Assembly (NCBI GenBank): GCA_964394435.1
Contig: CAYMXN010000001.1
Location: 43,739-107,738 of the forward strand
Source of the DNA: an uncultured Candidatus Saccharibacteria bacterium
GTDB lineage: Bacteria; Patescibacteriota; Minisyncoccia; UBA6257; 1-14-0-10-44-23
Length of the DNA stretch: 64,000 nt
Reading direction: 5' to 3'
Below the pieces are notes generated by a model. The model was given only the letters and a program-made list of their open reading frames with translations, was not told where the DNA came from and searched no databases. Positions 1 to 64,000 of the stretch are shown one piece after another. Numbering within the stretch: position 1 is the stretch's first letter; the number at the start of each line of letters is the position of its first letter. The position numbers and the translations under genes were made by a program.

Positions 1-29
1 GTGAGCTTCCGAATCATCCGCGAACTTCA

Positions 30-419
30 TTGGCTCAACGGATTTTTGCGCTTCCGCTTTTTGTTCGCTTTGCCGTACCAGTTGCTTTAGCGATTATGAT
101 TTTTGTTGGTGTTTCGTATACGCAGACGCGACAGCCAGCAGTTTCGCTGTTGAGTGAGCCGGCGGTTGAGAATAGCGCCCTGACGTTGCCTGCTCCAGCG
201 GCCAAGATGATGGCTCCGCTTGCTGCTACTTCTGACTCCGCGGCGCAGTCAGCGGCGGGTGTTAGTCAGTCTGCTCCGGCAGATACGTATGTTTCTGATT
301 TTGAATCTATGTTTGCTGCCGATGCTCAATCTCAAAGTTCTCAAGATGCGATGATGATGGCGGCGCTCGACCCATCATCTGATTCGTATGATCAAGCCTT
401 TATGCAAAGTGGTATTTAA
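30..419 (+). CDS. hypothetical membrane/secreted protein, Ala/Ser/Gln-rich low-complexity tail; TTG start
   Basis: ORF track; N-terminal hydrophobic segment (FALPLFVRFAVPVALAIMIFVGV); no recognisable domain. Confidence 0.3.
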   Translation: MAQRIFALPLFVRFAVPVALAIMIFVGVSYTQTRQPAVSLLSEPAVENSALTLPAPAAKMMAPLAATSDSAAQSAAGVSQSAPADTYVSDFESMFAADAQSQSSQDAMMMAALDPSSDSYDQAFMQSGI

Positions 420-424
420 TACAT

Positions 425-1153
425 ATGAAGCGATTATTTTTCCTTTTACTTATTGGCGGTGTACTCGTGACGAATCTTGCTCAAGCAGCTAGTATCGATC
501 TTTTTGGTTCTGATAAGTGTGATTTGCTGTATAACCAACTCGATCGTTTTACGCAGACGCTTACCGAGCGCAGCAAGGTTGTCGATCAATCTAAAGACAA
601 GCAACTTCAAAAAGTGGTTGCGGCTGGGCAGGGTATGACGACGCAGTATGCCGAAACAAAGCTTCAACGCTTGGCTGCGCTTGATCAAGTAGTTTTAAGT
701 TTGAACTCGCTTAAGCTTACCGATGCACAGAAACAGGCTGTTGATGCCTTTTCTGTCTCGATGCGCGCAGCTACGGAGCAGTATTTTAATCAATTAATTG
801 AGGTTCAAAAGAATCAGCAGGTCAGTTTGAATAATGTAGTAGCGAAGCGTAATGCGGCTTTTGCTGCGTATCAATCTAAGCGTGATGCGCAAGTTCAGGA
901 GTTGGTTGGTCGTATTAAAAGCGATTGCGCGAAATCGCTTAAGCTGTCAGTTTTAAAAACGCAATTCAAGGAACAGATTCGTTTGATCGAAGATCAGGAA
1001 AAAGATGCTGCGGATGCGTTTAAGGATGTGCGTAAAGAGGCTGAAGATATAATCCGGGTGCGCAAAGATGCTCAACAGCAGGCGTTTGATGCCTTTAAGC
1101 GTGCGCTTGATCAAGCTAGGGCGCTCTTGAATAAGTCCTTAGAGAATAAGTAG
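425..1153 (+). CDS. secreted coiled-coil protein (signal peptide; Q/A/K-rich heptad-like repeats)
   Basis: ATG at 425; N-terminal signal peptide MKRLFFLLLIGGVLVTNLAQA; charged helical remainder; no family recognised. Confidence 0.45.
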   Translation: MKRLFFLLLIGGVLVTNLAQAASIDLFGSDKCDLLYNQLDRFTQTLTERSKVVDQSKDKQLQKVVAAGQGMTTQYAETKLQRLAALDQVVLSLNSLKLTDAQKQAVDAFSVSMRAATEQYFNQLIEVQKNQQVSLNNVVAKRNAAFAAYQSKRDAQVQELVGRIKSDCAKSLKLSVLKTQFKEQIRLIEDQEKDAADAFKDVRKEAEDIIRVRKDAQQQAFDAFKRALDQARALLNKSLENK

Positions 1154-1177
1154 GGAAGTGTTGTTGTGCTATCAAGG

Positions 1178-1202
1178 AAAACCGCCATTTTGGCGGTTTT
1201 TT
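1178..1202 (+). terminator. rho-independent terminator
   Basis: aaaaccgcc-attt-tggcggtttttt hairpin plus T-tract immediately after the 425..1153 stop. Confidence 0.7.
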
Positions 1203-1286
1203 GTTATTTATTGACTAGCGCATATTACAGCCTAGAGTTATTCACACTTTACAGAGTGGGGGATTGGGCTTAGTATTTGAGGGTAA

Positions 1287-1339
1287 GTGGGGATTTGTGG
1301 ATAACTGTGGGGATAAGTCGGGTTTCTGGGGATAAGTCG
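1287..1339 (+). promoter_or_regulatory. MraZ-box-like direct repeat array (GTGGGGAT / GTGGATAA / GTGGGGATAAGTCG / GGGGATAAGTCG)
   Basis: Four GTGGG-type repeats with 10/10/21-bp phasing about 175 nt upstream of mraZ; E. coli MraZ binds GTGGG repeats at 10-bp phasing in its own promoter; possible -35/-10 (TTGACT-16-TAGAGT) at 1211-1238. Confidence 0.45.
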
Positions 1340-1513
1340 CACTCAGAACTTCATTTCCGGTCATCGCGATTCTTTCCTGGCTGGAAAGCTCGCTACCTCT
1401 CCCGCCGTCGCGGTCCGAGAGTTGCCCGAAAATGAAATTCTTCGTTTGTGAGGTTGGGCGAGAATTGTCAAAAACAGAGAAGCTTCGTTTGTGAAGTAAA
1501 AACAAATTTGAAT

Positions 1514-1945
1514 ATGTTCATCGGAGAATACAAACACTCAATAGATGATAAGGGCCGGCTCGCGATACCGGTGAAGTTTCGTTCCGCGCTTCACACTGCG
1601 GCGGTTATTACTCGTGGGCTTGATCACTGTTTGTATATCTATACCTCATCGGCCTGGCAGGAGTTTGCTGGGAAGATTCGCGCGTTACCAATGACTAAGT
1701 CTGATAACCGTGCGTTTCAGCGTTTGATGTTGGCGGCGGCGGTTGATGTTGAGCTTGATAGTCAGGGTCGTGTTTTGATCCCTGATTATTTGCGTTCATA
1801 CGCTGGTATTTCAAAGCAAACAGTTGTTGCCGGACTCTATGATCGGTTAGAGGTCTGGGATGAGAAGAAGTGGGAGGAGTATAAGGCTAAGACCGAAGCT
1901 TCTTCTGATGAGATTGCGGAGAAGTTGGAAGGGTTGGGGCTTTAA
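1514..1945 (+). CDS. mraZ: transcriptional regulator MraZ
   Basis: N-terminus MFIGEYKHSIDDKGRLAIP and duplicated DxxxR-type MraZ/SpoVT-AbrB repeats; first gene of the dcw cluster; internal ATG of ORF 1448..1945. Confidence 0.9.
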   Translation: MFIGEYKHSIDDKGRLAIPVKFRSALHTAAVITRGLDHCLYIYTSSAWQEFAGKIRALPMTKSDNRAFQRLMLAAAVDVELDSQGRVLIPDYLRSYAGISKQTVVAGLYDRLEVWDEKKWEEYKAKTEASSDEIAEKLEGLGL

Positions 1946-2021
1946 TCAGTTGATTGGTGAATTAGTTAATTAGCCATGTTGATTACCTAACACACCAATT
2001 AACGAACCTAATTAACTAACG

Positions 2022-2999
2022 ATGGATCTTCGTCGTATGCATATACCAGTTCTTTTACAAGAGGTGATCGATGTACTCAAGGTTGCTCCAGGAGATTTTG
2101 TCATTGACGGAACTCTTGGTGCGGGTGGGCACGCACGGGCGCTCATAGAGCGTATTGTGCCCAACGGTATGTTCCTTGGTGTTGATCGGGATCAGCGAGC
2201 GGTGAATGAGTTTAGTAGTAATCGTGAGCAGGTTGCTCGTGCGTTGAAGTACGCGCAGGTTTTTTCAACCTCTTACGCAAATCTTTCGCAGCTCCTTGTC
2301 CGTGAGTCGCTGCCCAAGGCGGATGCTCTTTTAGTCGATCTTGGTTTTTCGTCAGAGCAAATTGATGGAGCGTTTGTAGGTAGGGGGTTTAGTTTTATGC
2401 GTGATGAGCCGCTTATCATGACGTATGACGACGCTACCACTCCGCTTCGTGATGTACTCCCAACGCTTTCTGTTGAGGAGATGACGAAGATTATCACCGA
2501 GTATGGTGATGAGCGCTATGCGTATAAGATTGCCAAGGCGATTGATGCTGCGCAAAAGCAGAAGCCAATTACGACGAGTGGTCAGCTTGCGCGAGTTATT
2601 TCAGAAGTTTTGCCGAAGGGGTATGAGCGCGGAAGGATTCATCCAGCTACTCGTACGTTTCAGGCGTTACGTATCTACGTTAACCGCGAGCTTGATCAGT
2701 TGAAAGAACTTCTTGTTTCAATCCCGCACATTGTAAAACCTGGTGGGCGCGTCGCAGTAATCACGTTTCATTCTCTTGAAGACAGAATCGTAAAGCATTA
2801 TTTCAAAGATGGTGTGTTCCTTGATCAGTCTCTTCCGGCTCATATTCCTGGGGAGGAATCAGAGGGGGGTGGTCAGTCAGAGTCAAAGGTCGAACAGTTC
2901 TCTCTTATTACAAAAAAGCCGATTACGGCCAGTGAAGCAGAGCTTGTAAGCAATCCGCGTGCTCGTTCTGCAAAGCTTCGCGCTGTAATCGTGAATTAA
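2022..2999 (+). CDS. rsmH: 16S rRNA (cytosine1402-N4)-methyltransferase RsmH/MraW
   Basis: HIPVLLQEV...DGTLGAGGHA SAM-binding motif; conserved position after mraZ. Confidence 0.9.
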   Translation: MDLRRMHIPVLLQEVIDVLKVAPGDFVIDGTLGAGGHARALIERIVPNGMFLGVDRDQRAVNEFSSNREQVARALKYAQVFSTSYANLSQLLVRESLPKADALLVDLGFSSEQIDGAFVGRGFSFMRDEPLIMTYDDATTPLRDVLPTLSVEEMTKIITEYGDERYAYKIAKAIDAAQKQKPITTSGQLARVISEVLPKGYERGRIHPATRTFQALRIYVNRELDQLKELLVSIPHIVKPGGRVAVITFHSLEDRIVKHYFKDGVFLDQSLPAHIPGEESEGGGQSESKVEQFSLITKKPITASEAELVSNPRARSAKLRAVIVN

Positions 3000-3002
3000 T
3001 CT

Positions 3003-3335
3003 ATGACTATCGCACAACCAAATCGAGATCGGCAGGCTGCCTGTGTATTACGTCTTATTGTTGCTGGCATAATCGCAGTCGCACTAGTGAGTGTGTACGC
3101 GTATAACAATACGGTACTTTTGCGGCGTCATGTCGTTGAGACAACGGGGGCTTTTGAAAAATTGAAAGTGCAGAATGCCAATCTGAAGAATGAGGTGTAC
3201 GGACTTCTCGATTCGAAGCAGCTTGTTTCTGTTGCTTCACGCCTTGGGCTAGTAAAGGAAACTAAGCCAAGCTACTTGTCTTTGACTGTTTCTGCTGCTT
3301 CTGCAAACGCTCAAACTGCTTTTGACTATCGTTAA
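3003..3335 (+). CDS. ftsL: FtsL-like cell division protein (single TM plus coiled coil)
   Basis: 110 aa; TM LRLIVAGIIAVALVSVYAY followed by a coiled-coil; canonical position between rsmH and ftsI. Confidence 0.5.
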   Translation: MTIAQPNRDRQAACVLRLIVAGIIAVALVSVYAYNNTVLLRRHVVETTGAFEKLKVQNANLKNEVYGLLDSKQLVSVASRLGLVKETKPSYLSLTVSAASANAQTAFDYR

Positions 3336-3343
3336 TTTTTCAG

Positions 3344-4978
3344 ATGAGACTTCGCTTACCACTTCTTATTGGCGTTTTTACGCTCGCATTTCTTTTCATT
3401 GGATTTAACGTTTACAATCTGCAGATTGAAAAGGGTGCGTATTATACTCAACGGGTTAGCGCGCAAAATATTAGCGCGGGGTTTTTAGAGCCGGCGCGTG
3501 GCACTATTTATTTCACTGATAAAAATGGGAGTCAGATTCCCGTAGCTATTAATCATGAGGCTTCGGTTATTTATGCGGTTCCGAAAGAGATTGGTGATGC
3601 GCAAGAGGCGAGTGGGATTTTGAGTCCAATTGTTAATATGCCCGTTGATCAATTGACGAAGGTGTTGAGTAAGCCAAATGACCTGTATGAACGATTAGTT
3701 GCTCGTGCAACTGCTGAACAGGTGCAGATGGTTTCAGACGCCCATATTAAAGGGGTATATATTGATAGCGCTGATGATCGATTTTATCCGTTTGGCGGGT
3801 TAGCTGCTCACGTGCTTGGGTTTACTTCGCCGAGCGAGGAAGATCAGACCGTGACTGGAAAATATGGACTTGAGTCATATTATCAGGATTTATTAGTTGG
3901 GCGACGTGGCTCGTATATTGATGGGAAGCTCGTGTTGCCGGTTGATGGGCAGGATATTCATACGACTATTGACCGCAATGTGCAGGCGCATAGCGAGGAG
4001 GTTTTAGATACATTGATGAAAACGTATAAGCCGATTTCGGGTATGGTGATTGTACAGGAGCCGAGTACGGGCAAGATTTTGGCTATGGCGGCAGCTCCTG
4101 GATTTGATCCAAATGAGTACGGTAAGTCATCTATTTCTCATTTCCTTAACCCAATGGTGCAGGCGGTTTATGAGCCTGGTTCGATTTTTAAAGTGATTAC
4201 GATGGCGATCGGGCTTGATGCGGGAAAGATTACCCCACAGACTTCATTTAATGATACGGGCGAGCTTAAGTTGAATGGAAAGGTTATTCGTAACTGGGAT
4301 CATAAGGCGCACGGCACCATTACTATGACTGAAGTAATTGAGCAGTCGGTAAACACCGGTGCGGCGTATGCGCAAAAGTTGATTGGACGAGATACGTTTT
4401 ATGATTATCTTGTGAAATTCGGTTTTAAAGAGCCGACGGGTATTGATTTGCCGGGTGAGACGATTGGCAAACTTACTCCTCTTGAGAAAAATAAGCAGGA
4501 CATCAACTTTGCGACTGCTTCGTTTGGTCAGGGTGTCTCGGTGACTCCGATTCGGTTGATTTCAGCTATTTCGGCGATTGCGAATCATGGGGTAATGGTT
4601 ACGCCGTATGTAAATGAGCGATCGCGTTCAGACGTTGAGCGACGGGTGATTAGCGCAGAGGCGGCAGAACAGACTGTTGGGATGATGGTTTCGGCGGTTA
4701 AAAAAGCTAAGGTGGCTGATATTCCACAGTATGATGTCGCGGGTAAGACGGGTACGGCGCAGATTCCTGATTTTGTGAAGGGTGGGTATATTGATTTTGA
4801 AGATGGACTTATTAATACGTACGTTGGATTTGCTCCTGCGTATGATCCAAAGTTCACTATTTTACTTCGTATTGATAAACCAGAGGGGGCGACGTTGGCC
4901 GGACAGACGGTCGTGCCTGCATTTCACGACCTTGCGCAGTTCTTGTTGAACTATTACAATGTGGCTCCATCACACTAA
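3344..4978 (+). CDS. ftsI: penicillin-binding protein 2B/3, peptidoglycan D,D-transpeptidase FtsI
   Basis: N-terminal TM; transpeptidase motifs SIFK (SxxK), SVN (SxN), KTGT (KTG); dcw context. Confidence 0.85.
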   Translation: MRLRLPLLIGVFTLAFLFIGFNVYNLQIEKGAYYTQRVSAQNISAGFLEPARGTIYFTDKNGSQIPVAINHEASVIYAVPKEIGDAQEASGILSPIVNMPVDQLTKVLSKPNDLYERLVARATAEQVQMVSDAHIKGVYIDSADDRFYPFGGLAAHVLGFTSPSEEDQTVTGKYGLESYYQDLLVGRRGSYIDGKLVLPVDGQDIHTTIDRNVQAHSEEVLDTLMKTYKPISGMVIVQEPSTGKILAMAAAPGFDPNEYGKSSISHFLNPMVQAVYEPGSIFKVITMAIGLDAGKITPQTSFNDTGELKLNGKVIRNWDHKAHGTITMTEVIEQSVNTGAAYAQKLIGRDTFYDYLVKFGFKEPTGIDLPGETIGKLTPLEKNKQDINFATASFGQGVSVTPIRLISAISAIANHGVMVTPYVNERSRSDVERRVISAEAAEQTVGMMVSAVKKAKVADIPQYDVAGKTGTAQIPDFVKGGYIDFEDGLINTYVGFAPAYDPKFTILLRIDKPEGATLAGQTVVPAFHDLAQFLLNYYNVAPSH

Positions 4979-4986
4979 TCTAGTAT

Positions 4987-6306
4987 ATGCGTGTATTTGT
5001 TCGCAAAACTCTCGAGTCGATTTTACGCGTGCTCTCAAAGGCGACACTCGCTAAATTTAAGCCGGTGGTAATTGGTGTTACGGGGAGCGTTGGGAAAACC
5101 TCGACAAAATTTGCTATCAAGGCGGTTCTTTCGAGCGCGTTTCGAGTTCGCGCATCAGCTGACAGCCACAATAGCGAGGTTGGATTTCCGTTGGCTATCT
5201 TAGGTGAGTGGCGCGGAGATGATTTGCGGATAATTAGTCGCGATGCGGCGCCAGGTGGTAAGTCGTTTGCTAAAGGATTGTTTTGGCTGAAGGTGATTAT
5301 CGTGAGTGCGACGCGTTTATTGTTTGGTTCGGCGAAGAAGTATCCAGAGTTTCTTATACTTGAGTACGGCGCTGATCGGCCGGGTGATATTAAGTATTTA
5401 GCGCAGATTGCGCGTCCACAGATTGGTGTAGTTACGGCGGTTGGTGATATGCCAGTGCATGTTGAGTTTTATGATGGTCCAGATGCGGTTGCGCTCGAAA
5501 AGGGGCGACTGGTTGAGGCCTTGCTTGTAAGTGGTAGTGCAGCTTTGAATTCTGATGATGAGCGAGTTTTTGCTATGAAGGATAAGACGCGTGCGAAAAC
5601 GATTACGTTTGGGTTTGGGGAGGGGGCGCAGGTGCGAATTGATAATTTTGAAACCAAAGTCGAGTCGGGTAAGGGGATTCGTTTTCCGCGTCCGATTGGT
5701 GTGACGTTTAAGCTTTCCTATAACGGGGCGTTTGCACCGGTGCGTATTAGCGGAACACTTGGCCGGGCGCAGGCGTATGCGTGTGCGGCAGCCGCAGCAG
5801 TTGGGCTTGGCTGCGGGATGAATTTAGTAAAGATTGCGGATGCGCTCGCGTATTATCAGCCACCGGCTCACCGGTTTAAATTTGTTGCGGGTGTGAATGA
5901 GTCGCTTCTTTTTGATGACGCGTATAACGCTTCGCCGCTTTCGATGATGAATGCACTTGAGGCGGTGGGTGAGCTTAAGGCGAAGCGGAAAATCGGTGTG
6001 CTTGGGGATATGCGCGAACTGGGAAAGTTCAGTCAGATGGCGCATGAGCAGCTTGGTCGGCTGGCTGCGCGTTCGTTAGACGTGTTAGTTGTAGTTGGAG
6101 ATTACGCGGGAGTTGTGGCGGAGGCGGCTAAAAAGGCGAAGATGCCGGCAAGGTCGGTAATCGTGTGTAAGAGCGCGGAAGATGCGCTGGTTGCTTGCTT
6201 GAGCTTGATAAAATCGGGAGATTTAGTTTTAATTAAAGCCTCAAAGGCGGTAGGACTTAAAACCGTAGTTGAGGGGCTGACTGCGCGAGCGGAGAAGTTG
6301 GCTTAA
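4987..6306 (+). CDS. murF: Mur ligase, UDP-MurNAc-tripeptide--D-Ala-D-Ala ligase (MurF-like, short N-terminus)
   Basis: P-loop VIGVTGSVGKTSTK; MurF-type C-terminal motif DDAYNASPLSM; dcw context. Confidence 0.7.
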   Translation: MRVFVRKTLESILRVLSKATLAKFKPVVIGVTGSVGKTSTKFAIKAVLSSAFRVRASADSHNSEVGFPLAILGEWRGDDLRIISRDAAPGGKSFAKGLFWLKVIIVSATRLLFGSAKKYPEFLILEYGADRPGDIKYLAQIARPQIGVVTAVGDMPVHVEFYDGPDAVALEKGRLVEALLVSGSAALNSDDERVFAMKDKTRAKTITFGFGEGAQVRIDNFETKVESGKGIRFPRPIGVTFKLSYNGAFAPVRISGTLGRAQAYACAAAAAVGLGCGMNLVKIADALAYYQPPAHRFKFVAGVNESLLFDDAYNASPLSMMNALEAVGELKAKRKIGVLGDMRELGKFSQMAHEQLGRLAARSLDVLVVVGDYAGVVAEAAKKAKMPARSVIVCKSAEDALVACLSLIKSGDLVLIKASKAVGLKTVVEGLTARAEKLA

Positions 6307-6341
6307 GAGGAGAGAAGAAACTGTATCGGTTATTGTAGACT

Positions 6342-6413
6342 GCTGCTTTCGTCTAGTGGCTAGGACGGCGCCCTCTCACGGCGCAAACAAGGGTTCGATT
6401 CCCTTAAGCAGCG
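6342..6413 (+). tRNA. tRNA-Glu (anticodon CUC)
   Basis: Cloverleaf read by hand: acceptor GCTGCTT/AAGCAGC, anticodon stem GCGCC/GGCGC, loop CTCTCAC, T-arm AAGGG-TTCGATT-CCCTT; close similarity to E. coli tRNA-Glu body; CCA not encoded. Confidence 0.85.
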
Positions 6414-6420
6414 CATGTCA

Positions 6421-6444
6421 AAAATGGGACAATGTCCCATTTTT
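6421..6444 (+). terminator. hairpin plus T-tract terminator directly after tRNA-Glu
   Basis: aaaatgggac-aat-gtcccatttt perfect 10-bp stem followed by T. Confidence 0.7.
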
Positions 6445-6511
6445 GATTTTGTGCTACCTAGTGGTGTCGTGTCTTTGTTTGCGCCGTGAGAGGGCTAGCC
6501 CTCTCCGGCAG

Positions 6512-6775
6512 GACCAGTGTCCCGACGGTAATCTCTGCGGCGACACTTTCCATAGGGCGAAATGCAAGGCGTGAGTGCGAGAATATATCGGTGATATGTT
6601 GAGTGCGAGCAACGCAGCAGTTCGCCTTATGGAATCGTGTCCGGAGGTTGCTGTCTGTCGCGCGCATTACTGCGTCGCTTGTCGTTCGCATATTTCCGAT
6701 ATTCTCACTTCGCGCTCCTTGTCCTGCGCGCGACAGACTTGCAACGCCGCAAGAGCTACCGTCGGGATACTGGTC
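6512..6775. other. GC-rich highly structured ~264-nt element closed by a 19-bp long-range helix (unclassified, possible structured ncRNA or insert)
   Basis: 6512-6530 gaccagtgtcccgacggta pairs with 6757-6775 taccgtcgggatactggtc (one G.U); several internal palindromes; GC about 58% versus about 46% flanks. Confidence 0.4.
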
Positions 6776-6776
6776 G

Positions 6777-6805
6777 ACAAGGGTTCGATTCCCTTAAGCA
6801 GCGCA
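6777..6805 (+). repeat. 29-nt direct repeat of the tRNA-Glu 3' end (T-arm plus acceptor 3' strand), att-like
   Basis: ACAAGGGTTCGATTCCCTTAAGCAGCGCA identical to 6387-6415. Confidence 0.85.
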
Positions 6806-6942
6806 GCTAGCGGGTCTTTTCATTGTGGTACTTTGTTACTGCGGGCTCGCAGTACGCTGTCGCTTATGTACAGCTTCGCCCTTGCGCCTCGTACCGCTAT
6901 GAAAATCCGCCGCTATATATAAATCTTTGCTATTATAATTTA

Positions 6943-7752
6943 ATGCACCCGGTAGCTCAGAGACTTCTTTCTCGGAAAAATAATCAAGCGACTCAGGGCC
7001 ATGGACGGCGCATTATTTTGCTTTCTTATGGCGGTACTATGAGTGGCATGGTAAGCGCGGGTGCACTTATCGCACTTGAAGAGCTTGGGTTGAGAAATGC
7101 GTTTGATGCAATTTATGCTTTTTCCGCCGGAGCTCCTAATGCTGCTTATTTTTTATCTGGACAGGTGAGATTAGGTGCATCGATTTACTACGAGAATCTT
7201 ATCGGGCGTCAGTTTATTAATTTTTTTAAACCTTGGCGTATCGTTAACGTTCCATACCTTATGAATATTTTTGAGTGTACCAAGCGTCTTGAGCCCGTGC
7301 GGATTATGAATGGGGAAACTTCTCTTTTTGTGAGATTGCAAAATATAGTAACGCGGGAGATTGAGTATGTGGATGCTTGTCAGTTTTCGGCGGAAGCAGA
7401 TTTTTTCTCTTTACTTAGAGCAGCAGTTAGTATGCCTTTTCTCACTCCTGGAGCTACCTTAATTCAAGGCAAACGATTTAAGGAGGATCTTTTTGGGTAT
7501 CATAAAGAATTTCTGAAAAGCGTTTTAGCGAAAGAGCCAGATAGTGATGTGGTTATTTTATATAGCAGGGCAAATCAACGTCCGCTTGGCTTTGTTTCTA
7601 GTGACTTAGTGCTTGAACTTATTCCTCCGACTTATTGCGCAATTAACCCACTTGAGACTCGAGGTGATGTCCTGAAGCGTGGTGCTGAACAGATGGGGCG
7701 ATATGTAAAGAGTCTTTTTGAACAGGAAGGTGATATCTCGCTTAAGGATTGA
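6943..7752 (+). CDS. patatin-like phospholipase
   Basis: GGTMSGMVSAGALIALEELG glycine-rich loop and FSAGA serine motif; tataat -10 immediately upstream (6934-6939); internal ATG of ORF 6823..7752. Confidence 0.7.
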   Translation: MHPVAQRLLSRKNNQATQGHGRRIILLSYGGTMSGMVSAGALIALEELGLRNAFDAIYAFSAGAPNAAYFLSGQVRLGASIYYENLIGRQFINFFKPWRIVNVPYLMNIFECTKRLEPVRIMNGETSLFVRLQNIVTREIEYVDACQFSAEADFFSLLRAAVSMPFLTPGATLIQGKRFKEDLFGYHKEFLKSVLAKEPDSDVVILYSRANQRPLGFVSSDLVLELIPPTYCAINPLETRGDVLKRGAEQMGRYVKSLFEQEGDISLKD

Positions 7753-7772
7753 ATTGTGCTACTATTTTATCT

Positions 7773-8174
7773 ATGGAAACCTGTATTTTTTGTAAGATCG
7801 TGAAGGGAGAGATTCCTGCCTATAAGGTGTTTGAAAACGAGGCGACGTTGGCGTTTCTAACTATTGGGCCAATTCGTCCAGGGCATATGCTTGTTATCCC
7901 TAAGAAGCATGAGCCGGATTTTTATAATCTTGATAGCGCTACCTATCATGCGGTGATGGAGACGGTTCATACAATGTCAAAACTTGCTAAAGAGAAGTTA
8001 CATCCAAAGCGAGTAGGTCTTGTTGTTGCGGGCTGGGATGTTCCGCATACGCATGTGCATGTCGTTCCAACTGAAGATTCTCGAGATATCATCTCTCAAT
8101 TTTCAATCAATGGGCCACTTCCTATCATGTCTGATGATGAGTTAAAGCAGGTATTCGGACGATTGATGAAATAA
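7773..8174 (+). CDS. HIT family (histidine triad) hydrolase
   Basis: CIFCKIVKGEIPA N-terminus and HTHVHVVP histidine triad. Confidence 0.8.
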   Translation: METCIFCKIVKGEIPAYKVFENEATLAFLTIGPIRPGHMLVIPKKHEPDFYNLDSATYHAVMETVHTMSKLAKEKLHPKRVGLVVAGWDVPHTHVHVVPTEDSRDIISQFSINGPLPIMSDDELKQVFGRLMK

Positions 8175-8176
8175 GT

Positions 8177-8497
8177 ATGAAACTTATCGCGTACACTTTT
8201 GGGTTTGGTTTCTTGTTGCTGATCGTGGCGATGTCGTTTGCGTATGTGAAGTTTGCCGGTGTAGATGCGCTCTTAGCGATTCACTTTACTCCACGGCAGG
8301 GCGTTGATTTTTTGGGTAGCTCGATGGATGTGTTTGGGGTCTTATTTACCGGCTTTGGGGTTTTGCTGGCTAACGGGTTTGTCGCATGGTATCTTAATAA
8401 GCGCGAGCATTTTTTGTCAGTAATCGTAGCTTTCTTTAGCGTCCTGCTCGCACTCTTGCTTTTTATCGCGACCTTTGTTATTATCGTCAATAACTAA
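8177..8497 (+). CDS. small integral membrane protein (3 predicted TM helices)
   Basis: Hydrophobicity pattern only. Confidence 0.4.
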   Translation: MKLIAYTFGFGFLLLIVAMSFAYVKFAGVDALLAIHFTPRQGVDFLGSSMDVFGVLFTGFGVLLANGFVAWYLNKREHFLSVIVAFFSVLLALLLFIATFVIIVNN

Positions 8498-8502
8498 TTT
8501 AT

Positions 8503-8811
8503 ATGTTTGCTGTAATTGAAACCGGCGGAAAGCAGTATCGCGTAGCTGCCGGAAACAAGTTAAAAGTTGAGAAACTCGAGGCCGAAGTTAATGGCAATGT
8601 TGTGTTTGATAAGGTGCTTCTTACCGTAGATGGCGAGAAGGTAAACCTTGGCAAACCACTTGTTGCCGGTGCGAAGGTTGAGGCGAAGGTGCTTAGCCAG
8701 GGCCGTGCTGACAAGCTGATCGTATTCAAGTATCATTCAAAGACTCGCCGTCGCAAAAAGAACGGTCATCGTCAGCCATTTACCGAGGTAGAGATTACTT
8801 CGATTAAATAA
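8503..8811 (+). CDS. rplU: 50S ribosomal protein L21
   Basis: MFAVIETGGKQYRV N-terminus; ~100 aa. Confidence 0.9.
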   Translation: MFAVIETGGKQYRVAAGNKLKVEKLEAEVNGNVVFDKVLLTVDGEKVNLGKPLVAGAKVEAKVLSQGRADKLIVFKYHSKTRRRKKNGHRQPFTEVEITSIK

Positions 8812-8820
8812 GAACTTAGC

Positions 8821-8845
8821 AAAACCGCCCGAAAGGGCGGTTTTG
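8821..8845 (+). terminator. rho-independent terminator after rplU
   Basis: aaaaccgccc-gaaa-gggcggtttt. Confidence 0.75.
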
Positions 8846-8944
8846 CATTAAGGGCAATTATTGACTTTGTCTTTGTATTGTGCTATAATATATATTAAGG
8901 CAATCAAGTGAAATTGGTCCTTTGGACCGGAAAGTGAGGTTCGC

Positions 8945-9601
8945 GTGTCGACTCGTCAAAGGTTGATCGCGGACATCTTGTTCGCGGTCCAGATGGTGCT
9001 TGGGATTTGGTTTGCGGTGACGCGAGTCAGTACTGTGCGCGAAGGGCTCGAGGGGGTGCTGATGGGCGAGTTTATTCTCGTTCTGGCGTTCGCACTCCTC
9101 GGTCTTTATCTCGCGCTCGCGTCGCGCCGGCTGCAAAAGAGTCGCATCGTGACGCAGAGCATCATTGTGTACAGTTTCTGGACGGCTGCGCTCGGCGTGC
9201 TCATCGGAGCGACGCTGACGAGTCCGGCTGGGGTGTACCAGTGGAGCACTACCGATACGATTACGGTTGGCGTTGGTGCGCTTGCGGCACTTGTCGTTGT
9301 TTCTATTGGGCGTGGGCGCGGGCTCTCGGTGCGCGACCCGATGGTGCGCGGTTGGACCGCACTGATGCTCAAGGGTTGGCCGCAGCTGATGCTCGCGGTC
9401 AAGATCGCGCTCGAGGGTCACGGGAAGCTTAGGCTTAGTACTGTTATCCTTGGGCACGCAACGATCTTGATTCGTCTTGGGCAGATCTTCTTGTCGGTCA
9501 AGGCTACTGGCTGGGATCGTCCGCGTCGTGGCCTGTGGTTGAGCGAGCTCGGCAATGAGCTCACGTGGTGCGTAACCACGATTGCATGGGTCATCTGGTG
9601 A
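8945..9601 (+). CDS. GC-rich multi-pass membrane protein (GTG start), probable foreign segment
   Basis: 6 hydrophobic helices; about 60% GC versus about 46% genome; RBS gtgagg upstream; antisense ORF judged spurious. Confidence 0.45.
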   Translation: MSTRQRLIADILFAVQMVLGIWFAVTRVSTVREGLEGVLMGEFILVLAFALLGLYLALASRRLQKSRIVTQSIIVYSFWTAALGVLIGATLTSPAGVYQWSTTDTITVGVGALAALVVVSIGRGRGLSVRDPMVRGWTALMLKGWPQLMLAVKIALEGHGKLRLSTVILGHATILIRLGQIFLSVKATGWDRPRRGLWLSELGNELTWCVTTIAWVIW

Positions 9602-9666
9602 TCTCCGGCCCCCACATTCGCGCAAGCGAGTGATGGGGGCTTTTTCATAGATCGTTTTAGAATGAA

Positions 9667-9709
9667 ATAAAAAAGTGATCGAAAGCGCATGGGCGCTACA
9701 TCGATCACT
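9667..9709. repeat. 43-bp element with nested palindrome GTGATCGA-AGCGC-ATGG-GCGCT-ACA-TCGATCAC, copy 1
   Basis: Identical to 10023-10065; located 9 nt after the stop of the 9719..9925 gene (minus strand). Confidence 0.85.
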
Positions 9710-9718
9710 AGTTTCTAC

Positions 9719-9925
9719 TTATTGTACTTTCGTGCCCTTGAGCTGCTTGAGCAGCTCAAGTACCTGCTTTAGTCGTGGCGAGGTGACATAGGTCTTGATG
9801 GCATCCTCTACGATGCGGGTCCTTGTCATGCCCGTCTTTTGCGCAACCTCATCGAGGAGTTTGATGACATCCTCGTGGATTCGGTAGCTAGTCATCTTTA
9901 CTGACCGACGAGCCTTCGGCATCAC
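9719..9925 (-). CDS. ribbon-helix-helix (CopG/Arc/MetJ-like) DNA-binding protein, antitoxin-like
   Basis: 68 aa; beta-strand KMTSYRI then two helices (EDVIKLLDEVAQKTGMTRTRIVEDAIKTYV); paralog of 10077..10280. Confidence 0.55.
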   Translation of the reverse strand: MMPKARRSVKMTSYRIHEDVIKLLDEVAQKTGMTRTRIVEDAIKTYVTSPRLKQVLELLKQLKGTKVQ

Positions 9926-10022
9926 TACTTTCTCCTTAGGGGTGCTGCTTGGCTATCTTAAGCCATATATCTCTTTTTTGTCAATTTAAGAGAGAGGCTT
10001 TTTAGCTCCGGTTTTGAGTTTA

Positions 10023-10065
10023 ATAAAAAAGTGATCGAAAGCGCATGGGCGCTACATCGATCACT
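10023..10065. repeat. 43-bp palindromic element, copy 2
   Basis: Identical to 9667-9709; 12 nt after the stop of the 10077..10280 gene. Confidence 0.85.
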
Positions 10066-10076
10066 TAGAGGGGATT

Positions 10077-10280
10077 CTACTTCACTTTCAAGTTTTCCAG
10101 TTCTGCCAGAAGGGATTTCACTTTTTTGCACCTTTGTGAGGTGGCGTAGCTTCTGATCGCGTCTACGGCGACACCAGTTCTTGTCCAGTGCATTTTCTTC
10201 GCGATTTTGTCGAGAAGTCTATAGACTTCGAGAGGAAGTCGGCAAGTAAACATCTTTTTCGGTTGATGGCCTTTCGGCAT
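10077..10280 (-). CDS. ribbon-helix-helix (CopG-like) DNA-binding protein, paralog
   Basis: 67 aa; FTCRLPLEVYRLLDKIAKKMHWTRTGVAVDAIRSY fits the RHH pattern. Confidence 0.55.
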   Translation of the reverse strand: MPKGHQPKKMFTCRLPLEVYRLLDKIAKKMHWTRTGVAVDAIRSYATSQRCKKVKSLLAELENLKVK

Positions 10281-10377
10281 CGCAACCTCCTTCTTGGGTT
10301 ATTGGCACTGCTCGAGTATTCTATGTTATATATTCGAGCGCAGTCAAGGTTGCTATAAGAAGTTTTGCTTCGTAAAT

Positions 10378-10971
10378 TTAACTTCGGTTTTTGAGTGAGT
10401 CGATGAGTGTTTGTTCGTCGGCAAACTCGATTTCACCGCCCGTTGGGATGCCGCGGGCGAGGCGGGTAATTTTTTGAGATAAGCCTTTTAGTTCGCCGGC
10501 GAGCAATGAGGCGTTGAGGTCGCCGATGGTGGTTGGTGAGAGTGCGATAATAATCTCGTTGAGTATGCCGGTTTTTTCCGTTGTTTTTTTGAGTACGGCG
10601 ATACGCGTCTTGTGTTGCATATCCAGGCTGCCGGCTTTTTTAATATCACCGACAATGAGATAGCGGCCGGTGAATGATTTAGCTTTTTCGAGCGTTAGGA
10701 CGTCGGTATCTTTTTCAACTACCGCGACAATGGTTTGATCTCGTTTTGGGTCGGTACAGATTGAGCAGAGGGGGCCGGTATTGTCGTGCATTAAAAAGCA
10801 CTGCTCGCACTCTTTGAGTTTTGTCAGGCTCGCGAGTGTTGTGCTGTAGTTGCTGATTTCGGATTTTGATAATCGTGCGAGGTAAAAGGCGAGACGTAGT
10901 CCTTGGCGTGGGCCAATGCCGGGAAGCTCGGCGAGGCGTTTGGCGAGTTCTTTAATCGCAGAAGGAGTCAT
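10378..10971 (-). CDS. recR: recombination protein RecR
   Basis: HhH N-terminus (LPGIGPRQ), C4 zinc finger CEQC...CSIC, Toprim domain. Confidence 0.9.
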   Translation of the reverse strand: MTPSAIKELAKRLAELPGIGPRQGLRLAFYLARLSKSEISNYSTTLASLTKLKECEQCFLMHDNTGPLCSICTDPKRDQTIVAVVEKDTDVLTLEKAKSFTGRYLIVGDIKKAGSLDMQHKTRIAVLKKTTEKTGILNEIIIALSPTTIGDLNASLLAGELKGLSQKITRLARGIPTGGEIEFADEQTLIDSLKNRS

Positions 10972-10979
10972 AGGCGGGG

Positions 10980-12305
10980 TTATGAGTGATGGGTGTCGAT
11001 ATTTCTAAAGGTCGACATCTCTTGCTCGAAGCGTACGGAAATAGAGCCGGTTGGACCGTTGCGGTGTTTGGCGACGATAAGCTCGGTTGCACCCTCATCA
11101 ACCGGGTCGAGTCCGGTCTTACCTTTGTTTTTACGCCAAATAAAGATAACGACGTCGGCGTCTTGTTCGATCGAGCCGGAGTCGCGGAGGTCAGAAAGGC
11201 GTGGTTCACCATCACGCTGTTCGGTTGCACGGGAGAGCTGGGAGAGGGCGACGACTGGTACGTTGAGTTCACGCGCGAGTCCTTTAAGACCACGGCTGAT
11301 TTCTGTAATCTGACTGACGATGTTGTCGCTGGTGGTGCGAGGTTGAATAAGTTGGAGATAGTCGATAATCAGCAGGTCGAGGCCGTGTTCTGACTGTAGG
11401 CGGCGAGCCATCGCGCGCATTTGGAGTACGGTTGGGCTTGGGGTGTCGTCGATGTGTAGGGATGATTGTGAAAGAGTATCTAGGGCGTGAGGGATAAACT
11501 CAAGGTCGCCTTCGTTTAGTTTGCCGGTGCGTAGTTTCCAAAGGGGAACGCTCGCTTCAGCGGCGATGATACGGTCGATGACTTGTTCGTTGCTCATTTC
11601 AAGCGAGAAGATGCCGACGTGTTTGCCTTCGCGCAGTGAGGCGTGGCGGGCGATGTCTAAGGCGAGGGAGGTTTTACCGACAGATGGACGCGCACCAATA
11701 ATAATCAAGTCTGATTTTTGGAATCCGGAGAGTTTTTCGTCGAGTTGAGTAAGTCCACTGCCGATACCACGGAGGCGACCTTCACCATTTTTTAGTTTTT
11801 CGATACGTTCGGCCGCTTCTTTCAGTTTGTCGCGAACAGCGTAAAACTTTTGACTGACCGAACCTTGGGAGATGGAAAAGATTCTACTTTCGATCTGGTC
11901 TAGGAGTTGCGGGAGGTCGTCGGTAGCAGTAAACGCGTCTTCGCTGATTTTCGCCGAAGTGCTGATAAGATCGCGGAGAATTTTTTTCTCTTTGACGAGT
12001 TTCGCGTAGTGCTCGACGTGGCTGGCGGTTGGTACTTTCTCGGTGAGAATCGTGAGTGCGGTAGCTCCTCCGATTTGTTCGAGGTGTCCGGCGTCCTTGA
12101 GTGCGTTGGTGACGGTTAAGATATCAATTGGTAAGCGCTTTTCAAACAGCTTTAGAAATGTAGCGTAGATGATTGAGTTAGTTGGATTATAAAAGTCTTC
12201 AGCGCGCAAAATATCTGCGACGCGAATGATCGCATCTTTATCAAGCATTAGCGCACCGAGCACTGATTCTTCAGCCTCCAGATTTTGAGGTGGTAGTTTG
12301 GTCAT
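10980..12305 (-). CDS. dnaB: replicative DNA helicase DnaB
   Basis: Walker A GARPSVGKTSLALD; DnaB N-terminal LPPQNLEAEESVLGALM. Confidence 0.9.
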   Translation of the reverse strand: MTKLPPQNLEAEESVLGALMLDKDAIIRVADILRAEDFYNPTNSIIYATFLKLFEKRLPIDILTVTNALKDAGHLEQIGGATALTILTEKVPTASHVEHYAKLVKEKKILRDLISTSAKISEDAFTATDDLPQLLDQIESRIFSISQGSVSQKFYAVRDKLKEAAERIEKLKNGEGRLRGIGSGLTQLDEKLSGFQKSDLIIIGARPSVGKTSLALDIARHASLREGKHVGIFSLEMSNEQVIDRIIAAEASVPLWKLRTGKLNEGDLEFIPHALDTLSQSSLHIDDTPSPTVLQMRAMARRLQSEHGLDLLIIDYLQLIQPRTTSDNIVSQITEISRGLKGLARELNVPVVALSQLSRATEQRDGEPRLSDLRDSGSIEQDADVVIFIWRKNKGKTGLDPVDEGATELIVAKHRNGPTGSISVRFEQEMSTFRNIDTHHS

Positions 12306-12325
12306 GATGATTAGGAGACGCCGAG

Positions 12326-13699
12326 TTAGTTTTTCGGTAGGACGATTGGTCCAACTGGCGTGTCTTCTACTAGGTATCCTAGCGCATCTATTTGCTTACG
12401 CAATGCGTCAGACTGGGTAAACTGTTTAGAACTTCTGTATAACTCGCGTTCGTTTGCCAGTTTCTCTATTTCTTGAGGAATAGTGATAGCTAGTGAGCTT
12501 ATGCCGAGCTTTGTGAGCCAGCCAGCAATGAACGTGTGGATGTGCTTGGCTTGAGTGGCGCTTAACTGCCAGATCTGCTTATTGACCGTATTCATTATAT
12601 TAAAGATAGTCGCGAGCGCTTTTGGGCTATTGAAGTCGTCGTCCATAGCGGCGATAAACTCTTTTTCATAAGCTGTTATGTCTAGCGTAATCGTTTCCTG
12701 TTTGGTTTGTACTTTAGTGAGTTTAAAGAGAAATGCTTTGATGTCGTTGAGATTTTTTTGCGCGGTACTAACTAGTTCATCGCCATAGTCCATTGGGGCG
12801 CGGTAGTGATGTGAGAGTACTATCATACGAAAGACGTCGCCCGAGTGCTTTTTAAGGAGTTCGGTGATGGTAATGAAGTTGCCGAGCGACTTACTCATTT
12901 TTTCGCCTACAAGATTTAAAAAGCCGGCGTGCATCCAGATCTGCACGAATGGTTTTTTACCGCTGGCTGATTCTTGTTGGGCGATTTCAGCTTCGTGGTG
13001 GGGGAATTTTAGGTCGATCGCACCTCCGTGAAGGTCATACTGTGGACCGAAAAAAGATTCGGTAATAGCCGTGTCTTCGATGTGCCAGCCTGGTCGGCCG
13101 GTGCCGAATTCAGCTTGCCATGACGGTTCATTTTCTTTCGAGAACTTCCAGAGACAAAAATCACCGGCGTTACGTTTTTTATCAATATTGTCGATGCGGG
13201 TTGTGCCATCGGTCGCCTGACTTGCAGTTCGCTTAGCAAGCTTGCCGTAGTCGGCAAATTTTGAGAGGTCGAAGTACCAACCTTCGCCTTCGATTTTATA
13301 CGCGTAGCCTTTTTTAATCAGGGTTTGTACTTGCTTGATGATTTGCGGGATGTGGTCGGTAGCTTTGGCAAATTGAGTAATTGAAGTGATGTTTAGCTCT
13401 TTGAGATTTTGTTTGTAGATATCTTCGTAGCGCTGTTTGATAACTTCCCACGAGACGTTTTCGTCCTGGGCTTTTTTGATTATCTTATCGTCGATGTCCG
13501 TAATATTCTGGAGATAGAACAATTTAAATCCGCGAGCCCTGATGTAGCGCGCGATAATATCAAAGGCGGTAAAGGTGCGGGCGTTGCCGATGTGCGGATG
13601 GTCGTACACGGTTGGTCCGCAGACAAACATTTTGAGCGAGCGGAAGAGCGGTTTTTTGAGTATTTCTTTTTTTCCCGTAAGGGTGTCGTAGATTTGCAT
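12326..13699 (-). CDS. cysS: cysteine--tRNA ligase
   Basis: HIGH (HPHIGNARTF) and KMSKS motifs; CysRS N-terminus MQIYDTLTG. Confidence 0.9.
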   Translation of the reverse strand: MQIYDTLTGKKEILKKPLFRSLKMFVCGPTVYDHPHIGNARTFTAFDIIARYIRARGFKLFYLQNITDIDDKIIKKAQDENVSWEVIKQRYEDIYKQNLKELNITSITQFAKATDHIPQIIKQVQTLIKKGYAYKIEGEGWYFDLSKFADYGKLAKRTASQATDGTTRIDNIDKKRNAGDFCLWKFSKENEPSWQAEFGTGRPGWHIEDTAITESFFGPQYDLHGGAIDLKFPHHEAEIAQQESASGKKPFVQIWMHAGFLNLVGEKMSKSLGNFITITELLKKHSGDVFRMIVLSHHYRAPMDYGDELVSTAQKNLNDIKAFLFKLTKVQTKQETITLDITAYEKEFIAAMDDDFNSPKALATIFNIMNTVNKQIWQLSATQAKHIHTFIAGWLTKLGISSLAITIPQEIEKLANERELYRSSKQFTQSDALRKQIDALGYLVEDTPVGPIVLPKN

Positions 13700-13701
13700 A
13701 A

Positions 13702-14610
13702 CTAGAGAATCTTTTTCTTTTTAAATCGATAGGCGAGATATCCGACGAGTCCGATCATTGGTAAGAATGTACACCAAAAAGTAAACGGGGTGGCGAGTAG
13801 GATGTCGCCAATATACGGAATGCTGACTGCGAAGATGTAAAAGAGTGGGATTGAGCTTAAGAACGCTCCCGCGGTTATTTTTTTGATTATCTCATTAGTT
13901 TGAGCGCTTAGGATTTGTGCGTTAGTTGTTTCAAGCGACTCGATAATCTCATAGTAGTTGTCGAGGGTTTGGGCGAGCTTTTGGTTGTCGCCAATCAGGT
14001 CGGCTAAGTAGACTCGGCTATCTTCTCCCCAGAATCTGGCGCCATTTTCTAGTAATGAGTTGAATAGTAGATTTTGCGGACGAGTAATTAATCGAAAATC
14101 TAAGATGTCGCGTTTTACATAAGAGATCTTTCGCAACAGATCGCCGCTGCGATCGTGGAAAATTTCGTTTGAAAGGAAGCTGACGCGTTCTTCGATGTGG
14201 TGGAGCTGGCGAGCGGAGAATGAGATGAACTCCTGGAGTAAGTTATACATCAGCTCGTAGCTGTTTTTACCCAGCATTTCTTTTTTCTTTTCTTCGCTAC
14301 GCAAAAGTTCCTGAAAAAGCTTTTCGATTGGCTCAAGTGTTTCGTGGTGCGCAGTAACAATAGTGTTTTTGGTAATCAAAAAATCGATTTCGGCGCGACG
14401 AGACGTTTTTTCCTGTGGGTCGTAGATAGGAATATGAAAAGCGACGAACATATACTTGCTGTACTGTTCGATGCGTCCACGAACCGAGGGGTGGGTTATC
14501 TCGTCGAGGAGTATGGGGTGAAAGACGCGTAGTTTGCGCAGCGCTTCAATGTCGCCGTCATTTGGCTTTAGGACGTCGATCCACGTTACTTTGTCTTTTA
14601 TCGTGCGCAT
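13702..14610 (-). CDS. CorA-like divalent cation transporter
   Basis: About 300 aa with cytoplasmic N-domain and two C-terminal TM helices, basic tail; canonical GMN motif not evident. Confidence 0.55.
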   Translation of the reverse strand: MRTIKDKVTWIDVLKPNDGDIEALRKLRVFHPILLDEITHPSVRGRIEQYSKYMFVAFHIPIYDPQEKTSRRAEIDFLITKNTIVTAHHETLEPIEKLFQELLRSEEKKKEMLGKNSYELMYNLLQEFISFSARQLHHIEERVSFLSNEIFHDRSGDLLRKISYVKRDILDFRLITRPQNLLFNSLLENGARFWGEDSRVYLADLIGDNQKLAQTLDNYYEIIESLETTNAQILSAQTNEIIKKITAGAFLSSIPLFYIFAVSIPYIGDILLATPFTFWCTFLPMIGLVGYLAYRFKKKKIL

Positions 14611-14699
14611 AGATTGCTGTGTATATCTTTATGTAAGTATAACGTATAATAGAGGGAAGAAGCACTAGGTCGTTTTAGTTTTATATTTTATTTATTAGT

Positions 14700-15491
14700 A
14701 TGCAGTCAAAAAATACACTTTCAGATTTTTTTATTAAATTGGTTGCAGTGTTGGGCCTGGCTTCATTTCTCGCTCTCTTTTCGTACTTAAACACCGTATT
14801 TGGTTGGACGAATCCAAGTGCGAATCCGCCGAGTGGAAGCGGTATCTTGACTGCGTACCAGGGGAAGCTTGGTATTAATGCGGCGACTCCAAGTAGTAGC
14901 CTTACGGTCAATGGTGTTATTAGCGCGGTTGGCAACTTAATTAAAGATGTTGCGACGCCGATTAGTGATACCGATGCGGCGAATAAAGCGTATGTTGATG
15001 CGCAGGTTGGTGCGACGGGTGGTGGAGGGGGGTCGTTAGTTATGTATGGATTTGGGCTTAATCAAACTCAAGCTGGTAGGTACCAGCGCGCCGGAGGAGC
15101 GATTGGTGCTGGATGTCGTGGTATTTTTGGTGGACTTTTTACAGCGGCGTGTGTTCCGACTGTTAACGTTGCAGCTGGGACTGGTGTAGCTGCTTGTCCA
15201 AGTGGCTGGACGCAAGTATATGCAGGATATGGTCCAATGAATACCTTGTTTACTTGGTATGGTATGGCAAATAGTGATCCGAGTGGTCAGAGCGGCGAGC
15301 AAACTGAACTTGACGTTCCTGATGCTGCAGTTATAGGAACTGACTCTATTTGTTCAGCAGTTCCTTATGCGGTTGTGTATGATGCAACTTATGCGCAGAA
15401 TGGTGCTAATGTGGGTGTTGGTGGTTCGAACGCAGTTTTGACCGCTTGTAATGATTACGGCTGTAATACCTGTAGAGTTTGTGTGAAATAA
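14700..15491 (+). CDS. membrane-anchored secreted Gly/Cys-rich protein with tail-fibre-like motifs
   Basis: Signal-anchor FIKLVAVLGLASFLALFSYL; AYQGKL and TDAANKAYVDAQ motifs; poly-Gly; Cys-rich C-terminus. Confidence 0.45.
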   Translation: MQSKNTLSDFFIKLVAVLGLASFLALFSYLNTVFGWTNPSANPPSGSGILTAYQGKLGINAATPSSSLTVNGVISAVGNLIKDVATPISDTDAANKAYVDAQVGATGGGGGSLVMYGFGLNQTQAGRYQRAGGAIGAGCRGIFGGLFTAACVPTVNVAAGTGVAACPSGWTQVYAGYGPMNTLFTWYGMANSDPSGQSGEQTELDVPDAAVIGTDSICSAVPYAVVYDATYAQNGANVGVGGSNAVLTACNDYGCNTCRVCVK

Positions 15492-15501
15492 TTTTTACAT
15501 C

Positions 15502-16041
15502 GTGCGTACGTCTCGTAATCGTTTTCAGATTTTTGTAATCATTGGTGTCTTGATTGTTTTCTTTTATCTCTTTTTTCAGAGCAATTTTGTGCTTTGCCCA
15601 ATGCGAACTCAACGCGAGGTGGTGCAGGGGAATTCTTTGCAGGGGATTATCGAAGATGGTGCTACGGTTAGAATCCAGTATGGATATTATGGTTGTCATA
15701 TTCCACTGCGTGATGAGGTGGTGGCGATTCGGTATGCAGGAAATAAAAATCCGCTTATTAAAGTAATAAAGGGTGTACCGGGTGATGTCTTTGCGCTTGA
15801 GCCTATGGGTGGCGGGCAGGCGCTCTTGATTAATCATCGGCCGGCGTTTACGAGTGCGGGTGTTCCGTATGTATTTAGCGCTCAAAAGGCGAAGGTTTTC
15901 TCTCTGTATATCCGTGATTACCAGGGAGTGATACCTGATAACGCCTATTTGGTGCTCGGTAATTTGCCGGAAGGTACGATGGATAGTTCGCAGTTTGGGC
16001 TTATTGATAAAGCGAGCTTGATTGGGCGTGTACAGCTGTAG
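15502..16041 (+). CDS. lepB: signal peptidase I (S26 family, LepB-like)
   Basis: N-terminal TM; GNSLQGII (GDSMxPT box variant); VLGNLPEGTMDSSQFGLI matching the C-terminal S26 box. Confidence 0.65.
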   Translation: MRTSRNRFQIFVIIGVLIVFFYLFFQSNFVLCPMRTQREVVQGNSLQGIIEDGATVRIQYGYYGCHIPLRDEVVAIRYAGNKNPLIKVIKGVPGDVFALEPMGGGQALLINHRPAFTSAGVPYVFSAQKAKVFSLYIRDYQGVIPDNAYLVLGNLPEGTMDSSQFGLIDKASLIGRVQL

Positions 16042-16077
16042 ATATTACTTGACAGAGACCTTGACAAAGCCTTTTTT

Positions 16078-16089
16078 TAGTTTAAACTA
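16078..16089. promoter_or_regulatory. perfect 12-bp palindrome TAGTTTAAACTA just upstream of grpE (possible operator); two TTGACA hexamers at 16049-16066
   Basis: Seen directly; no CIRCE consensus present. Confidence 0.25.
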
Positions 16090-16098
16090 GTTTTCACT

Positions 16099-16632
16099 AT
16101 GGACGAGTTACAGAATGAAAAACAATCATCTGCGAATCAGTCATCCTCCTCGTCTCTTCCTCCTGATGAGCTTCAAGCTCAAGTCCAGAAGTTGACGGGC
16201 GAACGCGACGAATATCTTGATGGGTGGCGACGTTCGAAAGCAGACTTTCTTAATTATAAAAAAGAAGAGGCGAAGCGTATCGAAGAAGTTGTTTCGTTTG
16301 GTAATATAGCTCTTATTAAAGAATTAATTGCAGTACTTGATAGTTTTGATCTCGCTTTAAACGCATTCACGCATGATGAACAGGCGCGTAAGGGGGCGGA
16401 GATGATTCGTGGTCAGTTTGAGGGTGTGTTAAAAAAGCACGGAGTAGAAAAAATTGCCGTACGTGCTGGTGATGAGCCTGATCCGCGTATTCACGAGATG
16501 ATGAGCGAGATCGATGTTCCACAGGGAAAGCACGAGCTCGCCGGAAAGATTGTTGATGAGTTGGCGAGCGGGTATATGCTCAATGGAAGGGTGATTCGTC
16601 CGGCAAAGGTGCGGGTAGGTAAGGTAAATTAA
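16099..16632 (+). CDS. grpE: nucleotide exchange factor GrpE
   Basis: DEYLDGWRRSKADFLNYKKEE GrpE signature; precedes dnaK. Confidence 0.85.
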   Translation: MDELQNEKQSSANQSSSSSLPPDELQAQVQKLTGERDEYLDGWRRSKADFLNYKKEEAKRIEEVVSFGNIALIKELIAVLDSFDLALNAFTHDEQARKGAEMIRGQFEGVLKKHGVEKIAVRAGDEPDPRIHEMMSEIDVPQGKHELAGKIVDELASGYMLNGRVIRPAKVRVGKVN

Positions 16633-16655
16633 CAAGTCATTAATTTATTACACAT

Positions 16656-18500
16656 ATGGCTAAAATAATCGGTATTGATTTAGGAACAACGAACTCGGCG
16701 GTTGCGGTTATGGAGGGTGGTGCGCCAAAGATTTTGGAAAACGCGGAGGGAAATCGCACGACTCCTTCGATTATTGCACTTACCAAGGGTGGTGAGCGTG
16801 TTGTTGGCTTATTGGCTAAGCGTCAGTCAGTCACTAATCCTAAGAACACTATTTTTTCGGTTAAGCGTTTGATTGGACGTAAGTTTTCTGATCCGGAAGT
16901 CCAGCGTGATAAGGCGTGGTTGCCATATGATATTCGTGAAAGTGCAGCTGGCGGTGTTGAGGTAAAGATGGGAGATAAGTGGCTTACGCCGGAAGAGCTT
17001 TCGGCGATGGTTTTGGCTAAGCTTAAGGCTGATGCAGAGGCGCGCTTAGGTGAGAAAGTTGAAGAGGCGGTTATTACCGTGCCTGCATATTTTGATGACA
17101 GCCAGCGTCAGGCGACTAAGAACGCCGGTGAGATTGCCGGTTTGAAGGTTCGCCGTATTATTAACGAGCCAACTGCAGCTGCGCTCGCGTACGGTTTTAA
17201 TAAAAAGAAAAACGAACAGATTGTTGTCTACGACTTTGGAGGTGGAACATTTGATATCTCTGTGCTTGAAGTTGGCGATGATGTTGTTGAGGTTAAGTCT
17301 ACGGGTGGCGACACACACCTTGGTGGTGATGATTTTGATAAGCGCATCCAGGAGTTTCTCGTCTCTGAATACAAAAAGCAGGAGGGTGTAGATATCAGCA
17401 AGGATCCGCTCGCGCTCCAGCGCTTAAAAGAGGCGGCCGAAAAAGCCAAGCACGAACTCTCTACTTCGCTTGAGACCGAGATTAACTTGCCATACATTAG
17501 TTCAGACGCTTCTGGTCCAAAACACTTCTTGATGAGGATGAGTCGGGCGAAGCTCGAAAGTTTAGTGCAGGATTATCTTGATCACTCGATTGATCTTACG
17601 CGCAAGACGGTTAAAGAGGCCGGCTTTGAGCTTAACGATATTGATGAGGTGATTCTGGTTGGTGGACAGACGCGTATGCCGGCGATGCAGGAGGCGGTTA
17701 AGAAGTTGTTTGGTAAAGATCCGCATATGGGTGTAAACCCAGACGAGGTAGTTGCGGCTGGTGCGGCTGTTCAGGCTGGTGTGCTCCAGGGAGACGTGAA
17801 AGATGTTCTGTTGTTAGACGTTACGCCGCTTTCCCTTGGTATTGAGACACTCGGTGGCGTATTTACGAAGTTGATTGAGAAAAATACGACTGTGCCGACG
17901 GCGAAGAGTCAGGTATTTTCTACAGCGGCTGATAATCAGACGAGTGTTGAGATTCACGTACTCCAGGGTGAGCGCGAGATGGCTGCCGACAACAAAACAC
18001 TTGCGCGCTTTATTCTCGACGGTATTCCTCCGGCTGCGCGCGGCACTCCACAAGTCGAGGTTAACTTTGATATTGATGCGAACGGTATTTTGAATGTAGG
18101 TGCGAAAGATAAGGCGAGTGGCAAGAGTCAGTCGGTTCGTATTGAGGCTTCAACTTCGCTTTCTAAGGAGGAGATTGAGAAGCTTAAGGCGGAGGCGGCA
18201 AAGCACGCGGATGAAGATAAGAAGAAGCGTGATGCGGCTGAAGCTCGTAATATCGCTGAAAACTTGATTTATGTTTCTGAAAAGTCACTCAAAGATGCTG
18301 GCGAGAAGGTGACGCCAGAAATCCGAGCGAGCGTTGAGGCGAAGATTAATGATTTAAAGAAGGTTAAGGACAGTGGAGATGTAGCAATCATCAAGAAAGC
18401 GACCGATGAGCTTTCGGCAGAGATTCAGAAAATCGGCGGGGCGATGTACAATAAAGAGAACAAAGCCGATGATGCTTCCTCAACAAAACAGCCTGAATAG
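16656..18500 (+). CDS. dnaK: chaperone DnaK (Hsp70)
   Basis: [28 protein letters not shown] signatures. Confidence 0.95.
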
Positions 18501-19482
18501 TATTTCCGGAGCGGATATCCGCACGACCGATGTTGATTGGTCATTGAAACACTTTTTTGTGTTGATTGTTTCGGGTGGAGTTTTTTCACTCCTTACGAGT
18601 TTTTGTTTGGCGCGGTTTAATGCGCTACCGAGTTCTTTGTGGTTGCTTTATACCGCACTTTCGATTGCAGGACTCTTTTCGGTTATTGTCTTTCAATCAC
18701 TACTCATCAAGAGTTCATTTTTGAGTTCGATTGTTGCACTCACTGAAGGTGTTTGTCTGGCTGTGTTCTTATTGAGTGATATTTCGAGCTGGTCAATTTT
18801 TGGACTCGCTTTATTTATCCTTTCGGTTTTGATTGGCTTTAAGGAGGGGAAGGTTCATCTTAATGAGCGGATGCGGATTCAGTTTGGCCGGTTTGCGCGG
18901 ATTGTGTTGGCGTGGACTACCACTGGCTTTGTTTTGTTTGTTTCGTTTTTCTATGCGAGTCTTTACCAGCAGGCGAATAGTATCTCGTTTGACGCGTTTC
19001 GATTTTTAACTGCGAATGGTGCGCCGGCAGTTGTACGCACCTTTGTTCCGGGATTTACTCCTGAAATGTCGACGGATGAGTTTTTCAGGACGTTTGCCGG
19101 TTTTCAGTTTCGTAGCAATCCGCAAATCGCTCAACTTTCCGAGGCTGATAAACAGCGCGTGTATGCCGAGCTTGGGAATCAGCTCCAGGCAAAGGTTTCT
19201 GAAGTGACTCAAACGCCAGTAGATTCACGTGAGACGATTTTGCAGTATTTTTACCGTATTGCGAATCGATACATTTCGCGGTTTAGTGCTGACGGCGCGG
19301 GTGTTATTCCGATGCTTGGCGTTGCTTTGTTTATCTACTTCACCCTAAAGCTTCTTTTTTTCTTCTATCGATATCCGATCGCTTGGTTCTGCCAGCTTGT
19401 CGTGTATAACTTGCTTTTGGCGACTAAGGTTGTCTATATTAGTACCGAACCAAGAAATAAGGAGATTATTCTTGTTAAATAA
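18469..19482 (+). CDS. multi-pass membrane protein of unknown function (start uncertain; overlaps dnaK 3' end)
   Basis: ORF track frame; 5-6 TM helices; ATG at 18469, alternative TTG about 18543. Confidence 0.4.
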
Positions 19483-19485
19483 CCT

Positions 19486-20574
19486 ATGGCTGGAGATTAC
19501 TATAAGATTTTAGGCGTTGAGAAAAATTCATCTGATGACGATATCAAAAAAGCATATCGTAAATTAGCGCAGCAGTATCACCCGGATAAAGCTTCGGGAA
19601 ACGAGCAGAAGTTTAAAGAGATTAACGAAGCGTATCAGGTGCTTTCCAATAAAGAGAAGCGTGCGCAGTATGACCGCTTTGGGAAGACATTTACTGGTGG
19701 GCAGGGTGGTGGTGCCGGGTTTTCCGGTTTCCAGGGTTTTGATTTTTCCAATATCAACTTTGATATGGGTGAGATGGGCGATTTGGGTGATATTTTTGAG
19801 TCGATGTTTGGCAGTATGGGTGGCAAGCGTCGGAAGACGTACACTCGTGGCAATGACTTACAGGCGATTCAGCAGATAACGCTTGTTGAAGCATTTACGG
19901 GAGTGAAAAAGGAGTTGCGTTTTAAAACGATGATCGCGTGCGAGCCGTGTACAGGGCTTGGGTATTTTTCAAAAGAGGGTACAAAGCAGTGTGAAACGTG
20001 TAATGGGCGCGGTGAGGTAAAAGAGGTGCGTAATAGTTTCTTTGGTAACTTCCAGCAGGTGCGTGCGTGTGATAAGTGTTTTGGTACTGGTCAGATTCCG
20101 AATAAGGTTTGTAACACTTGTAAGGGTGCGGGGCGAACTCAACAAACGAAAGTATTGACCGTAGATATTTTGCCAGGCGTAAGCGACACGCAACTGATTA
20201 AGCTCGCTGGTATGGGTGAGGCGGGTGAGCGTGGAGCTCCGGCGGGAGACCTCTATGTGCAGGTAATGATCGCACCGGACAAGGTATTTCGTCGCCAGGG
20301 CGAAGATTTGTTTATTAAGCACGAGGTTCGCCTGACTGATGTGTTATTGAATAAGAAGCTTTCGTTGCCATCAATTTCTGGTAAACAACTTTCGATTGAG
20401 ATTCCAGCAGGATTTAACTTAGCCGAGCAGCTTAAGATTTCCGGTGAAGGTATGCCACGTTTTGGCAGCAGTAGCCGCGGAAATCTGTATGTGAGTTTTG
20501 AGGTAAAAACACCAAAGAAGATTTCTTCTAAAGCGAAACAGCTCCTTGCTGATTTAGAGAGCGAACTTGATTAG
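19486..20574 (+). CDS. dnaJ: chaperone DnaJ
   Basis: J-domain DYYKILGV...HPDK, G/F-rich linker, four CxxCxGxG zinc-finger repeats. Confidence 0.9.
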
Positions 20575-20692
20575 AGTTAAGGCTGGAAAGCGCTTGGTTT
20601 ATTTTGCTTTTAAATTAAATTGAAGCCCTTCTTTCGCTTTACTCTTTCAGGGCACTCAATTTTGTACTCACTTGAGTACTCGTGAACAAAAT

Positions 20693-20766
20693 TGGTGCCT
20701 CCACATGGAATCGAACCATGATCAGCGGATTAAAAGTCCGTTGCTCTACCACTGAGCTATGGAGGC
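20693..20766 (-). tRNA. tRNA-Lys (anticodon UUU), CCA encoded
   Basis: Reverse complement GCCTCCATAGCTCAGTGGTAGAGCAACGGACTTTTAATCCGCTGATCATGGTTCGATTCCATGTGGAGGCACCA folds as a cloverleaf with loop CUUUUAA. Confidence 0.85.
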
Positions 20767-20874
20767 GTACAATGCTGTTTGTTATACCACATTTAGAAAT
20801 AGGTTTCAAATGGGATTTGCCAATTTAGGTCGTTTTCCGTATTCTATATCGGGACTCATTTTGGAGGGTATCTC

Positions 20875-21501
20875 ATGAAGGCGACGGTCTCGCTTTGCTC
20901 TGGCTGGAGAGAGCTTCTAGGCCCCGGTGTCGTCGAGGCGATGACACCGATCTCTGTCGATCCGATCGGACGCGAGAGCTGGGTGTGCGATCGTGCACAC
21001 GCTGGTCTTTTGCAGAAGATCCATTCGAGGGGTGCTGCGATTCGGTATCACTTTGAAGTGTCTCTTGGCGGTACTGCTCTCACCGAAGGTGAGTGTCGTG
21101 ACCAAAAGAGCGATTGTGCGATCATTGTGCGGCCCAATAGTCCGATCTCTCCGACCGGACAAGTGGTGTGTGTTTCCGCGAGGTCTCTTGATTGGGCGGC
21201 AGCGGCGATGTCCCACGTTCTCTCGGGTGAGCACTTCGCGACGCCCTTTGTCGCAGCTTCGCTGGCGAGGCCGAGCGGTTCGTATCAAGAAATGATTGCT
21301 CCGTTTGAGCGGTTGATGCTCGTGAGCGTTCTTTCTCGAAACAATTGGAGTCGTCAACGCTCTGCGGCAGAGCTTGGAATCTCTCGGCAGACGCTTCACA
21401 ATCGAATGGTGGCGCTTGAGCTTTATCAGGACTTGGCGTATCTCTGGCGGAAGGTTTCGTCTGTCGAGCAGCTGTTCCTTACGCCGACGTTGGCTGGCTG
21501 A
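20875..21501 (+). CDS. GC-rich hypothetical protein with C-terminal Fis-type HTH (AELGISRQTLHNRM)
   Basis: About 58% GC island next to tRNA-Lys; plus-strand ORF preferred over Arg-rich antisense ORF; terminator follows. Confidence 0.35.
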   Translation: MKATVSLCSGWRELLGPGVVEAMTPISVDPIGRESWVCDRAHAGLLQKIHSRGAAIRYHFEVSLGGTALTEGECRDQKSDCAIIVRPNSPISPTGQVVCVSARSLDWAAAAMSHVLSGEHFATPFVAASLARPSGSYQEMIAPFERLMLVSVLSRNNWSRQRSAAELGISRQTLHNRMVALELYQDLAYLWRKVSSVEQLFLTPTLAG

Positions 21502-21507
21502 CCTTTT

Positions 21508-21544
21508 AGGCGCTTTGACGTGTAACGTCGAGCGCCTTTTTATT
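21508..21544 (+). terminator. rho-independent terminator
   Basis: aggcgctttgacgtgtaacgtcgagcgcct hairpin plus tttttat. Confidence 0.65.
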
Positions 21545-21597
21545 TCAGTTTATTGCTTTTTTGGCATATTTTGACTACAATCGGTACATCTTAATTT

Positions 21598-22905
21598 ATG
21601 AAGAAAACATCATTATTTTTTATCTTTTTAGTATTTATCGCGACGGCCTTGGGCGTCTTCTTTGTTCACCCAGATTTTTGGGGAACGACGACTCGTCCGT
21701 GGAAGCTTGGTTTGGATTTAGTCGGTGGAAGTCACTTGGTATACGAGGTTGATATGACGGATGTGCTTGATGCTGATCGTGGAAGCGTGCTTTCTGGTTT
21801 GCGTGATGTTATTGAGCGTCGTGTAAACCTTTTTGGTGTGAGTGAGCCACAGGTATTGACTGCGCAGACCGGTGGAACGTATCGCTTGATTGTTGAGCTC
21901 GCCGGTATTAAGGATGTTGCCACGGCGATTAAGCAGATTGGTGAGACTCCATTTTTGTATTTTGCTGAAGAGACCGGTGCGGGAGCGGTGAGTGGCGTAC
22001 AGGCGACAACTGCTGATGGTCAGAAATTGGATGTTGCTCCGCAGCAAGAGCAGTATCGTCCAACCGAGCTTACGGGTCGCTATGTAAAGAGCGCGCAGCT
22101 GAACTTTAACCAGTACACTGGCTCGCCGGAAATCTCTTTGATTTTTAATGACGAGGGTGCGAAGTTATTTGAACAGGTGACGGCGAAAAACGTAAACAAG
22201 ACGCTCGCTGTTTATCTTGATGGTGCGATTATTACCGCTCCTCGTGTAAACGAGGCGATCGCGGGTGGACGTGCGCAGATTACTGGCAACTTTACAATCG
22301 CTGATGCTCGTCAGCTTGTTGAGCGTTTTAACGCCGGTGCGCTTCCAGCTCCGATTAAGTTGATTAGCCAGCAGACGATTGGTGCTTCGCTTGGTAATGA
22401 CAGTTTAGCTAAGACGCTTTGGGCTGGTTTGATTGGCGCCATTTTGGTTATGCTCTTTATGCTTATCTACTACCGCGGACTTGGCGTGTTCGCCTCGCTC
22501 GCACTCATTATCTACACCATCTTGCTGCTTTCTATCTTTAAGTTGTTTGGCGTGACGATGACCTTGGCTGGTATTGCCGGTATTATCTTGACGATTGGTA
22601 TGGCGGTAGACGCGAACATTCTTATCTTTGAGCGCACCAAGGAGGAGATTAGGAAAGGGTTGCACAAGACGGGTGCTATCTCGGAAGGTTTTCGCCGTGC
22701 GTGGCCGTCGATTCGCGACAGCAACATCGCAACAATTATTACTGCGTTAGTGCTCTACAACTTAACGTCGAGTTTTATTAAAGGGTTTGCGCTTTCGCTG
22801 CTCGTTGGTGTAATCGTGAGTATGTTTACGGCGATCACGGTGACGCGTACGCTCATTACTATCTTTATTAAGGATCGTAAGCCGAGCGCTCCTAAAACGG
22901 TATAA
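21598..22905 (+). CDS. secD: protein translocase subunit SecD
   Basis: N-terminal TM, periplasmic domain, C-terminal 5-TM SecD/SecF core. Confidence 0.85.
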   Translation: MKKTSLFFIFLVFIATALGVFFVHPDFWGTTTRPWKLGLDLVGGSHLVYEVDMTDVLDADRGSVLSGLRDVIERRVNLFGVSEPQVLTAQTGGTYRLIVELAGIKDVATAIKQIGETPFLYFAEETGAGAVSGVQATTADGQKLDVAPQQEQYRPTELTGRYVKSAQLNFNQYTGSPEISLIFNDEGAKLFEQVTAKNVNKTLAVYLDGAIITAPRVNEAIAGGRAQITGNFTIADARQLVERFNAGALPAPIKLISQQTIGASLGNDSLAKTLWAGLIGAILVMLFMLIYYRGLGVFASLALIIYTILLLSIFKLFGVTMTLAGIAGIILTIGMAVDANILIFERTKEEIRKGLHKTGAISEGFRRAWPSIRDSNIATIITALVLYNLTSSFIKGFALSLLVGVIVSMFTAITVTRTLITIFIKDRKPSAPKTV

Positions 22906-22916
22906 CAACTACTTCT

Positions 22917-23816
22917 ATGAACATCATTAAACACAAGTGGGTCTTTCTGGCGTTTTCCAGTCTGTTGATTGTTGCGAGTATTTTTGGTCTTTTTGCTTTC
23001 GGCCTTGAGAAAGGTATTGATTTTACTGGTGGTACGTACTGGCAGATTGAGTTTGGTAAGCCAGTAGAGCTTCCTGCGTTACGTACGTTTGTACAAACTG
23101 ATTTGAAATTGGCTGATGCGGCGGTAAACCAGCAAGAGTCAACCGGCGGATTTATTATCAAGGCGAAAGAAATTACTGAAGCTGACCACCAGACGTACAG
23201 TAAGGCGCTTATCAAAAAGTTTGGTGCGATGACCGAGCTTAGCTTTCAGGCGATTGGTGCGGCGATTGGTTCAGAATTAGTTAATCGTGCGTTTTGGGCG
23301 TTAGGTATTAACTTATTTGGTATCGCGCTGTATGTCGCGTACGCGTTTCGTAAAGTTTCGTACCCGGTTAGTAGCTGGAAGTACGCGTTTATCACTTTGA
23401 TTACACTGTTTCACGATGCAATTATTCCGCTTGGTATGTACACGTTCCTCGGACACTTCCTAGGAGTAGAGATTGATACCAACTTTATTGTTGCGGTGCT
23501 GCTGGTTATCGGTTTCTCGGTACACGACACCATTGTTGTGTTTGACCGTATTCGTGAAAACCTTCGCCACACCGATACGAGTAAGGTGCACTTCGGAGAG
23601 TTGGTAAACCGCAGCATCAACGAAACGTTTGCTCGCTCACTCAATACTTCGCTTACTCTGTTTATCGTCCTCGCGGTATTACTTCTTCTTGGAGCGACAA
23701 CGCTTAAGTACTTTATCTTAACTATCTTGGTTGGTACGGTTGTTGGAACATACTCTTCAATTTTCGTCGCTTCACCGCTTCTCGTTCTCTGGAATACGTC
23801 TGCGAAGGTTAAGTAA
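22917..23816 (+). CDS. secF: protein translocase subunit SecF
   Basis: Follows secD; six TM segments; SecF-family conserved C-terminal region. Confidence 0.85.
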   Translation: MNIIKHKWVFLAFSSLLIVASIFGLFAFGLEKGIDFTGGTYWQIEFGKPVELPALRTFVQTDLKLADAAVNQQESTGGFIIKAKEITEADHQTYSKALIKKFGAMTELSFQAIGAAIGSELVNRAFWALGINLFGIALYVAYAFRKVSYPVSSWKYAFITLITLFHDAIIPLGMYTFLGHFLGVEIDTNFIVAVLLVIGFSVHDTIVVFDRIRENLRHTDTSKVHFGELVNRSINETFARSLNTSLTLFIVLAVLLLLGATTLKYFILTILVGTVVGTYSSIFVASPLLVLWNTSAKVK

Positions 23817-23922
23817 GTATTCTAAAAATACCGTTGGTCCGAAAAGGCTGGCGGTATTTTTATTTTGACAATCATATTTGTATACGTATGATGTGGTTAG
23901 GTCATTTCTTTGGAGGGCTGCC

Positions 23923-24294
23923 ATGTCGAGGCATAAGTCTCGTGTTTTATTTTTTTGTGCCATAGGCGCAATAGTGATTCTACTCCCAACTTTTCTTATG
24001 AGCATTCGAACGAAGATCAAAGAGCAGTCCGCTACGCTTGATCGAATGGATCCTGAAGTGCAAGCAATTCTTAAGAGGCTTGAGGCTGCGCGGGAGCAGC
24101 AGAAGAAGTCTCTTAGCGAATTGAATGATATGATCGCCAATTTGCATGCCTGTAATCAGGAGGTGTTGGGGGCGGCGATTCGGCTCAATTCGGCGGTTAA
24201 GCTTAGCGATGAGGAGTTCCGGAAGCGAATGCTGGAGCTTTCGGATAAGATCAGGCAGCAGAGTGCTGAAGGGGCAGGTATGGATGGGGGATAG
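23923..24294 (+). CDS. hypothetical single-TM coiled-coil protein
   Basis: Internal ATG of ORF 23878..24294; TM VLFFCAIGAIVILLPTFLM. Confidence 0.35.
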   Translation: MSRHKSRVLFFCAIGAIVILLPTFLMSIRTKIKEQSATLDRMDPEVQAILKRLEAAREQQKKSLSELNDMIANLHACNQEVLGAAIRLNSAVKLSDEEFRKRMLELSDKIRQQSAEGAGMDGG

Positions 24295-24457
24295 TGTTTT
24301 TCTGCGGGCGGCTGACGATATGTCAGTCCGCCCGCTTACCCTATTTGACTGTCCACAGGCTCTTGTGGCGTAGGGGGTTGACGCTATTACCTTATTATGA
24401 TATCTTAATATCAATCGAAAAAGGCCCTATTTATATAACTAAATTAACCCTAACGGT

Positions 24458-25513
24458 ATGGCGAATCCGTCAAAAACTACAAACGTAATCATAGAGGAGT
24501 TGTTCTCTGATCTTGATCCGCGTCAGCGCAAAGTTTTAGTTAAGCGTTATGGACTTGATACAACCGACGAGATGACGTTGGCCGAGCTCGGAAAGCAGTT
24601 CGGTGTTACTCGTGAGCGCATCCGTCAGATCGAAGCACTCGCTTTAAAAGAGGTAAGCAAAAAGGCGAAGGGAGGTCATTTGAATGACATTGTTGGCGCC
24701 TCTGTTGAGCGACTCAAGGAGTCTGCTGGTGTTCGCCATGAGGGGAACTTACTTGAAGAGATAAAGATTTTTGCTCACCCGTCAGATCTCAATAAGAGTT
24801 TTGGCAATCAGGTTCGTTTCTTGCTCGAGCTTTCTGGGGTACTTACGTATCACCGTGAAGATGAGGAGCTTTTTTCGCACTGGCATCTTTCCGCCGAGCA
24901 TCAGAAGCGTGCGCTTGATTTCCTTGATACATTAATTAAACAGCTCAAGGATAAGAAGCAAGAGACTCTTCACAGCAAGAAGTTTGACGACTTCTTCCGT
25001 GAGGTAACGAAGTTGCACAAAGTTGAAGAGAAAGTTGCGCGACACTATCTTACGATTTCTAAGAAGTTTGGTAAGAACAAGTTTGGTGATTTCGGTCTCA
25101 CGGAGTGGGAAGAGGTCAACCCAAAGGTTTCTCGCGACTGGATCTATTTGATTCTCAAGAAGGCGAACCGCCCAATGCACTTTAACGAGATTGCTGAAGA
25201 GATTCGCAGGATGCGTAATGAGAAAAAGACCAATACGCAGACGATTCACAACGAACTCATCAAAGACAAGCGTTTTATCTTAGTTGGCCGTGGTATCTAT
25301 GGCCTACGCGAAAATGATGATTTCCCGGCAGGAACGATTCGCGAGGTACTTGTTCACATCTTAAAGAAGGCTGGGCCGATGAAGCCAAAAGACATCATGG
25401 CTGAAGTGCTTAAGCGTCGTATCTTTAAGGAGAACACGATCTTGTTTAACCTCCAGAATAAGAAGTATTTTGAGCGTACTACTGAAGGTAAGTACAAGCT
25501 GAAAAACGTATAA
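24458..25513 (+). CDS. DNA-binding protein with sigma-70 region-4-like HTH (N-terminal) and HARE-HTH-like winged helix (C-terminal)
   Basis: LDPRQRKVLVKRYGLDTTDEMTLAELGKQFGVTRERIRQIEALALK resembles sigma region 4; C-terminal PMHFNEIAEEI...RFILVGRGIYGLREN resembles the HARE-HTH of the RNA polymerase delta subunit. Confidence 0.5.
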   Translation: MANPSKTTNVIIEELFSDLDPRQRKVLVKRYGLDTTDEMTLAELGKQFGVTRERIRQIEALALKEVSKKAKGGHLNDIVGASVERLKESAGVRHEGNLLEEIKIFAHPSDLNKSFGNQVRFLLELSGVLTYHREDEELFSHWHLSAEHQKRALDFLDTLIKQLKDKKQETLHSKKFDDFFREVTKLHKVEEKVARHYLTISKKFGKNKFGDFGLTEWEEVNPKVSRDWIYLILKKANRPMHFNEIAEEIRRMRNEKKTNTQTIHNELIKDKRFILVGRGIYGLRENDDFPAGTIREVLVHILKKAGPMKPKDIMAEVLKRRIFKENTILFNLQNKKYFERTTEGKYKLKNV

Positions 25514-25521
25514 GAATCAAT

Positions 25522-25546
25522 GCGAGCCCTCCGGGGCTCGTTTTGA
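25522..25546 (+). terminator. rho-independent terminator
   Basis: gcgagccc-tccg-gggctcg plus tttt. Confidence 0.7.
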
Positions 25547-25591
25547 TTCTTGAGGCAATGGGCAAAGGGCGATATACTTAATACAGAACGT

Positions 25592-26884
25592 ATGAGTTTT
25601 TTTGATTTTGCACAACAGCTTTGGGGGTATACCGCCGCTTTTCTTTTAAATATCTGGCCGGTTGTTTTGTTTTTTATTCTCTTTCCTCTTTTTCGATCAG
25701 CATATCTTTTTTGGAGGCAGCAACTTTTTATCGAAGATACAAAGTGGGTTTTTCTTGAAATGATTATTCCTCGATTGCTCGAGAAGAGTCCGCGTGGAAT
25801 GGATCAGGTGCTTCAATCACTCCATCAGCTTCGAAATTCGCCAAGCACTTGGCGCGATAGATATAACGGTGGTGAGGTTACGTATTGGTTTACTCTTGAG
25901 ATGGTGAGCTTTGGCGGTCAGATTCATTTTTATATTCGCTGCGAAGAGCATTTGCGTCCTTTGGTTGAGGCGGCATTTTATTCCGCGTACCCCGATGTTG
26001 AGTTGAATGAAGTGCACGATTATATGCACACATTGCCCCATACGTATGCAGATATTCGTGCGCAGGGGTATGAGATGTGGGGGACGGAGATGACGCTTAA
26101 AAAACCATCGATGTATCCGATTAAGAGCTATCTTGATTTCGAAACTCCTGATGAGCAGTTGCAGTTTGACCCGATTTCGAGTTTCTTGGAGGTGCTTGGT
26201 CAGGTTAAAGAAAAGGAGTTTTTGGGATTGCAGTTTAATATTATTCCGCACGATCATGAGTCGTGGATTAAGCACTTTGAGGCTGATATTGATAAGCTGC
26301 GCGAACCACGCAAGATTGAGTCTGATAAAGAGGGTGGTTTTCCGATGATGATTCCAAAATCGAAGCGACAGAGCGATATTTTGGATGCAGTTGAGCGTAA
26401 TTTTTCCAAACCACCATTTGCGTGCGCGGTTCGGTTTGTGTATATGGGGCCAAAGGCTGATTTTTATGATTCGTTTGCTCGTCGTGGCATTATCAGTGCA
26501 TTTAACCAGTATTCTGCCGGTGATCTTAACGCGTTTGGTCAGAACTTTGGTATGATGACTGGCGCGAGTCCGTATAAGTTTCCGTATTTGTTTACGGGAA
26601 TTCGCAAGAAGCTGCGTAAGCAGCGCTTGTGGGGATATTACCATCACCGTGAAGCTGGTATTGAGACGTTTTTTGGTAAGCTTATTTCCTCGCATCCGCT
26701 CAACTTTAATTTTCACTCAACTGAATTTGAGCTAAACACCGAATCTTTGGCGACATTGTTTCATCCGCCAACAGGCATCGTGCTTACTGCGCCACATACA
26801 AAGCGTGTTGAGAGTAAAAAGTTTGGTGCTCCGGCTGGATTACCGATTTATGCTGATGAAAAGGTATTGGATAAATTCTTATAA
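25592..26884 (+). CDS. membrane-anchored hypothetical protein (about 430 aa); first gene of the ATPase module
   Basis: N-terminal TM AAFLLNIWPVVLFFILFPLF; ATG at 25592 preferred because TTG at 25550 abuts the terminator; no domain recognised. Confidence 0.45.
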   Translation: MSFFDFAQQLWGYTAAFLLNIWPVVLFFILFPLFRSAYLFWRQQLFIEDTKWVFLEMIIPRLLEKSPRGMDQVLQSLHQLRNSPSTWRDRYNGGEVTYWFTLEMVSFGGQIHFYIRCEEHLRPLVEAAFYSAYPDVELNEVHDYMHTLPHTYADIRAQGYEMWGTEMTLKKPSMYPIKSYLDFETPDEQLQFDPISSFLEVLGQVKEKEFLGLQFNIIPHDHESWIKHFEADIDKLREPRKIESDKEGGFPMMIPKSKRQSDILDAVERNFSKPPFACAVRFVYMGPKADFYDSFARRGIISAFNQYSAGDLNAFGQNFGMMTGASPYKFPYLFTGIRKKLRKQRLWGYYHHREAGIETFFGKLISSHPLNFNFHSTEFELNTESLATLFHPPTGIVLTAPHTKRVESKKFGAPAGLPIYADEKVLDKFL

Positions 26885-26889
26885 CTACT

Positions 26890-27540
26890 ATGGCTGACGA
26901 ACACTCATCAGGTCCGGGTTGGTTTGAGCCAGTTGTCATTGGCGTGGTTATTATTGGTATCGCGGCGTATATTTTGTCGCCGGTGTTGCGCTCGGGTTTT
27001 GATACGGCGGATCAACTCGTTAATGCTGATGTGCTTGGCGGAGCCGGTGTTGCTGCTGCTGCGTGGTGGCATCAGTGGGTGGTTCCAACGTTTGTAATTA
27101 TTGATATTATTTTGCTCGCACTTATTGTGTATTGTGGCGTGAAGTCTTGGCATACCTTTCCGAAGGTTAGTATGTTTGAGACGCCGAGTGTTGCGGTGGT
27201 GAAGCGTAAACTAAAAAAAGATAAGACTATTTTGCTTCATTGGAACAACCTTGTTGCCCGATTTAGAACAGGAACTCCGGAGAATATGCGCTTAGCAGTT
27301 ATTGAGGCGGACACTCTTGTTGATTATTTTCTCAAGAAGTCTGAATATCCGGGTGAGACGATGGCGGATCGTTTGAGCAATATTCAGCCAGGTGAGATGA
27401 AGAGCCTTGAGCGTGTCTGGAAGGCGCATCGTTTGCGTAACGATTTAGTGCACACTCCTGGGTTTGCCATTTCACAGAAAGACGCCGAGAGTTCATTACA
27501 GGCGTTTCGCGATTTCTTAATGGAGCTTGATGCGTTTTAA
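26890..27540 (+). CDS. two-TM membrane protein with cytoplasmic alpha-helical domain carrying a HEPN-like RNxxxH motif (HRLRNDLVH)
   Basis: TM helices VVIGVVIIGIAAYIL and VVPTFVIIDIILLALIVYCGV; C-terminal RNDLVH fits the Rx4-6H HEPN signature. Confidence 0.4.
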   Translation: MADEHSSGPGWFEPVVIGVVIIGIAAYILSPVLRSGFDTADQLVNADVLGGAGVAAAAWWHQWVVPTFVIIDIILLALIVYCGVKSWHTFPKVSMFETPSVAVVKRKLKKDKTILLHWNNLVARFRTGTPENMRLAVIEADTLVDYFLKKSEYPGETMADRLSNIQPGEMKSLERVWKAHRLRNDLVHTPGFAISQKDAESSLQAFRDFLMELDAF

Positions 27541-27549
27541 TCTATTATT

Positions 27550-28938
27550 ATGGCTGATCAGCAGCCGGCGTTATCTGCCGGGGTAAAATTACAAACTGTG
27601 AAATATGCGCCGCCACCGGCGCAGCTTCCGGTTTTAGGTAAGGTTGATACTAACGAGACTTCTTTTATCGGGAAGACGAACTATGTTGCCGCACTTGAAG
27701 AAAAGAAGTATGTATTTGGCATTAAGCGAGTCGATCGGCGCCGAAATGTATATATGATTGGTAAGAGTGGTACGGGTAAGACAAAGCTGATGGAGTTAAT
27801 GATCCGTCAGGATATTAGCGCGGGGAAGGGGGTGTGCGTGTTTGATCAGCACGGCGATTTAATCGATGATATTTTGGACTTTATTCCTGAAAGTCGGGCT
27901 GAAGATGTTTTGGTGATTGACCCATCCGATATTGAGTGTCCGGTCGCTTTTAATCCGCTTTCAAATATTGAGCCGGCGTTTCGGCATCAGTTTGCCCAGG
28001 GACTTATTGAGATACTTGAGTCGCAGTTTGGCGCGAGTTGGAACGCTCACATTGAGCATGTATTTCGTTTTATTGTGCTCGCACTTTTAGATTATCCGCA
28101 GGCGACGATGCGAGGTATGATCTCGATGCTTACTGATGCTGCGTATCGCGCACAAGTTATTCCGTACATCACTGATGAGATGGTGCAGCGATTTTGGCGG
28201 GATGAGTTTGTCGCCTGGTCGACTAAGACAGAGAAGGTTGAGGCCGAGGCGGTTGCTCCGCTTGTAAATAAGCTGGCTCAATTTTTTTCTGATCCACTTT
28301 TGCGCTCAATTTTTACTAAGCAGGAAAATGCGATTGACGTGAATGAGTGGTTGCGGGGACAGAAGATCGTGTTAATTAATCTTAACAAGGGGAAGCTCGG
28401 TAAGGAGAACTCGAGTTTTTTTGGTGGACTTTTCCTAATTAAGCTTAAGCAGGCGGGTATGGCACGTTTAAGTCAGCCCGAAGCTTCGCGGAAGGATTTT
28501 AATGTGTATATTGATGAGTTTCATCATCTGATTACCGAAACGTTTGAGAGTTTGTTATTTGAAGGGAAGAAGTATCATATCTCGTTTACTATCGCTCATC
28601 AGTATCTTGGTCAAATTATCGAACATTTTCGGTCATCGATTTTTGGTAACGTGGGTACGATTATTGTATTTCGAGTTGGCGGAGAGGATGCGGAGCGCCT
28701 TGAGAGTGAACTTGCTCCGGTCTTTAAAGTTAAAGATATGATCAACCTTGGTAAGCGTGAGTTTTATATCAAGATGGTGATTGACGGTGAGCCGTGTGAC
28801 CCATTTTCCGCAGAGACGCTTAAGGTTTTGCTTCCTAATACTCCTTCGGCCCGTGAGCAGATTATGAAAACATTTCGGGGCAGGTATTGCCATCCCGCAG
28901 TTAGTGAGCGTACATCCGTGCCTCCGCCAGCTCATTAG
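27550..28938 (+). CDS. FtsK-HerA superfamily P-loop ATPase, TraD/TraG/VirD4 coupling-protein-like (no TM)
   Basis: Walker A YMIGKSGTGKTKLM, Walker B VYIDEFHHL, IAHQYLGQ motif; tandem paralog of 29004..30884. Confidence 0.6.
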   Translation: MADQQPALSAGVKLQTVKYAPPPAQLPVLGKVDTNETSFIGKTNYVAALEEKKYVFGIKRVDRRRNVYMIGKSGTGKTKLMELMIRQDISAGKGVCVFDQHGDLIDDILDFIPESRAEDVLVIDPSDIECPVAFNPLSNIEPAFRHQFAQGLIEILESQFGASWNAHIEHVFRFIVLALLDYPQATMRGMISMLTDAAYRAQVIPYITDEMVQRFWRDEFVAWSTKTEKVEAEAVAPLVNKLAQFFSDPLLRSIFTKQENAIDVNEWLRGQKIVLINLNKGKLGKENSSFFGGLFLIKLKQAGMARLSQPEASRKDFNVYIDEFHHLITETFESLLFEGKKYHISFTIAHQYLGQIIEHFRSSIFGNVGTIIVFRVGGEDAERLESELAPVFKVKDMINLGKREFYIKMVIDGEPCDPFSAETLKVLLPNTPSAREQIMKTFRGRYCHPAVSERTSVPPPAH

Positions 28939-29003
28939 ACTTTTTTAGTCTTTTGAGGCGTGGTTATTTTACGCTATACTAATAGAGGTAACTTATTATA
29001 TCT

Positions 29004-30884
29004 ATGCATCAGCCATCTCAACCTGCGCCGGATAATAGCCAGAATGTTGTGTATTTTGCTCGCACTGATTTTCGAGGTGCGTCGAAACTTTTTGGTATAA
29101 AACGTAAGGATCGTCGGCAGCATATGTACGTAATCGGTAAAACCGGTACGGGCAAGTCTGCTTTTTTGCATAATTTAATTGCGCAGGATATTGCGAATGG
29201 TGATGGGTTGTGTGTGGTTGATCCACACGGTGAGTTGATTGAGGGGGTGCTTTCGATGATTCCAAGAGAACGCATTAAAGATGTGGTGTATTTTAATCCG
29301 GCGGACATCGATTACCATATGGGGTTTAATGTGCTCGAGCTTCCAGATCCTCGGTACAAGCACTTAGTCGCTTCGGGTCTTATGGGTATTTTTACAAAAA
29401 TCTGGAGCAATGTATGGAGTGCGCGTATGGAGTACATTATGAACAACGCGATTTTGGCTTTGCTTGATACTCCAAACACTACACTGCTTGGTATCCCGCG
29501 TTTGCTTGTCGATAAAAACTACCGGCAGCGTATTGTGAATAACGTAAAAGATCCGGTTGTCCGTGCATTTTGGGTTAACGAGTACGAGGAGTGGCAAGAT
29601 AAGTTTCGCTCTGAAGCTATCGCTCCAATTCAGAACAAGGTCGGACAGTTTTTGTCGACTTCGATTATTCGTAATGTCGTCGGACAGACGACGAGTACGA
29701 TTGATATTTTTGATATTATGAATAGTCGAAAAATCTTTTTGGTTAACGTGTCTAAAGGACGTATCGGTGAAGATAACTCGGCACTTTTAGGTGCGATGCT
29801 GATTACTAAGATTCAGCTTTCGGCGATGGAGCGCGTGCGTATTCCTGAAGACGAGCGTAAAGATTTTTATTTATATGTTGACGAGTTTCAGAACTTTGCG
29901 ACGGATTCATTTGCGAGCGTGCTCTCTGAAGCACGTAAGTATCGCTTAGACCTGATTATCGCTCACCAATATGTTGGTCAGCTCGTAACTGATGTTTCAA
30001 CAAAGGTACGTGATGCGGTATTTGGAAACACCGGTACGATGGTGGTGTTTCGGGTTGGTGCGGCTGATGCGGAGTTTTTAGAAAACGAGTTTGCACCTGA
30101 ATTTACTGTTGAGGACATTGTTAATCTTCCAAACTATCATATTTATCTCAAGTTAATGGTTGATGGGTTTACGGCACGACCATTTTCTGCTGCGACCATA
30201 GCGCCGTTTAAGAGTAGGGGTGGTTCGGCGGGGTTGGATGAGATTATTACCGCTTCTCGGCAGCGATATGCGCGTCGACGTGAGGATATTGAGGCGGCGA
30301 TTAACCGATGGGCGAGCGGTACGGGCGTAGAGGCTGAAGATGATGCGCCGCGTCGTTCAAATATTGATACAACAACTGCTTCGCCTGCTCCCGCACCAAC
30401 TCATACCGGGACTGCGAAAACTCAAAGCGCGGCGCCAGCTCGTTCGGGCGAGCGATCTTCTGATGAGATGACTATTGCGGTCTGCTCTTCGTGTGGTAAA
30501 GAGGCGAAGTTGCCGTTTAAGCCAACGCCGGGACGACCAGTGTATTGTTCGGATTGTATGAATAAGATTCAGAAGGGTGAGCTTAAGCCGGTTAAGTCGA
30601 TTAAGAAGCCAACTCAAGAACTTATGGATAAGGGGGTTTCTTCGCTCGCTTCGATTGGTATCGAGTTTGAGGCTCCGAAACAATCTCGGCCGGCGTCTTC
30701 TTCGCAGCCGCGCAACGATCAGCGCCTACATCAGCGAGCACGTGGCGGCGGAGGTACTCAAAAGAAAGAGGTTTCGCTTTCTGAACTCCATCCGCGTAAT
30801 GATAAGCCTAAGCTTAAGGAGGTGCAGAGCTCGGATATCGAGAAGATGAAGCAGCAGCTTTCGCAAGCCTCACATCAGCCATAG
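29004..30884 (+). CDS. TraD/VirD4-like P-loop ATPase paralog with disordered C-terminal extension and CxxC...CxxC zinc ribbon
   Basis: Walker A YVIGKTGTGKSAFL, Walker B LYVDEFQNF, IAHQYVGQ; C-terminal CSSCGKEAKLPFKPTPGRPVYCSDC; RBS gaggta. Confidence 0.6.
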   Translation: MHQPSQPAPDNSQNVVYFARTDFRGASKLFGIKRKDRRQHMYVIGKTGTGKSAFLHNLIAQDIANGDGLCVVDPHGELIEGVLSMIPRERIKDVVYFNPADIDYHMGFNVLELPDPRYKHLVASGLMGIFTKIWSNVWSARMEYIMNNAILALLDTPNTTLLGIPRLLVDKNYRQRIVNNVKDPVVRAFWVNEYEEWQDKFRSEAIAPIQNKVGQFLSTSIIRNVVGQTTSTIDIFDIMNSRKIFLVNVSKGRIGEDNSALLGAMLITKIQLSAMERVRIPEDERKDFYLYVDEFQNFATDSFASVLSEARKYRLDLIIAHQYVGQLVTDVSTKVRDAVFGNTGTMVVFRVGAADAEFLENEFAPEFTVEDIVNLPNYHIYLKLMVDGFTARPFSAATIAPFKSRGGSAGLDEIITASRQRYARRREDIEAAINRWASGTGVEAEDDAPRRSNIDTTTASPAPAPTHTGTAKTQSAAPARSGERSSDEMTIAVCSSCGKEAKLPFKPTPGRPVYCSDCMNKIQKGELKPVKSIKKPTQELMDKGVSSLASIGIEFEAPKQSRPASSSQPRNDQRLHQRARGGGGTQKKEVSLSELHPRNDKPKLKEVQSSDIEKMKQQLSQASHQP

Positions 30885-30923
30885 TTTTTTCCCCGGTATT
30901 TGGTAAACTTAATAGCGTACGTA

Positions 30924-32570
30924 ATGAATATTCCCTTTTTTAAAAAAATAACAGCTTCACGAGAGAGTAAGCGCGGACAAGGGCGTGTTGTTTTTCTTGG
31001 GAAATCGAAAAAATACAGTGAGTGGTCTAGTCGTATATTTGAATTTACTAAGCTGCATCCGGTTGAGCTAGGTGTTTTATTTGTCGCTGCCTTTTTAATT
31101 TACTCATTTACTGCTCGTGGTTCGGCTCTAGTTTTTCATCCAACTACGTGCGTAGGTGGTTGGCAAAATGCACAGAATGCTCAAGGAGCTCCTGAACTTA
31201 CGGTAGGTGCGGAGATTGATGAGTTTACTCCGACTAACTCTGCGTTATTTGTAGGCGGCGTACAGAGCATTGATTGTAGTGCGTTTTCTGGCATTCAGGC
31301 TCCAGAGGGAACGGCGATTGAGGCGTTAAGTTTGTCGTTTTCATTAGGTGTGAAAAAAGTTTCAATTTCTGCCAATCCAGAAGGAGAAAACCCAGCTCCG
31401 ATTGATGGTGGGGTCCAACTTATTCTTAATCCAGATGGATCTTCATCGGGCAGTCCAGCAGTTGAGTCTCCCGCTTCTTCGAACGAGCCGATCGTTTTGC
31501 CGGAGCAGTCGGTTACGCCCGTAGCTCCTGTTGAGGTTCCAGTTCAGACTCCGGTGCAATCAGAAGTCCCGACTCAACAGCAGGATGTGCCTGCAGAAGT
31601 TCCAGCTCAACAAAATGCGCCCGCACCTACTGAAAATGCGCCACAATCCTCGTGGTTTGTTCCGGTTGCATTAGCTCAAGAGGTGAGTGATAGTGTTCAG
31701 TCGATTGATATTGTACAGAGCTCATTGCCGCTTGGGCGCATCTCGTACTCATTCGATGGTTCGATTTGGTACGACCTTGGTACATTTGATGAAAAGAGTT
31801 TTGCTAACCTCGCGTATCAGATTCCGGTACTCCAGGGCTCAATGACTAGTGAAGCTTCGACGACTTCGCATGGTCCGGAGATTACCAGTTGGGCTGATTT
31901 AGCTCAATTACGTGTTCGCATTGATAGCGATGTACTTACGCTCGACACCCGCTATGAGGTGTATCTTGATGGTGTTTCAGTTGAGGCGTCGTATTCTGAC
32001 GTTCCTAAGGTCCCTGAAGCTACTCCGCAGCCTTCGGCGAGCGAACCTGTAGTCGCAGATTCTCAAGCGAGTACTACTAAGGCTGATCTCGTTGAGCAGC
32101 CAGTTGCTTTATTGCCAGAACAACTTCCTCTGATTAATCCAACCGAGAGTCCGTTTGCTTATATTCCATCTCGTGCGCTACGCCTTTTGACCGGACGGGC
32201 TATACAGAGCGTTATCTCGTTGCCGTGGCAAGATGTGAATGAGGCAAAAAAGCGTCTAAAAGAGCTTAGCGGTAGCGCTTCGGTTACATATGACGCAGAG
32301 CGTGAGGATATCGTTCTTGATGGTACGTGTAACGAAGAGTACTATGTCGTTTTGATTTTTAGAAAAGCCGATGACTATCAGAAGAATCCGAATACTGCGG
32401 TTTATAACTCCGCATCACAGTGTAGTGGTTCTTTCTCGGTTGCCCTTGGGCCAATCATTGAAAGTATCGGCAATCTCAAGGCAGGTACGTACCACATCTT
32501 AGTTGCTAGTCAGTCCGAGGGTGGTGGGTGGATTCCAATTTCTCCAATCGCTCCATTTCAGGTAGAATAA
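30924..32570 (+). CDS. membrane-anchored surface protein with Pro/Gln/Val-rich spacer and conserved C-terminal domain shared with 38510..39040
   Basis: TM LGVLFVAAFLIYSF; PVAPVEVPVQTPVQSEVPTQQQD linker; C-terminal EEYYVVLIFRKADDYQKNPNTAVYNSASQCSG. Confidence 0.5.
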   Translation: MNIPFFKKITASRESKRGQGRVVFLGKSKKYSEWSSRIFEFTKLHPVELGVLFVAAFLIYSFTARGSALVFHPTTCVGGWQNAQNAQGAPELTVGAEIDEFTPTNSALFVGGVQSIDCSAFSGIQAPEGTAIEALSLSFSLGVKKVSISANPEGENPAPIDGGVQLILNPDGSSSGSPAVESPASSNEPIVLPEQSVTPVAPVEVPVQTPVQSEVPTQQQDVPAEVPAQQNAPAPTENAPQSSWFVPVALAQEVSDSVQSIDIVQSSLPLGRISYSFDGSIWYDLGTFDEKSFANLAYQIPVLQGSMTSEASTTSHGPEITSWADLAQLRVRIDSDVLTLDTRYEVYLDGVSVEASYSDVPKVPEATPQPSASEPVVADSQASTTKADLVEQPVALLPEQLPLINPTESPFAYIPSRALRLLTGRAIQSVISLPWQDVNEAKKRLKELSGSASVTYDAEREDIVLDGTCNEEYYVVLIFRKADDYQKNPNTAVYNSASQCSGSFSVALGPIIESIGNLKAGTYHILVASQSEGGGWIPISPIAPFQVE

Positions 32571-32590
32571 CAACTGGTGCATTTTTCGAT

Positions 32591-33220
32591 ATGAAACCGA
32601 ATTTTAAATCACTTACTCAATCAAACATTATTCTTGTTGTCGACCCTCAAAAAACGGTCGCGCCCGAGAATCGTGATTTTGTTGACTTGTTTGGTCCCGC
32701 TGATTCTGCTGGCTCGCAGTTTGTAGATGATCCGGTTATTCGCTCAAAATTTATGGTTGTGCCGAAGCTTCAGCTTCGCGTTACTCTTGAAAATGTGCGC
32801 TTGCGCATCGACGATGATTCGAAGGCGCAGCCAGCTCAATCTATCTTGGTTCGTGAAGCTATGCGTGCCTATACAAAGCTCTTTAAGCAGGTTCAGCTTA
32901 CTGCGATCGGCTTTAATTTTGATATTATGTATCGATTTGAAAAAATGATTCCGACGGATTATCTTTTTAAACATTTCGCTGACGAGAAGCTTCTTAAAAA
33001 AGGTACGTTTTTTGATTTTGGTATTCAATTCGCCCTCGATCGTGAAGGGGGAAGGGCTCAAGAGGTTGTGTTTTTGAAGATGCCATCGGCTCTCGAGCTT
33101 GCCGTGCATTACAACTACCATCTTAATGCGCGCGAGCTACCAAAGAGCGAAAAACTTCAGCAGATTTTTGAAAAGGCATATGAACAAGTCGATGAGATTA
33201 TCGAGCATTTAAAGTTCTAA
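32591..33220 (+). CDS. hypothetical cytoplasmic protein (about 209 aa)
   Basis: Internal ATG of ORF 32528..33220; no motif recognised. Confidence 0.4.
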   Translation: MKPNFKSLTQSNIILVVDPQKTVAPENRDFVDLFGPADSAGSQFVDDPVIRSKFMVVPKLQLRVTLENVRLRIDDDSKAQPAQSILVREAMRAYTKLFKQVQLTAIGFNFDIMYRFEKMIPTDYLFKHFADEKLLKKGTFFDFGIQFALDREGGRAQEVVFLKMPSALELAVHYNYHLNARELPKSEKLQQIFEKAYEQVDEIIEHLKF

Positions 33221-33223
33221 TAT

Positions 33224-34684
33224 ATGTCTATCGTTGATAACAAAGTACAATTTGATCCGAAGTTGAAGCGTCGAAAGTTTGCGCTGGTGTTATTAACTGG
33301 TTTTGAGGTGGTTCTTACGTTTGCACTCTCGAGTGTTTTAGTTGTAGGGAGATGGCTCTCTCCGTCTTCTAGTGCTGCAGTTGGTGTGCCAAACAAGCTT
33401 TCGTATCAGGGGCGATTGACTGACACTTCGGGAAATGCTTTGGGTGGAAGTGGTACAAACTATTGCTTTCGATTTTCGCTGTATGACTCTGCGTTGGGTG
33501 GAAGTAAGATTTGGCCATCTGGTACGCCTGCCTCGTCGACCTTAAGTGTGGTAAACGGTGTTTTTAGTGCGACCATTGGTCAGGCGGACACGCTTGATTA
33601 TAATTTTTATGCAACTGATACGGTGTATTTAAATGTTGAGGTAAATACCTCTACCTCAACGTGTCACGCGGCTAACTTTGAGTCGATGACGCCACGTCAA
33701 CAGGTACTTGCGACGGGTTTTGCGATTACTTCGCAGAACGTGTACGGAAGTTTGCTAAAGACGGACATCTCGGCCTCTTCGGTGCAGATCGGAACAGGCT
33801 CGGGTAGCTCTGCTCCAAAGTTTTTAACGCTTGATGTCCAAAACACTGCTGCAACACTCGGATCTTCCTGCTCGGTCAATGGTCAGCTGTGGTACAACTC
33901 AAACGCTTCGAATACCCAGGCGCTTATTTGTGAAAATAGTGTTATTCGTCCAGTTACTGATCAGTTTGTTTTAAGCTTTTACCCAACAATCCCATTGCCA
34001 GTCGCCTCATCAACCAATAACAGCGGAACGACTGGCGCAGGAACAAACGTTACGGCTTCATTTCACGTTTCGCCGCTTGTGCTTGAACACGCTGTTTCTT
34101 TCTCGAGGGTTAATCTCTGGGTGTCGCATGTGACGATTGCGGGAACTGGGTCTGGATCTGTGGCTAAGTATGTTGGTATCTATACCCTAAATAGTGGTAC
34201 CGCCTTGTCTCGTCTCTCGTCGTTTATGTTTAGACAGGAGGTGAGCCAGAACAGTGTTACAGCACAGAGCCACCGTTTTTACTGGGGAACTAATAGTACT
34301 TCGAATAGTTCTTCTTCGGGAGGTAACATTTCAGCTAACTACGCTGGTGTTCGCGCACTTCCAATTTTTACGGGTAATACTTCATTGTCTGCAGGAAAGT
34401 ATTATCTTGTGCAGGCGATGGTAAACGTGAGCGCTGGTTCGAACATTGTCGCTTCGTATAATAATATGTATGTTTCTTTCTCGCAGACAACTGCTGCGCA
34501 GCTTGGTTCGGCGGTAACGACTGCTTTTAATCCTTTGCTTGGACAGTTTTCTTCGACTTCAACGTTTGGTGATTTAACTTCGCCTTTTATGCCGGCTTCG
34601 ATTCATACGAGCGTTATTACGAATACCGGTGGTACGAGTCAGTGGAAGTCGAATTTTATTCAGCTTATCGGCACCCAGCTTTAA
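33224..34684 (+). CDS. membrane-anchored Ser/Thr/Asn/Gly-rich surface protein (tail-fibre-like N-terminal motif SYQGRL)
   Basis: Signal-anchor ALVLLTGFEVVLTFALSSVLVV; low-complexity beta-rich composition. Confidence 0.5.
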   Translation: MSIVDNKVQFDPKLKRRKFALVLLTGFEVVLTFALSSVLVVGRWLSPSSSAAVGVPNKLSYQGRLTDTSGNALGGSGTNYCFRFSLYDSALGGSKIWPSGTPASSTLSVVNGVFSATIGQADTLDYNFYATDTVYLNVEVNTSTSTCHAANFESMTPRQQVLATGFAITSQNVYGSLLKTDISASSVQIGTGSGSSAPKFLTLDVQNTAATLGSSCSVNGQLWYNSNASNTQALICENSVIRPVTDQFVLSFYPTIPLPVASSTNNSGTTGAGTNVTASFHVSPLVLEHAVSFSRVNLWVSHVTIAGTGSGSVAKYVGIYTLNSGTALSRLSSFMFRQEVSQNSVTAQSHRFYWGTNSTSNSSSSGGNISANYAGVRALPIFTGNTSLSAGKYYLVQAMVNVSAGSNIVASYNNMYVSFSQTTAAQLGSAVTTAFNPLLGQFSSTSTFGDLTSPFMPASIHTSVITNTGGTSQWKSNFIQLIGTQL

Positions 34685-34687
34685 CGT

Positions 34688-35416
34688 ATGAAGCCGGCAG
34701 TTGTTTTTGAAAATCTTAACCTTGGTCTTCATAACGCTGACTTGGCAGCCTCTGCGGAGCGGTTAGCAAAAGGTAAGACATATCGTGATTTGTCGACGAT
34801 TATTTTGTGTCCTACGCGCGGTATGATCCCTGATCGCGTTGTTCAGTCTTGGATGGGTCTTATTAGGCCGATGAACCAAAAAGTTATCGGACCATTATTT
34901 ATTCGTGGGTATGAGGTTGGTGAGGCGTATAATATGGGGATACAAATGGTACTTTCTAATCCCGAGCTTTCGAAGTGGAAGTATATTTTGACCGTGGAAG
35001 AAGATAATATTCCACCTCCCGATGGGTTGATTCGTTTGTATGAGAGTATGGATGATTTTGATGTCGTGGGTGGCTTATATTGGACTAAGGGTGAGGGTGG
35101 TCAACCAATGATTTATGGCGATCCGGCGGTTGAGCCATTTAACTTTATTCCTCAACTGCCTAAGGCGAATACTGTCCAGCCGGCTAATGGGCTCGGTATG
35201 GGTTTTAATTTATGGAAGATTGAGATGTTTAAAGATTCTAGGCTTAAGCAGCCATGGTTTCAGACACTTAATGACTTGTATCCTGGGGAGGGTACGAAAG
35301 TATATACGCAAGATTTGTATTTTTTTGAGCACGCGAGTAAACTTGGATATAAATTTGCCTGTGATACACGCGTAAAGGTTGGGCACTATGACGCGGGCAT
35401 GGATATTGTTTGGTAG
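34688..35416 (+). CDS. putative glycosyltransferase (GT-A fold, GT2-like)
   Basis: ILCPTRG beta1, acidic EEDNIPPPD (DxD-like), VVGGLY, QDLYFFEHASKLGYKF pattern. Confidence 0.45.
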   Translation: MKPAVVFENLNLGLHNADLAASAERLAKGKTYRDLSTIILCPTRGMIPDRVVQSWMGLIRPMNQKVIGPLFIRGYEVGEAYNMGIQMVLSNPELSKWKYILTVEEDNIPPPDGLIRLYESMDDFDVVGGLYWTKGEGGQPMIYGDPAVEPFNFIPQLPKANTVQPANGLGMGFNLWKIEMFKDSRLKQPWFQTLNDLYPGEGTKVYTQDLYFFEHASKLGYKFACDTRVKVGHYDAGMDIVW

Positions 35417-35421
35417 CTTGT

Positions 35422-36387
35422 ATGCTTACAAAACTTTCTTTTCGTGAAAAAGTTTTAATCGCTGTTATTTGTATCATTCTTATTGTATTTTTCTGGGGTC
35501 ACGGCCCAAGGTATGCTCGGCATGAGTATCTTAGGAAAAATGATGAGTTTGGGCTTATTAATCCTTCGATCATCGCAAATATCGGGAAGCACTACATCAT
35601 TAACTTCAAGCCGTTACGTGGCCAGATCGAACAGATTATCGCCCGATATCCGCAAAAAACATTTGTGTATTTTTCGTATTTAAACAATGCTGCGTGGATA
35701 GGTATTAATGAGCGTGATGAGTTTGTTGCCGCCTCGACTATTAAGGTGCCTATCGCGATGTCGCTTTTAAAGGCGGCAGAAGAGGGTAGAATTGATCTTG
35801 CTAGTCGTTATACCCTTCAGCAACTTGACCTTGATGCTGGTTTTGGGGATTTGTATAAAACTGGCGTTGATGCTGATTTTTCTGTTGAAGAGTTGATGCA
35901 GATTATGTTGCGGCAGTCTGATAATACGGCGCTTAATGCTTTAGTTTCGGTATTTGAGCGAATCGGAATCTCTGATCCGCTTGAGGGAGTATATGGTGCT
36001 CTTGGTTGGGAGTTTACGCAGGCGATTCCGGAGTTTGGTCAAGCGATTGATTACTCGAATATCAACCTCAAGACTCTTTCAAACCTATTTTTGGCTTTAT
36101 ATGATGCGAAGTATGTTAACTTGGAGAATTCGCAGAAGATTTTACAGCTTTTGACCGAATCTCCTTTTAACGATCGGATAGCGAGTGGAGTTCCCGAAGA
36201 TGTTCCGGTTGCGCATAAAATCGGTACTGCGAGCGGTAAGGGTACTTTTTCGGATTGTGGAATTGTATATGCTCCAAGTCGGCATTATTTACTTTGCCTT
36301 GGTTCGAGCGGTGCGCGCGAGGAGGTAGCGACTAGATTTATGTCTGAAGTTTCTAAACTGGTTTATAACTATGTAATTAGTCACTAG
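35422..36387 (+). CDS. membrane-anchored class A beta-lactamase-like serine hydrolase
   Basis: N-terminal TM; STIK (SxxK), SDN, KIGT (KTG-like) motifs. Confidence 0.6.
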   Translation: MLTKLSFREKVLIAVICIILIVFFWGHGPRYARHEYLRKNDEFGLINPSIIANIGKHYIINFKPLRGQIEQIIARYPQKTFVYFSYLNNAAWIGINERDEFVAASTIKVPIAMSLLKAAEEGRIDLASRYTLQQLDLDAGFGDLYKTGVDADFSVEELMQIMLRQSDNTALNALVSVFERIGISDPLEGVYGALGWEFTQAIPEFGQAIDYSNINLKTLSNLFLALYDAKYVNLENSQKILQLLTESPFNDRIASGVPEDVPVAHKIGTASGKGTFSDCGIVYAPSRHYLLCLGSSGAREEVATRFMSEVSKLVYNYVISH

Positions 36388-36439
36388 GCGTAACGGTCGA
36401 TCCTAAAGTTTAATTTTAATACCATTATGGATAATTCAT

Positions 36440-36916
36440 ATGAATAAACGATTGCAGTTTTTAGTGTTTGTGTTTTTTGCTTTGCTTGTATCAGGGAGCG
36501 TTGTCTTTGCGGCCGTTAAGCTTGTAACTAATGAACAAAAGATAAAGACGTTAAAAGCAACATTTACTTATCAGGATTTTATCGATGCTCCAGTTGAGGA
36601 GGGGGCGATGGGTTACCTGAAGATTGCCGATTTGCCTGCAAATACGCAGATACTTTCGGCTTTTGTTAAGGTAGTAGATCCATTTCTAAGTATTAATGGC
36701 GAGGGTATGACTGTTGAGCCAAAAATTAAGAGTAACGAAAAAAGTATTGCACACGGAGCTTCTTTGACAGATGATGATAGTTTAAGTGATGGAAGTCTTT
36801 TCTCTGGCTATATCTCAAACGCTGACGAGGAGATTGTTTTGCGGTTTAATCCACAAGAGGCAGATCGTATCGTTGGTGGAAAGGCGAAGCTTTTTGTGAA
36901 CTATATCGAGCATTAG
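36440..36916 (+). CDS. small secreted protein (signal peptide), unknown function
   Basis: Signal peptide MNKRLQFLVFVFFALLVSGSVVFA. Confidence 0.45.
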   Translation: MNKRLQFLVFVFFALLVSGSVVFAAVKLVTNEQKIKTLKATFTYQDFIDAPVEEGAMGYLKIADLPANTQILSAFVKVVDPFLSINGEGMTVEPKIKSNEKSIAHGASLTDDDSLSDGSLFSGYISNADEEIVLRFNPQEADRIVGGKAKLFVNYIEH

Positions 36917-36942
36917 AATTTGTTTTAGTTGTTTTGGTTGGA

Positions 36943-36966
36943 CTACGCCCGCATATGCGGGCGTAG
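36943..36966. terminator. perfect palindromic hairpin ctacgcccgcatatgcgggcgtag (terminator-like)
   Basis: 12-bp stem; weak T-tract after. Confidence 0.4.
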
Positions 36967-37004
36967 TTGTTTGCTGGTGTTATTTCGGATATGATGATGT
37001 ACAT

Positions 37005-37070
37005 ATGAAACTTGATATCGCGTGTGGGTCAGGTAAGTATATAGGGTTAATATTCCCATATGAGAGATGA
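37005..37070 (+). pseudogene. 21-codon remnant duplicating the first 8 codons of the 37998 methyltransferase gene (MKLDIACG...)
   Basis: 37005-37028 is identical (24/24) to 37998-38021; the frame stops at 37068-37070, overlapping the start of the next gene. Confidence 0.6.
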
Positions 37071-37950
37071 TCGTTGGCTTGCTGATAAGAAAGAGATCGA
37101 AAGGGAGTATGGGAAGTGGGTTTCATATGAAATCGCGAATCAAGGGAGTGGCTTTTTTCTGCAAAAACCAACGAATGATTTTGAAACAACTCCTTTTGTA
37201 TTTATTGAACGAATTTTTCGATGTATCTCTGATATTTCAAAAAAATCAATTACGAAGATTACAGCTCTTGATCTAGGTTGTATGGAAGGAGTTGTTTCTC
37301 TTGCATTGGCTAGTTGGGGGATGCGTCGTGTCATTGGGGTTGATGCGCGAGAGTCACATATAGCTAAGGCTTTGTTTGCTAAGGATGTGCTCGGATTGAA
37401 GCGTGTTGATTTTTTTAAACGGGACGTGCGAGCATTACGTTTTGCGCCGGGAGAGTTTGATGTCGTATTAGCACTTGGTATTATTTATCATCTTGATGCG
37501 TCTGATATTTTTCGTCTTCTAAGTGATGCATTCAACTGGACGAACGAGATGCTTATCGTCGACACGCATATTAGTTTCCATCCTCGTGAGTGCGTTGAGT
37601 TTAATGGGCGTATGTATTGGGGTAGTTATTATGATGAGCCACAGGAGATGAGTCTAGATAGTAGTCAGTGCTATTATGCAGCTTCAGTGGGAAATAAGAG
37701 AAGTTTTTGGTTTACGCGCGCTTCACTACTTAATCTGTTGAGTGATATAGGATATACCGCTGTTTATGTGTGTGTGTTTCCTCGGGGTGGCATGGGGCGG
37801 GATAATGATGATCGATTGACTCTTATCGCAACTAAGGTTCCAGCGCTGCGCTCAACGATCTTTAGTCCTTCAAGTCTTGAAACAGTAGCTCGTTTTGAGG
37901 AGCGTGAGTTTGGCATGGTCGTGATTCATCCACTTAATAATCCCTCCTAG
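37060..37950 (+). CDS. class I SAM-dependent methyltransferase
   Basis: Motif I ITALDLGCMEGVVSLALA; post-I DVVLALGIIYHL. Confidence 0.65.
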   Translation: MRDDRWLADKKEIEREYGKWVSYEIANQGSGFFLQKPTNDFETTPFVFIERIFRCISDISKKSITKITALDLGCMEGVVSLALASWGMRRVIGVDARESHIAKALFAKDVLGLKRVDFFKRDVRALRFAPGEFDVVLALGIIYHLDASDIFRLLSDAFNWTNEMLIVDTHISFHPRECVEFNGRMYWGSYYDEPQEMSLDSSQCYYAASVGNKRSFWFTRASLLNLLSDIGYTAVYVCVFPRGGMGRDNDDRLTLIATKVPALRSTIFSPSSLETVARFEEREFGMVVIHPLNNPS

Positions 37951-37997
37951 TGGGTCGTTGGTTTGAGAAATAATTTTGATATGCTACTATCATCGCT

Positions 37998-38507
37998 ATG
38001 AAACTTGATATCGCGTGTGGGCAGAATAAACAAAAAGGGTTTAAAGGGGTAGATATTGCTCCGGGAGAGGGCGTGGATTTTGTTTGGGACCTTGAACAGT
38101 ACCCATGGACGCCTTTTAAAGATAACTCGTGCGATGAGATTGTTATTAGTCATTACTTAGAGCACGTAAAGGACTTCATGAAGTTTATGGATGAGGTCTA
38201 TCGTATCTGTCAAAATGGAGCGATTGTGAGGATTGTCTCGCCGTATTACACTTCGATTCGCGCATGGCAAGACCCAACGCATGTTCGGGCTATTTCTGAA
38301 GCTACTTTTTTGTATACGGATAAAAATTGGCGTACAGCTAACAAGCTTGATCACTATCCTATGAAGTGTAATTTTCAAGTTGTCAATATGGTCACTTTTA
38401 TTAATGAGCCATGGAATGTTAAGAGTGAGGAGGCGAAGCAATTTGCGGCGCGGCACTATTGGAACGTGGTCAGTGATATTCTCGTAGAGCTCAAGGCGAT
38501 TAAGTAA
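37998..38507 (+). CDS. class I SAM-dependent methyltransferase (small, Methyltransf_11/23-like)
   Basis: MKLDIACGQNKQKGFKGVDIAP motif I; CDEIVISHYLEHV. Confidence 0.65.
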   Translation: MKLDIACGQNKQKGFKGVDIAPGEGVDFVWDLEQYPWTPFKDNSCDEIVISHYLEHVKDFMKFMDEVYRICQNGAIVRIVSPYYTSIRAWQDPTHVRAISEATFLYTDKNWRTANKLDHYPMKCNFQVVNMVTFINEPWNVKSEEAKQFAARHYWNVVSDILVELKAIK

Positions 38508-38509
38508 TT

Positions 38510-39040
38510 ATGAATCAGAAGGATCCGATTACTATCGCTTTACGAAAAAAGAAAATTCGCATTTTTTCGTTGCTTATTTTGCTCGGTCTAGTCTTTTGGG
38601 GTTGGGGTGCTCAATTTTATTCTCCGCGTCAGGAGATTGCTCCACTGGCGAGCGTGGGTGGTGATTTTTCGCTCTCTCCACTCTCTCCTGGGTTTGGTTT
38701 TTCCGGACCAGGAGGATATCGAAATCCGTTGCTGGACTATCCTGATCCGGCGCGCATGCGTACCTTTTCTTATCGATTGGGATTGTATACGGATAAAACC
38801 CGGCTACTTATTAAGGATATTTGCGCCGACGAATACTATGCTATTTTAATTTACCGAAAAGGAGATGACTATCGAGTTCAGCCAAATGCTGCTTTGTACA
38901 ATAGTGCTCAATTGTGCGCTTCCGGTAAGCGATTTGTTGTTGAAATAGATTTGATGGGTGTTCTGCGTGATACGCCAGGTTCGTATTATTACTTTGTTGC
39001 TGATCAGGGAAAGGTAGGTGAGTGGCGTAATCCTCGATAG
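38510..39040 (+). CDS. secreted protein sharing C-terminal domain with 30924..32570
   Basis: TM/signal IFSLLILLGLVFWGW; DEYYAILIYRKGDDYRVQPNAALYNSAQLCASG aligns with the 30924 C-terminus. Confidence 0.5.
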   Translation: MNQKDPITIALRKKKIRIFSLLILLGLVFWGWGAQFYSPRQEIAPLASVGGDFSLSPLSPGFGFSGPGGYRNPLLDYPDPARMRTFSYRLGLYTDKTRLLIKDICADEYYAILIYRKGDDYRVQPNAALYNSAQLCASGKRFVVEIDLMGVLRDTPGSYYYFVADQGKVGEWRNPR

Positions 39041-39085
39041 ACTTTTTGTTATCGCGCTATTCGGTTTTCTTGGTATACTTATTCT

Positions 39086-39496
39086 ATGAAGCGGTTTTTG
39101 CATTTTGTTTTTTCCCAATCACCCCTTGTTTTGTTTTTAGTATTATTCGCTTTCCTTTTTGCTCTCATACTTCTTGTTCGACTTACTTTTTTTACCGAAC
39201 AGTGGGTTATAGTAGTCCAGAAAAATGGAAGTGGACTCGTGGGGCATCTTACCGACAAGGGTGATTTTGTCCGTCTTTCTGATGTGTATGTGCTTAAAAA
39301 GCAATCTTTACCGCCTCAAGAAAGCTGGACTTCAAGTTTTATTCTCCGGGCTGATATCGATCCTGGTTTTAGCATTGAGCGATTTGATCTTGATAGCGTA
39401 CTAATTAGTCGTTCAGACATTGCATCTATTGTTCCAGTTTCTTCGGACTCACTTATCGTTAAGCGAATTGATCAAATTCTCTATTTAAGCGAGTAG
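39086..39496 (+). CDS. small membrane-anchored protein
   Basis: TM LVLFLVLFAFLFALILLV. Confidence 0.4.
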   Translation: MKRFLHFVFSQSPLVLFLVLFAFLFALILLVRLTFFTEQWVIVVQKNGSGLVGHLTDKGDFVRLSDVYVLKKQSLPPQESWTSSFILRADIDPGFSIERFDLDSVLISRSDIASIVPVSSDSLIVKRIDQILYLSE

Positions 39497-39498
39497 CT

Positions 39499-42400
39499 AT
39501 GAGTAATACAAAGACTTTTTTGTTCTACATATTGTTCGCTTTTGGCCTACTAGTTTCTTTTCCGTCTTCGGCAGCGGCAGCGATTTCATTAGTTCAATCC
39601 AATTCGACCTATCCCGGTGGTACCGGTCCGACCGGGCTCGCGTTTAGTTCCAATAATACTGCGGGAAATCTTATCGTGGTTGGGGTGCAGGGGGCTAATA
39701 ACTCGGCTGACCCGACGATTACTGATACTCGGGGTAATACGTATGTAAAAGTTGGTTCGGTTCACGGCGGAAGCGGCACTGCGTATTCGTATTTGTATTA
39801 TGCGAAGAATATTGCGGCTGGAGCGAACACAGTTACGGTTACGTTGCCGAATGGAAATGACCTTGGGTTTCATATTTCCGAGTGGAGTGGCGTAGATACT
39901 ACGTCGCCATTTAATGCTTCTTCGAGCGATGTTGCTACTTCTTCAGTTACTGTTTGGTCGACTACTAACCTTACGACAACTGCGGCTGACACGGTATTGA
40001 TAGCGTTTACAGGTACCGAAAATTCGGCCGAGACATTTACCGCTGGAACAAATTTTACTAAGCTAACCGAGCAGACTTCGCACTCTTCGATGGTACAGTA
40101 TCGCATCGTTTCTTCGGCTGGTACGTATCGTGCGACTGCTACTGTAAGCAACGCAGATAACGCGTGGGTGATGATTATGGGTGCGTTTAAGGCTGCGAAT
40201 ACAATTACTCCTACTAAGGTTGTTTTTAATCCATTTTCAGCGCGGTCAAAAACGTTCTTTTTAGACCCTCCTGCCTTTAATAGTATTAGCGGATACACTT
40301 CTTCGACTTCATTTAAGGAGCTTGCGGCAGGTGGTCAGCCGGCTGATGGTTTTTCTTCATCGACGAGTTATAAGCCGTGTGCCGGCCAGTTATGTACTTT
40401 TTTCTTGACTAATGACCCTAATCCGGCCAGCATCGCTTATCTTACTGGTTATCGGTGGTACTCAAATGCAGATGCAGTTACTACCGGATCTACTCTAGCT
40501 GCTACTAATGCTACGACGACCGCTCCAGCGCAAGGCACCCCGCTTCGCTTAAGGGCTGTTTTGCATATGCCAGTTGATTACTCAATCGGACCAACATCTT
40601 CAACTCTTCCCGTCTCTGGCATTAATAACACAGTTACTGGAGCGACAGCGTGGACGAATACGAATAATGTAACGAGTAGCGATAACTCATACGCAACGGT
40701 CGTACTTCCAAATGCTACATTGCCTAGTAATTATATTGAGGCGAAGAATTTTGGTTTTAGTTTGCCGGCGAGTTCAACGATTACCGGTATTTATGTTGAG
40801 GTTGATCGCAAAGACGATGGCTCAAAATTGAAAGATGCGTTTGTTTCTATCTTTAAGACCGACGGTTCGCCAAATCTTGGTACTGCGAGTACTTCGTTCT
40901 GGACCAGTACCGAGCAAACAGCAACGTATGGTGGTCAGTACGATCTCTGGAGCACGAGTTTTACCGCGGCTGATATTAATAGTCCTGATTTTGGTTTTGG
41001 TATTGGAGTATGGGGCGATTCAGTGGCTTGTGCTGGAGGATGTACCGCTTCAGTTGATGCGATTCGTGTCACCGTTTACTATCAGCCAGAAAATTTAAAG
41101 TTGCAGTACGCGGCTAAGTCGGGAACATGCGATACAGCTTTTTCAGGAGAGACGTATGTGGATGTGGCGACAAGTAGTGGGGCAATTCGTTTTTATAACA
41201 ATACAACTCCTAGCGATAATGATACGATTACTGCTTCTTCGAGTGATCCGACGCACGGCACTGATACTGTGGTTGCCCAGACGTATCAAGAATCAAATAA
41301 TTTTGGCGTAACGAGTACTGTTCCTGCGGGTAATGATGGACTTTGGGATTTTTCACTAGTTGATTATAGTGCGACAGCAAATACTGACTATTGTTTTCGA
41401 GTTGTTTCGAGTAGTGGGGCCACTTCGACGCCTGACTATGTTCCTGAATTTACCACTGCCGCAGCCGGTGCGGGTATAACTATCTCGGGAACTGTGTATT
41501 CAGATGCTGGAATTACAACAACTACTTCGTCCGTATCGCTTTCGATTAACGGTGGCACAAAAACAACCGTTTCTACTAATGGTAGCGGAGTCTTTACTTT
41601 TTCGAGCGTGACTACACCCAACGCTGCTGATGTGATTACTGTTTGGATGGACAATAACGGCGGAGGAAATGGAACGGGGGCGACTGTTACTCGTTATAGT
41701 GGCAGCGGTGATCTTACTGGGTTGGATATCTATAGGAGTCGAATGATTGTTCGACATGAGGATGCTGGGCCAATTATTAACACTGATATTGATGCGTGTA
41801 CAAAGACACTTGGAGCTGGTTGTGCAGATAGTGATATTCATTTCGATGTTTCGGGTGGTGCGCTGACGGTTGATAGTGATTGGGGTTTGTACGTTTGGGG
41901 AGGAGATACCTTTACTCCCGGAGGGGCGGTGACGCTTACTGCTGGTGCTGCGTCTTCGACTCCGGGCGGAGATTTGACCTGGGGTTCTTCATCTTCGACG
42001 TTAAGTATGTCGACTAACGCGCTTTCGGTGGGGGGCGATTGGCGCAATGATGTCGGTGGAACTGCTACGATAACGAGTAGTGCGGTTACGTTTACGGCTA
42101 CTCAACCGGGAATGGTGATTAATAGTGGGAACAAGAACTTTGGGAGTGTGACGTTTAATGGTGTAGGTGGAACTTGGTCGGCGTCAACCAGTCAAATGGT
42201 AATTACGGGAAGTACTGGGCTTACGATGACCGCGGGGACACTTAATAATGTGATGGGTTCGGCACCAATAACTGTAAGTGGTAATGGAAACGTAGTTGGG
42301 AGCGGAACTGGAGATGGTGTTATTAGTCTTACCTCGAGTAAGTTTATTTTCCGGCCGGGAATTTTGGTGTCGAGGAATTTTGCGTCGGGGAATACGGTTA

Positions 42401-44073
42401 ACTGGTCGTTTTACGATCTTGAATTTAACGGATCTAACGCGGGAGGAGCGTCATTTCAAAACAGCAGCGCTGCGAGCACCACCATTACTGTTTCAAACGT
42501 CTTAACGATTGGTTCTTCGACTGATTCTGGTGCGACTACGTTTGCCGCGGGCAGTTCGACTTTTGTACTTTCTGGTACGACCGGTACGCCGTTTGTAATT
42601 ACATCTAGTCCAGCTGCGACGTTTACGAGCGCTTCTTCGACATTCCAATTTTCCGGAAACTATGCGAGTGGTAATACGCAGATTCCGGGCGTTGGTTATT
42701 ACAAGTTGGTTACTAATAACGCTTCAGAGACGTATAACATTACCGGAAATGCGAGCACCTCGGACAGCTTAACTGTTACTGCCGGCACATTTGATATCGC
42801 AACGTCGAGTTTTGTTATTGGAGACGGACTAACAGTTTCTTCTGGGGCTACATTTACTGGTTCGAATAATGTCACGCTAACTGTAGCAACGAGCACTGCT
42901 TCATTTTTAGGGACGACTAACTTTACCGGTGGCACATTTTCGTTGTTCGCCCGAAATAGCGACAAGACGATTGATCTTGGGAGTGCGAGCGCAAGCACAA
43001 CCCTTAATATTATGACGATAGACTCGGTTGGTATTAGTCCGACCGTTACGTTTAGCGGTACCGGTGGTGGTTTGCGTACGCTTGGCGGACTATCGATTGG
43101 CTCAATTGGTATTGTTACGCTGGCGGTTACTACTTCGGCGCCGTTTACGATTGAAGGTAATTTTAATAATACGGTAAATGGTACGTTTAACGCTTCTTCG
43201 AGTGTAGCGCTTACCTTTAAGGGGAACTTTCTTTCGGATGGAACACTGACTACCGCGAGTAGTACGTTTATCTTTACCGGTTCGTCGGGGACGGCGACAA
43301 TTGGCGGTGCTGCTGCGTTTACATTTTATAATTTGAGCTTACTCGCTCCTACGGCAACTCGAACGTATCAGTTTACGAGCGGTAAGACGTATTATGTGAA
43401 TGGTGCGCTGAATATCGCCGGAACGAGTAGCTCGGTTAAGGCGGTTATTAGTGCGTCAACTGGTAGTGTGCAGTGGCTTATTAATCACCAGGGAACTGAA
43501 AACGTACAGTTTGCCAACATTATTGACTCTGGCTGTGATGCGTTGAGTACTAATATCAGTGTGATGTCGGCTGATAACCTTGATAATGGAAATAACGGTA
43601 CGTGTTGGCTATTTCAGACGTTAGCAATGACCCTAAGCACCACGACCATTTCATTGCCACTCACTAGTGGTAATACGTGGACAACTACCGCGAGTAACAC
43701 GCTCACCGTCACTTCTACGGTCGAGTCTGGATATAACGTAACTGCTTTTGCTTCGGGCTTATTAACCTCTGGGTTAAATACTATCAGTGATTGGCCGAGC
43801 AGTTATTCGGCACCAACAACATGGGCGGGTACGTGTAGTGGTTCGAGCCAGTGTGGATTTGGCTATAACACCGATGATGCTGATTTAACACAATTTTCAG
43901 GAAGTAAGTACGCGGCGTTTAGTAGTAGTACTCCCGGAGATATTATTGCTACTAAATCAACTAGTGCGCGTGGTGATCAAACAACTATTACGTATCGTGT
44001 TTCGGTTCCAACAAATCAAGCCGCGGGTACGTATACTAATAGTTTGAATTTTGTTTTAACACAGCAATTTTAA
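39499..44073 (+). CDS. giant (1524 aa) secreted Thr/Ser/Gly/Ala/Asn-rich surface protein with conserved about 130-aa C-terminal domain ending ...YRVSVPTNQAAGTYTNSLNFVLTQQF
   Basis: Signal peptide MSNTKTFLFYILFAFGLLVSFPSSAAAA; composition; C-terminal domain homologous to that of 45357..46610. Confidence 0.6.
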   Translation: MSNTKTFLFYILFAFGLLVSFPSSAAAAISLVQSNSTYPGGTGPTGLAFSSNNTAGNLIVVGVQGANNSADPTITDTRGNTYVKVGSVHGGSGTAYSYLYYAKNIAAGANTVTVTLPNGNDLGFHISEWSGVDTTSPFNASSSDVATSSVTVWSTTNLTTTAADTVLIAFTGTENSAETFTAGTNFTKLTEQTSHSSMVQYRIVSSAGTYRATATVSNADNAWVMIMGAFKAANTITPTKVVFNPFSARSKTFFLDPPAFNSISGYTSSTSFKELAAGGQPADGFSSSTSYKPCAGQLCTFFLTNDPNPASIAYLTGYRWYSNADAVTTGSTLAATNATTTAPAQGTPLRLRAVLHMPVDYSIGPTSSTLPVSGINNTVTGATAWTNTNNVTSSDNSYATVVLPNATLPSNYIEAKNFGFSLPASSTITGIYVEVDRKDDGSKLKDAFVSIFKTDGSPNLGTASTSFWTSTEQTATYGGQYDLWSTSFTAADINSPDFGFGIGVWGDSVACAGGCTASVDAIRVTVYYQPENLKLQYAAKSGTCDTAFSGETYVDVATSSGAIRFYNNTTPSDNDTITASSSDPTHGTDTVVAQTYQESNNFGVTSTVPAGNDGLWDFSLVDYSATANTDYCFRVVSSSGATSTPDYVPEFTTAAAGAGITISGTVYSDAGITTTTSSVSLSINGGTKTTVSTNGSGVFTFSSVTTPNAADVITVWMDNNGGGNGTGATVTRYSGSGDLTGLDIYRSRMIVRHEDAGPIINTDIDACTKTLGAGCADSDIHFDVSGGALTVDSDWGLYVWGGDTFTPGGAVTLTAGAASSTPGGDLTWGSSSSTLSMSTNALSVGGDWRNDVGGTATITSSAVTFTATQPGMVINSGNKNFGSVTFNGVGGTWSASTSQMVITGSTGLTMTAGTLNNVMGSAPITVSGNGNVVGSGTGDGVISLTSSKFIFRPGILVSRNFASGNTVNWSFYDLEFNGSNAGGASFQNSSAASTTITVSNVLTIGSSTDSGATTFAAGSSTFVLSGTTGTPFVITSSPAATFTSASSTFQFSGNYASGNTQIPGVGYYKLVTNNASETYNITGNASTSDSLTVTAGTFDIATSSFVIGDGLTVSSGATFTGSNNVTLTVATSTASFLGTTNFTGGTFSLFARNSDKTIDLGSASASTTLNIMTIDSVGISPTVTFSGTGGGLRTLGGLSIGSIGIVTLAVTTSAPFTIEGNFNNTVNGTFNASSSVALTFKGNFLSDGTLTTASSTFIFTGSSGTATIGGAAAFTFYNLSLLAPTATRTYQFTSGKTYYVNGALNIAGTSSSVKAVISASTGSVQWLINHQGTENVQFANIIDSGCDALSTNISVMSADNLDNGNNGTCWLFQTLAMTLSTTTISLPLTSGNTWTTTASNTLTVTSTVESGYNVTAFASGLLTSGLNTISDWPSSYSAPTTWAGTCSGSSQCGFGYNTDDADLTQFSGSKYAAFSSSTPGDIIATKSTSARGDQTTITYRVSVPTNQAAGTYTNSLNFVLTQQF

Positions 44074-44077
44074 CTTT

Positions 44078-45193
44078 ATGCTTAAGAATTCTCGAAAAAC
44101 TATTTACTTAATGCTTGCCTTGGTTGCTTTTATTTTTCGCTTGCCAACACCAGCTCTAGCTGAAGGATTGCAATTGTCAGTAAGTAAAGGTATTTTTGCT
44201 CTTGAGGTTTTGCCGGGGATCGCCCACGAGGATATGATTGGCGTGATCAATACTTCGGCTAGTCAGCCGTTGCCAGTTGAGGTGCAGATGTCGATGTGGA
44301 ATTTGAAATCTAATGCAGATGAGCTCGAATTTGTTTCGGTTGATGATGAGCTGAATGCGACGAAGTGGTTTTCGCTCGTTTCTCCAAAAGGGGGAGTTAG
44401 TAGACTTTCGGGTACGCGCTTTATTATTCCCGCTGATGGGTATCGTGATTTACGTTTTAGGATTCTACCCCCACAGTCTGCTCCGCTTGGAAGTTATCTT
44501 GTGGCGATGCGCTTAAAAGTTGCTGCTCCTGATTATTATTTTGCCGAAGGTGGAACGCGTCTGTATCCGGAAATTGACGTACTCTTTTTTATCAATGTAA
44601 AAGATCTTAATCTTTCTGGTTCGAGTCAGCGATACACGGCGCAGATTTCTTCATTTAGCGCAAAAGACGACAATACGATTGGAGCGCTTTCGCTGCTTGT
44701 TTCAAAGGCGAGCGCTGGAGTATTTGAGGATATTGTAAACCAATATATCGCAACTATTCGTAATACCGGTTTGTATTATTTTAAGATGAAGGGCAGTATC
44801 GAGGTGAAAAATATGTTTGGGAGAGTTGTAAAGACTATCGATTTGCCGAATAGGTACTTAATTCCAAATCGAACTCGTTCGCTTGAGATTGGTATCGAGG
44901 AGGACGCCAATGCTTCTCGGGGGATATTTTCTTCATTTGGGCGATTTTTTGCTGATCATTTTTATTTCGGTCCATATACCGCAACGTTGCTTTTGCAGGT
45001 TCCGGTTAACTCGATTGACGATACTCCCGATGCTAACTCGTTTGTTCGTGAGTCGGTGCGTTTTTGGGTGTTTCCTTGGAAATTGCTCTTGTTGGTTGTT
45101 GGGTTTGTTTTCGCAATCCGCTTCTTCTGGAAACGGGGAGGAGTGTTACGCATCAAGCGAGCGTTTTTGACGCTTATCGGAAAGGCAAAGTAG
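44078..45193 (+). CDS. CscA-like (DUF916/DUF3324-like architecture) secreted protein with C-terminal TM anchor and basic tail; partner of the giant protein
   Basis: Signal peptide; two beta-rich domains; FWVFPWKLLLLVVGFVFAIRFFWKRGG; paralog of 46616..47551. Confidence 0.45.
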   Translation: MLKNSRKTIYLMLALVAFIFRLPTPALAEGLQLSVSKGIFALEVLPGIAHEDMIGVINTSASQPLPVEVQMSMWNLKSNADELEFVSVDDELNATKWFSLVSPKGGVSRLSGTRFIIPADGYRDLRFRILPPQSAPLGSYLVAMRLKVAAPDYYFAEGGTRLYPEIDVLFFINVKDLNLSGSSQRYTAQISSFSAKDDNTIGALSLLVSKASAGVFEDIVNQYIATIRNTGLYYFKMKGSIEVKNMFGRVVKTIDLPNRYLIPNRTRSLEIGIEEDANASRGIFSSFGRFFADHFYFGPYTATLLLQVPVNSIDDTPDANSFVRESVRFWVFPWKLLLLVVGFVFAIRFFWKRGGVLRIKRAFLTLIGKAK

Positions 45194-45356
45194 CAAGCTA
45201 TATTTGACCATTTCAAATATTTATTGACTTATCCACAGTTTTGATTTGTTTTGTAAAGTAGGGATGTGAGCTTTCGTGTTATACTAAGTGTAAATAAATC
45301 GTGTGGATTTATTTTGTAGCTTTTATTACTAATTATTAATTAATTCTTTGACTATC

Positions 45357-46610
45357 ATGAAACGATTTTTAAGCCATTTGATGGGGGCGACCGGAAGTGC
45401 GACTGTCGCCACGACGCTCATCATCTCACTGCTTGTTTCGGCGAGCGGTTTTTACTTATTATCTCGCTCGGCGAGTGCGACTGCGCTTACTTCGGTCAAA
45501 GATACGCTTTCGACCTCCGCTCCAGCTACAGCGGCTAACCACACGATTCAGTTTATTACCAAGAGTAACATCGCTAACGGCGATACGATTAAGATTGAGT
45601 TTGATACACTCGGTACAACTGACCAATTTACGATTAACTCACTTCTCTTTAGTGATATCGACTTAAAGCATAACAACCAGGGTAGCTGTTCGGGCACTCT
45701 TGCTAACCAGACTATTTCTTCTGCTTTTACTACAGCATCAAGTACTTTTACGGTTGCTATTTCGAGTTCAACTGATGATATTACCTTTACGGCGACTTCG
45801 ACGGCAGCTACGTATATCCCGTCAGGTGCGTGCGTTATTATCACCATCGGAACAAACTCAACGTATCAATCAACTGGAGTAAACCAGATTGTAAATCCAG
45901 CTAAGACTGCGGCTGCTGGTGTTGCTGATGTCAACGACGTAAAGATTACGTTTACCGGTACTCCAGCTGCTGATAGTGGCTCGGCTCTAGTGGCGACTAT
46001 CGACCAAGTTACGGTCTCGGTTACCGTTGACTCGAGTCTCTCGTTCTCTATTTCTGGTGTGACTGGTGCGAGCTGTACACAAGGTACTGGTACCCAGGTG
46101 ACTACAACTTCGACTACTGTACCGTTTGGTTCTTCGTTGGTTGCTGTAAACACTTTCTATAGAGGTTGTCAGGACTTAGTGGTGAGCACAAACGCTTCGA
46201 GTGGATACGCGATCACTGCAGAAGAGAATACGAGCTTGCTTTCCGGTTCGATCACGTTAGACGACACTCGTTGCGATTTCGCCTCGGCGGAGTGTAGCGA
46301 GGTTATTGGTGCTGCATCTACTACAGCTTGGGCGACCGCAACTAACAATGGTTTTGGCTATACTTGCAGCGGCTCTTCTTGTAACTCTGCTTTTGCTACA
46401 GCAACCGAGTACAATCAGTTCTCGTGCACCGGATCTGATGCGCAATGCAATCCGGGTTCGGGAGGTGAGGCCGCACAGACACCAATTTCCACTTCGACTC
46501 CAGTAAGTGCTGATACCTCACGTATCGTCTATCGTCTCTCGGTAAGTGGTACGCAGCCAGCTGGTTCGTACAGCAACACCATTACCTATATCGCGACGCC
46601 GACCTTCTAA
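45357..46610 (+). CDS. Thr/Ser-rich surface protein (about 417 aa) sharing the C-terminal domain of the giant protein (...YRLSVSGTQPAGSYSNTITYIATPTF)
   Basis: Signal anchor; SGYAITA, TAWAT, GFGY, SGSSC, QFSC motifs align with the 39499 C-terminus; ATG 45357 (TTG 45348 alternative). Confidence 0.55.
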   Translation: MKRFLSHLMGATGSATVATTLIISLLVSASGFYLLSRSASATALTSVKDTLSTSAPATAANHTIQFITKSNIANGDTIKIEFDTLGTTDQFTINSLLFSDIDLKHNNQGSCSGTLANQTISSAFTTASSTFTVAISSSTDDITFTATSTAATYIPSGACVIITIGTNSTYQSTGVNQIVNPAKTAAAGVADVNDVKITFTGTPAADSGSALVATIDQVTVSVTVDSSLSFSISGVTGASCTQGTGTQVTTTSTTVPFGSSLVAVNTFYRGCQDLVVSTNASSGYAITAEENTSLLSGSITLDDTRCDFASAECSEVIGAASTTAWATATNNGFGYTCSGSSCNSAFATATEYNQFSCTGSDAQCNPGSGGEAAQTPISTSTPVSADTSRIVYRLSVSGTQPAGSYSNTITYIATPTF

Positions 46611-46615
46611 CAGTT

Positions 46616-47551
46616 ATGAACAAGCGCCTATCATTTAAAGCTTTCGCGATAGTATCGCTTCTCCTTTTGGGTGCCTTTATGTACGCACCAAAGGCCTCTG
46701 CTATTACGATTTCGCCACTTAACTTTGAGCTTAGTGGCAATCCGGGTGATAAGATTTCGAATGTGCTGCGTATCTACAACGATCAGGATGTTCCTATTGG
46801 TGTAAGCGTAAGCGCTCAAAACTTTACCGCTTCTGATGAAGAGGGGCGCGTCAAAATTGACCTTGATAATACCCGGGAAAATTCGTACTCATTTGCGAGC
46901 TGGATTAAGCTGTCACCTGAAGAGTTAGTAATTGAGCCAAAGTCTTTTAAGGCGATCGAGTTTACGGTTTCAGTTCCACTTAATGCAGAGCCAGGAGGAC
47001 ACTACGCCTCTATTTTAGCTGCTGTTGGGGCTACTTCAGAGACTGGTGCGACTGCGATTTCACAGCGTATTGGAGCGCTTCTTCTTTTGAATGTGAGTGG
47101 TGAGATTAAAGAGGAGATGTATCTAAAAGAGTTTTCGGTTCCGAATTATTCTGAATATGGTCCAGTTACGCTCGTAAGTCGTTTTGAAAATACCGGCAGC
47201 GTTCACTTAAAGCCTCGTGGGTTTATTACGATAACAAACATTTTCAATCAGGAGGTTGGTCGCTTCGACTTACCACAGAGCAACGTTCTCCCGGGAACGA
47301 TTCGTCGTATCGAAACTGCTTGGGGTCAGAAGTATTTGTTTGGACGGTATCAGGCGAATTTAACGACGGTGTATGGATCGACGAATGATCCAATCACGAG
47401 CGTGGTTCAGTTTTGGGTCATCCCATGGAAAGAGACTGCAGCCGTCGGATTTGCCGGCTTGATTGTACTCATCTTCTTGATTCGCCGCCGCCGCCGTATC
47501 GGCCTTGCGCTACGCGTCTTGTTTGGCTCTGAAATGCCGAAGCAGCGTTAG
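46616..47551 (+). CDS. CscA-like membrane-anchored partner protein, paralog of 44078..45193
   Basis: Signal peptide; FASWIKLSP, FWVIPWK, C-terminal TM plus RRRRR tail; collinear similarity with 44078..45193. Confidence 0.45.
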   Translation: MNKRLSFKAFAIVSLLLLGAFMYAPKASAITISPLNFELSGNPGDKISNVLRIYNDQDVPIGVSVSAQNFTASDEEGRVKIDLDNTRENSYSFASWIKLSPEELVIEPKSFKAIEFTVSVPLNAEPGGHYASILAAVGATSETGATAISQRIGALLLLNVSGEIKEEMYLKEFSVPNYSEYGPVTLVSRFENTGSVHLKPRGFITITNIFNQEVGRFDLPQSNVLPGTIRRIETAWGQKYLFGRYQANLTTVYGSTNDPITSVVQFWVIPWKETAAVGFAGLIVLIFLIRRRRRIGLALRVLFGSEMPKQR

Positions 47552-47570
47552 CGACTTATTATTTCTTTTC

Positions 47571-48509
47571 ATGCAGCATTTTCAAAGGATTGGTCGCGCG
47601 TCCGTATATTTTGCTCTGCTTATTCTTTGTATTCCGTTTTTTGGGTCTGCCGCAGAGACTCGGGATATTGGCGTTACGATTACCATTGGCGAAACCGCTA
47701 CGACAACACCTTCTGGGGGTGGTGGCGGGGGTGGAGGAGGTACGTTTGGTACGGTAACCGCTGTTACATTAAGCGGATACGTGTATCCGGGTGCGATTAT
47801 TACCTATTTGGATAATGGTGTTGTTATTGGGACTGGTGTTGCTGATAGTAGTGGGGTATTTTTGAAATCGTTTTCTGTTCCTTCAGGACTTTCGCAATTT
47901 GGTCTTTGGGCGCGCGATACGATGGATTTTATTTCACCAACTACGAATATCGGTATATATCTACAACCGTATGTTCCGGTTACTATTTCGCAGATTGTAA
48001 TCGGCCCGACTATTACTGGGAAGACTAATCTTGCGGTTGGCGAGGATCAGCTTTTGTATGGAAGTGGTTACCCTGGGGCTCAAATTAATTTGTTTAATAT
48101 TTTTGCCCCAAGTCAGACTCCGTATACAGCGATGGTGAATGCGGCCGGTCGTTGGCAGATTCGTATTCCTGCTGCTTCGTTGTTTGCTGGATCGTATACG
48201 TTTCAGGCGATGATGCAGGCTGGACTAGGAGGGAGTACGGGGTATTCGCAGGGATTTACTTTTATTGTCGGGAAGAGCGGAGAGTTGGTTCCTGGGCAGC
48301 CGCCGGTTAGCGGTGGAGGCAAGAGGTGTTTTGGTTCGGATTTTAATGGTGATGGGCGGGTTAATATTCAAGACTTCTCAATCTTTCTTTTTTACTGGCA
48401 CAAGGATTATTCACAGCGACCTCCGGCCAATGCCTGCGTAGATCGCAATGGTGATCGCAAGGTTGATATTAAGGATTTTTCGATCGTTATGCATGACTGG
48501 ACTAAGTAA
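47571..48509 (+). CDS. secreted Gly-rich protein with C-terminal type-I dockerin domain
   Basis: Signal peptide; poly-Gly; tandem Ca-binding repeats DFNGDGRVNIQDFSIF / DRNGDRKVDIKDFSIV. Confidence 0.7.
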   Translation: MQHFQRIGRASVYFALLILCIPFFGSAAETRDIGVTITIGETATTTPSGGGGGGGGGTFGTVTAVTLSGYVYPGAIITYLDNGVVIGTGVADSSGVFLKSFSVPSGLSQFGLWARDTMDFISPTTNIGIYLQPYVPVTISQIVIGPTITGKTNLAVGEDQLLYGSGYPGAQINLFNIFAPSQTPYTAMVNAAGRWQIRIPAASLFAGSYTFQAMMQAGLGGSTGYSQGFTFIVGKSGELVPGQPPVSGGGKRCFGSDFNGDGRVNIQDFSIFLFYWHKDYSQRPPANACVDRNGDRKVDIKDFSIVMHDWTK

Positions 48510-48523
48510 TATATACTCATAGT

Positions 48524-49663
48524 ATGAAGCGCAATATTCTATTTATCTCGTTGTTCTTTGTTGGTTTGTTTGGATTTTGCGCAAACAGCGTGTATGCGGC
48601 TTCTCTGTTTCTTTATCCGCAACATATCGACTTAGTTGAGGGTGAGAGTGCGAGCGTTGAGATTCGGCTTTCAACCGACGGAAAACAGATGAATGCTGCG
48701 GAAATCCATGGTGTTCTTACTGGGCTGGCGGCGAGTATTCGTAGTATTGATGATTCGCAGACTATTATTAAGCTCTTTCTTGATCGGCCTTCGACGGCGC
48801 GCAATGAGTTTGAACTCATTGGTGGCGTTCCGAATGGATTTGCGGGTGATGGTATTTTGGGAAGACTTACCGTTCGCGGTTTAGCTAAAGGAACTGCTTC
48901 GATTAGTTTTTTGCCTTCTTCGCAGGTACTTGAGAATGACGGGAATGGGACTGCGCTTCCGTTGTCTTTATCGGGTGCGACTATCGCTGTTTCTGCGCGT
49001 CCACAGGATTATATTGTCATCACGTCGCAGTCTCATCCGGATCAAGATATGTGGTATCAGCGTCGCTCAGTTCAGCTTCATTGGGATCTTAAGCCTGGGG
49101 CGAGCTATAGCTATTTAGTGAGTAGAGATATTACTGCGGTTCCTGATAATATGGCTGATAAGCCAGAGGGTGAGTTGCTTTGGTTAGGTGATATCAAATT
49201 GAGTGATATTCAGGATGGTATTACGTATTTTTCAGTTAAGGAGGTCGGGGGGAGTGTGGTGTCGAGGTATCGCTTGATGCAAGATAGTTCACTGCCGGAG
49301 TTTTCTGACGCGACTATTCGCCCAGGAATTATTGAGACGGGTGGGAAGGAGTTTCTGACTTTTTCTGCTACTGATGCAGTCTCGGGTATCGACCGATTTG
49401 AAGTGAAGGTTGATGGTCGTGATTTTGAAAGCGTGACATCGCCATATATTTTAGGTTCTGGGTACCGCACACTTATCTTGCGGGCGTACGATCGAGCGGG
49501 TAATTATGCTGAAAAAACGTTTACTGCTGCTCGCTTTGTGGTTATCTCTTGGTTCTCGGTTGTCATTCTCTTGCTCATCTTGCTTATCTTGGCGCTGCTG
49601 TATATTTTATTCCACTGGCTTAGCGATCGTCGTGAGGAGCGGAAAAAGCATATAAAAGTGTAG
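48524..49663 (+). CDS. membrane-anchored cohesin-domain protein
   Basis: Signal peptide; N-terminal about 140-aa module (LYPQHIDLVEGESASVEIRLS...ILGRLTVRGLAKGTASISF...GATIAVS) with cohesin-like pattern; C-terminal TM VVISWFSVVILLLILLILALLYILF and basic tail. Confidence 0.55.
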   Translation: MKRNILFISLFFVGLFGFCANSVYAASLFLYPQHIDLVEGESASVEIRLSTDGKQMNAAEIHGVLTGLAASIRSIDDSQTIIKLFLDRPSTARNEFELIGGVPNGFAGDGILGRLTVRGLAKGTASISFLPSSQVLENDGNGTALPLSLSGATIAVSARPQDYIVITSQSHPDQDMWYQRRSVQLHWDLKPGASYSYLVSRDITAVPDNMADKPEGELLWLGDIKLSDIQDGITYFSVKEVGGSVVSRYRLMQDSSLPEFSDATIRPGIIETGGKEFLTFSATDAVSGIDRFEVKVDGRDFESVTSPYILGSGYRTLILRAYDRAGNYAEKTFTAARFVVISWFSVVILLLILLILALLYILFHWLSDRREERKKHIKV

Positions 49664-49664
49664 A

Positions 49665-49698
49665 AACTAAAAACACCCGAACGGGTGTTTTTAGTTTC
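49665..49698. terminator. bidirectional terminator, perfect palindrome aaactaaaaacacccg-aa-cgggtgtttttagttt
   Basis: Between the convergent cohesin gene and efp. Confidence 0.8.
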
Positions 49699-50274
49699 TT
49701 ATTCCTTGGATTTTTCGAGACGTTCTACGTATGTGCCGGTAAGGGTGTTTACTTTGATGATGTCGCCGGTATTAACGAACATAGGAACTTGTACTGATGC
49801 TCCAGTTTCAAGGATCGCGGTTTTAGTGGTATTGCTGGCAGAGTTTCCTTTTTCACCTGGAGGGGTTTCTTTGATTTTAAGGTCAGCCTTGATTGGCCAG
49901 ACGAGGCTAATAACTTGATCTTTCCAGCGAATTGCTGTTACCTCGGTGTTTTGCTTAGTGAACTTGCCGCCGATGCCTGCGATATCTTCTGAAATCGAGA
50001 ATCGCTTGCTTGGGTCTTTGGCGTCGCAGAACCAGTAGGCGTCTTTATTAATATAAAGGAATTTTACCGTTTGTTTTTCGATCTCAACCTCCTCGAAGTT
50101 TTCGTTCATATGGAAGTTGCGCTGTAAAATCTTTCCGGTAATCAAGTTTTTAATTTCAGTCTGGGCGACTGGTTTGCGCTGTTGCATACGTAAAAAAGCG
50201 AAGCTAATAACTTCGTATGGCTGGCCCTCGTATACAAACAAGGTTCCTTCTTTAAGATCGTTATAAGAAAGCAT
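49699..50274 (-). CDS. efp: elongation factor P
   Basis: MLSYNDLKEGTLFVYEGQPYEV and three-domain EF-P layout. Confidence 0.85.
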   Translation of the reverse strand: MLSYNDLKEGTLFVYEGQPYEVISFAFLRMQQRKPVAQTEIKNLITGKILQRNFHMNENFEEVEIEKQTVKFLYINKDAYWFCDAKDPSKRFSISEDIAGIGGKFTKQNTEVTAIRWKDQVISLVWPIKADLKIKETPPGEKGNSASNTTKTAILETGASVQVPMFVNTGDIIKVNTLTGTYVERLEKSKE

Positions 50275-50353
50275 TGGTTTGCTGCGAAACGTTACTTAGT
50301 AATGGAGATATTTTAAGCAAAGTTGGCGAAAATGTCAATTTTGGTTTAAGATA

Positions 50354-51451
50354 GTGGCGATGAATCTGAAGTCTCAAAAAACGGTCTTTGTGGGTATGTC
50401 AGGCGGGGTTGATAGCTCTCTGACTGCTGCATTGCTTAAAGAGCAGGGCTACCACGTTGTGGGGGTGCATTTACGTTGCTGGAATGTTGATGGGTGTGCG
50501 GAGCAGGATGCGGAGGATGCGCGGCGGGCCGCTGAAGTATTAGAGATTCCTTTCTATGTATTCGATTTCGAGAAGGAGTATAAGGAGCGCGTGGTGAAGT
50601 ATATGGTTGATGGGTATAAAAAGGGTATTACACCTAATCCGGATGTGATGTGTAATCAGGAGATTAAGTTCGGATTGTTTTATCAGCGGGCGATTTCACT
50701 CGGTGCTGACTATGTGGCGACTGGACACTATGTAAAATTAGTTCGCTCGCGAAGCGGCTTGGCGTTATTCGCGGCAAAAGACTCGACGAAAGATCAGTCG
50801 TACTTTTTATGGACACTTACTTCCAAGCAGCTCGAGCATTGCTTATTTCCTTTAGGGGATCTTATAAAGCGGACGCAGGTCCGGAGGCTTGCGAAGAAGT
50901 ATAAGTTGCCTAATGCGCTCAAGAAAGATTCGCAGGGAATTTGTTTTCTTGGGGCGGTGAGTCTGCCGGAGTTCTTGGCTGATTTTATTCCGGCTAAAAG
51001 TGGCGATATTTTGAATATTGATGGTGAGGTTATTGGAACGCATAAGGGGGCGCAGTTTTATACGATTGGTCAGCGTCGGGGTATTGGAGTTGGGGGAAGC
51101 GATGAACCTTTGTATGTGGCTGAAAAGGATATACAGCAGAATACACTCGTATTAGCACCTGAATCAGACGCACTCCTTTATAAGGGCAGTGTTAGATTGA
51201 CGGATGTTAATATGATTTCTTCTAGCTATAAACTTTCAGTTATTGGCTCACGACTTCCTGTGTATGTGCGTGTGCGATATCGTCAGCCATTAGTGAAGGC
51301 GAATCTTATTTTGCGTGGTAAGCGCGGGTTAGAGCTTGTTTTTGATAAGCCGCAGAAGTTTATTGCGCCGGGGCAGTCGGCGGTTATGTATGTGAAGCGG
51401 CCGCAAGGATTTGAGATGATTGGCGGCGGTGTTATTGTTTCGGCGAAGTAG
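50354..51451 (+). CDS. mnmA: tRNA-specific 2-thiouridylase MnmA
   Basis: PP-loop VGMSGGVDSS; GTG 50354 or ATG 50360 start. Confidence 0.85.
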   Translation: MAMNLKSQKTVFVGMSGGVDSSLTAALLKEQGYHVVGVHLRCWNVDGCAEQDAEDARRAAEVLEIPFYVFDFEKEYKERVVKYMVDGYKKGITPNPDVMCNQEIKFGLFYQRAISLGADYVATGHYVKLVRSRSGLALFAAKDSTKDQSYFLWTLTSKQLEHCLFPLGDLIKRTQVRRLAKKYKLPNALKKDSQGICFLGAVSLPEFLADFIPAKSGDILNIDGEVIGTHKGAQFYTIGQRRGIGVGGSDEPLYVAEKDIQQNTLVLAPESDALLYKGSVRLTDVNMISSSYKLSVIGSRLPVYVRVRYRQPLVKANLILRGKRGLELVFDKPQKFIAPGQSAVMYVKRPQGFEMIGGGVIVSAK

Positions 51452-51470
51452 GGTATACTGTGAAGTAGCT

Positions 51471-52898
51471 ATGCCTACGCATCAAAAAGCGTTTTGGGCG
51501 ATGTCTTTTTTCTTAGTTGGCGTATTAGCAGCTAGCAGTATTTTTGATTGGCGCCAGTGGTTGTTTGTTCTTTCTGGTATTTGGTTGCTTATAGTTGGGA
51601 TGTTGATTCTAGCGCAGCGCTTTTGGTTAGCGCTTTTGTCGATTGGATTTCTTATCGGATTTTTGTACTACGGTTGGCACAATGCACTTACTCCACGGCT
51701 TGATGTAGTTGCGCTTTCCCAGCAGCCAGTTGAGGCGCTTGTACTTCGTTCGTCGGTAACCTTTGATAAACAGACTGTTGTCGCTAAGTTGCTTGAGTGG
51801 AGGGATGCTCGGATCCAAATTACCTTGCCTGTATATCCGGAGTATCAGTATGGCGACCAGATTCGTATTACCGGTTCTTTTATTGAGCCGCCTGAAAGTG
51901 GGTATTATCGTAAGGAGGGTATTGGAGCGACGGTTCGTTTACCGAGGATTGAGTTGCTTGCGAGTGGTAAAGGAGATGGGGTGTTGAGTATACTTTTTTC
52001 GTTTCGACAGAGTGTGATTAATTCATTAAAGGCTTCGCTTGGTCCTGATCAGGCAGCTTTCCTTGGTGGGCTTATTTTAGGCAGGAGTGTGGGGTTTTCG
52101 CAGGAGCTTCGCGATGAGTTTAAAGCTACGGGGACGACTCACTTAGTCGCACTTTCTGGCTATAACGTGAGTATTATTGTGGTGGCGATGGCGAGCTTAC
52201 TCGGGTTTTGGTTTTCGCGGCGGGTTATTTTTATCGTAACTACGCTGGCGATTATTGCTTTTGTGCTTATGACTGGCGCAGAAGCTTCGGTTATACGGGC
52301 GGCGATTATGGGTGTAATTTTGCTTGTTTCAGAGCGTGCCGGACGACCATTTTTGATGCGTAATGCGATTGCTTTGGCGGCGACGGTGATGGTGGTGCTT
52401 AATCCGAATGTGCTCTTGTTTGATGTTGGATTCCAGCTTTCCTTTTTCGCATTTTTGGGAATTGTCTATTTACAGCCGGCGATTATTTCATTTTTCAATT
52501 TTTCTCTTGAGCCGGGGGTGTTTGGTTGGAGGAAAAACTTAATTACCACTACTGCAGCACAGCTCATGGTATTGCCCCTGCTCTTGTACTACTTTGGTTT
52601 TTTCTCGCCAATTTCATTTATTACTAACTTGCTCATTGTTGGATTTATTCCTTATACGATGTTGTTTGGTCCACTGATTTATTTGGGGCACCTTATCTCG
52701 CCGCTACTTGGGATTTTTATTTCATTGCCTGCGCGAGTATTTCTCGGGTATGAGCTTGGCGTAATTCACTTCTTTTCAAAGCTTTCCTTCGGCGTTTCGC
52801 TCGTGGGTATTCCGGTTTTTGCTGTGTGTAGTTATTATTTGCTTCTCACTTGGTTTATGTATGCTGCTTGGCGCAGGCGTATGACAAGAAGTGTATAA
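51471..52898 (+). CDS. comEC: ComEC/Rec2 competence channel protein, membrane core (DUF4131 plus competence domain)
   Basis: Polytopic; HLVALSGYNVSIIV and AEASVIRAAIMGVILL motifs typical of the ComEC core. Confidence 0.7.
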   Translation: MPTHQKAFWAMSFFLVGVLAASSIFDWRQWLFVLSGIWLLIVGMLILAQRFWLALLSIGFLIGFLYYGWHNALTPRLDVVALSQQPVEALVLRSSVTFDKQTVVAKLLEWRDARIQITLPVYPEYQYGDQIRITGSFIEPPESGYYRKEGIGATVRLPRIELLASGKGDGVLSILFSFRQSVINSLKASLGPDQAAFLGGLILGRSVGFSQELRDEFKATGTTHLVALSGYNVSIIVVAMASLLGFWFSRRVIFIVTTLAIIAFVLMTGAEASVIRAAIMGVILLVSERAGRPFLMRNAIALAATVMVVLNPNVLLFDVGFQLSFFAFLGIVYLQPAIISFFNFSLEPGVFGWRKNLITTTAAQLMVLPLLLYYFGFFSPISFITNLLIVGFIPYTMLFGPLIYLGHLISPLLGIFISLPARVFLGYELGVIHFFSKLSFGVSLVGIPVFAVCSYYLLLTWFMYAAWRRRMTRSV

Positions 52899-53066
52899 TG
52901 CGTATATGGATACTCTGACACGTACTGCTGAATTTTTTCTGATGGCGTTCTTGCTTTTATTTGTTTGCGTATCGATGAATGGCGTGTTGCGGGTCTTTAT
53001 TTTGAGTTGGCTGATACTTTTAGGATTGTATATTTCGACGGTTATATATGGACGATTAAGGTTGAT

Positions 53067-53915
53067 ATGAAACGAATCCTGTTATATCTTTTTGCGCTTT
53101 TAGTCGGTATTGATTTTTGCGTGTGGGGTTTGGTTTTAATACATCGCTCATCCGCACAGGAGGCGTTGTATTTTTTTGATGTCGGGCAAGGTGATAGCGA
53201 GATGATTACGCTTAGTACGGGTGAGCATATTATTATTGATGGTGGGCCGACGAGTGCGATATTAAAAAATCTTGATCGTGTATTGGCGCCGACTGAACGA
53301 AGGATCGATTTGCTTATTATGACCCATCCGCAACTGGATCATTTTGCTGGGTTTGTTGATGTATTAAAAACGTATGATGTAGGTGCGTTTATTGGTAGCG
53401 GGCGCAAGGCGGATATTGGGGCGTATCAGGCGCTTCACCAGGAGCTTATCAAGCATAATGTTCCATATGTTCGGGTGGGTGAGGGAGATGAAATTCGCGT
53501 GGGTGATTCGGTACTTTCGATTCTATCTCCCAATGTGAGTGAGTCGCTTAGCGGGGAGCTCAATGATAGTTCGGTGGTGGTTTTGCTAAAAACGCCGCGG
53601 CTACGTGCTCTGTATACTGGCGATATTGGTGAAAATATTGAACAGCGTTTAGTTGCTGATTATGATTTGAAGTCGGACGTGCTTAAAGTTCCGCATCATG
53701 GTTCGCGGTTTTCATCGAGTAATGTATTTGTGAAAGAGGTTGATCCAGCGATTGCTGTTATTGAGGTGGGGGCGAAGAACACCTATGGGCACCCTACGCA
53801 GGCGGCGCTAAGTCGTTTAGCGAGCGTTGCTGATCAGATTTTGCGTACGGATCAACAAGGGATATTGAAAATTGTACCTAAAGGAGGCGCGCTTGAGATT
53901 TTGAATCAGAGGTAG
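53067..53915 (+). CDS. ComEC-type metallo-beta-lactamase domain protein (separate ORF)
   Basis: N-terminal TM; DVGQGDS, HPQLDHFAG, VPHHGS motifs. Confidence 0.7.
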   Translation: MKRILLYLFALLVGIDFCVWGLVLIHRSSAQEALYFFDVGQGDSEMITLSTGEHIIIDGGPTSAILKNLDRVLAPTERRIDLLIMTHPQLDHFAGFVDVLKTYDVGAFIGSGRKADIGAYQALHQELIKHNVPYVRVGEGDEIRVGDSVLSILSPNVSESLSGELNDSSVVVLLKTPRLRALYTGDIGENIEQRLVADYDLKSDVLKVPHHGSRFSSSNVFVKEVDPAIAVIEVGAKNTYGHPTQAALSRLASVADQILRTDQQGILKIVPKGGALEILNQR

Positions 53916-53965
53916 AAATTATCAAACGAGCGTGATAGTATCGATATATTCATCAAATCATATCT

Positions 53966-55252
53966 ATGGAGCGAACACTTATTAAAGATTTAGCGCAGTT
54001 AGTCGGAAAAGAGGTCTCGGTGAGCGGCCGTATTTTGAATATGCGCGTACTTAGTGGCAAGACATTTGTCGTTTTTCAGGATTATACCGGAGTGGTGCAG
54101 GCAGTTTTTGCGACTGAACCGGCTTTAAAAATCGGCGAGGCGGCGGTTTTGTCGGGTGTGGTAAAGGCGGATGCGCGCGCTAAGACTGGAGTAGAGCTTA
54201 GTGAAGTTAAGATCGTGGAGCGCTATAAGCTCTATGAGGATATTCCGTTTGATATTTCTAAGAATGAGCTTAATTTGAATGTGGATACGCTTTTTGATCA
54301 GCGTACGCTTTCGGTGCGTCATCCGAAAATTCAGGCGATTTTTAGGTTGTATGACTTATTATTGGCTGGTTATGAGCAGGCGGCTCGCGCAAACTCGTTT
54401 ACCGAGATTAAGACGCCAAAGTTGCTTGAAACGGCGAGTGAGGGTGGAGCGAACTTTTTTAAAGTAAGTTATTACGACCGTACGGCTGTATTAGCGCAGA
54501 GTCCGCAGTTTTATAAGCAGATTATGGTTGGTGCGCTCGAGCGTGTGTTTGAGATTGGTTCGGTATATCGTGCGGAGCCGTCGTTTACTACCCGTCACGT
54601 GAGTGAGTACATCGGGCTTGATGCGGAGATGGGATTTATCAGTTCGTATAAAGATGTAACTGCGGCTCTAACGAAGGTGCTCAAGGGGATGTTTGGTCAT
54701 ATTGCCGCAAATGGTAGGGAGTTTATGTTGATGTATCCAAAGGCGGAGGTGCCAACTGTTCCAGATGAGATTCCGCATTTTAAGCTTGCGGAAATTAAAG
54801 AGATTATCAAAAAAGAGTACGGTCATAGCGTGCCAGAAGATACAGATATCGACCCAGAAGGTGAACGTTTAGCGGGGCGATATGCGAAAGAGAAGTTCGG
54901 ATCAGACTTTGTCTTTATTACGCACTACCCGTGGAAGTATCGTGCGTTTTACACAATGCCAAGCAAGGAGAATCCGGAAGAGACGTATGGATTTGATTTG
55001 TTCTACAAGGGTCTTGAGATGGCGAGTGGCGGACAGCGTATCCATGACTACGACCAGTTGATCGAGAATATGAAGAAAAAAGGCGTGAGTCCGAAGGGTA
55101 TGGAGTCGTATCTTAACGTGTTTAAGTTCGGTATGCCGCCGCACGGAGGATGGGGGCTTGGCAGCGAGCGTTTAATTCAGCAGTTGCTTGGACTTGAGAG
55201 TGTCAAAGAGGCGATTTTGTTCCCGCGAGATGTAAAGCGACTCAATCCGTAA
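53966..55252 (+). CDS. class IIb aminoacyl-tRNA synthetase, Asp/Asn-tRNA ligase (compact archaeal-type)
   Basis: OB anticodon-binding N-domain; motif 2 FRAEPSFTTRH; motif 3 GGWGLGSERL. Confidence 0.75.
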   Translation: MERTLIKDLAQLVGKEVSVSGRILNMRVLSGKTFVVFQDYTGVVQAVFATEPALKIGEAAVLSGVVKADARAKTGVELSEVKIVERYKLYEDIPFDISKNELNLNVDTLFDQRTLSVRHPKIQAIFRLYDLLLAGYEQAARANSFTEIKTPKLLETASEGGANFFKVSYYDRTAVLAQSPQFYKQIMVGALERVFEIGSVYRAEPSFTTRHVSEYIGLDAEMGFISSYKDVTAALTKVLKGMFGHIAANGREFMLMYPKAEVPTVPDEIPHFKLAEIKEIIKKEYGHSVPEDTDIDPEGERLAGRYAKEKFGSDFVFITHYPWKYRAFYTMPSKENPEETYGFDLFYKGLEMASGGQRIHDYDQLIENMKKKGVSPKGMESYLNVFKFGMPPHGGWGLGSERLIQQLLGLESVKEAILFPRDVKRLNP

Positions 55253-55293
55253 GGGTTGCGGAAATCGGAAAGAAAAATTATTATCAACTACAT

Positions 55294-55773
55294 ATGAACC
55301 ACCCAAAAGAAGAGCGAACGTTAGTATTATTAAAGCCAGATGCACTCCAGCGAAATTTGTTGGGAGAAATTATCCAGCGTTTTGAGCGTCGTGGACTTAA
55401 GCTTATTGGCTTAAAAATGGTCCAGCTTGATGAGGTTATTCTCAAGGATCACTACGCACACCTTAAGGACAAGCCATTTTTTAAGGGTATTCAGGACTTT
55501 ATGTCTTCGTATCCAGTCGTGGCAATTGCGATTTCCGGTGTAAAGGCGATCTCGATTGTCCGTGCGATGGTTGGCCCAACAAAGGGGTATGATGCGGCGC
55601 CAGGGACGATTCGCGGAGACTTTTCGATGAGTACGCAATCAAATCTTGTACACGCGTCTGACCCAGCGGAAAATCCAGAGGCGGAGGTAAAGCGGTTTTT
55701 TGCTCCACACGAGCTTTTCTCGTATAAGAAGATGGAGTTTGATATCTTACACGCGGCTGACGAGCTTAAGTAA
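55294..55773 (+). CDS. ndk: nucleoside diphosphate kinase
   Basis: ERTLVLLKPDALQR and NLVHASD active-site His motif. Confidence 0.85.
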   Translation: MNHPKEERTLVLLKPDALQRNLLGEIIQRFERRGLKLIGLKMVQLDEVILKDHYAHLKDKPFFKGIQDFMSSYPVVAIAISGVKAISIVRAMVGPTKGYDAAPGTIRGDFSMSTQSNLVHASDPAENPEAEVKRFFAPHELFSYKKMEFDILHAADELK

Positions 55774-55786
55774 AAGTTATCCACCA

Positions 55787-55810
55787 AAAGCGCCTTGTCG
55801 GGCGCTTTTG
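55787..55810 (+). terminator. rho-independent terminator after ndk
   Basis: aaaagcgcc-ttgtcg-ggcgctttt. Confidence 0.75.
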
Positions 55811-55963
55811 CTTTTGTGGTATACTGTGTATGTAATCCCGCTCAAGGAATTCCTATCAAATTTCTTTATCAGGGATGGCACTATATCCTCTGACCTTGGT
55901 CTTAGGACGAGCCAACCCACCTAACAACTGTTAGGATTGTCCGGGCAGGATTACTCCAAAGAT

Positions 55964-55986
55964 GCCGACGCGAGTCGGCTTTTTTG
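55964..55986 (+). terminator. terminator-like hairpin inside the lepA leader (gccgac-gcga-gtcggc plus TTTTTT)
   Basis: 47 nt upstream of the lepA ATG; about 150 nt downstream of an extended -10 (tgGTATACT at 55816-55826). Confidence 0.55.
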
Positions 55987-56032
55987 TTGGCGTTTTATTG
56001 AATTCGTGGTATTTTTGCTTCATACGTTTTAT

Positions 56033-57925
56033 ATGGATAACATTCGCAATTTCTTAATTACCGCACATATTGACCATGGCAAGAGTACCTTGTCGGATCG
56101 TTTGTTGGAGGTAACCAAAACTGTTGAGCGGCGCAATATGCAGGCGCAGTATTTGGATTCGATGGATCTTGAGCGCGAGCGCGGCATTACGATTAAAATG
56201 GCGCCGGTTCGTATGGAGTATACGTTTGAAGGGAAGCAGTATATTTTGAATTTAATTGATACGCCGGGTCACTCGGATTTTGCGTATGAGGTGAGTCGTG
56301 CGCTTATGGCTGTTGAGGGTGCGATTTTACTTGTAGACGCGACTCAAGGTATTCAGGCGCAGACGCTTTCAAACTTTGAGCAAGCGCGGAAGGCGGGGCT
56401 TAAGCTACTTGGTGTAGTTAACAAAGTTGATATCGCAGATCAGGAGATGGTTGAGAACGCTGTTTTGGATTTAGCCGAACTGCTCAAAGTTTCACCGGAT
56501 GAGATTATCAAGGCTTCGGGAAAGACTGGGCAGGGTGTTGAAGACATTTTAGCTGCGGTTATTCGCCAAGTGCCTCCACCAAAGCAGCCGGAGTTTACGA
56601 TGCAGGCGGCGCGTGGGCTGGTATTTGATAGTCAGTATGATGACCATAAAGGTGTTATCGCGTTTATTCGGGTATTTTCCGGCAGTTTTAAGCTCAATCA
56701 AAACTACGGGCTTGTGGCGACTGGCGCGGAGGTAAAGACTAAAGACACTGGATACCTCAAGCCAGGGTTTATTACGAGTCCGGAAATTCACAATGGTGAG
56801 ATTGGATATATCGCAACGGGTATTAAAGATCCGGATAAGCTTAAGATTGGAGATACGATTACCGATTACTCGCTTTCTGCGCTTACTGATTCGCAGCGTA
56901 ATGATTTGGCATTGCCGGGATATCGCGAGCCAAGGCCGGTGGTGTTTGTGAGTTTTTACCCGGATGAGAGTGATGATTATGATGATTTTAAAAAGGCGTT
57001 AGCGAAACTGCGACTTTCTGATTCGGCGCTTGTATTTGAACCAGACCAGAGTGAGGTGCTTGGACGTGGATTTAAAGGAGGGTTCTTGGGTCGTTTGCAC
57101 TTTGAGATCGCGGCGGAGCGTATTGAGCGTGAGTTTAACATCCCAACGCTTAGCAGTTTTCCGTCAGTATCTTATAAAGTAAAGCCGTCAATTCGTGCTG
57201 GGGTGAAAAAAGATCAAGCGGTTACTAATGCGGAAAAGTGGGAGGGTGAGTATTTGATTGTACAAAATCCAAAAGATTTCCCGGATGAGTATCTCGAGGT
57301 GCTTGAGCCGATGACGCATATTGAGATTTTAACGCCACTCCAGTATATGGGCGCGATTTTGCAGTTAAAGGATTTGTACAGACTTTCAAATATTGAGACG
57401 CATCCGTTTGGTGTGCATGGTGCAGGAGCGCATAAGGATAAGATGCTTTTAAGTGCCGACTTGCCGCTTGCGGATTTGATTTCTGATTTTGACGATAAGG
57501 TGAAGTCGGTTTCGCAAGGTTATGGTTCTCTAAGTTATGAGCTGACTGATTATGTCCGCGGGGATGTTGATAAGGTTGAGATTTTAGTTGCAGATAATGT
57601 GGTTCCGGGATTAACGCGTGTTTTGCCGAAGGAAGATATTGAAAAAGAAGGGAGGAAGATGTGTGAGAAGTTGAAAGACTTATTGCCGAAACTCCAGTTT
57701 AGTCAGGCGATTCAGGCTCGTTGGCGTGGACGTATTGTTGCGCGCGAAACGATTGCTGCGGCGAAAAAAGAGTTGGGTAATTTTGGTAAAAATGGCGGAG
57801 ACAGAACGCGTAAGATGAAACTCTGGAAGAAGCAGGCGAGGGGTAAGGAGCGACTTAAAGAGCGCGGTATGGAGAGTGGCGTGCGTGTACCAGCTTCAGT
57901 ATTCAGAGAGTTGCTTAAGAAATAG
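56033..57925 (+). CDS. lepA: elongation factor 4 (LepA)
   Basis: IRNFLITAHIDHGKSTL, DTPGH, NKVD GTPase motifs; LepA C-terminal domain; internal ATG of ORF 55937..57925. Confidence 0.9.
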   Translation: MDNIRNFLITAHIDHGKSTLSDRLLEVTKTVERRNMQAQYLDSMDLERERGITIKMAPVRMEYTFEGKQYILNLIDTPGHSDFAYEVSRALMAVEGAILLVDATQGIQAQTLSNFEQARKAGLKLLGVVNKVDIADQEMVENAVLDLAELLKVSPDEIIKASGKTGQGVEDILAAVIRQVPPPKQPEFTMQAARGLVFDSQYDDHKGVIAFIRVFSGSFKLNQNYGLVATGAEVKTKDTGYLKPGFITSPEIHNGEIGYIATGIKDPDKLKIGDTITDYSLSALTDSQRNDLALPGYREPRPVVFVSFYPDESDDYDDFKKALAKLRLSDSALVFEPDQSEVLGRGFKGGFLGRLHFEIAAERIEREFNIPTLSSFPSVSYKVKPSIRAGVKKDQAVTNAEKWEGEYLIVQNPKDFPDEYLEVLEPMTHIEILTPLQYMGAILQLKDLYRLSNIETHPFGVHGAGAHKDKMLLSADLPLADLISDFDDKVKSVSQGYGSLSYELTDYVRGDVDKVEILVADNVVPGLTRVLPKEDIEKEGRKMCEKLKDLLPKLQFSQAIQARWRGRIVARETIAAAKKELGNFGKNGGDRTRKMKLWKKQARGKERLKERGMESGVRVPASVFRELLKK

Positions 57926-58037
57926 GTATCTAACTTAGGGCTGGGAGGGGTAATTTTGCTAGGTTTTGAGGAGATTTTCTGTTCGTGTTTTATGCTCCGA
58001 CGCTAGCAGGGTCAGCGCCTTAACTTAAGCGCTGGGG

Positions 58038-58065
58038 TTGACTTTTTCTTTATTTTGTGTATACT
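58038..58065 (+). promoter_or_regulatory. sigma70-like promoter TTGACT-16nt-TATACT
   Basis: Near-consensus hexamers with 16-nt spacer, seen directly. Confidence 0.5.
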
Positions 58066-58071
58066 GATTTT

Positions 58072-58165
58072 GTAGTGAGTAATCAGCAGTCCTGAGGATG
58101 ATATCGTTTCAGGAGTGCCTAAGCAATTTGTGGCAAAACACCGGCTCCGGCCGGTGTTTTGTTTT
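58072..58165 (+). ncRNA. candidate about 95-nt small RNA or leader (promoter to intrinsic terminator)
   Basis: Transcript from about 58072 to terminator aaaacaccggc-tccg-gccggtgttttgtttt (58135-58165); internal hairpin tcctga...tcagga. Confidence 0.35.
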
Positions 58166-58375
58166 GCGGATTTTTGCTGTGATATACTTGAGATATCTTT
58201 GGTGTGTAGAGGGTTGTCGATTGCGATTTGCGCCCATGAGGGCTATCGTTGACGTATACTCACTAAACACAAATTGTATTGGAGTCGTATCCGATGGCCC
58301 TCAGGGGTGCCAATGCAAAGCGGTATAAGGTTTTCGATATATCGACGACCCTCTATCTACCAAAGACTGTTTTAT

Positions 58376-59314
58376 ATGATTCAAGAAAACGTTTTGCTTT
58401 CTCGCTATAGTAATTTTCAAATCGGGGGACGGGCCCGATTTTTTATTGAGGCGAAGGAGCAGGCTGATGTAGCTATGGCCTGTGCGCTGGCGGCGGAGAA
58501 AAAGTTGCCCATCTTTGTGCTTGGGGCGGCGACCAATTTGCTGATTGATGATGCTGGTTTTGATGGAGTGGTTATTCGTGCTGCGTTTAATCAGATACAG
58601 CTTGATGGCACGACGCTGCGCGTTGGCGCGGGAGTGCTGATGAAGGATTTGTTGGAGTTTGCTATCGCCCATCAACTACAAGGATTAGAGTGGGCGGGAG
58701 GGCTACCGGGTACGGTTGGTGGGGCGGTTTTTGGTAACGCGGGGTGCTTTGGTGGTGAGATGAAGGATTCGGTGGGCGAGGTGGTGAGTCTAGTCCTTAC
58801 TGATGGAGTAGTGCGATTAGTTGAGCGTACTAATGCGCAGTGCGAGTTTGCTTATCGGGATAGTTTTTTTAAACGGAGTGCAGCTAGTGGGTTGAGTGAG
58901 ATTATTATTGAAGTCGTATTTGAGCTGCAGCCTGGTGACGGAACGATGCTGCGAGCAGCGGTTGATGAAAAAATCGCGTATCGCCAGCAACGTCAGCCAC
59001 TTGAGTATCCTAATGTGGGTAGTATTTTTAAAAATGTTGATGTACGAGTTATACCTGCTGAAACGTTGAAACAGTTTGAGGCGAAGATAAAGACCGATCC
59101 ATTTCCGGTACTTCCAACTGCGGTACTTATTTCGGCGGCGGGGCTCAAAGGATTTCGTGTTGGCGGAGCGATGGTTTCAGAAAAACACGCGAATTTTATT
59201 GTAAATGTTGGTGGGGCGACGGCGAGTGATGTGAAGGCGGTGATGGCGCAGGTGAAACTTGAGCTCAAAAAGCAGTTTGGCGTCGAAGTTGAGCAGGAGG
59301 TGATTTTTGTGTAG
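58376..59314 (+). CDS. murB: UDP-N-acetylenolpyruvoylglucosamine reductase MurB
   Basis: FAD-binding FQIGGRARFF...LGAATNLL; C-terminal MurB domain; internal ATG of ORF 58274..59314. Confidence 0.8.
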   Translation: MIQENVLLSRYSNFQIGGRARFFIEAKEQADVAMACALAAEKKLPIFVLGAATNLLIDDAGFDGVVIRAAFNQIQLDGTTLRVGAGVLMKDLLEFAIAHQLQGLEWAGGLPGTVGGAVFGNAGCFGGEMKDSVGEVVSLVLTDGVVRLVERTNAQCEFAYRDSFFKRSAASGLSEIIIEVVFELQPGDGTMLRAAVDEKIAYRQQRQPLEYPNVGSIFKNVDVRVIPAETLKQFEAKIKTDPFPVLPTAVLISAAGLKGFRVGGAMVSEKHANFIVNVGGATASDVKAVMAQVKLELKKQFGVEVEQEVIFV

Positions 59315-59385
59315 CCCGGCACACCGGACTTGTCTCGCGAGACCTTGACTCACAGTCTCACAGCGACAAGCTCCGGTGTGCCGGG
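59315..59385. repeat. long nested inverted repeat (14-bp outer stem cccggcacaccgga/tccggtgtgccggg) abutting the murB stop
   Basis: Seen directly; inner stem cttgtc..gcgacaag. Confidence 0.7.
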
Positions 59386-59604
59386 GGTGAAGGGGGAAGT
59401 TGAAGAAGAAATATGTAAGGGCGAATATTTGTAATATTAGTTGAGCGTTGTCGGCTCATTAGGTATACTAAGAGATATGAATCCCGGTAGAGGTATCGGG
59501 ATACTCATATATAGCAGTGGCATTCTGTTTGCTGCTTACAAAAGTCTAATATAAACATAATTTGCATGGATGACGACTTGTTGTCGCATCCTGCTTCTAA
59601 CGGG

Positions 59605-60009
59605 ATGAATATCACTATAAAGGCTACTAATTTAGAGTTAACCCCGCCAATCAAAGAGTATATCGAAGAGAAGATCGGTTCGCTGTCTAAGTTTTTGCAG
59701 CGATATGAGAGTGGCGATGGTCTTATTGCTAGCGTTGAGATTGCACGTACTACCAATCATCATCACAAGGGTGACGTGTATCATGCCGAAGTGAACTTAC
59801 AGCTTCCTAATAAGCTGCTTCGTGCTGCCGAAGAAGACGAGGATGTTCGTGTTGCGATTGGTAAGATTAAAGAGGTTCTTCAGCGTGAGATTGTGCAGTA
59901 TAAGGATATGGGCGGACACCGTGGTTCGACGCTTAGTAAGATTTCCCGTGCCGGAAAGGGTGCGCTCAAGAAAGTAATTTGGTGGAGGAGTGATAAGGAG
60001 CAGGAGTAA
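59605..60009 (+). CDS. hpf: ribosome hibernation promoting factor (HPF/RaiA family)
   Basis: MNITIKATNLELTPPIKEYIEEKIGSL N-terminus typical of S30AE/HPF. Confidence 0.8.
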   Translation: MNITIKATNLELTPPIKEYIEEKIGSLSKFLQRYESGDGLIASVEIARTTNHHHKGDVYHAEVNLQLPNKLLRAAEEDEDVRVAIGKIKEVLQREIVQYKDMGGHRGSTLSKISRAGKGALKKVIWWRSDKEQE

Positions 60010-60077
60010 TGAGTGCGAGGCTTCATGCTAGTATTTATCGCATTTTTTTGTCATAATGCGCAGTATTAACACATTCT

Positions 60078-62546
60078 ATGGCTTTTCTTGGTTTATTTGG
60101 TAAGTCAAAAATTAAGTCTCAATTTAAGAGTATTGTTTCGCAGGTAAATGCTCTTGAGGCGGAGATACAGGCGTTGTCGCCTGACGAGCTGCGTGCAGAA
60201 AGTAAAAAGCTGCAGTTTTTGGTTGCCGAGGATGTGGCGAGCGGAACAAGCGATCAAGATGCGCTTAATAAGATACTTCCACGGGCGTTTGCGTTGGTGC
60301 GTGAAGCAGCAAAGCGTACGCTTGGTCAGCGTCATTTTGACGTTCAGATTATGGGAGGTTTTGTGCTCCATAACAACGCGATTGCCGAGATGCGTACGGG
60401 TGAGGGTAAGACGCTTGTCGCTACGTTGCCAGTGTATCTTAATGCACTGCTTGGTAAGGGTGTGCACGTAGTGACCGTCAACGAGTATTTGGCAAAGCGT
60501 GATGCGGATTGGATGGGTCAGGTGTATCACGCACTCGGATTAACTGTTTCGTGTTTAGTGCACGGTGGTGCGCTTCAGTATGATCCGACGCATATTTCTC
60601 CAGATGCAGAAAAGCTCGTAGATAAAGAGCGTGATACGACTGGGAGCTTTTTAGTTCAAAAAGAGTATCTCAAGCCGATTGATCGTAAGGCTGCGTATGA
60701 GTGTGATATTACTCATGGTACTAATCATGAGTTTGGTTTTGATTATTTGCGCGATAACCTAGCTGCGAGCAAACAGAGTCAAGTTCAGCGCGGACACTAT
60801 TTTGCGGTTATTGATGAGGTAGACTCGATTTTAATTGATGAGGCGCGTACACCGCTGATTATTGCTGCTCCGGATAGTGAGTCGAGTCAGGCGTATAAAA
60901 CGTTTGCTCGGATTGTTGCTCGCCTAGAAAAGGGAGTGGACTATGTCGTGGATGAAAAAGATAAGGGCGTGCAGATTACCGATGAGGGTATTAATAAAGT
61001 AGAGCAGCTAGCGGGGGTGAAAGAGTTGTACGCTCCGGAAAATTTGCGTTTAACGCATTACTTGCAGGAGTCGTTGCGGGCGTACGGATTATTTGTGAAA
61101 GACCGAGATTATATCGTCAAAGGTGATGACGTCATTATTGTTGACCAATTTACCGGGCGCTTGATGCAGGGTCGTCGTTTTTCCGGTGGACTCCACCAGG
61201 CGATTGAGGCGAAAGAAGGAGTGTTAGTTCAGAACGAATCTAAAACATACGCACAGATTTCGATTCAAAACTATTTCCGTTTGTATAAAAAGCTGGCCGG
61301 TATGACTGGTACGGCACAGACTTCGGCTGAAGAGTTCCATAAAGTATATAAGCTTGAGGTAGAGACGATCCCAACGAATCGTCAGCTCGCACGTATTGAT
61401 ATGCCGGATTTGATTTATAAGACGGTTGATGCGAAATATGATGCGATTGTAAAAGATGTGAAAGAGCGTAATGCGAAGGGGCAGCCAGTACTTATTGGTA
61501 CGGTTTCGATTGAGAAGAACGAGGAGCTTTCACGCCGTTTGTCTGCGGCAGGATTAAAGCACGAGATGCTGAACGCGAAGAACAATGAGCGCGAGGGTGC
61601 GATTATTGCTCAAGCCGGTAAAAAGGGTGCTATTACGGTTGCGACGAACATGGCTGGTCGTGGTGTGGACATTATCTTGGGTGGTAATCCGCCAGAGATT
61701 AAGCAGCAGCAAGAGGTGCGTGATATTGGTGGGTTGCACGTTATTGGCACCGAGCGTCACGATAGTCGGCGTATTGATAACCAGTTGCGTGGACGTGCGG
61801 GACGTCAGGGTGATCCGGGTAGCTCGCAGTTTTTCCTTTCGATGGAAGATGACTTAATGCGTATTTTTGGCGGTGACCGTATGAAAGGATTGATGACTCG
61901 TCTAAATTTGCCGGATGATATGCCAATTCAGGCGGGTATTTTGACTCGTTCGATTGGTCAGGCGCAGAGCAAGGTAGAGGGGCGCAATTTTGATGCGCGT
62001 AAGCACTTATTGGAGTATGACGATGTGCTTAATAAACAGCGTCTAGCTATTTATCGTCGTCGCCAGGAGATGATTGAGAGCGGTGTAGTTAAGCGAACTC
62101 AAAAGAGTGAGGTTGAGGGTGAGGCGGAGACAGAGATTGTTTCTAAAGTTCCACTTGGGCCAGCGCTCGCGATGCTTGATACGCTTTGGATGGGACACTT
62201 AGAGAATATGGACGCGCTTCAGGAGTCGGTTCGTTTACGCTCCGTTGGTCAGCATGACCCGCTGATTGAGTATCGCCGTGAGGGACGTATGTTGTATCAA
62301 GATATGCTTGCTGCGTTTGACCAGTGGCTGATTGAAAACGAAGATCGTTTTACTGTACAGATGGCGGATCAGTCTAAAAATCCAGCTCCAAAGTTTAACT
62401 TGCCGTCAGTTCCGGATATTGGGCAGGCGACCGTAGCTCCTGGGGATGAGGGAAGTTCTTCAATAAGCTCGGGCAGTACTGTTGGACGAAATGATCCGTG
62501 CACATGTGGTTCGGGTAAGAAGTATAAAAAGTGTCACGGGAAGTAG
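60078..62546 (+). CDS. secA: preprotein translocase ATPase SecA
   Basis: DEAD motor motifs (MRTGEGKTLV, DEVDSILIDEARTPLIIA); C-terminal zinc-binding CTCGSGKKYKKCHGK. Confidence 0.95.
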   Translation: MAFLGLFGKSKIKSQFKSIVSQVNALEAEIQALSPDELRAESKKLQFLVAEDVASGTSDQDALNKILPRAFALVREAAKRTLGQRHFDVQIMGGFVLHNNAIAEMRTGEGKTLVATLPVYLNALLGKGVHVVTVNEYLAKRDADWMGQVYHALGLTVSCLVHGGALQYDPTHISPDAEKLVDKERDTTGSFLVQKEYLKPIDRKAAYECDITHGTNHEFGFDYLRDNLAASKQSQVQRGHYFAVIDEVDSILIDEARTPLIIAAPDSESSQAYKTFARIVARLEKGVDYVVDEKDKGVQITDEGINKVEQLAGVKELYAPENLRLTHYLQESLRAYGLFVKDRDYIVKGDDVIIVDQFTGRLMQGRRFSGGLHQAIEAKEGVLVQNESKTYAQISIQNYFRLYKKLAGMTGTAQTSAEEFHKVYKLEVETIPTNRQLARIDMPDLIYKTVDAKYDAIVKDVKERNAKGQPVLIGTVSIEKNEELSRRLSAAGLKHEMLNAKNNEREGAIIAQAGKKGAITVATNMAGRGVDIILGGNPPEIKQQQEVRDIGGLHVIGTERHDSRRIDNQLRGRAGRQGDPGSSQFFLSMEDDLMRIFGGDRMKGLMTRLNLPDDMPIQAGILTRSIGQAQSKVEGRNFDARKHLLEYDDVLNKQRLAIYRRRQEMIESGVVKRTQKSEVEGEAETEIVSKVPLGPALAMLDTLWMGHLENMDALQESVRLRSVGQHDPLIEYRREGRMLYQDMLAAFDQWLIENEDRFTVQMADQSKNPAPKFNLPSVPDIGQATVAPGDEGSSSISSGSTVGRNDPCTCGSGKKYKKCHGK

Positions 62547-62547
62547 T

Positions 62548-62814
62548 ATGGCGTTGATTGCGAAAAAAGTTTGGCCAGAATATTTTTCCGCAATACTTTC
62601 GGGTAAGAAAAAGTACGAGCTGCGTTTGAATGATTTTGAGGTAAACGAGGGTGATGTGCTCTTACTTGAAGAGTGGGACCCTCACACAAAGGCGTATACC
62701 GGTAGAAAAATTGAAAAGAAAGTGAGTTATGTTGGCAAGTTTAAGCTTGATCAACTTTTTTGGCCGAAAGAACAAATTGAAGAAAAAGGAATTCAGATTA
62801 TCTCGCTAGAATAG
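62548..62814 (+). CDS. ASCH/PUA-like domain protein (DUF3850-like)
   Basis: KKVWPEYFSAILSGKKKYELRLNDF...EGDVLLL pattern; internal ATG of ORF 62482..62814. Confidence 0.5.
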   Translation: MALIAKKVWPEYFSAILSGKKKYELRLNDFEVNEGDVLLLEEWDPHTKAYTGRKIEKKVSYVGKFKLDQLFWPKEQIEEKGIQIISLE

Positions 62815-62866
62815 GGTAAAAATAAAATGCCCACTAACAACAGTTACGTTGTAGTGGGCGGGAGTC

Positions 62867-63565
62867 TTAGTAGCCAAACGTGTTTCCGGGGATGATGAGC
62901 GCTTTGGCGCCGGCACTGCCAACGCTCATCAGAAATTGTCTCCAGCCTTCGAGTACGGCCTCTGCCATCGGTTGCTTGAGGTTCTCGATGAGTTTTGGCT
63001 CATGAAGTGATCGTTCTTCGCCGATCCAGCGTGCGATATCTGTGCACGCGTGCCAGGTAACCAGCGGCCCCATCGCCCGGTGATACTTATCGCTAGTTAT
63101 GAAGGTATCGAGATCGGGGCGCATTCGCATTTGATTGTGCGTGCGCATCGGCCTGCTCCATAGCGTAGGACATGATAGTGCTAAGTCTTTGTTTGTTTCG
63201 AAGCAGTGAATCGCCTGATTGGTCCCGGTGCTTTTTACTGCGATGACCGCTTGGTCTTTTTCGCCCAGCATTGAGAGTAGGAAGGGTGGCGCAATGCAGC
63301 GGCTCTTTTCAGCTTCGACTACCAACCCTTGATTGTGGTAACAGCAACGTCCAATGTAGGTGAGGGCGACGCTGCGTGGCTCTCTTGGTGTTCGATTGAT
63401 GTTGCCGAGGTCGATTTGATCGTCAGCTGACCAAATGACAAAACCGTCGGGGTCCTCTTTGTATCCCGATGTTTCTTGGAGCAGGGCTTTACCGTCATCT
63501 GCATTGGAAATTGGCACAAGATGTATCTGCGGGTAGACGATGAGGAGTTTGAGGTGGCAGCTCAT
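62867..63565 (-). CDS. hypothetical protein (about 232 aa), Cys/His-containing, no family recognised
   Basis: RBS aaggaga 6 nt upstream of ATG at 63565. Confidence 0.45.
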   Translation of the reverse strand: MSCHLKLLIVYPQIHLVPISNADDGKALLQETSGYKEDPDGFVIWSADDQIDLGNINRTPREPRSVALTYIGRCCYHNQGLVVEAEKSRCIAPPFLLSMLGEKDQAVIAVKSTGTNQAIHCFETNKDLALSCPTLWSRPMRTHNQMRMRPDLDTFITSDKYHRAMGPLVTWHACTDIARWIGEERSLHEPKLIENLKQPMAEAVLEGWRQFLMSVGSAGAKALIIPGNTFGY

Positions 63566-63750
63566 TAGTAGTCTCCTTGTTTTATTTTTCGATGACCTAC
63601 CCACACTCTATCTATCCTTATCTAGAGTGTCAATGCGATGAAACTTTCTTGTCTTAACGGGTGTATTATGTAAGAGATCGTTGTTTAGTTTAGCTATAGC
63701 CTATACGGGTAGAGGGCGGGGCGTTTATTTTTAAAATTATATTTTTCTAT

Positions 63751-64000
63751 ATGGATTTTTCTAAGTCAGTAAAGCCGGAGGTGATTGGTAGGGCGAGTGA
63801 GGCGTTAGCTGCGAATGGATTTACGGTAGTAGTGGCTGAAACTGGTGCGCAGGCGAAACAAGAGGTGCTTAATTTAATTCCGAAAAATGCCGAGGTAATG
63901 ACGATGACGTCGGTTACGCTTGATACGATTGGGGTTGCGAAGGCGATTAATGATTCGGGAGATTATGACTCGGTACGCTTAAAGCTCAATACGATGAACC
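63751..64000 (+). CDS. LUD-domain (LutC/YkgG, DUF162) protein, 5' partial (runs off the window)
   Basis: MDFSKSVKPEVIGRASEALAANGFTVVVAETGAQAKQEVLNLIPKNAEVMTMTSVTLDTIG matches the LUD-domain N-terminus. Confidence 0.5.
   Translation, partial: MDFSKSVKPEVIGRASEALAANGFTVVVAETGAQAKQEVLNLIPKNAEVMTMTSVTLDTIGVAKAINDSGDYDSVRLKLNTMN

Follow-up and report, generated by a model that had tools for sequence, protein, structure and literature searches.

The two adjacent ATPases encoded at positions 27550-30884 of the window (the whole stretch of 64 kb of DNA that was analysed) are proposed, with a probability of about one half, to belong to a chromosomal, membrane-tethered motor of the VirB4/VirD4 branch whose parts come from separate genes, and which most likely acts as the coupling motor of a Patescibacterial type IV secretion system (T4SS). 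Because of conserved synteny and natural fusions, the membrane anchor that is absent from both ATPases (A and B) is proposed to be supplied in trans, as a split VirB4/VirD4-type motor. No description of the partner protein, of the split architecture or of the conserved module was found in the literature. The ATPase pair itself is not peculiar to this window but a near-universal Patescibacteria feature that has already been counted, with 5,713 VirD4-type homologues reported in 2,918 of 3,035 Patescibacteria genomes (~96%, ~2 per genome; PMC12102498).

The tandem paralogous ATPases of the original prediction are confirmed as open reading frames. Both lie on the forward strand and encode soluble, T4CP-like ATPases, A at 27550-28938 (462 aa) and B at 29004-30884 (626 aa), which align by BLASTP with 38% identity over 415 aa (E 6e-113). 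The motifs that had been listed as shared can be read from the translations: the Walker A region is FGIKRVDRRRNVYMIGKSGTGKT in A, with GKSGTGKT at residues 71-78 (nt 27760-27783), and FGIKRKDRRQHMYVIGKTGTGKS in B, with GKTGTGKS at residues 45-52 (nt 29136-29159), while the DEF(H/Q) Walker B appears as IDEFHH in A and VDEFQN in B, and the IAHQY(L/V)GQ motif as IAHQYLGQ and IAHQYVGQ, respectively. Both proteins have kept their Walker A and Walker B motifs intact, as well as the invariant Arg and Gln. The Pfam model TrwB_AAD_bind is matched with 46.3 (A) and 48.3 bits (B) vs a gathering cut-off of 20.5, and the cut-offs of DUF87, TraG-D_C and T4SS-DNA_transf are exceeded as well. TrwB is the sole PDB sequence match of these ATPases, and hhalign pairs it with B at 95.5% probability (E 1.4e-8, 260 columns). 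A crude NJ tree groups A, B and the fusions described below into one clade outside TrwB and TrsK, and the database names of relatives include [quoted passage not shown]. These sequence comparisons support a placement of A and B in the VirD4/VirB4 branch of the FtsK-HerA superfamily, and the AF2 model of B (pLDDT 81.5) ranks VirB4, TrwB, DptH and HerA well above FtsK. Across candidate phyla the identity is about 60% for A and 60-71% for B.

As had been claimed, a 19-residue Kyte-Doolittle scan finds no TM segment in A or B, the maximal means being 1.13 and 1.07 vs 2.35-2.67 in neighbouring membrane proteins, nor is there a TM segment 5' of Walker A in 124 homologues from 84 loci. B, which bears the zinc ribbon on its C-terminal side, is proposed to be an ancient paralogue of A; its ATPase portion (residues ~15-445) is followed by a disordered linker (451-486), the ribbon (residues 488-521; 30465-30566, forward strand) and then conserved C-terminal helices. 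The predicted ribbon is present, although its four Cys (CSSC-GKEAKLPFKPTPGRPVY-CSDC) have the defining spacing of CxxC-x17-CxxC and not x18; it scores 58.3 bits against PF23477 (zf_Tbcl_2, cut-off 27) and 58.5 against TIGR04272 (cut-off 36). The CxxC ribbon is found in 57 of 66 B-type vs 0 of 58 A-type homologues, and this domain type binds zinc in small proteins of M. mazei (PMC12704099).

The candidate anchor is encoded just upstream, at 25592-26884 on the forward strand (430 aa from the ATG, with an alternative TTG start at 25550), and by hydropathy has one N-terminal TM helix (residues 16-34) followed by a cytoplasmic alpha/beta domain. Its assignment to DUF8128 comes from the protein P0241, which is identical to it over 430 aa from the ATG and has a precomputed PF26449 match, as do 120 of 120 homologues among the matches listed; the family comprises 2,706 cluster representatives at E<=1e-3. 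The AF2 model (pLDDT 86.7, pTM 0.83) finds R388 TrwK chains as all of its best 13 Foldseek matches, and profile comparison detects no sequence similarity to TrwK, TrsE or TrsD. On the strength of this model, the DUF8128 domain is predicted to have the fold of the VirB4 N-terminal domain, and the protein is proposed to anchor the motor in the membrane and to form its "front half". The original statement that no VirB4 or other T4SS parts lie nearby consequently stands by sequence, with no CagE_TrbE_VirB or AAA_10 Pfam matches among the window proteins, but not for the predicted fold of DUF8128. Between the DUF8128 gene and A, at 26890-27540 on the forward strand, lies the gene of a 216-aa protein with two TM helices by hydropathy (residues 15-33 and 64-82) and a cytoplasmic helical domain, which is possibly a VirB3-like or accessory subunit. 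It has a conserved R183-N184-x3-H188 motif, with R183 and N184 invariant and H188 nearly so, and 4 of 18 members give faint, sub-threshold matches (E 0.018-0.14) to the HEPN-clan models HEPN_RiboL-PSP, HEPN_Swt1 and Hypoth_Ymh.

The linkage of these genes, for which co-occurrence of the ATPases with the upstream membrane proteins had been put forward as a check, is borne out by synteny as well as by fusions. Among 58 metagenome loci seeded with DUF8128, an A-type ATPase lies downstream within 2.5 kb in 57, and the 2-TM gene stands between DUF8128 and the ATPase in all 58. Directly upstream of DUF8128, in 53 of these 58 loci and also in 32 ATPase-seeded loci, is a gene that in the window spans 24458-25513 (forward strand, 351 aa) and encodes Sigma70_r4 (residues 17-66, 55.3 bits) and HARE-HTH (residues 230-285, 38.3 bits) domains. 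The conserved order is sigma-r4/HARE-HTH, DUF8128, 2-TM protein and A, and the succession from DUF8128 to the ATPase is also present in Jorgensenbacteria and in one 552-kb contig; the sigma-r4/HARE-HTH protein is a conserved neighbour that may or may not be a functional part of the module. The DUF8128/2-TM/A module is conserved across CPR (Patescibacteria) bacteria, and A is the constant DUF8128 partner in Paceibacteria-type genomes; in distant lineages (Uhr-, Morani- and Falkowbacteria, among others) a B-type ATPase directly follows DUF8128, and in the Nomurabacteria-type loci, which amount to about half of those seeded with the ATPases, DUF8128 is not encoded within 10 kb. A and B are neighbours here, but the tandem pair does not hold as a unit, being adjacent, in either order, in only 13 of 80 ATPase-seeded loci.

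Two natural fusions join the halves that are split in the window. One, in a CPR locus (L079:11191-13692), encodes 834 aa consisting of a TM helix, a DUF8128-like domain (E 1.4e-18) and an ATPase (350 bits to B). The other is the phage family phrog_5156 (824 positions), in which DUF8128 matches positions 79-208 and the ATPases about 390-800 (181 and 185 bits for A and B, the match of A covering 388-771); its member gp156 of Bacillus phage G aligns to both the DUF8128 and the ATPase profiles (93.3% and 99.9%) and reaches up to 167 bits by phmmer. It adjoins gp155, whose annotation is VirB-like and which is similar to a VirB4-like ORF found in one CPR locus. In 2.9 million viral contigs at least 10 relatives were confirmed, and all of these are solitary ATPases without DUF8128.

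The locus belongs to the Patescibacteria chromosome core and not to a mobile element, having uniform composition and housekeeping flanks (dnaK/dnaJ, secDF, secA), and in many lineages the module has a fixed place beside secDF. Between the sigma-r4/HARE-HTH and DUF8128 genes a consensus scan detects, as a pattern match only, a terminator-like GC-rich hairpin with a T-run (25522-25541, forward strand; 8-bp stem with 6 GC pairs). A promoter-like element, TTGAGG-N17-TATACT, is located at 25550-25578, 14 nt 5' of the DUF8128 ATG, and a second copy, TTGAGG-N16-TATACT, at 28953-28980, 24 nt 5' of B, both on the forward strand; TTGAGG-N15-18-TATACT occurs in the 64 kb at these 2 places vs 0.02 expected, and the element at 25550-25578 is kept only in the 95%-identical strain L001. 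ComEC was correctly placed about 20 kb downstream (Competence domain at 51420-52898, about 20.5 kb away), but the suggested link to it is unsupported, and ComEC belongs to no conserved neighbourhood seen among the 165 loci.

Among known systems, the T4CPs (TrwB of R388, VirD4 and TraD) share with A and B a nucleotide-binding domain with an inserted all-alpha domain, but A and B have no N-terminal TM domain, their proposed anchor being a separate VirB4-NTD-like protein, they do not lie beside relaxase or MPF genes, and they occur as two conserved paralogues per genome, of which B carries a zinc ribbon. VirB4 (TrwK of R388 and VirB4 of Thermoanaerobacter pseudethanolicus) shares with the fused relatives the order of N-terminal domain and ATPase, which here is split over separate genes and fused only in L079 and phage G gp156; the sequence signal to VirB4 is confined to the P-loop and Walker B regions, and profile comparison gives none for its N-terminal domain. 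TrsD of pGO1 and its Patescibacterial homologues likewise combine a free-standing VirB4-N-terminal-like protein with a T4SS-type ATPase (PMC12102498), but TrsD has no detectable sequence relation to the DUF8128 profile, its homologues are reported beside virB4 whereas DUF8128 lies beside T4CP-like ATPases, and DUF8128, which brings a TM helix of its own, has about double the length. Outside CPR, the nearest relative is phrog_5156/phage G gp156, with a DUF8128-like domain and an ATPase in one polypeptide; it differs in being fused and phage-borne, without zinc ribbon or second paralogue, and has no visible N-terminal TM helix, its only strongly hydrophobic stretch being near residue 183. The EccE-EccC pair of ESX/type VII systems is a much weaker match, and neither further ESX components nor WXG substrates were seen. 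HerA is approached by A and B through DUF87, which is above the Pfam threshold, but ahead of Walker A the model of B has a short beta hairpin (E15-33) and no HAS-barrel, and no NurA-like neighbour of the HerA type of nuclease partner was seen.

In the model proposed here, the DUF8128 protein would contribute one TM helix and, on the cytoplasmic side of the membrane, a platform resembling the VirB4 N-terminal domain, and the 2-TM protein would be its neighbour at a position comparable to that of VirB3. Onto these two the soluble A would dock, presumably as a hexameric ring, which is the form of TrwB and VirB4, and B would either join the assembly of A or make up another ring responsible for cargo recruitment. 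Both paralogues may then use ATP to move a macromolecule, by pushing or by pulling, at the cytoplasmic membrane, be it DNA, RNA or unfolded protein, and the likeliest role would be that of a substrate-feeding ("coupling") motor for a Patescibacterial T4SS encoded elsewhere in the genomes. The 64-kb window holds no VirB4, VirB6, pilin or relaxase genes and of about 165 related loci a single one has a VirB4-like fragment close by; the true VirB4 of Patescibacteria is the product of another gene at a different site (PMC12102498).

It has to be noted that the same split motor might instead act alone, independently of a VirB4-type T4SS, as a membrane nucleic-acid translocase or processor, e.g. scavenging or exporting DNA or RNA, with the ribbon of B binding nucleic acid and the HEPN-like domain cutting it. 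This is considered unlikely as an overall account, though it is the most credible of the alternatives. VirB4 is found in 2,417 of 3,035 Patescibacteria genomes, fewer than the 2,918 with T4CP homologues, which lie near virB4 in only 148 of 5,713 cases and are mostly distant, and exaptation was suggested in 2025; in Tn-seq of Ca. S. epibionticum a single t4cp homologue (not necessarily the orthologue of A or B) was non-essential, whereas T4SS genes were essential (PMC12102498). A T4SS-independent role fits the wider spread of T4CP homologues and this non-essentiality at least as well, and the module's own VirB4-like N-terminal domain and membrane parts, the invariant RNxxxH motif with its faint HEPN-clan matches, and weak matches of the ATPases to the archaeal DNA-import ATPase CedD agree with it. 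However, the conserved module contains no channel-forming polytopic membrane protein and has only three TM helices overall, the HEPN-clan matches stay below threshold, and the fused homologue of phage G adjoins a VirB4-like gene, which favours a cooperation of two ATPase types. A further-reaching version is distinctly unlikely: DUF8128, the HEPN-like 2-TM protein, A and B would form a previously unrecognised, self-contained macromolecule translocation machine that represents a third lineage next to those of VirB4 and VirD4, began as one polypeptide of N-terminal domain and ATPase, and serves CPR bacteria to move and process nucleic acid independently of their T4SS. If true, the machine could, for example, obtain nucleotides from the RNA or DNA of the host, which would explain why it is found more widely than VirB4 in auxotrophic episymbionts.

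The near-universal distribution, high conservation and housekeeping neighbourhood would also suit FtsK-like DNA pumps that act in segregation or division and are tethered by DUF8128 to the membrane or septum, but this is given a slim chance, as FtsK_SpoIIIE is below its Pfam threshold (18.1 vs 24) and matches the P-loop only, the structural ranking puts FtsK well behind, the tested t4cp homologue is non-essential, and papers on Saccharibacterium TM7x mention FtsK, which may point to a canonical FtsK in CPR. Slimmer still is the chance of a defence or conflict system or domesticated phage module, whose ATPase would be of the DptH/HerA/MADS type, its effector a HEPN protein and its regulator sigma-like. 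PADLOC mad8 is matched with 37.5 and 50.4 bits, DndH and HerA weakly, MzaA is the best NCBIfam and PADLOC match of the sigma-r4 protein (region 4 only), the 2-TM protein has its HEPN-like motif, and the nearest non-CPR relatives are the phage proteins phrog_5156 and phage G gp156. Yet these PADLOC and NCBIfam matches concern generic ATPase or region-4 parts and are far below the family cut-offs, and defence systems are patchy and mobile, whereas the module is unusually well conserved, at its fixed place and in ~96% of genomes, and the confirmed relatives in viral contigs are lone ATPases. Finally, the T4SS database names and Pfam T4CP domains might point to ordinary conjugative TraD/VirD4 proteins that belong to an integrated mobile element, with the remaining T4SS genes beyond the window, a reading that is effectively refuted, in line with the original prediction: the N-terminal TM domain is missing, scores against the TraD/VirD4 equivalogs are far under their cut-offs (A and B, respectively: SXT_TraD 42.9 and 44.9 vs 366; CD1115 37.3 and 46.7 vs 250; TOL TraD ~32 vs 648), relaxase, integrase and MPF genes are absent from housekeeping flanks of uniform composition, synteny is kept across candidate phyla, and there are only 109 relaxases vs 5,713 T4CP homologues in the 3,035 genomes (PMC12102498).

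A DNA/protein translocation or uptake apparatus, as originally suggested, is a reasonable inference, and what was an orphan coupling-protein annotation can now be described as a module of four parts whose subunit contacts lend themselves to testing. DUF8128, a domain of unknown function with about 2,700 cluster representatives, is given a predicted fold and a probable role, and the analysis also suggests that the VirB4/VirD4 superfamily contains a further lineage with a hybrid architecture. The ultra-small CPR bacteria account for much of bacterial diversity, are attached to host cells and lack the synthesis of nucleotides, lipids and most amino acids, and the module bears on how their cells trade material with these hosts.

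The two proteins described by the original prediction as tandem, paralogous TraD/VirD4-like ATPases (27550-30884) correspond to forward-strand ORFs, A at 27550-28938 (462 aa) and B at 29004-30884 (626 aa), which share 38% identity over 415 residues (E 6e-113) and both score above the Pfam gathering thresholds for TrwB_AAD_bind, DUF87, TraG-D_C and T4SS-DNA_transf, confirming that description. All of the motifs quoted for the pair can be read directly in the sequence, and the stated lack of TM segments is borne out by a hydropathy scan, in which A and B reach maxima of 1.13 and 1.07 and the adjoining membrane proteins, taken as reference, reach 2.35 to 2.67. The C-terminal zinc ribbon of B is present as described (residues 488-521, matching PF23477 and TIGR04272), with a spacing of x17 rather than the x18 first given. 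The lysine of Walker A and the D-E pair of Walker B are intact in both proteins, as is a set of Arg/Gln residues that are invariant, and both are probably active. The 64-kb window encodes no other member of this ATPase family.

By sequence, the coupling proteins are the nearest relatives of A and B. The sole PDB match of the pair is TrwB, the coupling protein of R388, to which a joint A/B profile aligns over 260 columns that take in Walker A, the helical insert and Walker B (95.5% probability, E 1.4e-8), while the match to TrwK, the R388 VirB4, is confined to the P-loop, that to TrsE of pGO1 is confined to the Walker B region, and the top-ranked NCBIfam models are TraD/VirD4, with scores far under their cut-offs. 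Because of these comparisons, A and B are placed in the VirB4/VirD4 branch of the FtsK-HerA superfamily, in keeping with the coupling-protein-like character first proposed, and not in the FtsK, KaiC or RecA clades. In a crude NJ tree they form sister clades, the B clade also taking in the single-copy ATPases from distant lineages, and fused and viral forms lie outside both, followed by TrwB and then by the VirB4s. Homologues number in the thousands, at identities across candidate phyla of about 60% for A and 60-71% for B, and those with an informative organism name all come from Patescibacteria (Harrison-, Jorgensen-, Lipton-, Kaiser-, Nomura- and Wolfebacteria, among others); databases label them just [quoted passage not shown], "DUF87", or else "CxxC-x17-CxxC domain-containing protein". 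The ribbon tracks paralogue identity, being found in 57 of 66 B-type and 0 of 58 A-type proteins. A conserved C-terminal tail (...KKLIEEEEASIIRSAQEKA...EPLI), which looks like a docking peptide, is carried by most A orthologues and is absent from A of the window and its closest relative, the homologous protein P0122 (alignment A1).

A 2025 survey of 3,035 Patescibacteria genomes (PMC12102498) reported 5,713 VirD4-type T4CP homologues in 2,918 of them, or about two per genome, with only 148 of the 5,713 near virB4, VirB4 itself in 2,417 genomes and only 109 relaxases; the existence of the A/B pair is therefore not new. The same work describes the t4cp homologue of Ca. Southlakia epibionticum as not essential and its T4SS genes as essential, and says of t4cp that its exaptation "cannot be ruled out". 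A literature search returned no description of the missing anchor, the partner proteins or the gene module of A and B; a 2025 T4SS review has nothing specific to add, and VirD4 and VirB4 are absent from the main text of the preprint by Wang et al. 2023.

The partners emerge from gene order. Upstream of A lie, in sequence, a gene for a protein with sigma-70 region 4 and HARE-HTH domains (24458-25513), the gene for a 430-aa DUF8128 membrane protein (25592-26884) and that for a protein with two TM segments (2-TM protein, 26890-27540). A survey of GTDB species genomes seeded with the ATPases (at least 590 matches, 80 loci examined), whose records bear real lineage names always from Patescibacteria and, in some automatically assembled cases, implausible labels such as "Saccharibacteria" or "Gammaproteobacteria", recovered the recurrent order secD, secF, sigma-r4/HARE-HTH, DUF8128, (2-TM gene), ATPase. 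Paceibacteria-type loci have an A-type ATPase after DUF8128, and Uhr-, Morani-, Falkow- and Staskawiczbacteria-type loci have a zinc-ribbon B-type directly after it; A and B occur together in 38 of the 80 loci and are adjacent in only 13, in either order, and among the 53 loci with enough flank DUF8128 immediately precedes the first ATPase in 29. An independent survey of 80 metagenome loci seeded with DUF8128, 58 of them with at least 2.2 kb of downstream sequence, found an ATPase within 2.5 kb in 57/58 (56 A-type) and the 2-TM gene in between in 58/58, so that the co-occurrence with upstream membrane proteins raised by the original prediction is upheld. The sigma-r4/HARE-HTH gene lies directly upstream of DUF8128 in 53 of 58 loci with enough upstream flank, and individual look-ups in Jorgensenbacteria and on a 552-kb contig gave the same order. 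The encoded 351-aa protein lacks region 2; many CPR lineages conserve it at this place, with secF before it and DUF8128 after it.

Other neighbours vary. In a Nomurabacteria-type order, dnaK, B, A, dnaJ (loci L015, L022, L024, L026, L046 and others), the two ATPase genes are embedded in the chaperone operon; dnaK and dnaJ of the window (16656-20574) lie 7 kb upstream and enclose an unannotated 358-aa ORF (18406-19482) with no Pfam match. Tandem arrays of 2 to 9 paralogous, approximately 577-aa, Cys-rich (about 33 Cys) cytoplasmic "c1" proteins flank A/B in 38 of the 80 genome loci (for example L003:1-9700, L021, L031 and L057:13000-21000) and are absent from the window. They carry zinc-ribbon motifs at both ends, the C-terminal one weakly matching zf_Tbcl_2, the domain type to which the ribbon of B also belongs, and they might serve B as cargo or as partners. 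The genes at 30900-35416 (556, 230, 486 and 242 aa) were rejected as module members, since the near-identical L001 is the one other locus in which they are conserved; the 486-aa protein among them (33224-34684), with an N-terminal TM helix and conserved only in that strain, weakly matches the N-terminal domain of a Bdellovibrio mosaic adhesive trimer fibre (E 1.6e-4, below cut-off).

The DUF8128 protein had no match in the local Pfam copy, PF26449 (DUF8128) being listed on the identical database entry and all listed homologues, and DUF8128 is absent from the literature in a full-text search. Its AlphaFold model (42 sequences; pLDDT 86.7, pTM 0.83) consists of a long N-terminal helix that contains the only TM segment, and then an alpha/beta domain, which we read from the positive-inside charge pattern as lying in the cytoplasm. 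TrwK chains, drawn from four R388 entries, make up all 13 of the best Foldseek matches of this model; since DUF8128 matches no other ATPase, the matched part would have to be the non-ATPase N-terminal domain of VirB4, of which we infer DUF8128 to be the counterpart, from Foldseek output that does not give the aligned ranges. Profile comparison with hhalign gave no match (4.5% probability for TrwK of R388, taken from NC_028464, and 0.1% each for TrsE and TrsD of pGO1), and the link to VirB4 is therefore structural only. In the 2-TM protein, the conserved C-terminal domain has invariant W118, I138, D141, G155, R161, A179, H180, R183 and N184 and a nearly invariant H188, and this cytoplasmic domain contains a HEPN-type RNxxxH motif, with faint, sub-threshold matches to three families of the HEPN clan; a HEPN domain tethered to the membrane in a core, non-defence setting would, if true, be unusual.

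Fused forms bring DUF8128 and the ATPase together in one chain. At locus L079, a single 834-aa ORF encodes a TM helix together with both a DUF8128-like domain (profile E 1.4e-18) and a B-like ATPase (350 bits), and the viral family phrog_5156 (PHROG, 824 positions, function unknown) matches DUF8128 at positions 79-208 and, at positions ~390-800, A and B with 181 and 185 bits, far above their TrwB scores. Likewise, gp156 of Bacillus phage G (825 aa) aligns to the DUF8128 profile at 93.3% and to the ATPase profile at 99.9% (E 1.2e-34). Fusion and near-obligate adjacency together provide strong evidence for DUF8128 and the ATPase working as a single unit. The phage G locus (L170, 89194-93336) sets gp156 beside the VirB4-like ATPase gp155, which is annotated as VirB-like, has only the P-loop in common with A/B and matches a fragmentary VirB4-like ORF from a CPR locus. 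The "MsbA-like" annotation of gp156 looks wrong; a "lipid A export" annotation is also found on ATPase-only relatives in SPO1-like Bacillus phages. Among IMG/VR viral contigs, at least 10 solitary ATPase relatives were confirmed, including B-like ATPases of 400-470 aa with up to 55% identity and with neither DUF8128 nor the zinc ribbon (L171-L177), which could be CPR phages or misclassified CPR fragments.

Transcription signals were sought by pattern match only. Downstream of the sigma-r4/HARE-HTH gene comes a terminator-like hairpin (25522-25541), and promoter-like TTGAGG/TATACT hexamers precede the DUF8128 gene (25550-25578) and B (28953-28980). TTGAGG-N15-18-TATACT occurs in the 64 kb only at these two sites (expected 0.02), which suggests two co-regulated units, DUF8128/2-TM/A and B onward. 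Of 165 loci, only that of the 95%-identical strain shows it again, and it is thus not a family-wide regulatory signal. The next gene upstream of the first site encodes the sigma-70 region-4 protein.

The window comes from the chromosomal core of a Patescibacteria (CPR) bacterium. The same strand carries dnaK and dnaJ (16.6-20.6 kb), secD/secF (21.6-23.8 kb), mnmA, a split comEC, lepA, murB, secA, dnaB, cysS and a PBP gene; two tRNA genes are present and GC content and skew are uniform. Every 2-kb bin (1-64000) has positive GC skew and almost all of the long ORFs run on the + strand, consistent with one replichore whose genes are co-oriented with replication. ComEC is apparently split into adjacent ORFs for DUF4131 plus Competence (51420-52898) and metallo-beta-lactamase (52965-53915); the suggested link to A/B was dropped, the two being 20 kb apart with no conserved association observed. 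A 1,524-aa ORF with no Pfam match (39499-44073) is followed by putative surface proteins (46616-48509) with a WxL-interacting peptidoglycan-binding domain (just below the Pfam threshold) and Big_6 plus dockerin; this region (39499-48509) may be a cell-surface or host-interaction locus.

We put at about one in two the probability that the module is a split motor feeding a macromolecule to a channel, most likely a T4SS encoded elsewhere. DUF8128 would anchor a ring formed by A to the membrane, the 2-TM protein would stand where VirB3 does, and the VirB3/VirB4 arrangement would thereby be reproduced in trans; B would share the assembly of A or form a second, cargo-recruiting ring, and ATP hydrolysis would drive the macromolecule towards the channel, most likely the Patescibacterial T4SS encoded elsewhere. 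The interpretation originally proposed is supported in part, and the observation beneath it is confirmed.

The main rival to the T4SS-feeding reading, that the module works without a T4SS, is in our estimate rather unlikely; the module's spread, wider than that of VirB4, and the reported non-essentiality of a t4cp homologue speak for it. An FtsK-like segregation motor is also considered unlikely. A conjugative element is likewise considered unlikely, because neither integrase, relaxase, VirB4 nor VirB6 was found in the 64-kb window, as the original prediction had said of T4SS genes, and because the flanks are housekeeping genes and the composition is uniform. A mobile element or phage island was rejected on these last two grounds and because the confirmed viral relatives, at least 10, are all solitary ATPases. 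A defence system is unlikely too and was set aside, the PADLOC matches being weak and generic.

The A/B pair is a widespread CPR feature that is annotated but unexplained. What was not found described elsewhere is its anatomy: a putative split, hybrid motor combining a VirB4 N-terminal-domain counterpart with a VirD4-like ATPase, a conserved four-gene module, and fused relatives in phages.

Follow-up and report, generated by a model that had tools for sequence, protein, structure and literature searches.

Two tandem modules, each a Thr/Ser-rich surface protein followed by a membrane-anchored partner, raise the question of whether the partners hold these proteins permanently at the cell or hand them on into a fibre. 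The modules belong to a chromosomal locus of a CPR bacterium (Patescibacteria, Parcubacteria-type), found in a stretch of 64,000 nucleotides analysed as a whole (the window). A large part of bacterial diversity falls within CPR, whose members live attached to hosts by organelles that are barely known. The locus probably encodes an usher-less pilus that is built by donor-strand exchange and is a divergent relative of the Pam pilus.

The unit comprises six genes, P1-C1-P2-C2-D-E (positions 39499–49663), and recurs across CPR (Table 1). The initial annotation gave four ORFs with correct coordinates and lengths but closed the region at 47551, which was too short: C2 is followed by two more genes, reaching 49663, that keep synteny with the module in most of the 80 related loci. 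The tandem two-module layout that it described is real, and the P-C-P-C order is kept across CPR loci in dozens of genomes. C1 homologues were found in 48 of the 80 loci. The upstream genes at 35410–39496 were excluded from the system because they lack synteny in the same 80 loci; unlike D and E, the upstream neighbours of the locus are not conserved. Pfam/NCBIfam scans of 38 window ORFs detected no usher, sortase or LPXTG protein (TIGR01167 appeared at E 2.9 only), and the Pfam scan of these ORFs detected no ATP synthase. A CorA gene lies at 13702–14610, 25 kb from the locus.

Table 1. Genes of the locus and sequence features within them (window coordinates)
Feature	Position	Strand	Length or residues	Description	Source
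P1	39499..44073	+	1524 aa		ORF list
P1 CTD	43621..44070	+	aa ~1375-1524	Pam-pilin-type incomplete Ig-like domain, C-terminal Phe at end	
C1	44078..45193	+	371 aa		ORF list
P2	45357..46610	+	417 aa	Alternative TTG start at 45348	ORF list
P2 linker, candidate donor strand	45999..46037	+	aa ~215-227	IDQVTVSVTVDSS	
P2 C-terminal acceptor domain (putative)	46038..46607	+	aa 228-417		NF058581, BLASTP, HMM, hhalign
C2	46616..47551	+	311 aa		ORF list
D	47571..48509	+		Dockerin protein	
D mature N-terminal strand, candidate donor	47664..47693	+		DIGVTITIGE	
E	48524..49663	+		Cohesin-like module and TM anchor	

A pilin profile search matched 4419 representative clusters at E ≤ 1e-3. Records of the system that bear a lineage name are CPR (Uhr-, Specht-, Colwell-, Veblen-, Moranii- and Beckwithbacteria, with Paceibacterota, Parcubacteria, Microgenomates, CPR2 and WWE3 as further named carriers); some auto-labelled TPA MAGs bear doubtful non-CPR names, such as Gammaproteobacteria. 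Some partner genes have no detectable upstream pilin and sit beside glycosyltransferase genes.

P1 carries a signal peptide and is a secreted protein rich in Thr and Ser (30% Ser plus Thr), with 12 cysteines in close pairs. Its N-terminal 1370 aa have no Pfam or NCBIfam match and have homologues in 15 related loci; first-position subunits in other CPR loci range from ~370 to >2700 aa. P2 is ~38 kDa when mature, with 32% Ser plus Thr and 10 cysteines, again in close pairs. P1 and P2 have a true C-terminal domain (CTD) of ~150 aa in common, as had been noticed from the sequence. BLASTP aligns them over 146 aa (28% identity, E 2e-5) and reaches both C-termini exactly, an HMM built from P2 homologues recovers P1 residues ~1392–1524 at E 4.5e-12, and hhalign gives 99.5% (E 7e-23) between the CTDs of the pilins and those of the giants. 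The domain stands at the extreme C-terminus in 63/63 family ORFs. It is next to impossible that the likeness is a Thr/Ser compositional artefact joining four unrelated surface genes: both proteins are ~30% Ser plus Thr and the pairwise E value is only 2e-5, but the family HMM matched no other window ORF, the P2 fold is modelled confidently, and the family HMM, hhalign and the synteny kept in dozens of genomes together rule out a low-complexity origin.

The initial annotation suggested that this CTD may be a new anchoring domain; it is instead probably a relative of the Pam pilin CTD. Both window CTDs match essentially the whole NF058581 profile, at 28–30 bits against a cutoff of 55: aa 251–417 of P2 cover positions 2–148 of 148 (E 5.1e-7, 29.9 bits), and the P1 CTD covers positions 5–148 (E 2.3e-6, 27.8 bits). 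The profile is also matched by 82 of 107 P2-family homologues, the best at 5.3e-11. Pam is a CPR pilus with pilins PamA and PamB and chaperones PamC and PamD; in Ca. Mycosynbacter amalyticus, the Pam pilin CTD is an incomplete Ig fold that takes a neighbour's donor strand in the filament (Troman et al., bioRxiv 10.64898/2026.03.03.709456). PDB sequence and profile searches with P1, P2, a family alignment and a ~210-aa pilin class returned nothing relevant.

A WxL identity for the CTD was also considered. The canonical motif is lacking, in line with the first reading, and its W positions are Y or F. PF13731 (WxL) matched 0/107 P2-family members at E ≤ 0.1. In hhalign, two WxL alignments were compared with three CPR CTD classes in local, global and relaxed modes, giving probabilities of 1.7–2% (P 0.024–0.03; controls at 0.017–0.47). 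A claim of membership in the WxL domain family was rejected as not demonstrated, since nothing significant appeared in any mode. One of three HMMs, that of the giant CTD, scored ≥8 bits on 18% of WxL proteins versus 0/1023 decoys, and its signal is a local C-terminal hairpin. With a WxL protein of E. innesii as query, no WxL chain was detected in 9i25, which like 9i1y is a structure of EfmWxLIP1.

BLASTP aligns the partners C1 and C2 over ~300 aa at E 2e-12, which makes them paralogues. C1 starts 4 nt after P1 and has a signal peptide, a C-terminal TM at 327–350 with a basic tail, and no Cys; C2 also lacks Cys, in contrast to the paired cysteines of P1 and P2. The described arrangement, in which each CTD protein is followed by a paralogous partner with two beta-domains, is upheld; hydropathy supports the signal peptide, the C-terminal TM and the basic tail in both partners, and the motifs quoted for the partners (W96, FWV.PWK) are invariant or near-invariant family columns. 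The AF2 model of C2 (pLDDT 91.4) has two beta-sandwich domains and a C-terminal helix at 271–302. Partners have the PapD/FimC/CfaA chaperone fold, and their most conserved segment is a G1-like strand preceded by a flexible loop.

C1 and C2 are also true relatives of CscA/WxLIP of Gram-positive gut bacteria. The likeness to DUF916/DUF3324 proteins that the architecture had suggested is borne out by PF06030, the PDB profile match and hhalign. PF06030 matches C2 at E 1.9e-5 and 25.1 bits, just under the 27.3 gathering cutoff, and is matched by 76/86 partner-family members. The best PDB sequence match of the partner-family profile is EfmWxLIP1, across both domains, and hhalign aligns the family with seven Firmicutes WxLIPs at 97.5% over 256 columns (E 5.6e-12). 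DUF3324 alone is weak, with one match among 86 partners and 4% in hhalign of domain 2.

C1 and C2 are proposed to be membrane-anchored chaperones paired with P1 and P2, respectively. Since the CTD is akin to that of Pam pilins and the partners have a chaperone fold, transient chaperoning followed by polymerisation is more likely than permanent docking. The competing arrangement is a static Csc/WxL-type complex, in which P1 and P2 would not polymerise, each would be held permanently by its own TM partner through CTD docking, and the N-termini would act as adhesins. True WxLIP homology of the partners fits such a complex, as does one dedicated partner per CTD protein in nearly abutting genes (gaps 4–5 nt). 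The large and small subunits mirror the large and small WxL proteins found with one DUF916 protein (PMC9772566), and WxLIP has been called a stabilising binder, not a chaperone (PMC10599100). A static complex is nevertheless quite unlikely: the relatives of the CTD in Pam pilins are proven filament subunits, and the partners are as close to genuine pilus chaperones as other PapD-like proteins are.

The P2 linker bears on the same choice. The AF2 model of P2 (pLDDT 90.8) has an N-terminal beta-sandwich of 9–10 strands, an unpaired linker and the CTD; 10 strands precede aa 214. The linker is conserved (family consensus V.VSATVDES) and is unpaired in the monomer, with no DSSP strand between E206–214 and E228–234. 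In the ~210-aa class, which consists of the linker strand and CTD only, the strand forms the mature N-terminus; hhalign matches this class to the P2 CTD at 94.5% (E 8e-8). A conserved unpaired linker in both P2 and the small class has no role in a 1:1 complex. By analogy with the Pam cryo-EM structures, it would be the donor strand, and P2 is proposed to be the shaft subunit. The giants differ: a linker-like strand upstream of the CTD scored ≥12 bits in 0/15 giants versus 31/50 ordinary pilins, with a PSSM that was trained on P2-type pilins and that a divergent P1 donor strand would escape. A giant without a donor strand suits the static complex; for a pilus, it suggests that P1 is a tip adhesin with an acceptor-only pilin domain.

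D is secreted and comprises a conserved mature N-terminal beta-strand, a Gly/Pro spacer, Ig-like Big_6 and Big_13 domains and a C-terminal dockerin. Its start is better placed at ATG 47571 than at TTG 47505. Dockerin_1 matches D at E 7e-6 and 26.5 bits (cutoff 22.9) and all 34 D-family members; Big_6 is also matched. E has a signal peptide, a cohesin-like N-terminal module, more beta-domains (OmpL47-type barrel), a TM at 332–369 and a basic tail. It matches NF047446 at E 4.9e-10. Cohesin PF00963 is matched by 8 of 34 E-family members (best 5.2e-7), the window's own E not among them, and the top PDB profile matches of the family are the cohesin modules 5aoz and 5m2o (E 0.045–0.1). Judged by their sequences, D and E are a putative dockerin/cohesin pair. 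D is proposed to be a donor-only base or terminator subunit, and E a membrane anchor that would bind the dockerin of D.

Cohesin-dockerin pairs are widespread outside cellulosomes, and D and E could be an independent surface system of this kind; a pilus, if any, would then be anchored or ended otherwise, for example by a chaperone-capped last subunit. Partner genes that lack a detectable pilin upstream and lie near glycosyltransferase genes agree with such independence. So do the weak absolute scores of the D strand on the linker PSSM (2.3 bits for the window's D; ≥12 in only 4/34), and absolute scoring was set aside as too weak to serve as sole evidence, only the positional test being informative. 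In that test, 18/34 members have their most linker-like site in the N-terminal I.VS.TV strand versus 0.97 expected, with a P-value that is inflated because the D-family sequences are related. This coincidence with the linker motif tells against independence, as does the neighbourhood: D stands right after C2 in 75/80 loci and E comes next in 54/80, while upstream neighbours vary. An independent D/E system is unlikely. The donor-like strand of D also argues against the static complex.

Domain homologies, folds, gene order and conservation are what the analysis shows; polymerisation, polarity, P1 at the tip and anchoring through D and E are inferred. For the pilus, the following assembly is proposed. 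All six proteins would leave the cytoplasm via Sec, and C1 and C2 would stay in the cytoplasmic membrane by their C-terminal helix. Each would cap the incomplete Ig-like CTD of its own subunit with a lent beta-strand, as PapD and FimC do, paralleling the predicted action of WxLIP on WxL proteins. As an acceptor without a donor strand, P1 would start the fibre and so end at its tip, displaying ~1370 aa rich in Thr and Ser that would serve for adhesion or reach. The linker strand of each P2 would enter the CTD of the preceding subunit, extending the shaft. D, with a donor-like N-terminal strand and no acceptor, would therefore end growth at the base, and its dockerin would bind the cohesin-like module of membrane-anchored E, fixing the fibre to the cell.

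Compared with chaperone-usher pili, the locus lacks an usher among the 38 window ORFs and belongs to a cell without an outer membrane, its putative chaperones are membrane-anchored, and its candidate donor strand is an interdomain linker that becomes an N-terminal extension only in the small class. No sequence homology with those pili is detectable. The TLP-1a/b fibrils from pond water (CryoSeek) are tubular, with subunit n+4 donating the strand (PMC11494351; PDB 9ikk). TLP-1 fibrils were rejected as CPR Pam-like pili, as no sequence-level link was found and the reference protein belongs to a member of the Flavobacteriales.

The closest known system is the Pam pilus, of which the locus is probably a divergent relative. 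Besides the probably related pilin CTD, P2 has the PamB architecture of sandwich, linker and CTD at ~38 kDa mature, PamB being known here by description and P2 by its AF2 model. PamA and PamB are reported to have paired cysteines; PamC and PamD have a PapD-like two-domain fold with a TM helix (bioRxiv 10.64898/2026.03.03.709456), compared here by description. Both features recur at the locus. In both systems every part is Sec-exported without an usher, two chaperones serve two pilin classes, and records with credible lineage names are confined to CPR. The differences are of lineage and layout. The preprint stresses Saccharimonadia and Microgenomatia, whereas the named relatives of the locus are Parcubacteria-type lineages. 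Each pilin gene precedes its chaperone gene, an order that differs from the pam operon of M. amalyticus. A giant that lacks the linker stands first (1524 aa; >2700 aa elsewhere). PamR, an RbmA-like TM-anchored terminator with an N-terminal strand (bioRxiv 10.64898/2026.03.03.709456), is missing, with the dockerin protein and the cohesin-TM protein in its place. The window also lacks the ATP synthase/CorB/MFS neighbourhood. The locus, with the 4419 clusters matched by the pilin profile, indicates that Pam-type pili reach well past the lineages stressed so far. The new features that it suggests are tip subunits of giant size, anchoring by cohesin and dockerin, and a solid link, in sequence and structure, from the pilus chaperones to the WxLIP/CscA of enterococci, listeriae and lactobacilli. 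The preprint has no mention of WxL, DUF916, dockerin or cohesin, nor of the link between pilus chaperones and WxLIP/CscA (bioRxiv 10.64898/2026.03.03.709456).

WxL/Csc clusters of Lactobacillales and Bacillales pair large and small WxL proteins with WxLIP, i.e. CscA (DUF916, DUF3324 and a TM) (PMC10599100, PMC9772566). They differ from the locus in phylum and in the LPXTG protein (CscD) and sortase that it lacks, and the literature describes WxL proteins as binding peptidoglycan and not as subunits that polymerise. The likenesses are extensive. WxLIP homology of the partner covers both domains; each partner type combines a signal peptide with two Ig-like domains and a TM helix; and the partner gene lies directly downstream of the subunit gene. 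Large multidomain and small domain-only subunits occur in both, always with the common domain at the extreme C-terminus. The motifs FG, G[WY].[LIV].[VT] and Y..T.T[WYFL]....P are collinear, a pXO1 WxL protein has Y for the second W, and in AF2 predictions the WxL sandwich is completed by a strand of WxLIP. Tentatively, Pam-type pili and WxL/Csc could have branched from a single ancient system of monoderms, in which a membrane-anchored PapD-like chaperone (WxLIP/CscA = PamC/D) strand-complements a C-terminal incomplete Ig domain and the WxL domain is the Firmicute pilin CTD. On this view a WxL protein would be more than a plain binder of peptidoglycan: it would be a subunit served by a chaperone and perhaps capable of donor-strand exchange. 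The fibre of Parcubacteria would have giant adhesins at its tip and a cohesin-dockerin tie to the cell. The chaperone-WxLIP link offers a concrete mechanism hypothesis for WxL/Csc clusters, to which roles in virulence and in colonising the gut have been ascribed. It is also relevant to how donor-strand assembly with the help of chaperones arose in bacteria without an outer membrane.

The six genes P1-C1-P2-C2-D-E probably form a donor-strand pilus locus of the Pam type, named after the CPR pilus of Ca. Mycosynbacter amalyticus. The first four, two large subunits (P1 and P2) each followed by a membrane-anchored, chaperone-like partner (C1 and C2), have exactly the positions and lengths given in the initial annotation, and gaps of 4–5 nt separate each subunit from its partner. 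The C-terminal domain (CTD) that P1 and P2 were said to share is real: BLASTP aligns them at E = 2e-5 with 28% identity over 146 aa, reaching both C-termini. An HMM of P2 homologues matches P1 residues ~1392–1524 (E = 4.5e-12) and no further ORF in the window. Ser and Thr make up 30–32% of P1 and P2, and both contain Cys residues in close pairs. The partners C1 and C2 are paralogues, as had been proposed (E = 2e-12); each begins with a signal sequence, ends in a TM segment and a basic tail, and lacks Cys.

Located features of the window
Feature	Coordinates	Strand	Description
tRNA	6342-6413	+	Rfam match
tRNA	20696-20766	-	Rfam match
ATPase pair	27550-30884		TrwB/TraG-like, 462 and 626 aa
Three ORFs	30900-35416		no Pfam match
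P1	39499-44073	+	ORF, 1524 aa
C1	44078-45193	+	ORF, 371 aa
P2	45357-46610	+	ORF, 417 aa
C2	46616-47551	+	ORF, 311 aa
D	47571-48509		Big_6/Big_13 Ig-like domains and dockerin
E	48524-49663		cohesin-like N-terminal module, OmpL47-type domain and C-terminal TM anchor

P1 and P2 have no match in Pfam. The NCBIfam model NF058581 ("CPR_Pam_pilin_C") matches both CTDs over nearly all of its 148 positions (E = 5.1e-7 and 2.3e-6; 28–30 bits, under the 55-bit cutoff) and 82 of 107 P2 homologues (best 5.3e-11). This model stems from a 2026 preprint in which the pilins PamA and PamB were identified by cryo-EM of Ca. Mycosynbacter amalyticus filaments, and PamC and PamD of the same operon were described as PapD/FimC-like chaperones with a C-terminal TM helix (bioRxiv 10.64898/2026.03.03.709456). 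Mature P2 has a mass of ~38 kDa, versus 38.7 kDa for PamB. The AF2 model of P2 (pLDDT 90.8) has 10 strands to residue 214 and the CTD at 228–417. Between them, segment 215–227 (IDQVTVSVTVDSS) is conserved (family consensus V.VSATVDES) and unpaired in the monomer. A pilin profile matched 4419 representative clusters at E ≤ 1e-3 in a search of 1.84 billion proteins. In one 3077-aa representative the pilin N-terminal sandwich domain (profile positions 42–207) is repeated in tandem, with about ten copies, and pilin N-terminal domains therefore serve also as repeat modules in giant proteins.

The partners are related to the WxLIP/CscA (DUF916/DUF3324) proteins of Firmicutes. PF06030 (WxLIP_PGBD, DUF916) matches C2 at E = 1.9e-5, slightly below gathering score, and 76 of 86 partner-family members. 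By hhalign, the family aligns with WxLIPs from seven plasmid-borne Firmicutes WxL loci at 97.5% probability (E = 5.6e-12, 256 columns); domain 1 alone reaches 84% (E = 7.6e-6). The initial annotation was thus right to call the partners "CscA-like"; their fold is also that of the chaperones. The final strand of domain 1 (aa 151–160, consensus VG.LLLL.V.G, L155 invariant) is preceded by a lower-confidence loop. It resembles both the G1 donor strand of PapD and the WxLIP hairpin that, in an AF2 prediction, completes the WxL sandwich (PMC10599100), a study that gave WxLIP no chaperone interpretation.

A scan in which each GTDB species was represented by one genome, with the partner alignment as query, gave 80 loci. 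Lineage-named records among them are CPR: Uhr-, Specht-, Colwell-, Veblen-, Moranii- and Beckwithbacteria, Paceibacterota, Parcubacteria, Microgenomates, CPR2 and WWE3. The nearest genome (CAZFZO010000021.1) has 98% aa identity to the window and is labelled "uncultured Candidatus Saccharibacteria"; further TPA MAG loci are labelled Gammaproteobacteria or Pseudomonadales. These automatic labels, that of the nearest genome included, look unreliable because the gene content is that of Parcubacteria-type CPR, to which every named relative also belongs. The P-C-P-C order is recurrent, and 63 of 63 subunits carry the CTD at their very C-terminal end. First-position subunits range from ~370 aa to >2700 aa and have a CTD family that shares homology with the P2 CTD (99.5%, E = 7e-23). 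A third class of ~210 aa (94.5%, E = 8e-8) consists of a signal anchor, a linker strand and the CTD, nothing else, and in this parallels the small WxL proteins of Firmicutes. Members of this class (L028:9348-9974, L032:1358-1996, L074:9302-9940 and five more) end in ...G.Y.DTITLT...P and have a partner gene directly downstream. Upstream of P1, related loci do not share conserved genes. At seven loci (L043, L049, L070, L073, L075–L077) a glycosyltransferase-like gene (~470 aa, C-terminal ...DFSWK...Y..LY) precedes a partner-type gene with no pilin gene there; these may be orphan partners or reflect a link to glycosylation. PamA is reported to carry a post-translational modification.

Homologues of D directly follow C2 in 75 of the 80 loci, and 54 have an E homologue. 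Dockerin_1 matches all 34 D members. PF00963 matches 8 of 34 E members (best 5.2e-7); a profile search of the PDB with E likewise puts cohesins at the top. D begins at TTG 47505 in the ORF list, overlapping C2; the alternative start, ATG 47571, yields a canonical signal peptide (MQHFQRIGRASVYFALLILCIPFFGSAA/ETRD) and is more likely. Mature D starts with a conserved strand, I.VS.TV, and a Pro/Gly/Glu spacer comes next.

A PSSM trained on linker strands from both P2-type and small pilins was used to examine subunit polarity. Of 50 ordinary pilins, 31 had a linker-like strand 150–270 aa from the C-terminus (median score 19.7), as against none of 15 giant P1-type subunits (median -4.7); small first-position subunits were without one too. 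P1 is therefore a distinct and probably acceptor-only class, like PamT, FimH or PapG, and the tip is its slightly favoured position. In D, the I.VS.TV strand is the top PSSM site of the entire protein in 18 of 34 members versus 0.97 expected, with low absolute scores and related sequences. This suggests that D gives a strand to the last pilin and itself lacks a groove. D would then terminate the fibre and attach it to E by dockerin-cohesin binding; an anchoring role for the pair is tentative. We infer all of these assembly steps.

Comparison of the CTD with the WxL family, raised by the initial annotation, gave no support for membership: PF13731 matches no CTD family member, and hhalign gives 1.7–2% (P = 0.024–0.03), at the level of unrelated control pairs (P = 0.017–0.47). 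The motifs of the two domains are collinear, as judged by eye.

Collinear motifs of the WxL domain and the window CTD
Motif	WxL	Window CTD
1	LSIDFAS..FG	LSFSISG..VPFG
2	VQVTD.RG..GW.L.V	L.VSTNA..GY.VT
3	L.VPGS...A..Y.TTLTW.L.D.P	YRLSVSG.Q.AG.YSNTITYIATPTF

With filters off, the giant-CTD HMM scores at least 8 bits on 18% of 127 WxL proteins, a non-independent set, versus 0 of 1023 reversed, shuffled or unrelated decoys. These matches always pair the last ~45 residues of each; the remaining two CTD HMMs show no enrichment on WxL proteins. Remote homology is possible, and shared ancestry of the two domains is conceivable but somewhat doubtful. On B. anthracis pXO1 (L005:4154-5915), a WxL-annotated protein has Y in place of W in the second motif (…KLTYSIVTGP); a DUF916/DUF3324 protein directly follows, and CpaF/VirB11-family ATPase genes lie a few kb upstream.

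The flanks encode housekeeping functions: MraW, PBP, Mur ligase, DnaB, CysRS, CorA, DnaK/J, SecDF, a class A beta-lactamase-like protein, two methyltransferases, EF-P, MnmA, ComEC, aaRS, NDK, LepA, MurB, HPF, SecA and two T4SS-coupling-like ATPases. No usher, sortase or ATP synthase was found among the window ORFs scanned. The 626-aa member of the adjoining type IV secretion coupling-protein ATPases carries a treble-clef zinc finger, and the three ORFs after the pair lack Pfam matches. The two tRNAs are the only Rfam matches in the window. The window has positive GC skew along its whole length, and almost all genes are on the + strand, consistent with a single replichore arm.

The locus most likely works like the Pam pilus and belongs to the Pam superfamily. 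It differs from Pam in lineage, in gene order, in CTD scores under threshold, in its proposed giant tip subunits and in the missing ATP synthase neighbourhood. The D/E pair replaces PamR, whose proposed role would here be divided between two proteins. WxL, DUF916, Csc, dockerin, cohesin, Parcubacteria and adhesin do not occur in the Pam preprint (bioRxiv 10.64898/2026.03.03.709456). Homology of CPR pilus-chaperone-like proteins to Firmicutes WxLIP/CscA is a firm new point; more speculatively, WxL clusters could be the Firmicute counterpart of these pili.

What the first reader, a model, noticed from the sequence alone, without database searches (positions are those of the whole stretch)
47571..49663. 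Adjacent dockerin-bearing secreted protein and membrane-anchored cohesin protein
47571..48509 ends in a textbook type-I dockerin duplicated Ca-binding segment (DFNGDGRVNIQDFSIF / DRNGDRKVDIKDFSIV). The next gene encodes a protein with an N-terminal cohesin-like beta-sandwich module and a C-terminal TM anchor. A dedicated cohesin-dockerin pair in a reduced-genome, non-cellulolytic organism implies cellulosome-independent high-affinity surface display of the Gly-rich dockerin protein, possibly for host or partner attachment.
Basis: partly seen in the sequence, partly recalled or inferred. Interest (0 to 1): 0.7.

Follow-up and report, generated by a model that had tools for sequence, protein, structure and literature searches.

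The report
Dockerin–cohesin pair ending a pilus operon
Two neighbouring genes of an ultra-small (CPR) bacterium really do encode a secreted dockerin protein and a membrane-anchored cohesin protein, and they close a pilus operon, so this plug-and-socket pair from cellulose-degrading machines probably fastens the pilus base to the cell membrane.

Summary

The 64-kb window holds exactly one dockerin and one cohesin. In 30 related Patescibacteria loci, a dockerin gene always sits directly upstream of 1-5 cohesin-TM genes.

The pair forms the last two genes of a six-gene operon: giant tip protein, TM-anchored chaperone, pilin, chaperone, dockerin protein, cohesin protein. This operon is remotely related to the CPR "Pam" donor-strand pilus described in 2026.

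The dockerin protein carries no adhesin domain. It consists of an unfolded N-terminal beta-strand resembling the pilin donor strand, a Gly9 linker, two Ig domains and the dockerin. In a Kerfeldbacteria locus, its homologue has a full pilin N-domain and donor strand, with Ig-Ig-dockerin in place of the acceptor domain.

Best reading, inferred and not shown: it is a chain-terminating adaptor that caps the pilus and docks it onto the membrane cohesin. No paper in the searched library links cohesin or dockerin to CPR pili, so I rate this a new variant of known kinds.

The parts
39086..39496 (+). Small 136-aa protein with an N-terminal TM segment; first conserved gene of the module
   Evidence: A profile built from this protein and its L004 counterpart also finds it just upstream of the dockerin gene in the loci L016 and L023, where no pilus genes were detected. 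No Pfam or NCBIfam family matches.
39499..44073 (+). Giant 1524-aa secreted protein, candidate pilus tip or adhesin; its C-terminal ~125 aa resemble the pilin C-domain
   Evidence: BLASTP of the last 190 aa against the pilin gives E 2e-6, with the match covering about the last 125 residues, and both share the ending ...AGxYxNxxxxxxTxxF. Giant proteins with the same pilin-like C-terminus stand first in L004, L005, L009, L013, L015, L019 and L027. No Pfam hit.
44078..45193 (+). Chaperone-like protein A (371 aa): signal peptide plus C-terminal TM helix
   Evidence: The sequence shows an N-terminal hydrophobic leader and a C-terminal WKLLLLVVGFVFAIRFFWKRGG. It is a paralogue of chaperone-like protein B (cross-hits between the two profiles, E about 1e-12). 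The architecture matches PamC/PamD as described in 10.64898/2026.03.03.709456. Its fold was not predicted here.
45348..46610 (+). Pilin (420 aa; a public gene call starts 9 nt later and gives 417 aa): N-domain, linker/donor strand, Pam-type C-domain
   Evidence: NCBIfam CPR_Pam_pilin_C matches aa 254-420 with E 5.2e-7, at 29.9 bits against a cut-off of 55. Of 20 family members, 11 hit the same model and no other. The protein has ten Cys.
46002..46031 (+). Presumed pilin donor (linker) strand DQVTVSVTVD, aa 219-228
   Evidence: It lies just before the C-domain. V221, V223 and S224 are among the few nearly invariant residues of the family. The Pam paper reports that the donated linker is among the most conserved pilin regions. 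The assignment is by analogy and was not modelled.
46616..47551 (+). Chaperone-like protein B (311 aa): signal peptide plus C-terminal TM helix
   Evidence: Pfam WxLIP_PGBD (DUF916) matches with E 1.9e-5 at 25.1 bits, below the cut-off of 27.3. The C-terminus reads WKETAAVGFAGLIVLIFLIRRRRR. A chaperone-B-type gene lies immediately upstream of the dockerin gene in at least 13 loci.
47571..48509 (+). Dockerin protein (312 aa): signal peptide, N-terminal strand, Gly9 linker, two bacterial Ig domains, dockerin
   Evidence: Pfam Dockerin_1 and Big_6 score above their cut-offs, and Big_13 and Ca_tandemer score below theirs. In the AF2 model, aa 61-233 form two confident Ig domains, similar to Bap and SiiE stalk domains.
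47661..47693 (+). N-terminal beta-strand RDIGVTITIGE (aa 31-41), candidate donor strand, followed by the G9 run at 47715-47741
   Evidence: AF2 leaves aa 19-59 below pLDDT 50 and outside any domain. A strand plus Pro/Gly linker at this position is conserved in the dockerin proteins that accompany pilus genes. Across 8 locus groups the strand covaries with the pilin donor strand of the same locus: 0.28% of permutations reach the observed score. The window's own pair is not the best match in its row.
48336..48506 (+). Dockerin module (aa 256-312): Ca loops at 48339-48374 and 48441-48476, Cys253 and Cys289 flanking
   Evidence: Searches give the family match and the loop positions. AF2 predicts two helices at aa 266-276 and 300-311, but pLDDT is only 43-62.
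48524..49663 (+). Cohesin anchor protein (379 aa): signal peptide 1-25, cohesin 26-158, two Ig/FnIII-like domains about 160-253 and 259-334, TM helix from aa 343, basic tail
48599..48997 (+). Cohesin module
49662..49699 (.). Perfect 17-bp hairpin, a bidirectional terminator shared with the convergent efp gene; marks the operon end

Best explanation
The two genes encode a matched, non-cellulosomal cohesin-dockerin pair that forms the membrane-proximal end of a Pam-like donor-strand pilus.

The cohesin protein is a type-I membrane protein. It holds a cohesin socket outside the cell on a stalk of two Ig/FnIII-like domains.

The dockerin protein is an adaptor. Its free N-terminal beta-strand, on a flexible Gly9 tether, is proposed to fill the open groove of the last pilin's C-domain, as a pilin's own donor strand would. 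Because the adaptor has no acceptor domain of its own, this would stop chain growth. Its C-terminal Ca-dependent dockerin then plugs into the cohesin and fastens the finished fibre non-covalently to the membrane. The fibre would consist of the 1524-aa tip protein and a run of 420-aa pilins.

Functionally this would split, over two proteins, the job that the Pam paper predicts for PamR in Ca. Mycosynbacter. It would be analogous to the PapH terminator of chaperone-usher pili.

Shown here: the domain identities, the membrane topology signals, the operon structure, and conservation of the gene pair. Inferred: cohesin-dockerin binding, donor-strand insertion, and the terminator/anchor role.

For: (2) The pair is dedicated. 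There is one dockerin and one cohesin in 64 kb. All 30 loci with a dockerin ORF have it directly upstream of 1-5 cohesin-TM genes.

(3) The operon context is clear. Gaps between genes are 4, 154, 5, 19 and 14 nt, with a perfect terminator straight after the cohesin gene. The same six-gene order occurs in L004 and L005, where the cohesin protein is 42% and 36% identical. Chaperone and/or pilin-C-domain genes lie next to the pair in about 19 of the 30 loci.

(4) The pilin is related to the Pam pilin C-domain. The chaperone-like proteins have the signal-peptide plus C-terminal-TM architecture described for PamC/PamD.

(5) The dockerin protein has no binding or catalytic domain, only two Ig stalk domains. 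Its N-terminal strand and Gly9 linker are unfolded in the monomer model.

(6) In L019 (Kerfeldbacteria), the dockerin protein starts with a complete pilin N-domain that is 50% identical to the locus' own pilins (E 4e-49). The donor strand follows (NDHVVISATVSS against DDQVVVSAVVDV). Then come Big_6, Big_13 and Dockerin_1 where the acceptor C-domain should be. That is a natural donate-only subunit.

(7) Dockerin-protein N-strands match the donor strand of their own locus' pilin better than those of other loci. The diagonal sum is 187 against 150.5 +/- 11.4, and 0.28% of 40,320 permutations reach it. L013 and L015 are striking: QVVITATVP and QVTVTATVP against QVSVSATVP, with 0 of 500 shuffles reaching the score.

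(8) The N-module of the L023 dockerin protein is homologous to the N-module of a pilin-like ORF in L034 (E 3e-7).

(9) The Pam paper predicts that a TM-anchored protein (PamR) ends and anchors the pilus through an N-terminal strand, and it notes that the pili detach easily.
Against: Neither cohesin-dockerin binding nor strand insertion has been tested.

For the window itself, the N-strand's similarity to its own pilin strand is only generic: an alternating V/T/I pattern, scoring 17, which is not the row maximum. In one search the best 9-mer match fell on the donor strand in only 5 of 10 loci.

I chose the strand segments used in the permutation test by eye.

Ten of the 30 dockerin-cohesin loci show no pilus genes within the flanks held. 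The pair can therefore exist without an adjacent pilus, and some dockerin proteins there carry large unrelated N-terminal parts of 500-800 aa.

Many loci have 2-5 cohesin paralogues for a single dockerin, which a simple 1:1 anchor does not explain.

Matches to Pam family models are all below the curated cut-offs. The folds of the pilin and the chaperones were not predicted here.

The dockerin part of the model has low confidence.
Confidence: 0.55

Rival explanations
1. Stand-alone surface display. The cohesin protein anchors the dockerin protein on the cell surface as an independent stalk or adhesin, or as an envelope component. It shares an operon with the pilus genes only because surface-protein genes cluster together.
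For: The pair occurs without detectable pilus genes in 10 of 30 loci, with varied cargo N-termini. Bacterial Ig domains like those in the dockerin protein are found in adhesins such as Bap and SiiE. A dockerin-domain protein is essential in the cultured Saccharibacterium Southlakia, where the authors suggested it targets glycans (PMC10633639).
Against: The window's dockerin protein has no recognisable ligand-binding domain. Its conserved free N-terminal strand plus flexible linker has no role in this model. The L019 chimera of pilin N-domain, donor strand and dockerin ties the family directly to pilin chemistry. The strict order chaperone, then dockerin, then cohesin, with 5-19 nt gaps, is kept even where the cohesin protein is only 36-42% identical.
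Confidence: 0.25
2. Assembly platform rather than final anchor. The cohesin-TM protein, and its paralogues in other loci, would organise the assembly site. The dockerin protein would be a transient assembly factor or initiator that recruits chaperone-pilin complexes, standing in for the missing usher.
For: The Pam paper found no dedicated trans-envelope assembly machinery. Loci with 2-5 tandem cohesin-TM paralogues suggest a multi-component membrane platform. Some paralogues carry extra TM segments and coiled coils.
Against: A subunit that can donate a strand but lacks an acceptor domain is by construction a chain end, not a catalyst. Growth from the base, as the Pam model describes, puts such a subunit last. 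Nothing here tests kinetics or stoichiometry.
Confidence: 0.12
3. The dockerin-like module does not bind the neighbouring cohesin. It would instead be a generic Ca-binding EF-hand-like or glycan/cell-wall-binding tail, and the cohesin-like sandwich would bind something else.
For: From my own knowledge, many non-cellulosomal dockerin-like and cohesin-like modules have no demonstrated partner. The window's cohesin has no direct Pfam hit. The dockerin model has low confidence.
Confidence: 0.06

Closest known systems
Type I cohesin-dockerin modules of cellulosomes (e.g. C. thermocellum 1ohz, C. cellulolyticum 2vn5, C. acetobutylicum 6kgc)
   Different: There is no scaffoldin with repeated cohesins, no carbohydrate-binding module and no glycoside hydrolase cargo. 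The cohesin sits alone on a protein with a C-terminal TM helix, rather than on an SLH- or sortase-anchored scaffoldin. The residues after the loops are I-Q/I-K then DFSI, not the Ser-Thr pair. The host is a CPR bacterium.
Non-cellulosomal cohesin/dockerin systems (Archaeoglobus fulgidus cohesin 2xdh; Clostridium perfringens GH84C/GH33 cohesins 2w1n, 2vo8)
   Same: These show cohesin-dockerin used outside cellulose degradation. 2xdh and 2w1n (cohesin plus FnIII) are among the best structural matches.
   Different: From my own knowledge, those systems assemble enzymes or toxins, or their function is unknown. None is linked to a pilus operon or sits on a single-pass membrane anchor next to its partner gene.
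Pam pilus system of Ca. Mycosynbacter amalyticus (Troman et al., bioRxiv 10.64898/2026.03.03.709456)
   Same: It is a CPR-specific pilus with donor-strand pilins, TM-anchored PapD-like chaperones, a tip subunit and a TM-anchored terminator in one operon. The window's pilin family hits the Pam pilin C-domain model.
   Different: All matches are below the curated cut-offs. The lineage here is Parcubacteria-like (Colwell-, Uhr-, Kerfeldbacteria relatives), not Saccharimonadia or Microgenomatia. The tip is a 1524-aa giant protein rather than the single-domain PamT. The predicted one-piece anchor PamR (N-strand, two FnIII domains, TM helix) is replaced here by two proteins joined through dockerin and cohesin. 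The paper mentions neither module.
PapH-type terminator/anchor subunits of chaperone-usher pili
   Same: Both follow the same logic: a final subunit donates a strand to the last pilin but cannot accept one, which ends growth and marks the base.
   Different: From my own knowledge, PapH is a complete pilin domain with a blocked groove, held by an outer-membrane usher. The adaptor proposed here has no pilin acceptor domain at all and is held by a cohesin-dockerin link to the cytoplasmic membrane.
WxL / DUF916 (WxLIP) cell-surface clusters of Firmicutes
   Same: Chaperone-like protein B hits Pfam WxLIP_PGBD (DUF916) at E 1.9e-5. From my own knowledge, those clusters also combine secreted surface proteins with TM-anchored DUF916 proteins.
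   Different: The hit is below the cut-off and there is no WxL domain hit. From my own knowledge, those clusters have no cohesin or dockerin.

Membership tests
Dockerin type I (Pfam PF00404) | Profile match at or above the curated gathering score | tested here: met
   The match scores 26.7 bits against a cut-off of 22.9, with E 6.6e-6, over aa 257-307.
Dockerin type I (Pfam PF00404) | Two tandem ~22-residue segments, each a 12-residue Ca-binding loop (D/N at positions 1, 3, 5, 9, 12) followed by a helix | tested here: met
   The loops are DFNGDGRVNIQD (aa 257-268) and DRNGDRKVDIKD (aa 291-302), and the two repeats share 12 of 22 residues. AF2 places helices at aa 266-276 and 300-311, but at low pLDDT.
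Dockerin type I (Pfam PF00404) | Ca2+-dependent folding and binding to a cohesin | not testable with these tools
This needs ITC or pull-down with and without EDTA.
Cohesin (Pfam PF00963) | Profile match to the family model | tested here: inconclusive
   The window protein has no hit at E <= 1. Six of its 23 homologues hit PF00963 (best E 1.9e-8), and one homologue is annotated by NCBI as a cohesin domain-containing protein.
Cohesin (Pfam PF00963) | Nine-stranded beta-sandwich (jelly-roll) cohesin fold | tested here: met
Cohesin (Pfam PF00963) | Binds a dockerin partner | not testable with these tools
   This is only inferred, from the strict adjacency of the genes in 30 loci.
Cellulosome | Scaffoldin with multiple cohesins and a carbohydrate-binding module, plus dockerin-bearing carbohydrate-active enzymes | tested here: not met
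   The anchor protein has a single cohesin. The dockerin protein has only Ig domains, with no glycoside hydrolase or carbohydrate-binding module hit. There is no other dockerin or cohesin in the window.
Pam pilus system (NCBIfam NF058581 / Troman et al. 2026) | [quoted passage not shown] | tested here: inconclusive
   NF058581 matches with E 5.2e-7, but at 29.9 bits against a cut-off of 55. Of 20 family members, 11 hit it and nothing else, with a best E of 2.5e-10. The fold was not predicted.
Pam pilus system (NCBIfam NF058581 / Troman et al. 2026) | Membrane-anchored PapD/FimC-like chaperones (PamC/PamD) in the operon | tested here: inconclusive
   Two paralogous proteins have a signal peptide and a C-terminal TM helix. 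One has a sub-threshold WxLIP_PGBD hit. Their fold was not predicted because no structure jobs remained.
Pam pilus system (NCBIfam NF058581 / Troman et al. 2026) | PamR-type one-piece anchor (N-terminal strand, two FnIII domains, TM helix) | tested here: not met
   No single protein combines these features. The strand is on the dockerin protein, and the two Ig/FnIII-like domains plus the TM helix are on the cohesin protein. I could not obtain the PamR sequence, so homology of the stalk domains is untested.
Pam pilus system (NCBIfam NF058581 / Troman et al. 2026) | Assembly by donor-strand exchange | not testable with these tools
   This needs complex modelling or structure determination.

The most novel reading that the evidence does not exclude
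[quoted passage not shown] A donate-only adaptor, made of a pilin donor strand (or a whole pilin N-domain), an Ig stalk and a dockerin, would terminate a chaperone-assembled Pam-like pilus and plug it into a membrane-anchored cohesin. That would be a non-covalent, Ca-dependent and possibly force-resistant or releasable anchor. It would be a third solution alongside usher retention in Gram-negatives and sortase linkage in Gram-positives. It would also be the first physiological role for cohesin-dockerin in filament anchoring.
Probability: 0.45. Interest if true: 0.85.

Novelty: new variant of a known kind. Interest (0 to 1): 0.68.

Why it matters
CPR bacteria live attached to other cells, yet how they hold their surface fibres is unknown. 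They lack an outer membrane, no usher has been identified for these pili, and the window shows no sortase-type anchoring. The only described CPR donor-strand pilus (Pam, 2026) has a predicted but untested anchor.

The cohesin-TM architecture is very common. A profile of this family finds 5,525 clusters at 50% identity with E <= 1e-30 in public data. A role in pilus anchoring would therefore explain thousands of 'hypothetical' proteins.

It would also give cohesin-dockerin, known for very high affinity and mechanical strength, a new biological job.

It makes concrete predictions that need no cultivation. Recombinant modules should bind in a Ca-dependent way. The N-strand peptide should complement the pilin C-domain.

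Finally, it may bear on why a dockerin-domain protein is essential in the cultured epibiont Southlakia (PMC10633639).

Tried and rejected
- Complex modelling. I built a paired alignment of fusions (pilin C-domain, dockerin protein, cohesin) from 10 loci.
- Related loci. The search for related loci with the wide alignment A1 failed for lack of a conserved stretch. The narrower alignment A2 worked.
- Structure library. The afdb50 library was unavailable.
- Strand matching. The first best-9-mer script timed out. The rerun gave a mixed result: the top match fell on the donor strand in only 5 of 10 loci, and not in the window itself.
- Other families. NCBIfam and Pfam gave nothing for the giant protein, the 136-aa protein or the 176-aa protein.
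- PDB by sequence. Searching the PDB with the cohesin profile gave only marginal cohesin hits (E 0.017-0.5), so the fold comparison was needed.
- RNA and taxonomy. Rfam and tRNA scans found only two tRNAs and no rRNA to fix the taxonomy.
- Protein names. Cluster look-ups gave no informative names.
- Literature. Searches found no paper linking cohesin or dockerin to CPR pili.
- Cellulosome reading. Rejected, because there are no enzymes, no carbohydrate-binding module and only a single cohesin.
- Sortase-type anchoring. Rejected, because the two proteins show no LPXTG motif.
- PamR comparison. I could not test whether the cohesin protein's two stalk domains are homologous to PamR, because that sequence was out of reach.
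Full report
**1. What is at the coordinates**

The + strand of 39086-49663 carries a tight row of genes:
- a 136-aa protein with a TM segment (39086-39496);
- a 1524-aa secreted giant protein (39499-44073);
- a 371-aa protein with a signal peptide and a C-terminal TM helix (44078-45193);
- a 420-aa Ser/Thr-rich protein (45348-46610);
- a 311-aa paralogue of the 371-aa protein (46616-47551);
- the 312-aa dockerin protein (47571-48509);
- the 379-aa cohesin protein (48524-49663).

From the giant gene onwards the gaps are 4, about 154, 5, 19 and 14 nt. A perfect 17-bp hairpin at 49662-49699 lies exactly between the cohesin gene and the convergent efp gene. The two genes of the finding are therefore the last genes of an operon. 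The rest of the window is housekeeping (mnmA, comEC, aspS and so on). The same genes occur on CPR/Patescibacteria MAG contigs.

**2. The dockerin**

Pfam Dockerin_1 matches aa 257-307 at 26.7 bits, above the curated cut-off of 22.9. Each loop is followed by DFSI, and the two 22-residue repeats share 12 identities. Cys253 and Cys289 flank the loops. Homologues also carry a Cys pair here, which suggests a disulphide; this is an inference.

The AF2 model has mean pLDDT 69 from a 9-sequence alignment. It shows two confident Ig domains at aa 61-233. It places two helices where the dockerin helices should be, but only at pLDDT 43-62. It gives no structure for aa 19-59. Foldseek matches the Ig pair to stalk domains of Bap, SiiE and similar adhesins. 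There is no enzyme, lectin or carbohydrate-binding module.

**3. The cohesin**

The protein itself has no Pfam Cohesin hit. Its family does: 6 of 23 homologues hit PF00963 (best E 1.9e-8), and NCBI names one of them a cohesin domain-containing protein.

The AF2 model (pLDDT 88) contains the following:
- a leader helix;
- a beta-sandwich at aa 26-157;
- two further sandwiches at about aa 160-253 and 259-334;
- a long helix at aa 343-377.

**4. More than chance, and a dedicated pair**

Profiles I built from the two families find exactly one dockerin and one cohesin among all ORFs of the 64-kb window.

I fetched 39 related loci from species-representative genomes. Nearly all are Patescibacteria MAGs: Colwell-, Jorgensen-, Brenner-, Kerfeld-, Magasanikii-bacteria and Paceibacterota. 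Scanning them with iterated profiles gave two results:
- All 30 loci with a dockerin ORF have it immediately upstream of one to five tandem cohesin-TM genes.
- Only two loci with enough upstream sequence lack a dockerin gene.

All 30 dockerins have the same design, ending in FSI(L/M)xxW(T/S)G.

The cohesin-TM architecture is very common. The family profile finds 30,735 cluster representatives at E <= 1e-3 and 5,525 at E <= 1e-30. Most of the listed ones are single full-length matches of 370-700 aa.

**5.

The 420-aa protein hits NCBIfam CPR_Pam_pilin_C over aa 254-420 (E 5.2e-7, below the cut-off). In its family, 11 of 20 members hit that model and nothing else. The last 190 aa of the giant protein, over about 125 residues, resemble the same C-domain (E 2e-6). 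The 311-aa protein has a sub-threshold WxLIP_PGBD/DUF916 hit. Both it and its 371-aa paralogue have a signal peptide and a C-terminal TM helix.

This is the parts list of the Pam pilus described in June 2026 for Ca. Mycosynbacter amalyticus (bioRxiv 10.64898/2026.03.03.709456). That system has these components:
- pilins made of an N-domain, a donated linker strand and a truncated Ig-like C-domain;
- membrane-anchored PapD-like chaperones;
- a tip subunit that only accepts a strand;
- PamR, a TM-anchored two-FnIII protein, which is a prediction in that paper. Its extra N-terminal strand is proposed to fill the last pilin and tether the fibre.

That paper never mentions dockerin or cohesin. It reports Pam mainly in Saccharimonadia and Microgenomatia.

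The six-gene order of the window is kept in L004 and L005, where the cohesin protein is 42% and 36% identical. Chaperone and/or pilin-C-domain genes flank the pair in about 19 of the 30 loci.

**6. What the dockerin protein looks like in that light**

After its signal peptide it starts with RDIGVTITIGE, an alternating beta-strand. The sequence continues with TATTTPS and a run of nine Gly before the first Ig domain. AF2 leaves this part unfolded. The dockerin proteins in pilus-type loci all have such a strand plus a Pro/Gly linker.

The presumed pilin donor strand of the window is DQVTVSVTVD (aa 219-228). It holds three of the few nearly invariant residues of the pilin family.

Across eight independent locus groups, the dockerin proteins' N-strands match the donor strand of their own locus' pilin better than those of other loci. 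The diagonal sum is 187 against 150.5 +/- 11.4, and 0.28% of all 40,320 permutations reach it. The clearest cases are L013 and L015: QVVITATVP and QVTVTATVP against QVSVSATVP.

Three caveats apply. For the window itself the match is only generic. I chose the segments by eye. Shared composition within a genome could also contribute.

The strongest single piece of evidence is L019 (Kerfeldbacteria). Its dockerin protein begins with a whole pilin N-domain that is 50% identical to the two pilins of the same locus (E 4e-49). It continues with the donor strand (NDHVVISATVSS against DDQVVVSAVVDV). Then, where the acceptor C-domain should be, it has a Pro-rich linker, Big_6, Big_13 and Dockerin_1 (31.8 bits). 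A subunit that can donate a strand but cannot accept one is by construction a chain end.

A third cargo type supports the same theme. The N-module of the L023 dockerin protein is homologous to the N-module of a pilin-like ORF beside a chaperone gene in L034 (E 3e-7).

**7. Mechanism proposed**

Shown here:
- the domain identities;
- the topology signals;
- the operon boundaries;
- the conserved pairing of the genes.

Inferred from the established behaviour of cohesin-dockerin modules and of donor-strand pili:
- The giant protein starts the fibre as a tip that only accepts a strand.
- The 420-aa pilins add on by donating their strands, helped by the two membrane-anchored chaperones.
- The dockerin protein donates its N-terminal strand to the last pilin and so stops growth.
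- Its dockerin binds the cohesin that the 379-aa protein holds above the membrane on a two-domain stalk.

This would divide the predicted role of PamR between two proteins joined non-covalently. That fits the remark that Pam pili detach easily.

I put this at about 0.55. The existence of a real, matched, membrane-tethering cohesin-dockerin pair I put at about 0.9.

**8. Rivals**

This is supported by 10 loci in which no pilus genes were detected and the cargo varies. The missing ligand-binding domain, the conserved free strand and the L019 chimera weigh against it.

(b) An assembly platform or initiator role. This is suggested by the 2-5 cohesin paralogues in many loci.

(c) No binding between the two modules. 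This is unlikely given 30 of 30 adjacency.

**9. Comparison and novelty**

The modules belong to known families. Non-cellulosomal cohesin-dockerin pairs are known, and a donor-strand pilus in CPR was published in 2026. Wang et al. 2023 listed an essential dockerin-domain protein in a Saccharibacterium and guessed that it binds glycans (PMC10633639).

I found no paper in the searched library that links cohesin or dockerin to CPR pili or to pilus anchoring. I therefore rate this a new variant of known kinds. It is not a cellulosome: the membership test fails on enzymes, carbohydrate-binding module and multi-cohesin scaffoldin. It is only a remote, sub-threshold relative of the Pam system, with a different anchor.

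**10. Limits**

- No complex could be modelled.
- The pilin and chaperone folds were not predicted.
- Only 64 kb of the genome was visible, so other dockerins elsewhere in it cannot be excluded.

Noticed in passing
L019:7441-8775 (Candidatus Kerfeldbacteria, CAVSWO010000002.1): This is a natural chimera. It has a full pilin N-domain and donor strand, 50% identical to the two pilins of the same locus. These are followed by two Ig domains and a dockerin in place of the pilin acceptor C-domain.
   Followed up: yes
window 39499-44073: A 1524-aa secreted protein rich in Ser, Thr, Gly and Asn has no family hit at all. Its C-terminal ~125 aa resemble the pilin C-domain. It is probably the pilus tip or adhesin, and its N-terminal ~1300 aa are unexplained.
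   Followed up: partly
window 39086-39496; also L004:2080-2496, L016:2198-2659, L023:4446-4859: A small (about 136 aa) protein with an N-terminal TM segment heads the module. It appears both in pilus-type loci and in loci that show only small protein, dockerin and cohesin genes. Its function is unknown. Its presence suggests the pilus genes sit inside an older small-dockerin-cohesin cassette, or were lost from one.
   Followed up: partly
L004:11141-13195, L005:11397-13451, and L009-L011, L018: Related loci carry 2-5 tandem cohesin-TM paralogues after the single dockerin gene. These include a conserved ~684-aa form with extra TM segments and a coiled-coil tail. The window and its closest relative L007 have only one cohesin gene, followed directly by the terminator.
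   Followed up: partly
window 49662-49699: A perfect 17-bp stem with a 4-nt loop has T-runs on both strands. It would serve as a bidirectional terminator for the pilus operon and the convergent efp gene.
   Followed up: yes
L006, L016, L020, L023, L025 (dockerin proteins); L034:15553-16341: A second class of dockerin proteins starts with a ~55-aa module of repeated S-x-N-F/Y-x-(I/L) motifs ending in GFLYFP. The same module heads a pilin-like ORF in L034. L026, L028, L029, L031 and L034 have still other, larger N-terminal parts of 350-800 aa.
   Followed up: partly
L013, L014, L024, L028: These contigs are deposited as 'uncultured Gammaproteobacteria bacterium'. They carry the same cassette as Patescibacteria MAGs: L013 has the same gene order as L015 and near-identical key motifs. 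The taxonomic labels of these third-party assemblies look unreliable.
   Followed up: no
window 48327-48329 and 48435-48437 (Cys253, Cys289 of the dockerin protein): A Cys pair brackets the two Ca loops. It recurs, at slightly shifted positions, in most related dockerins. It may be a disulphide clasp. The pilin has ten Cys, in line with the disulphide-rich Pam pilins.
   Followed up: no
window 48524-49663, aa 136-143 and 100-108: The most conserved motifs of the cohesin module across the family are GGxPNGFxGDG and (V/I)LxNDGxGT.
   Followed up: no
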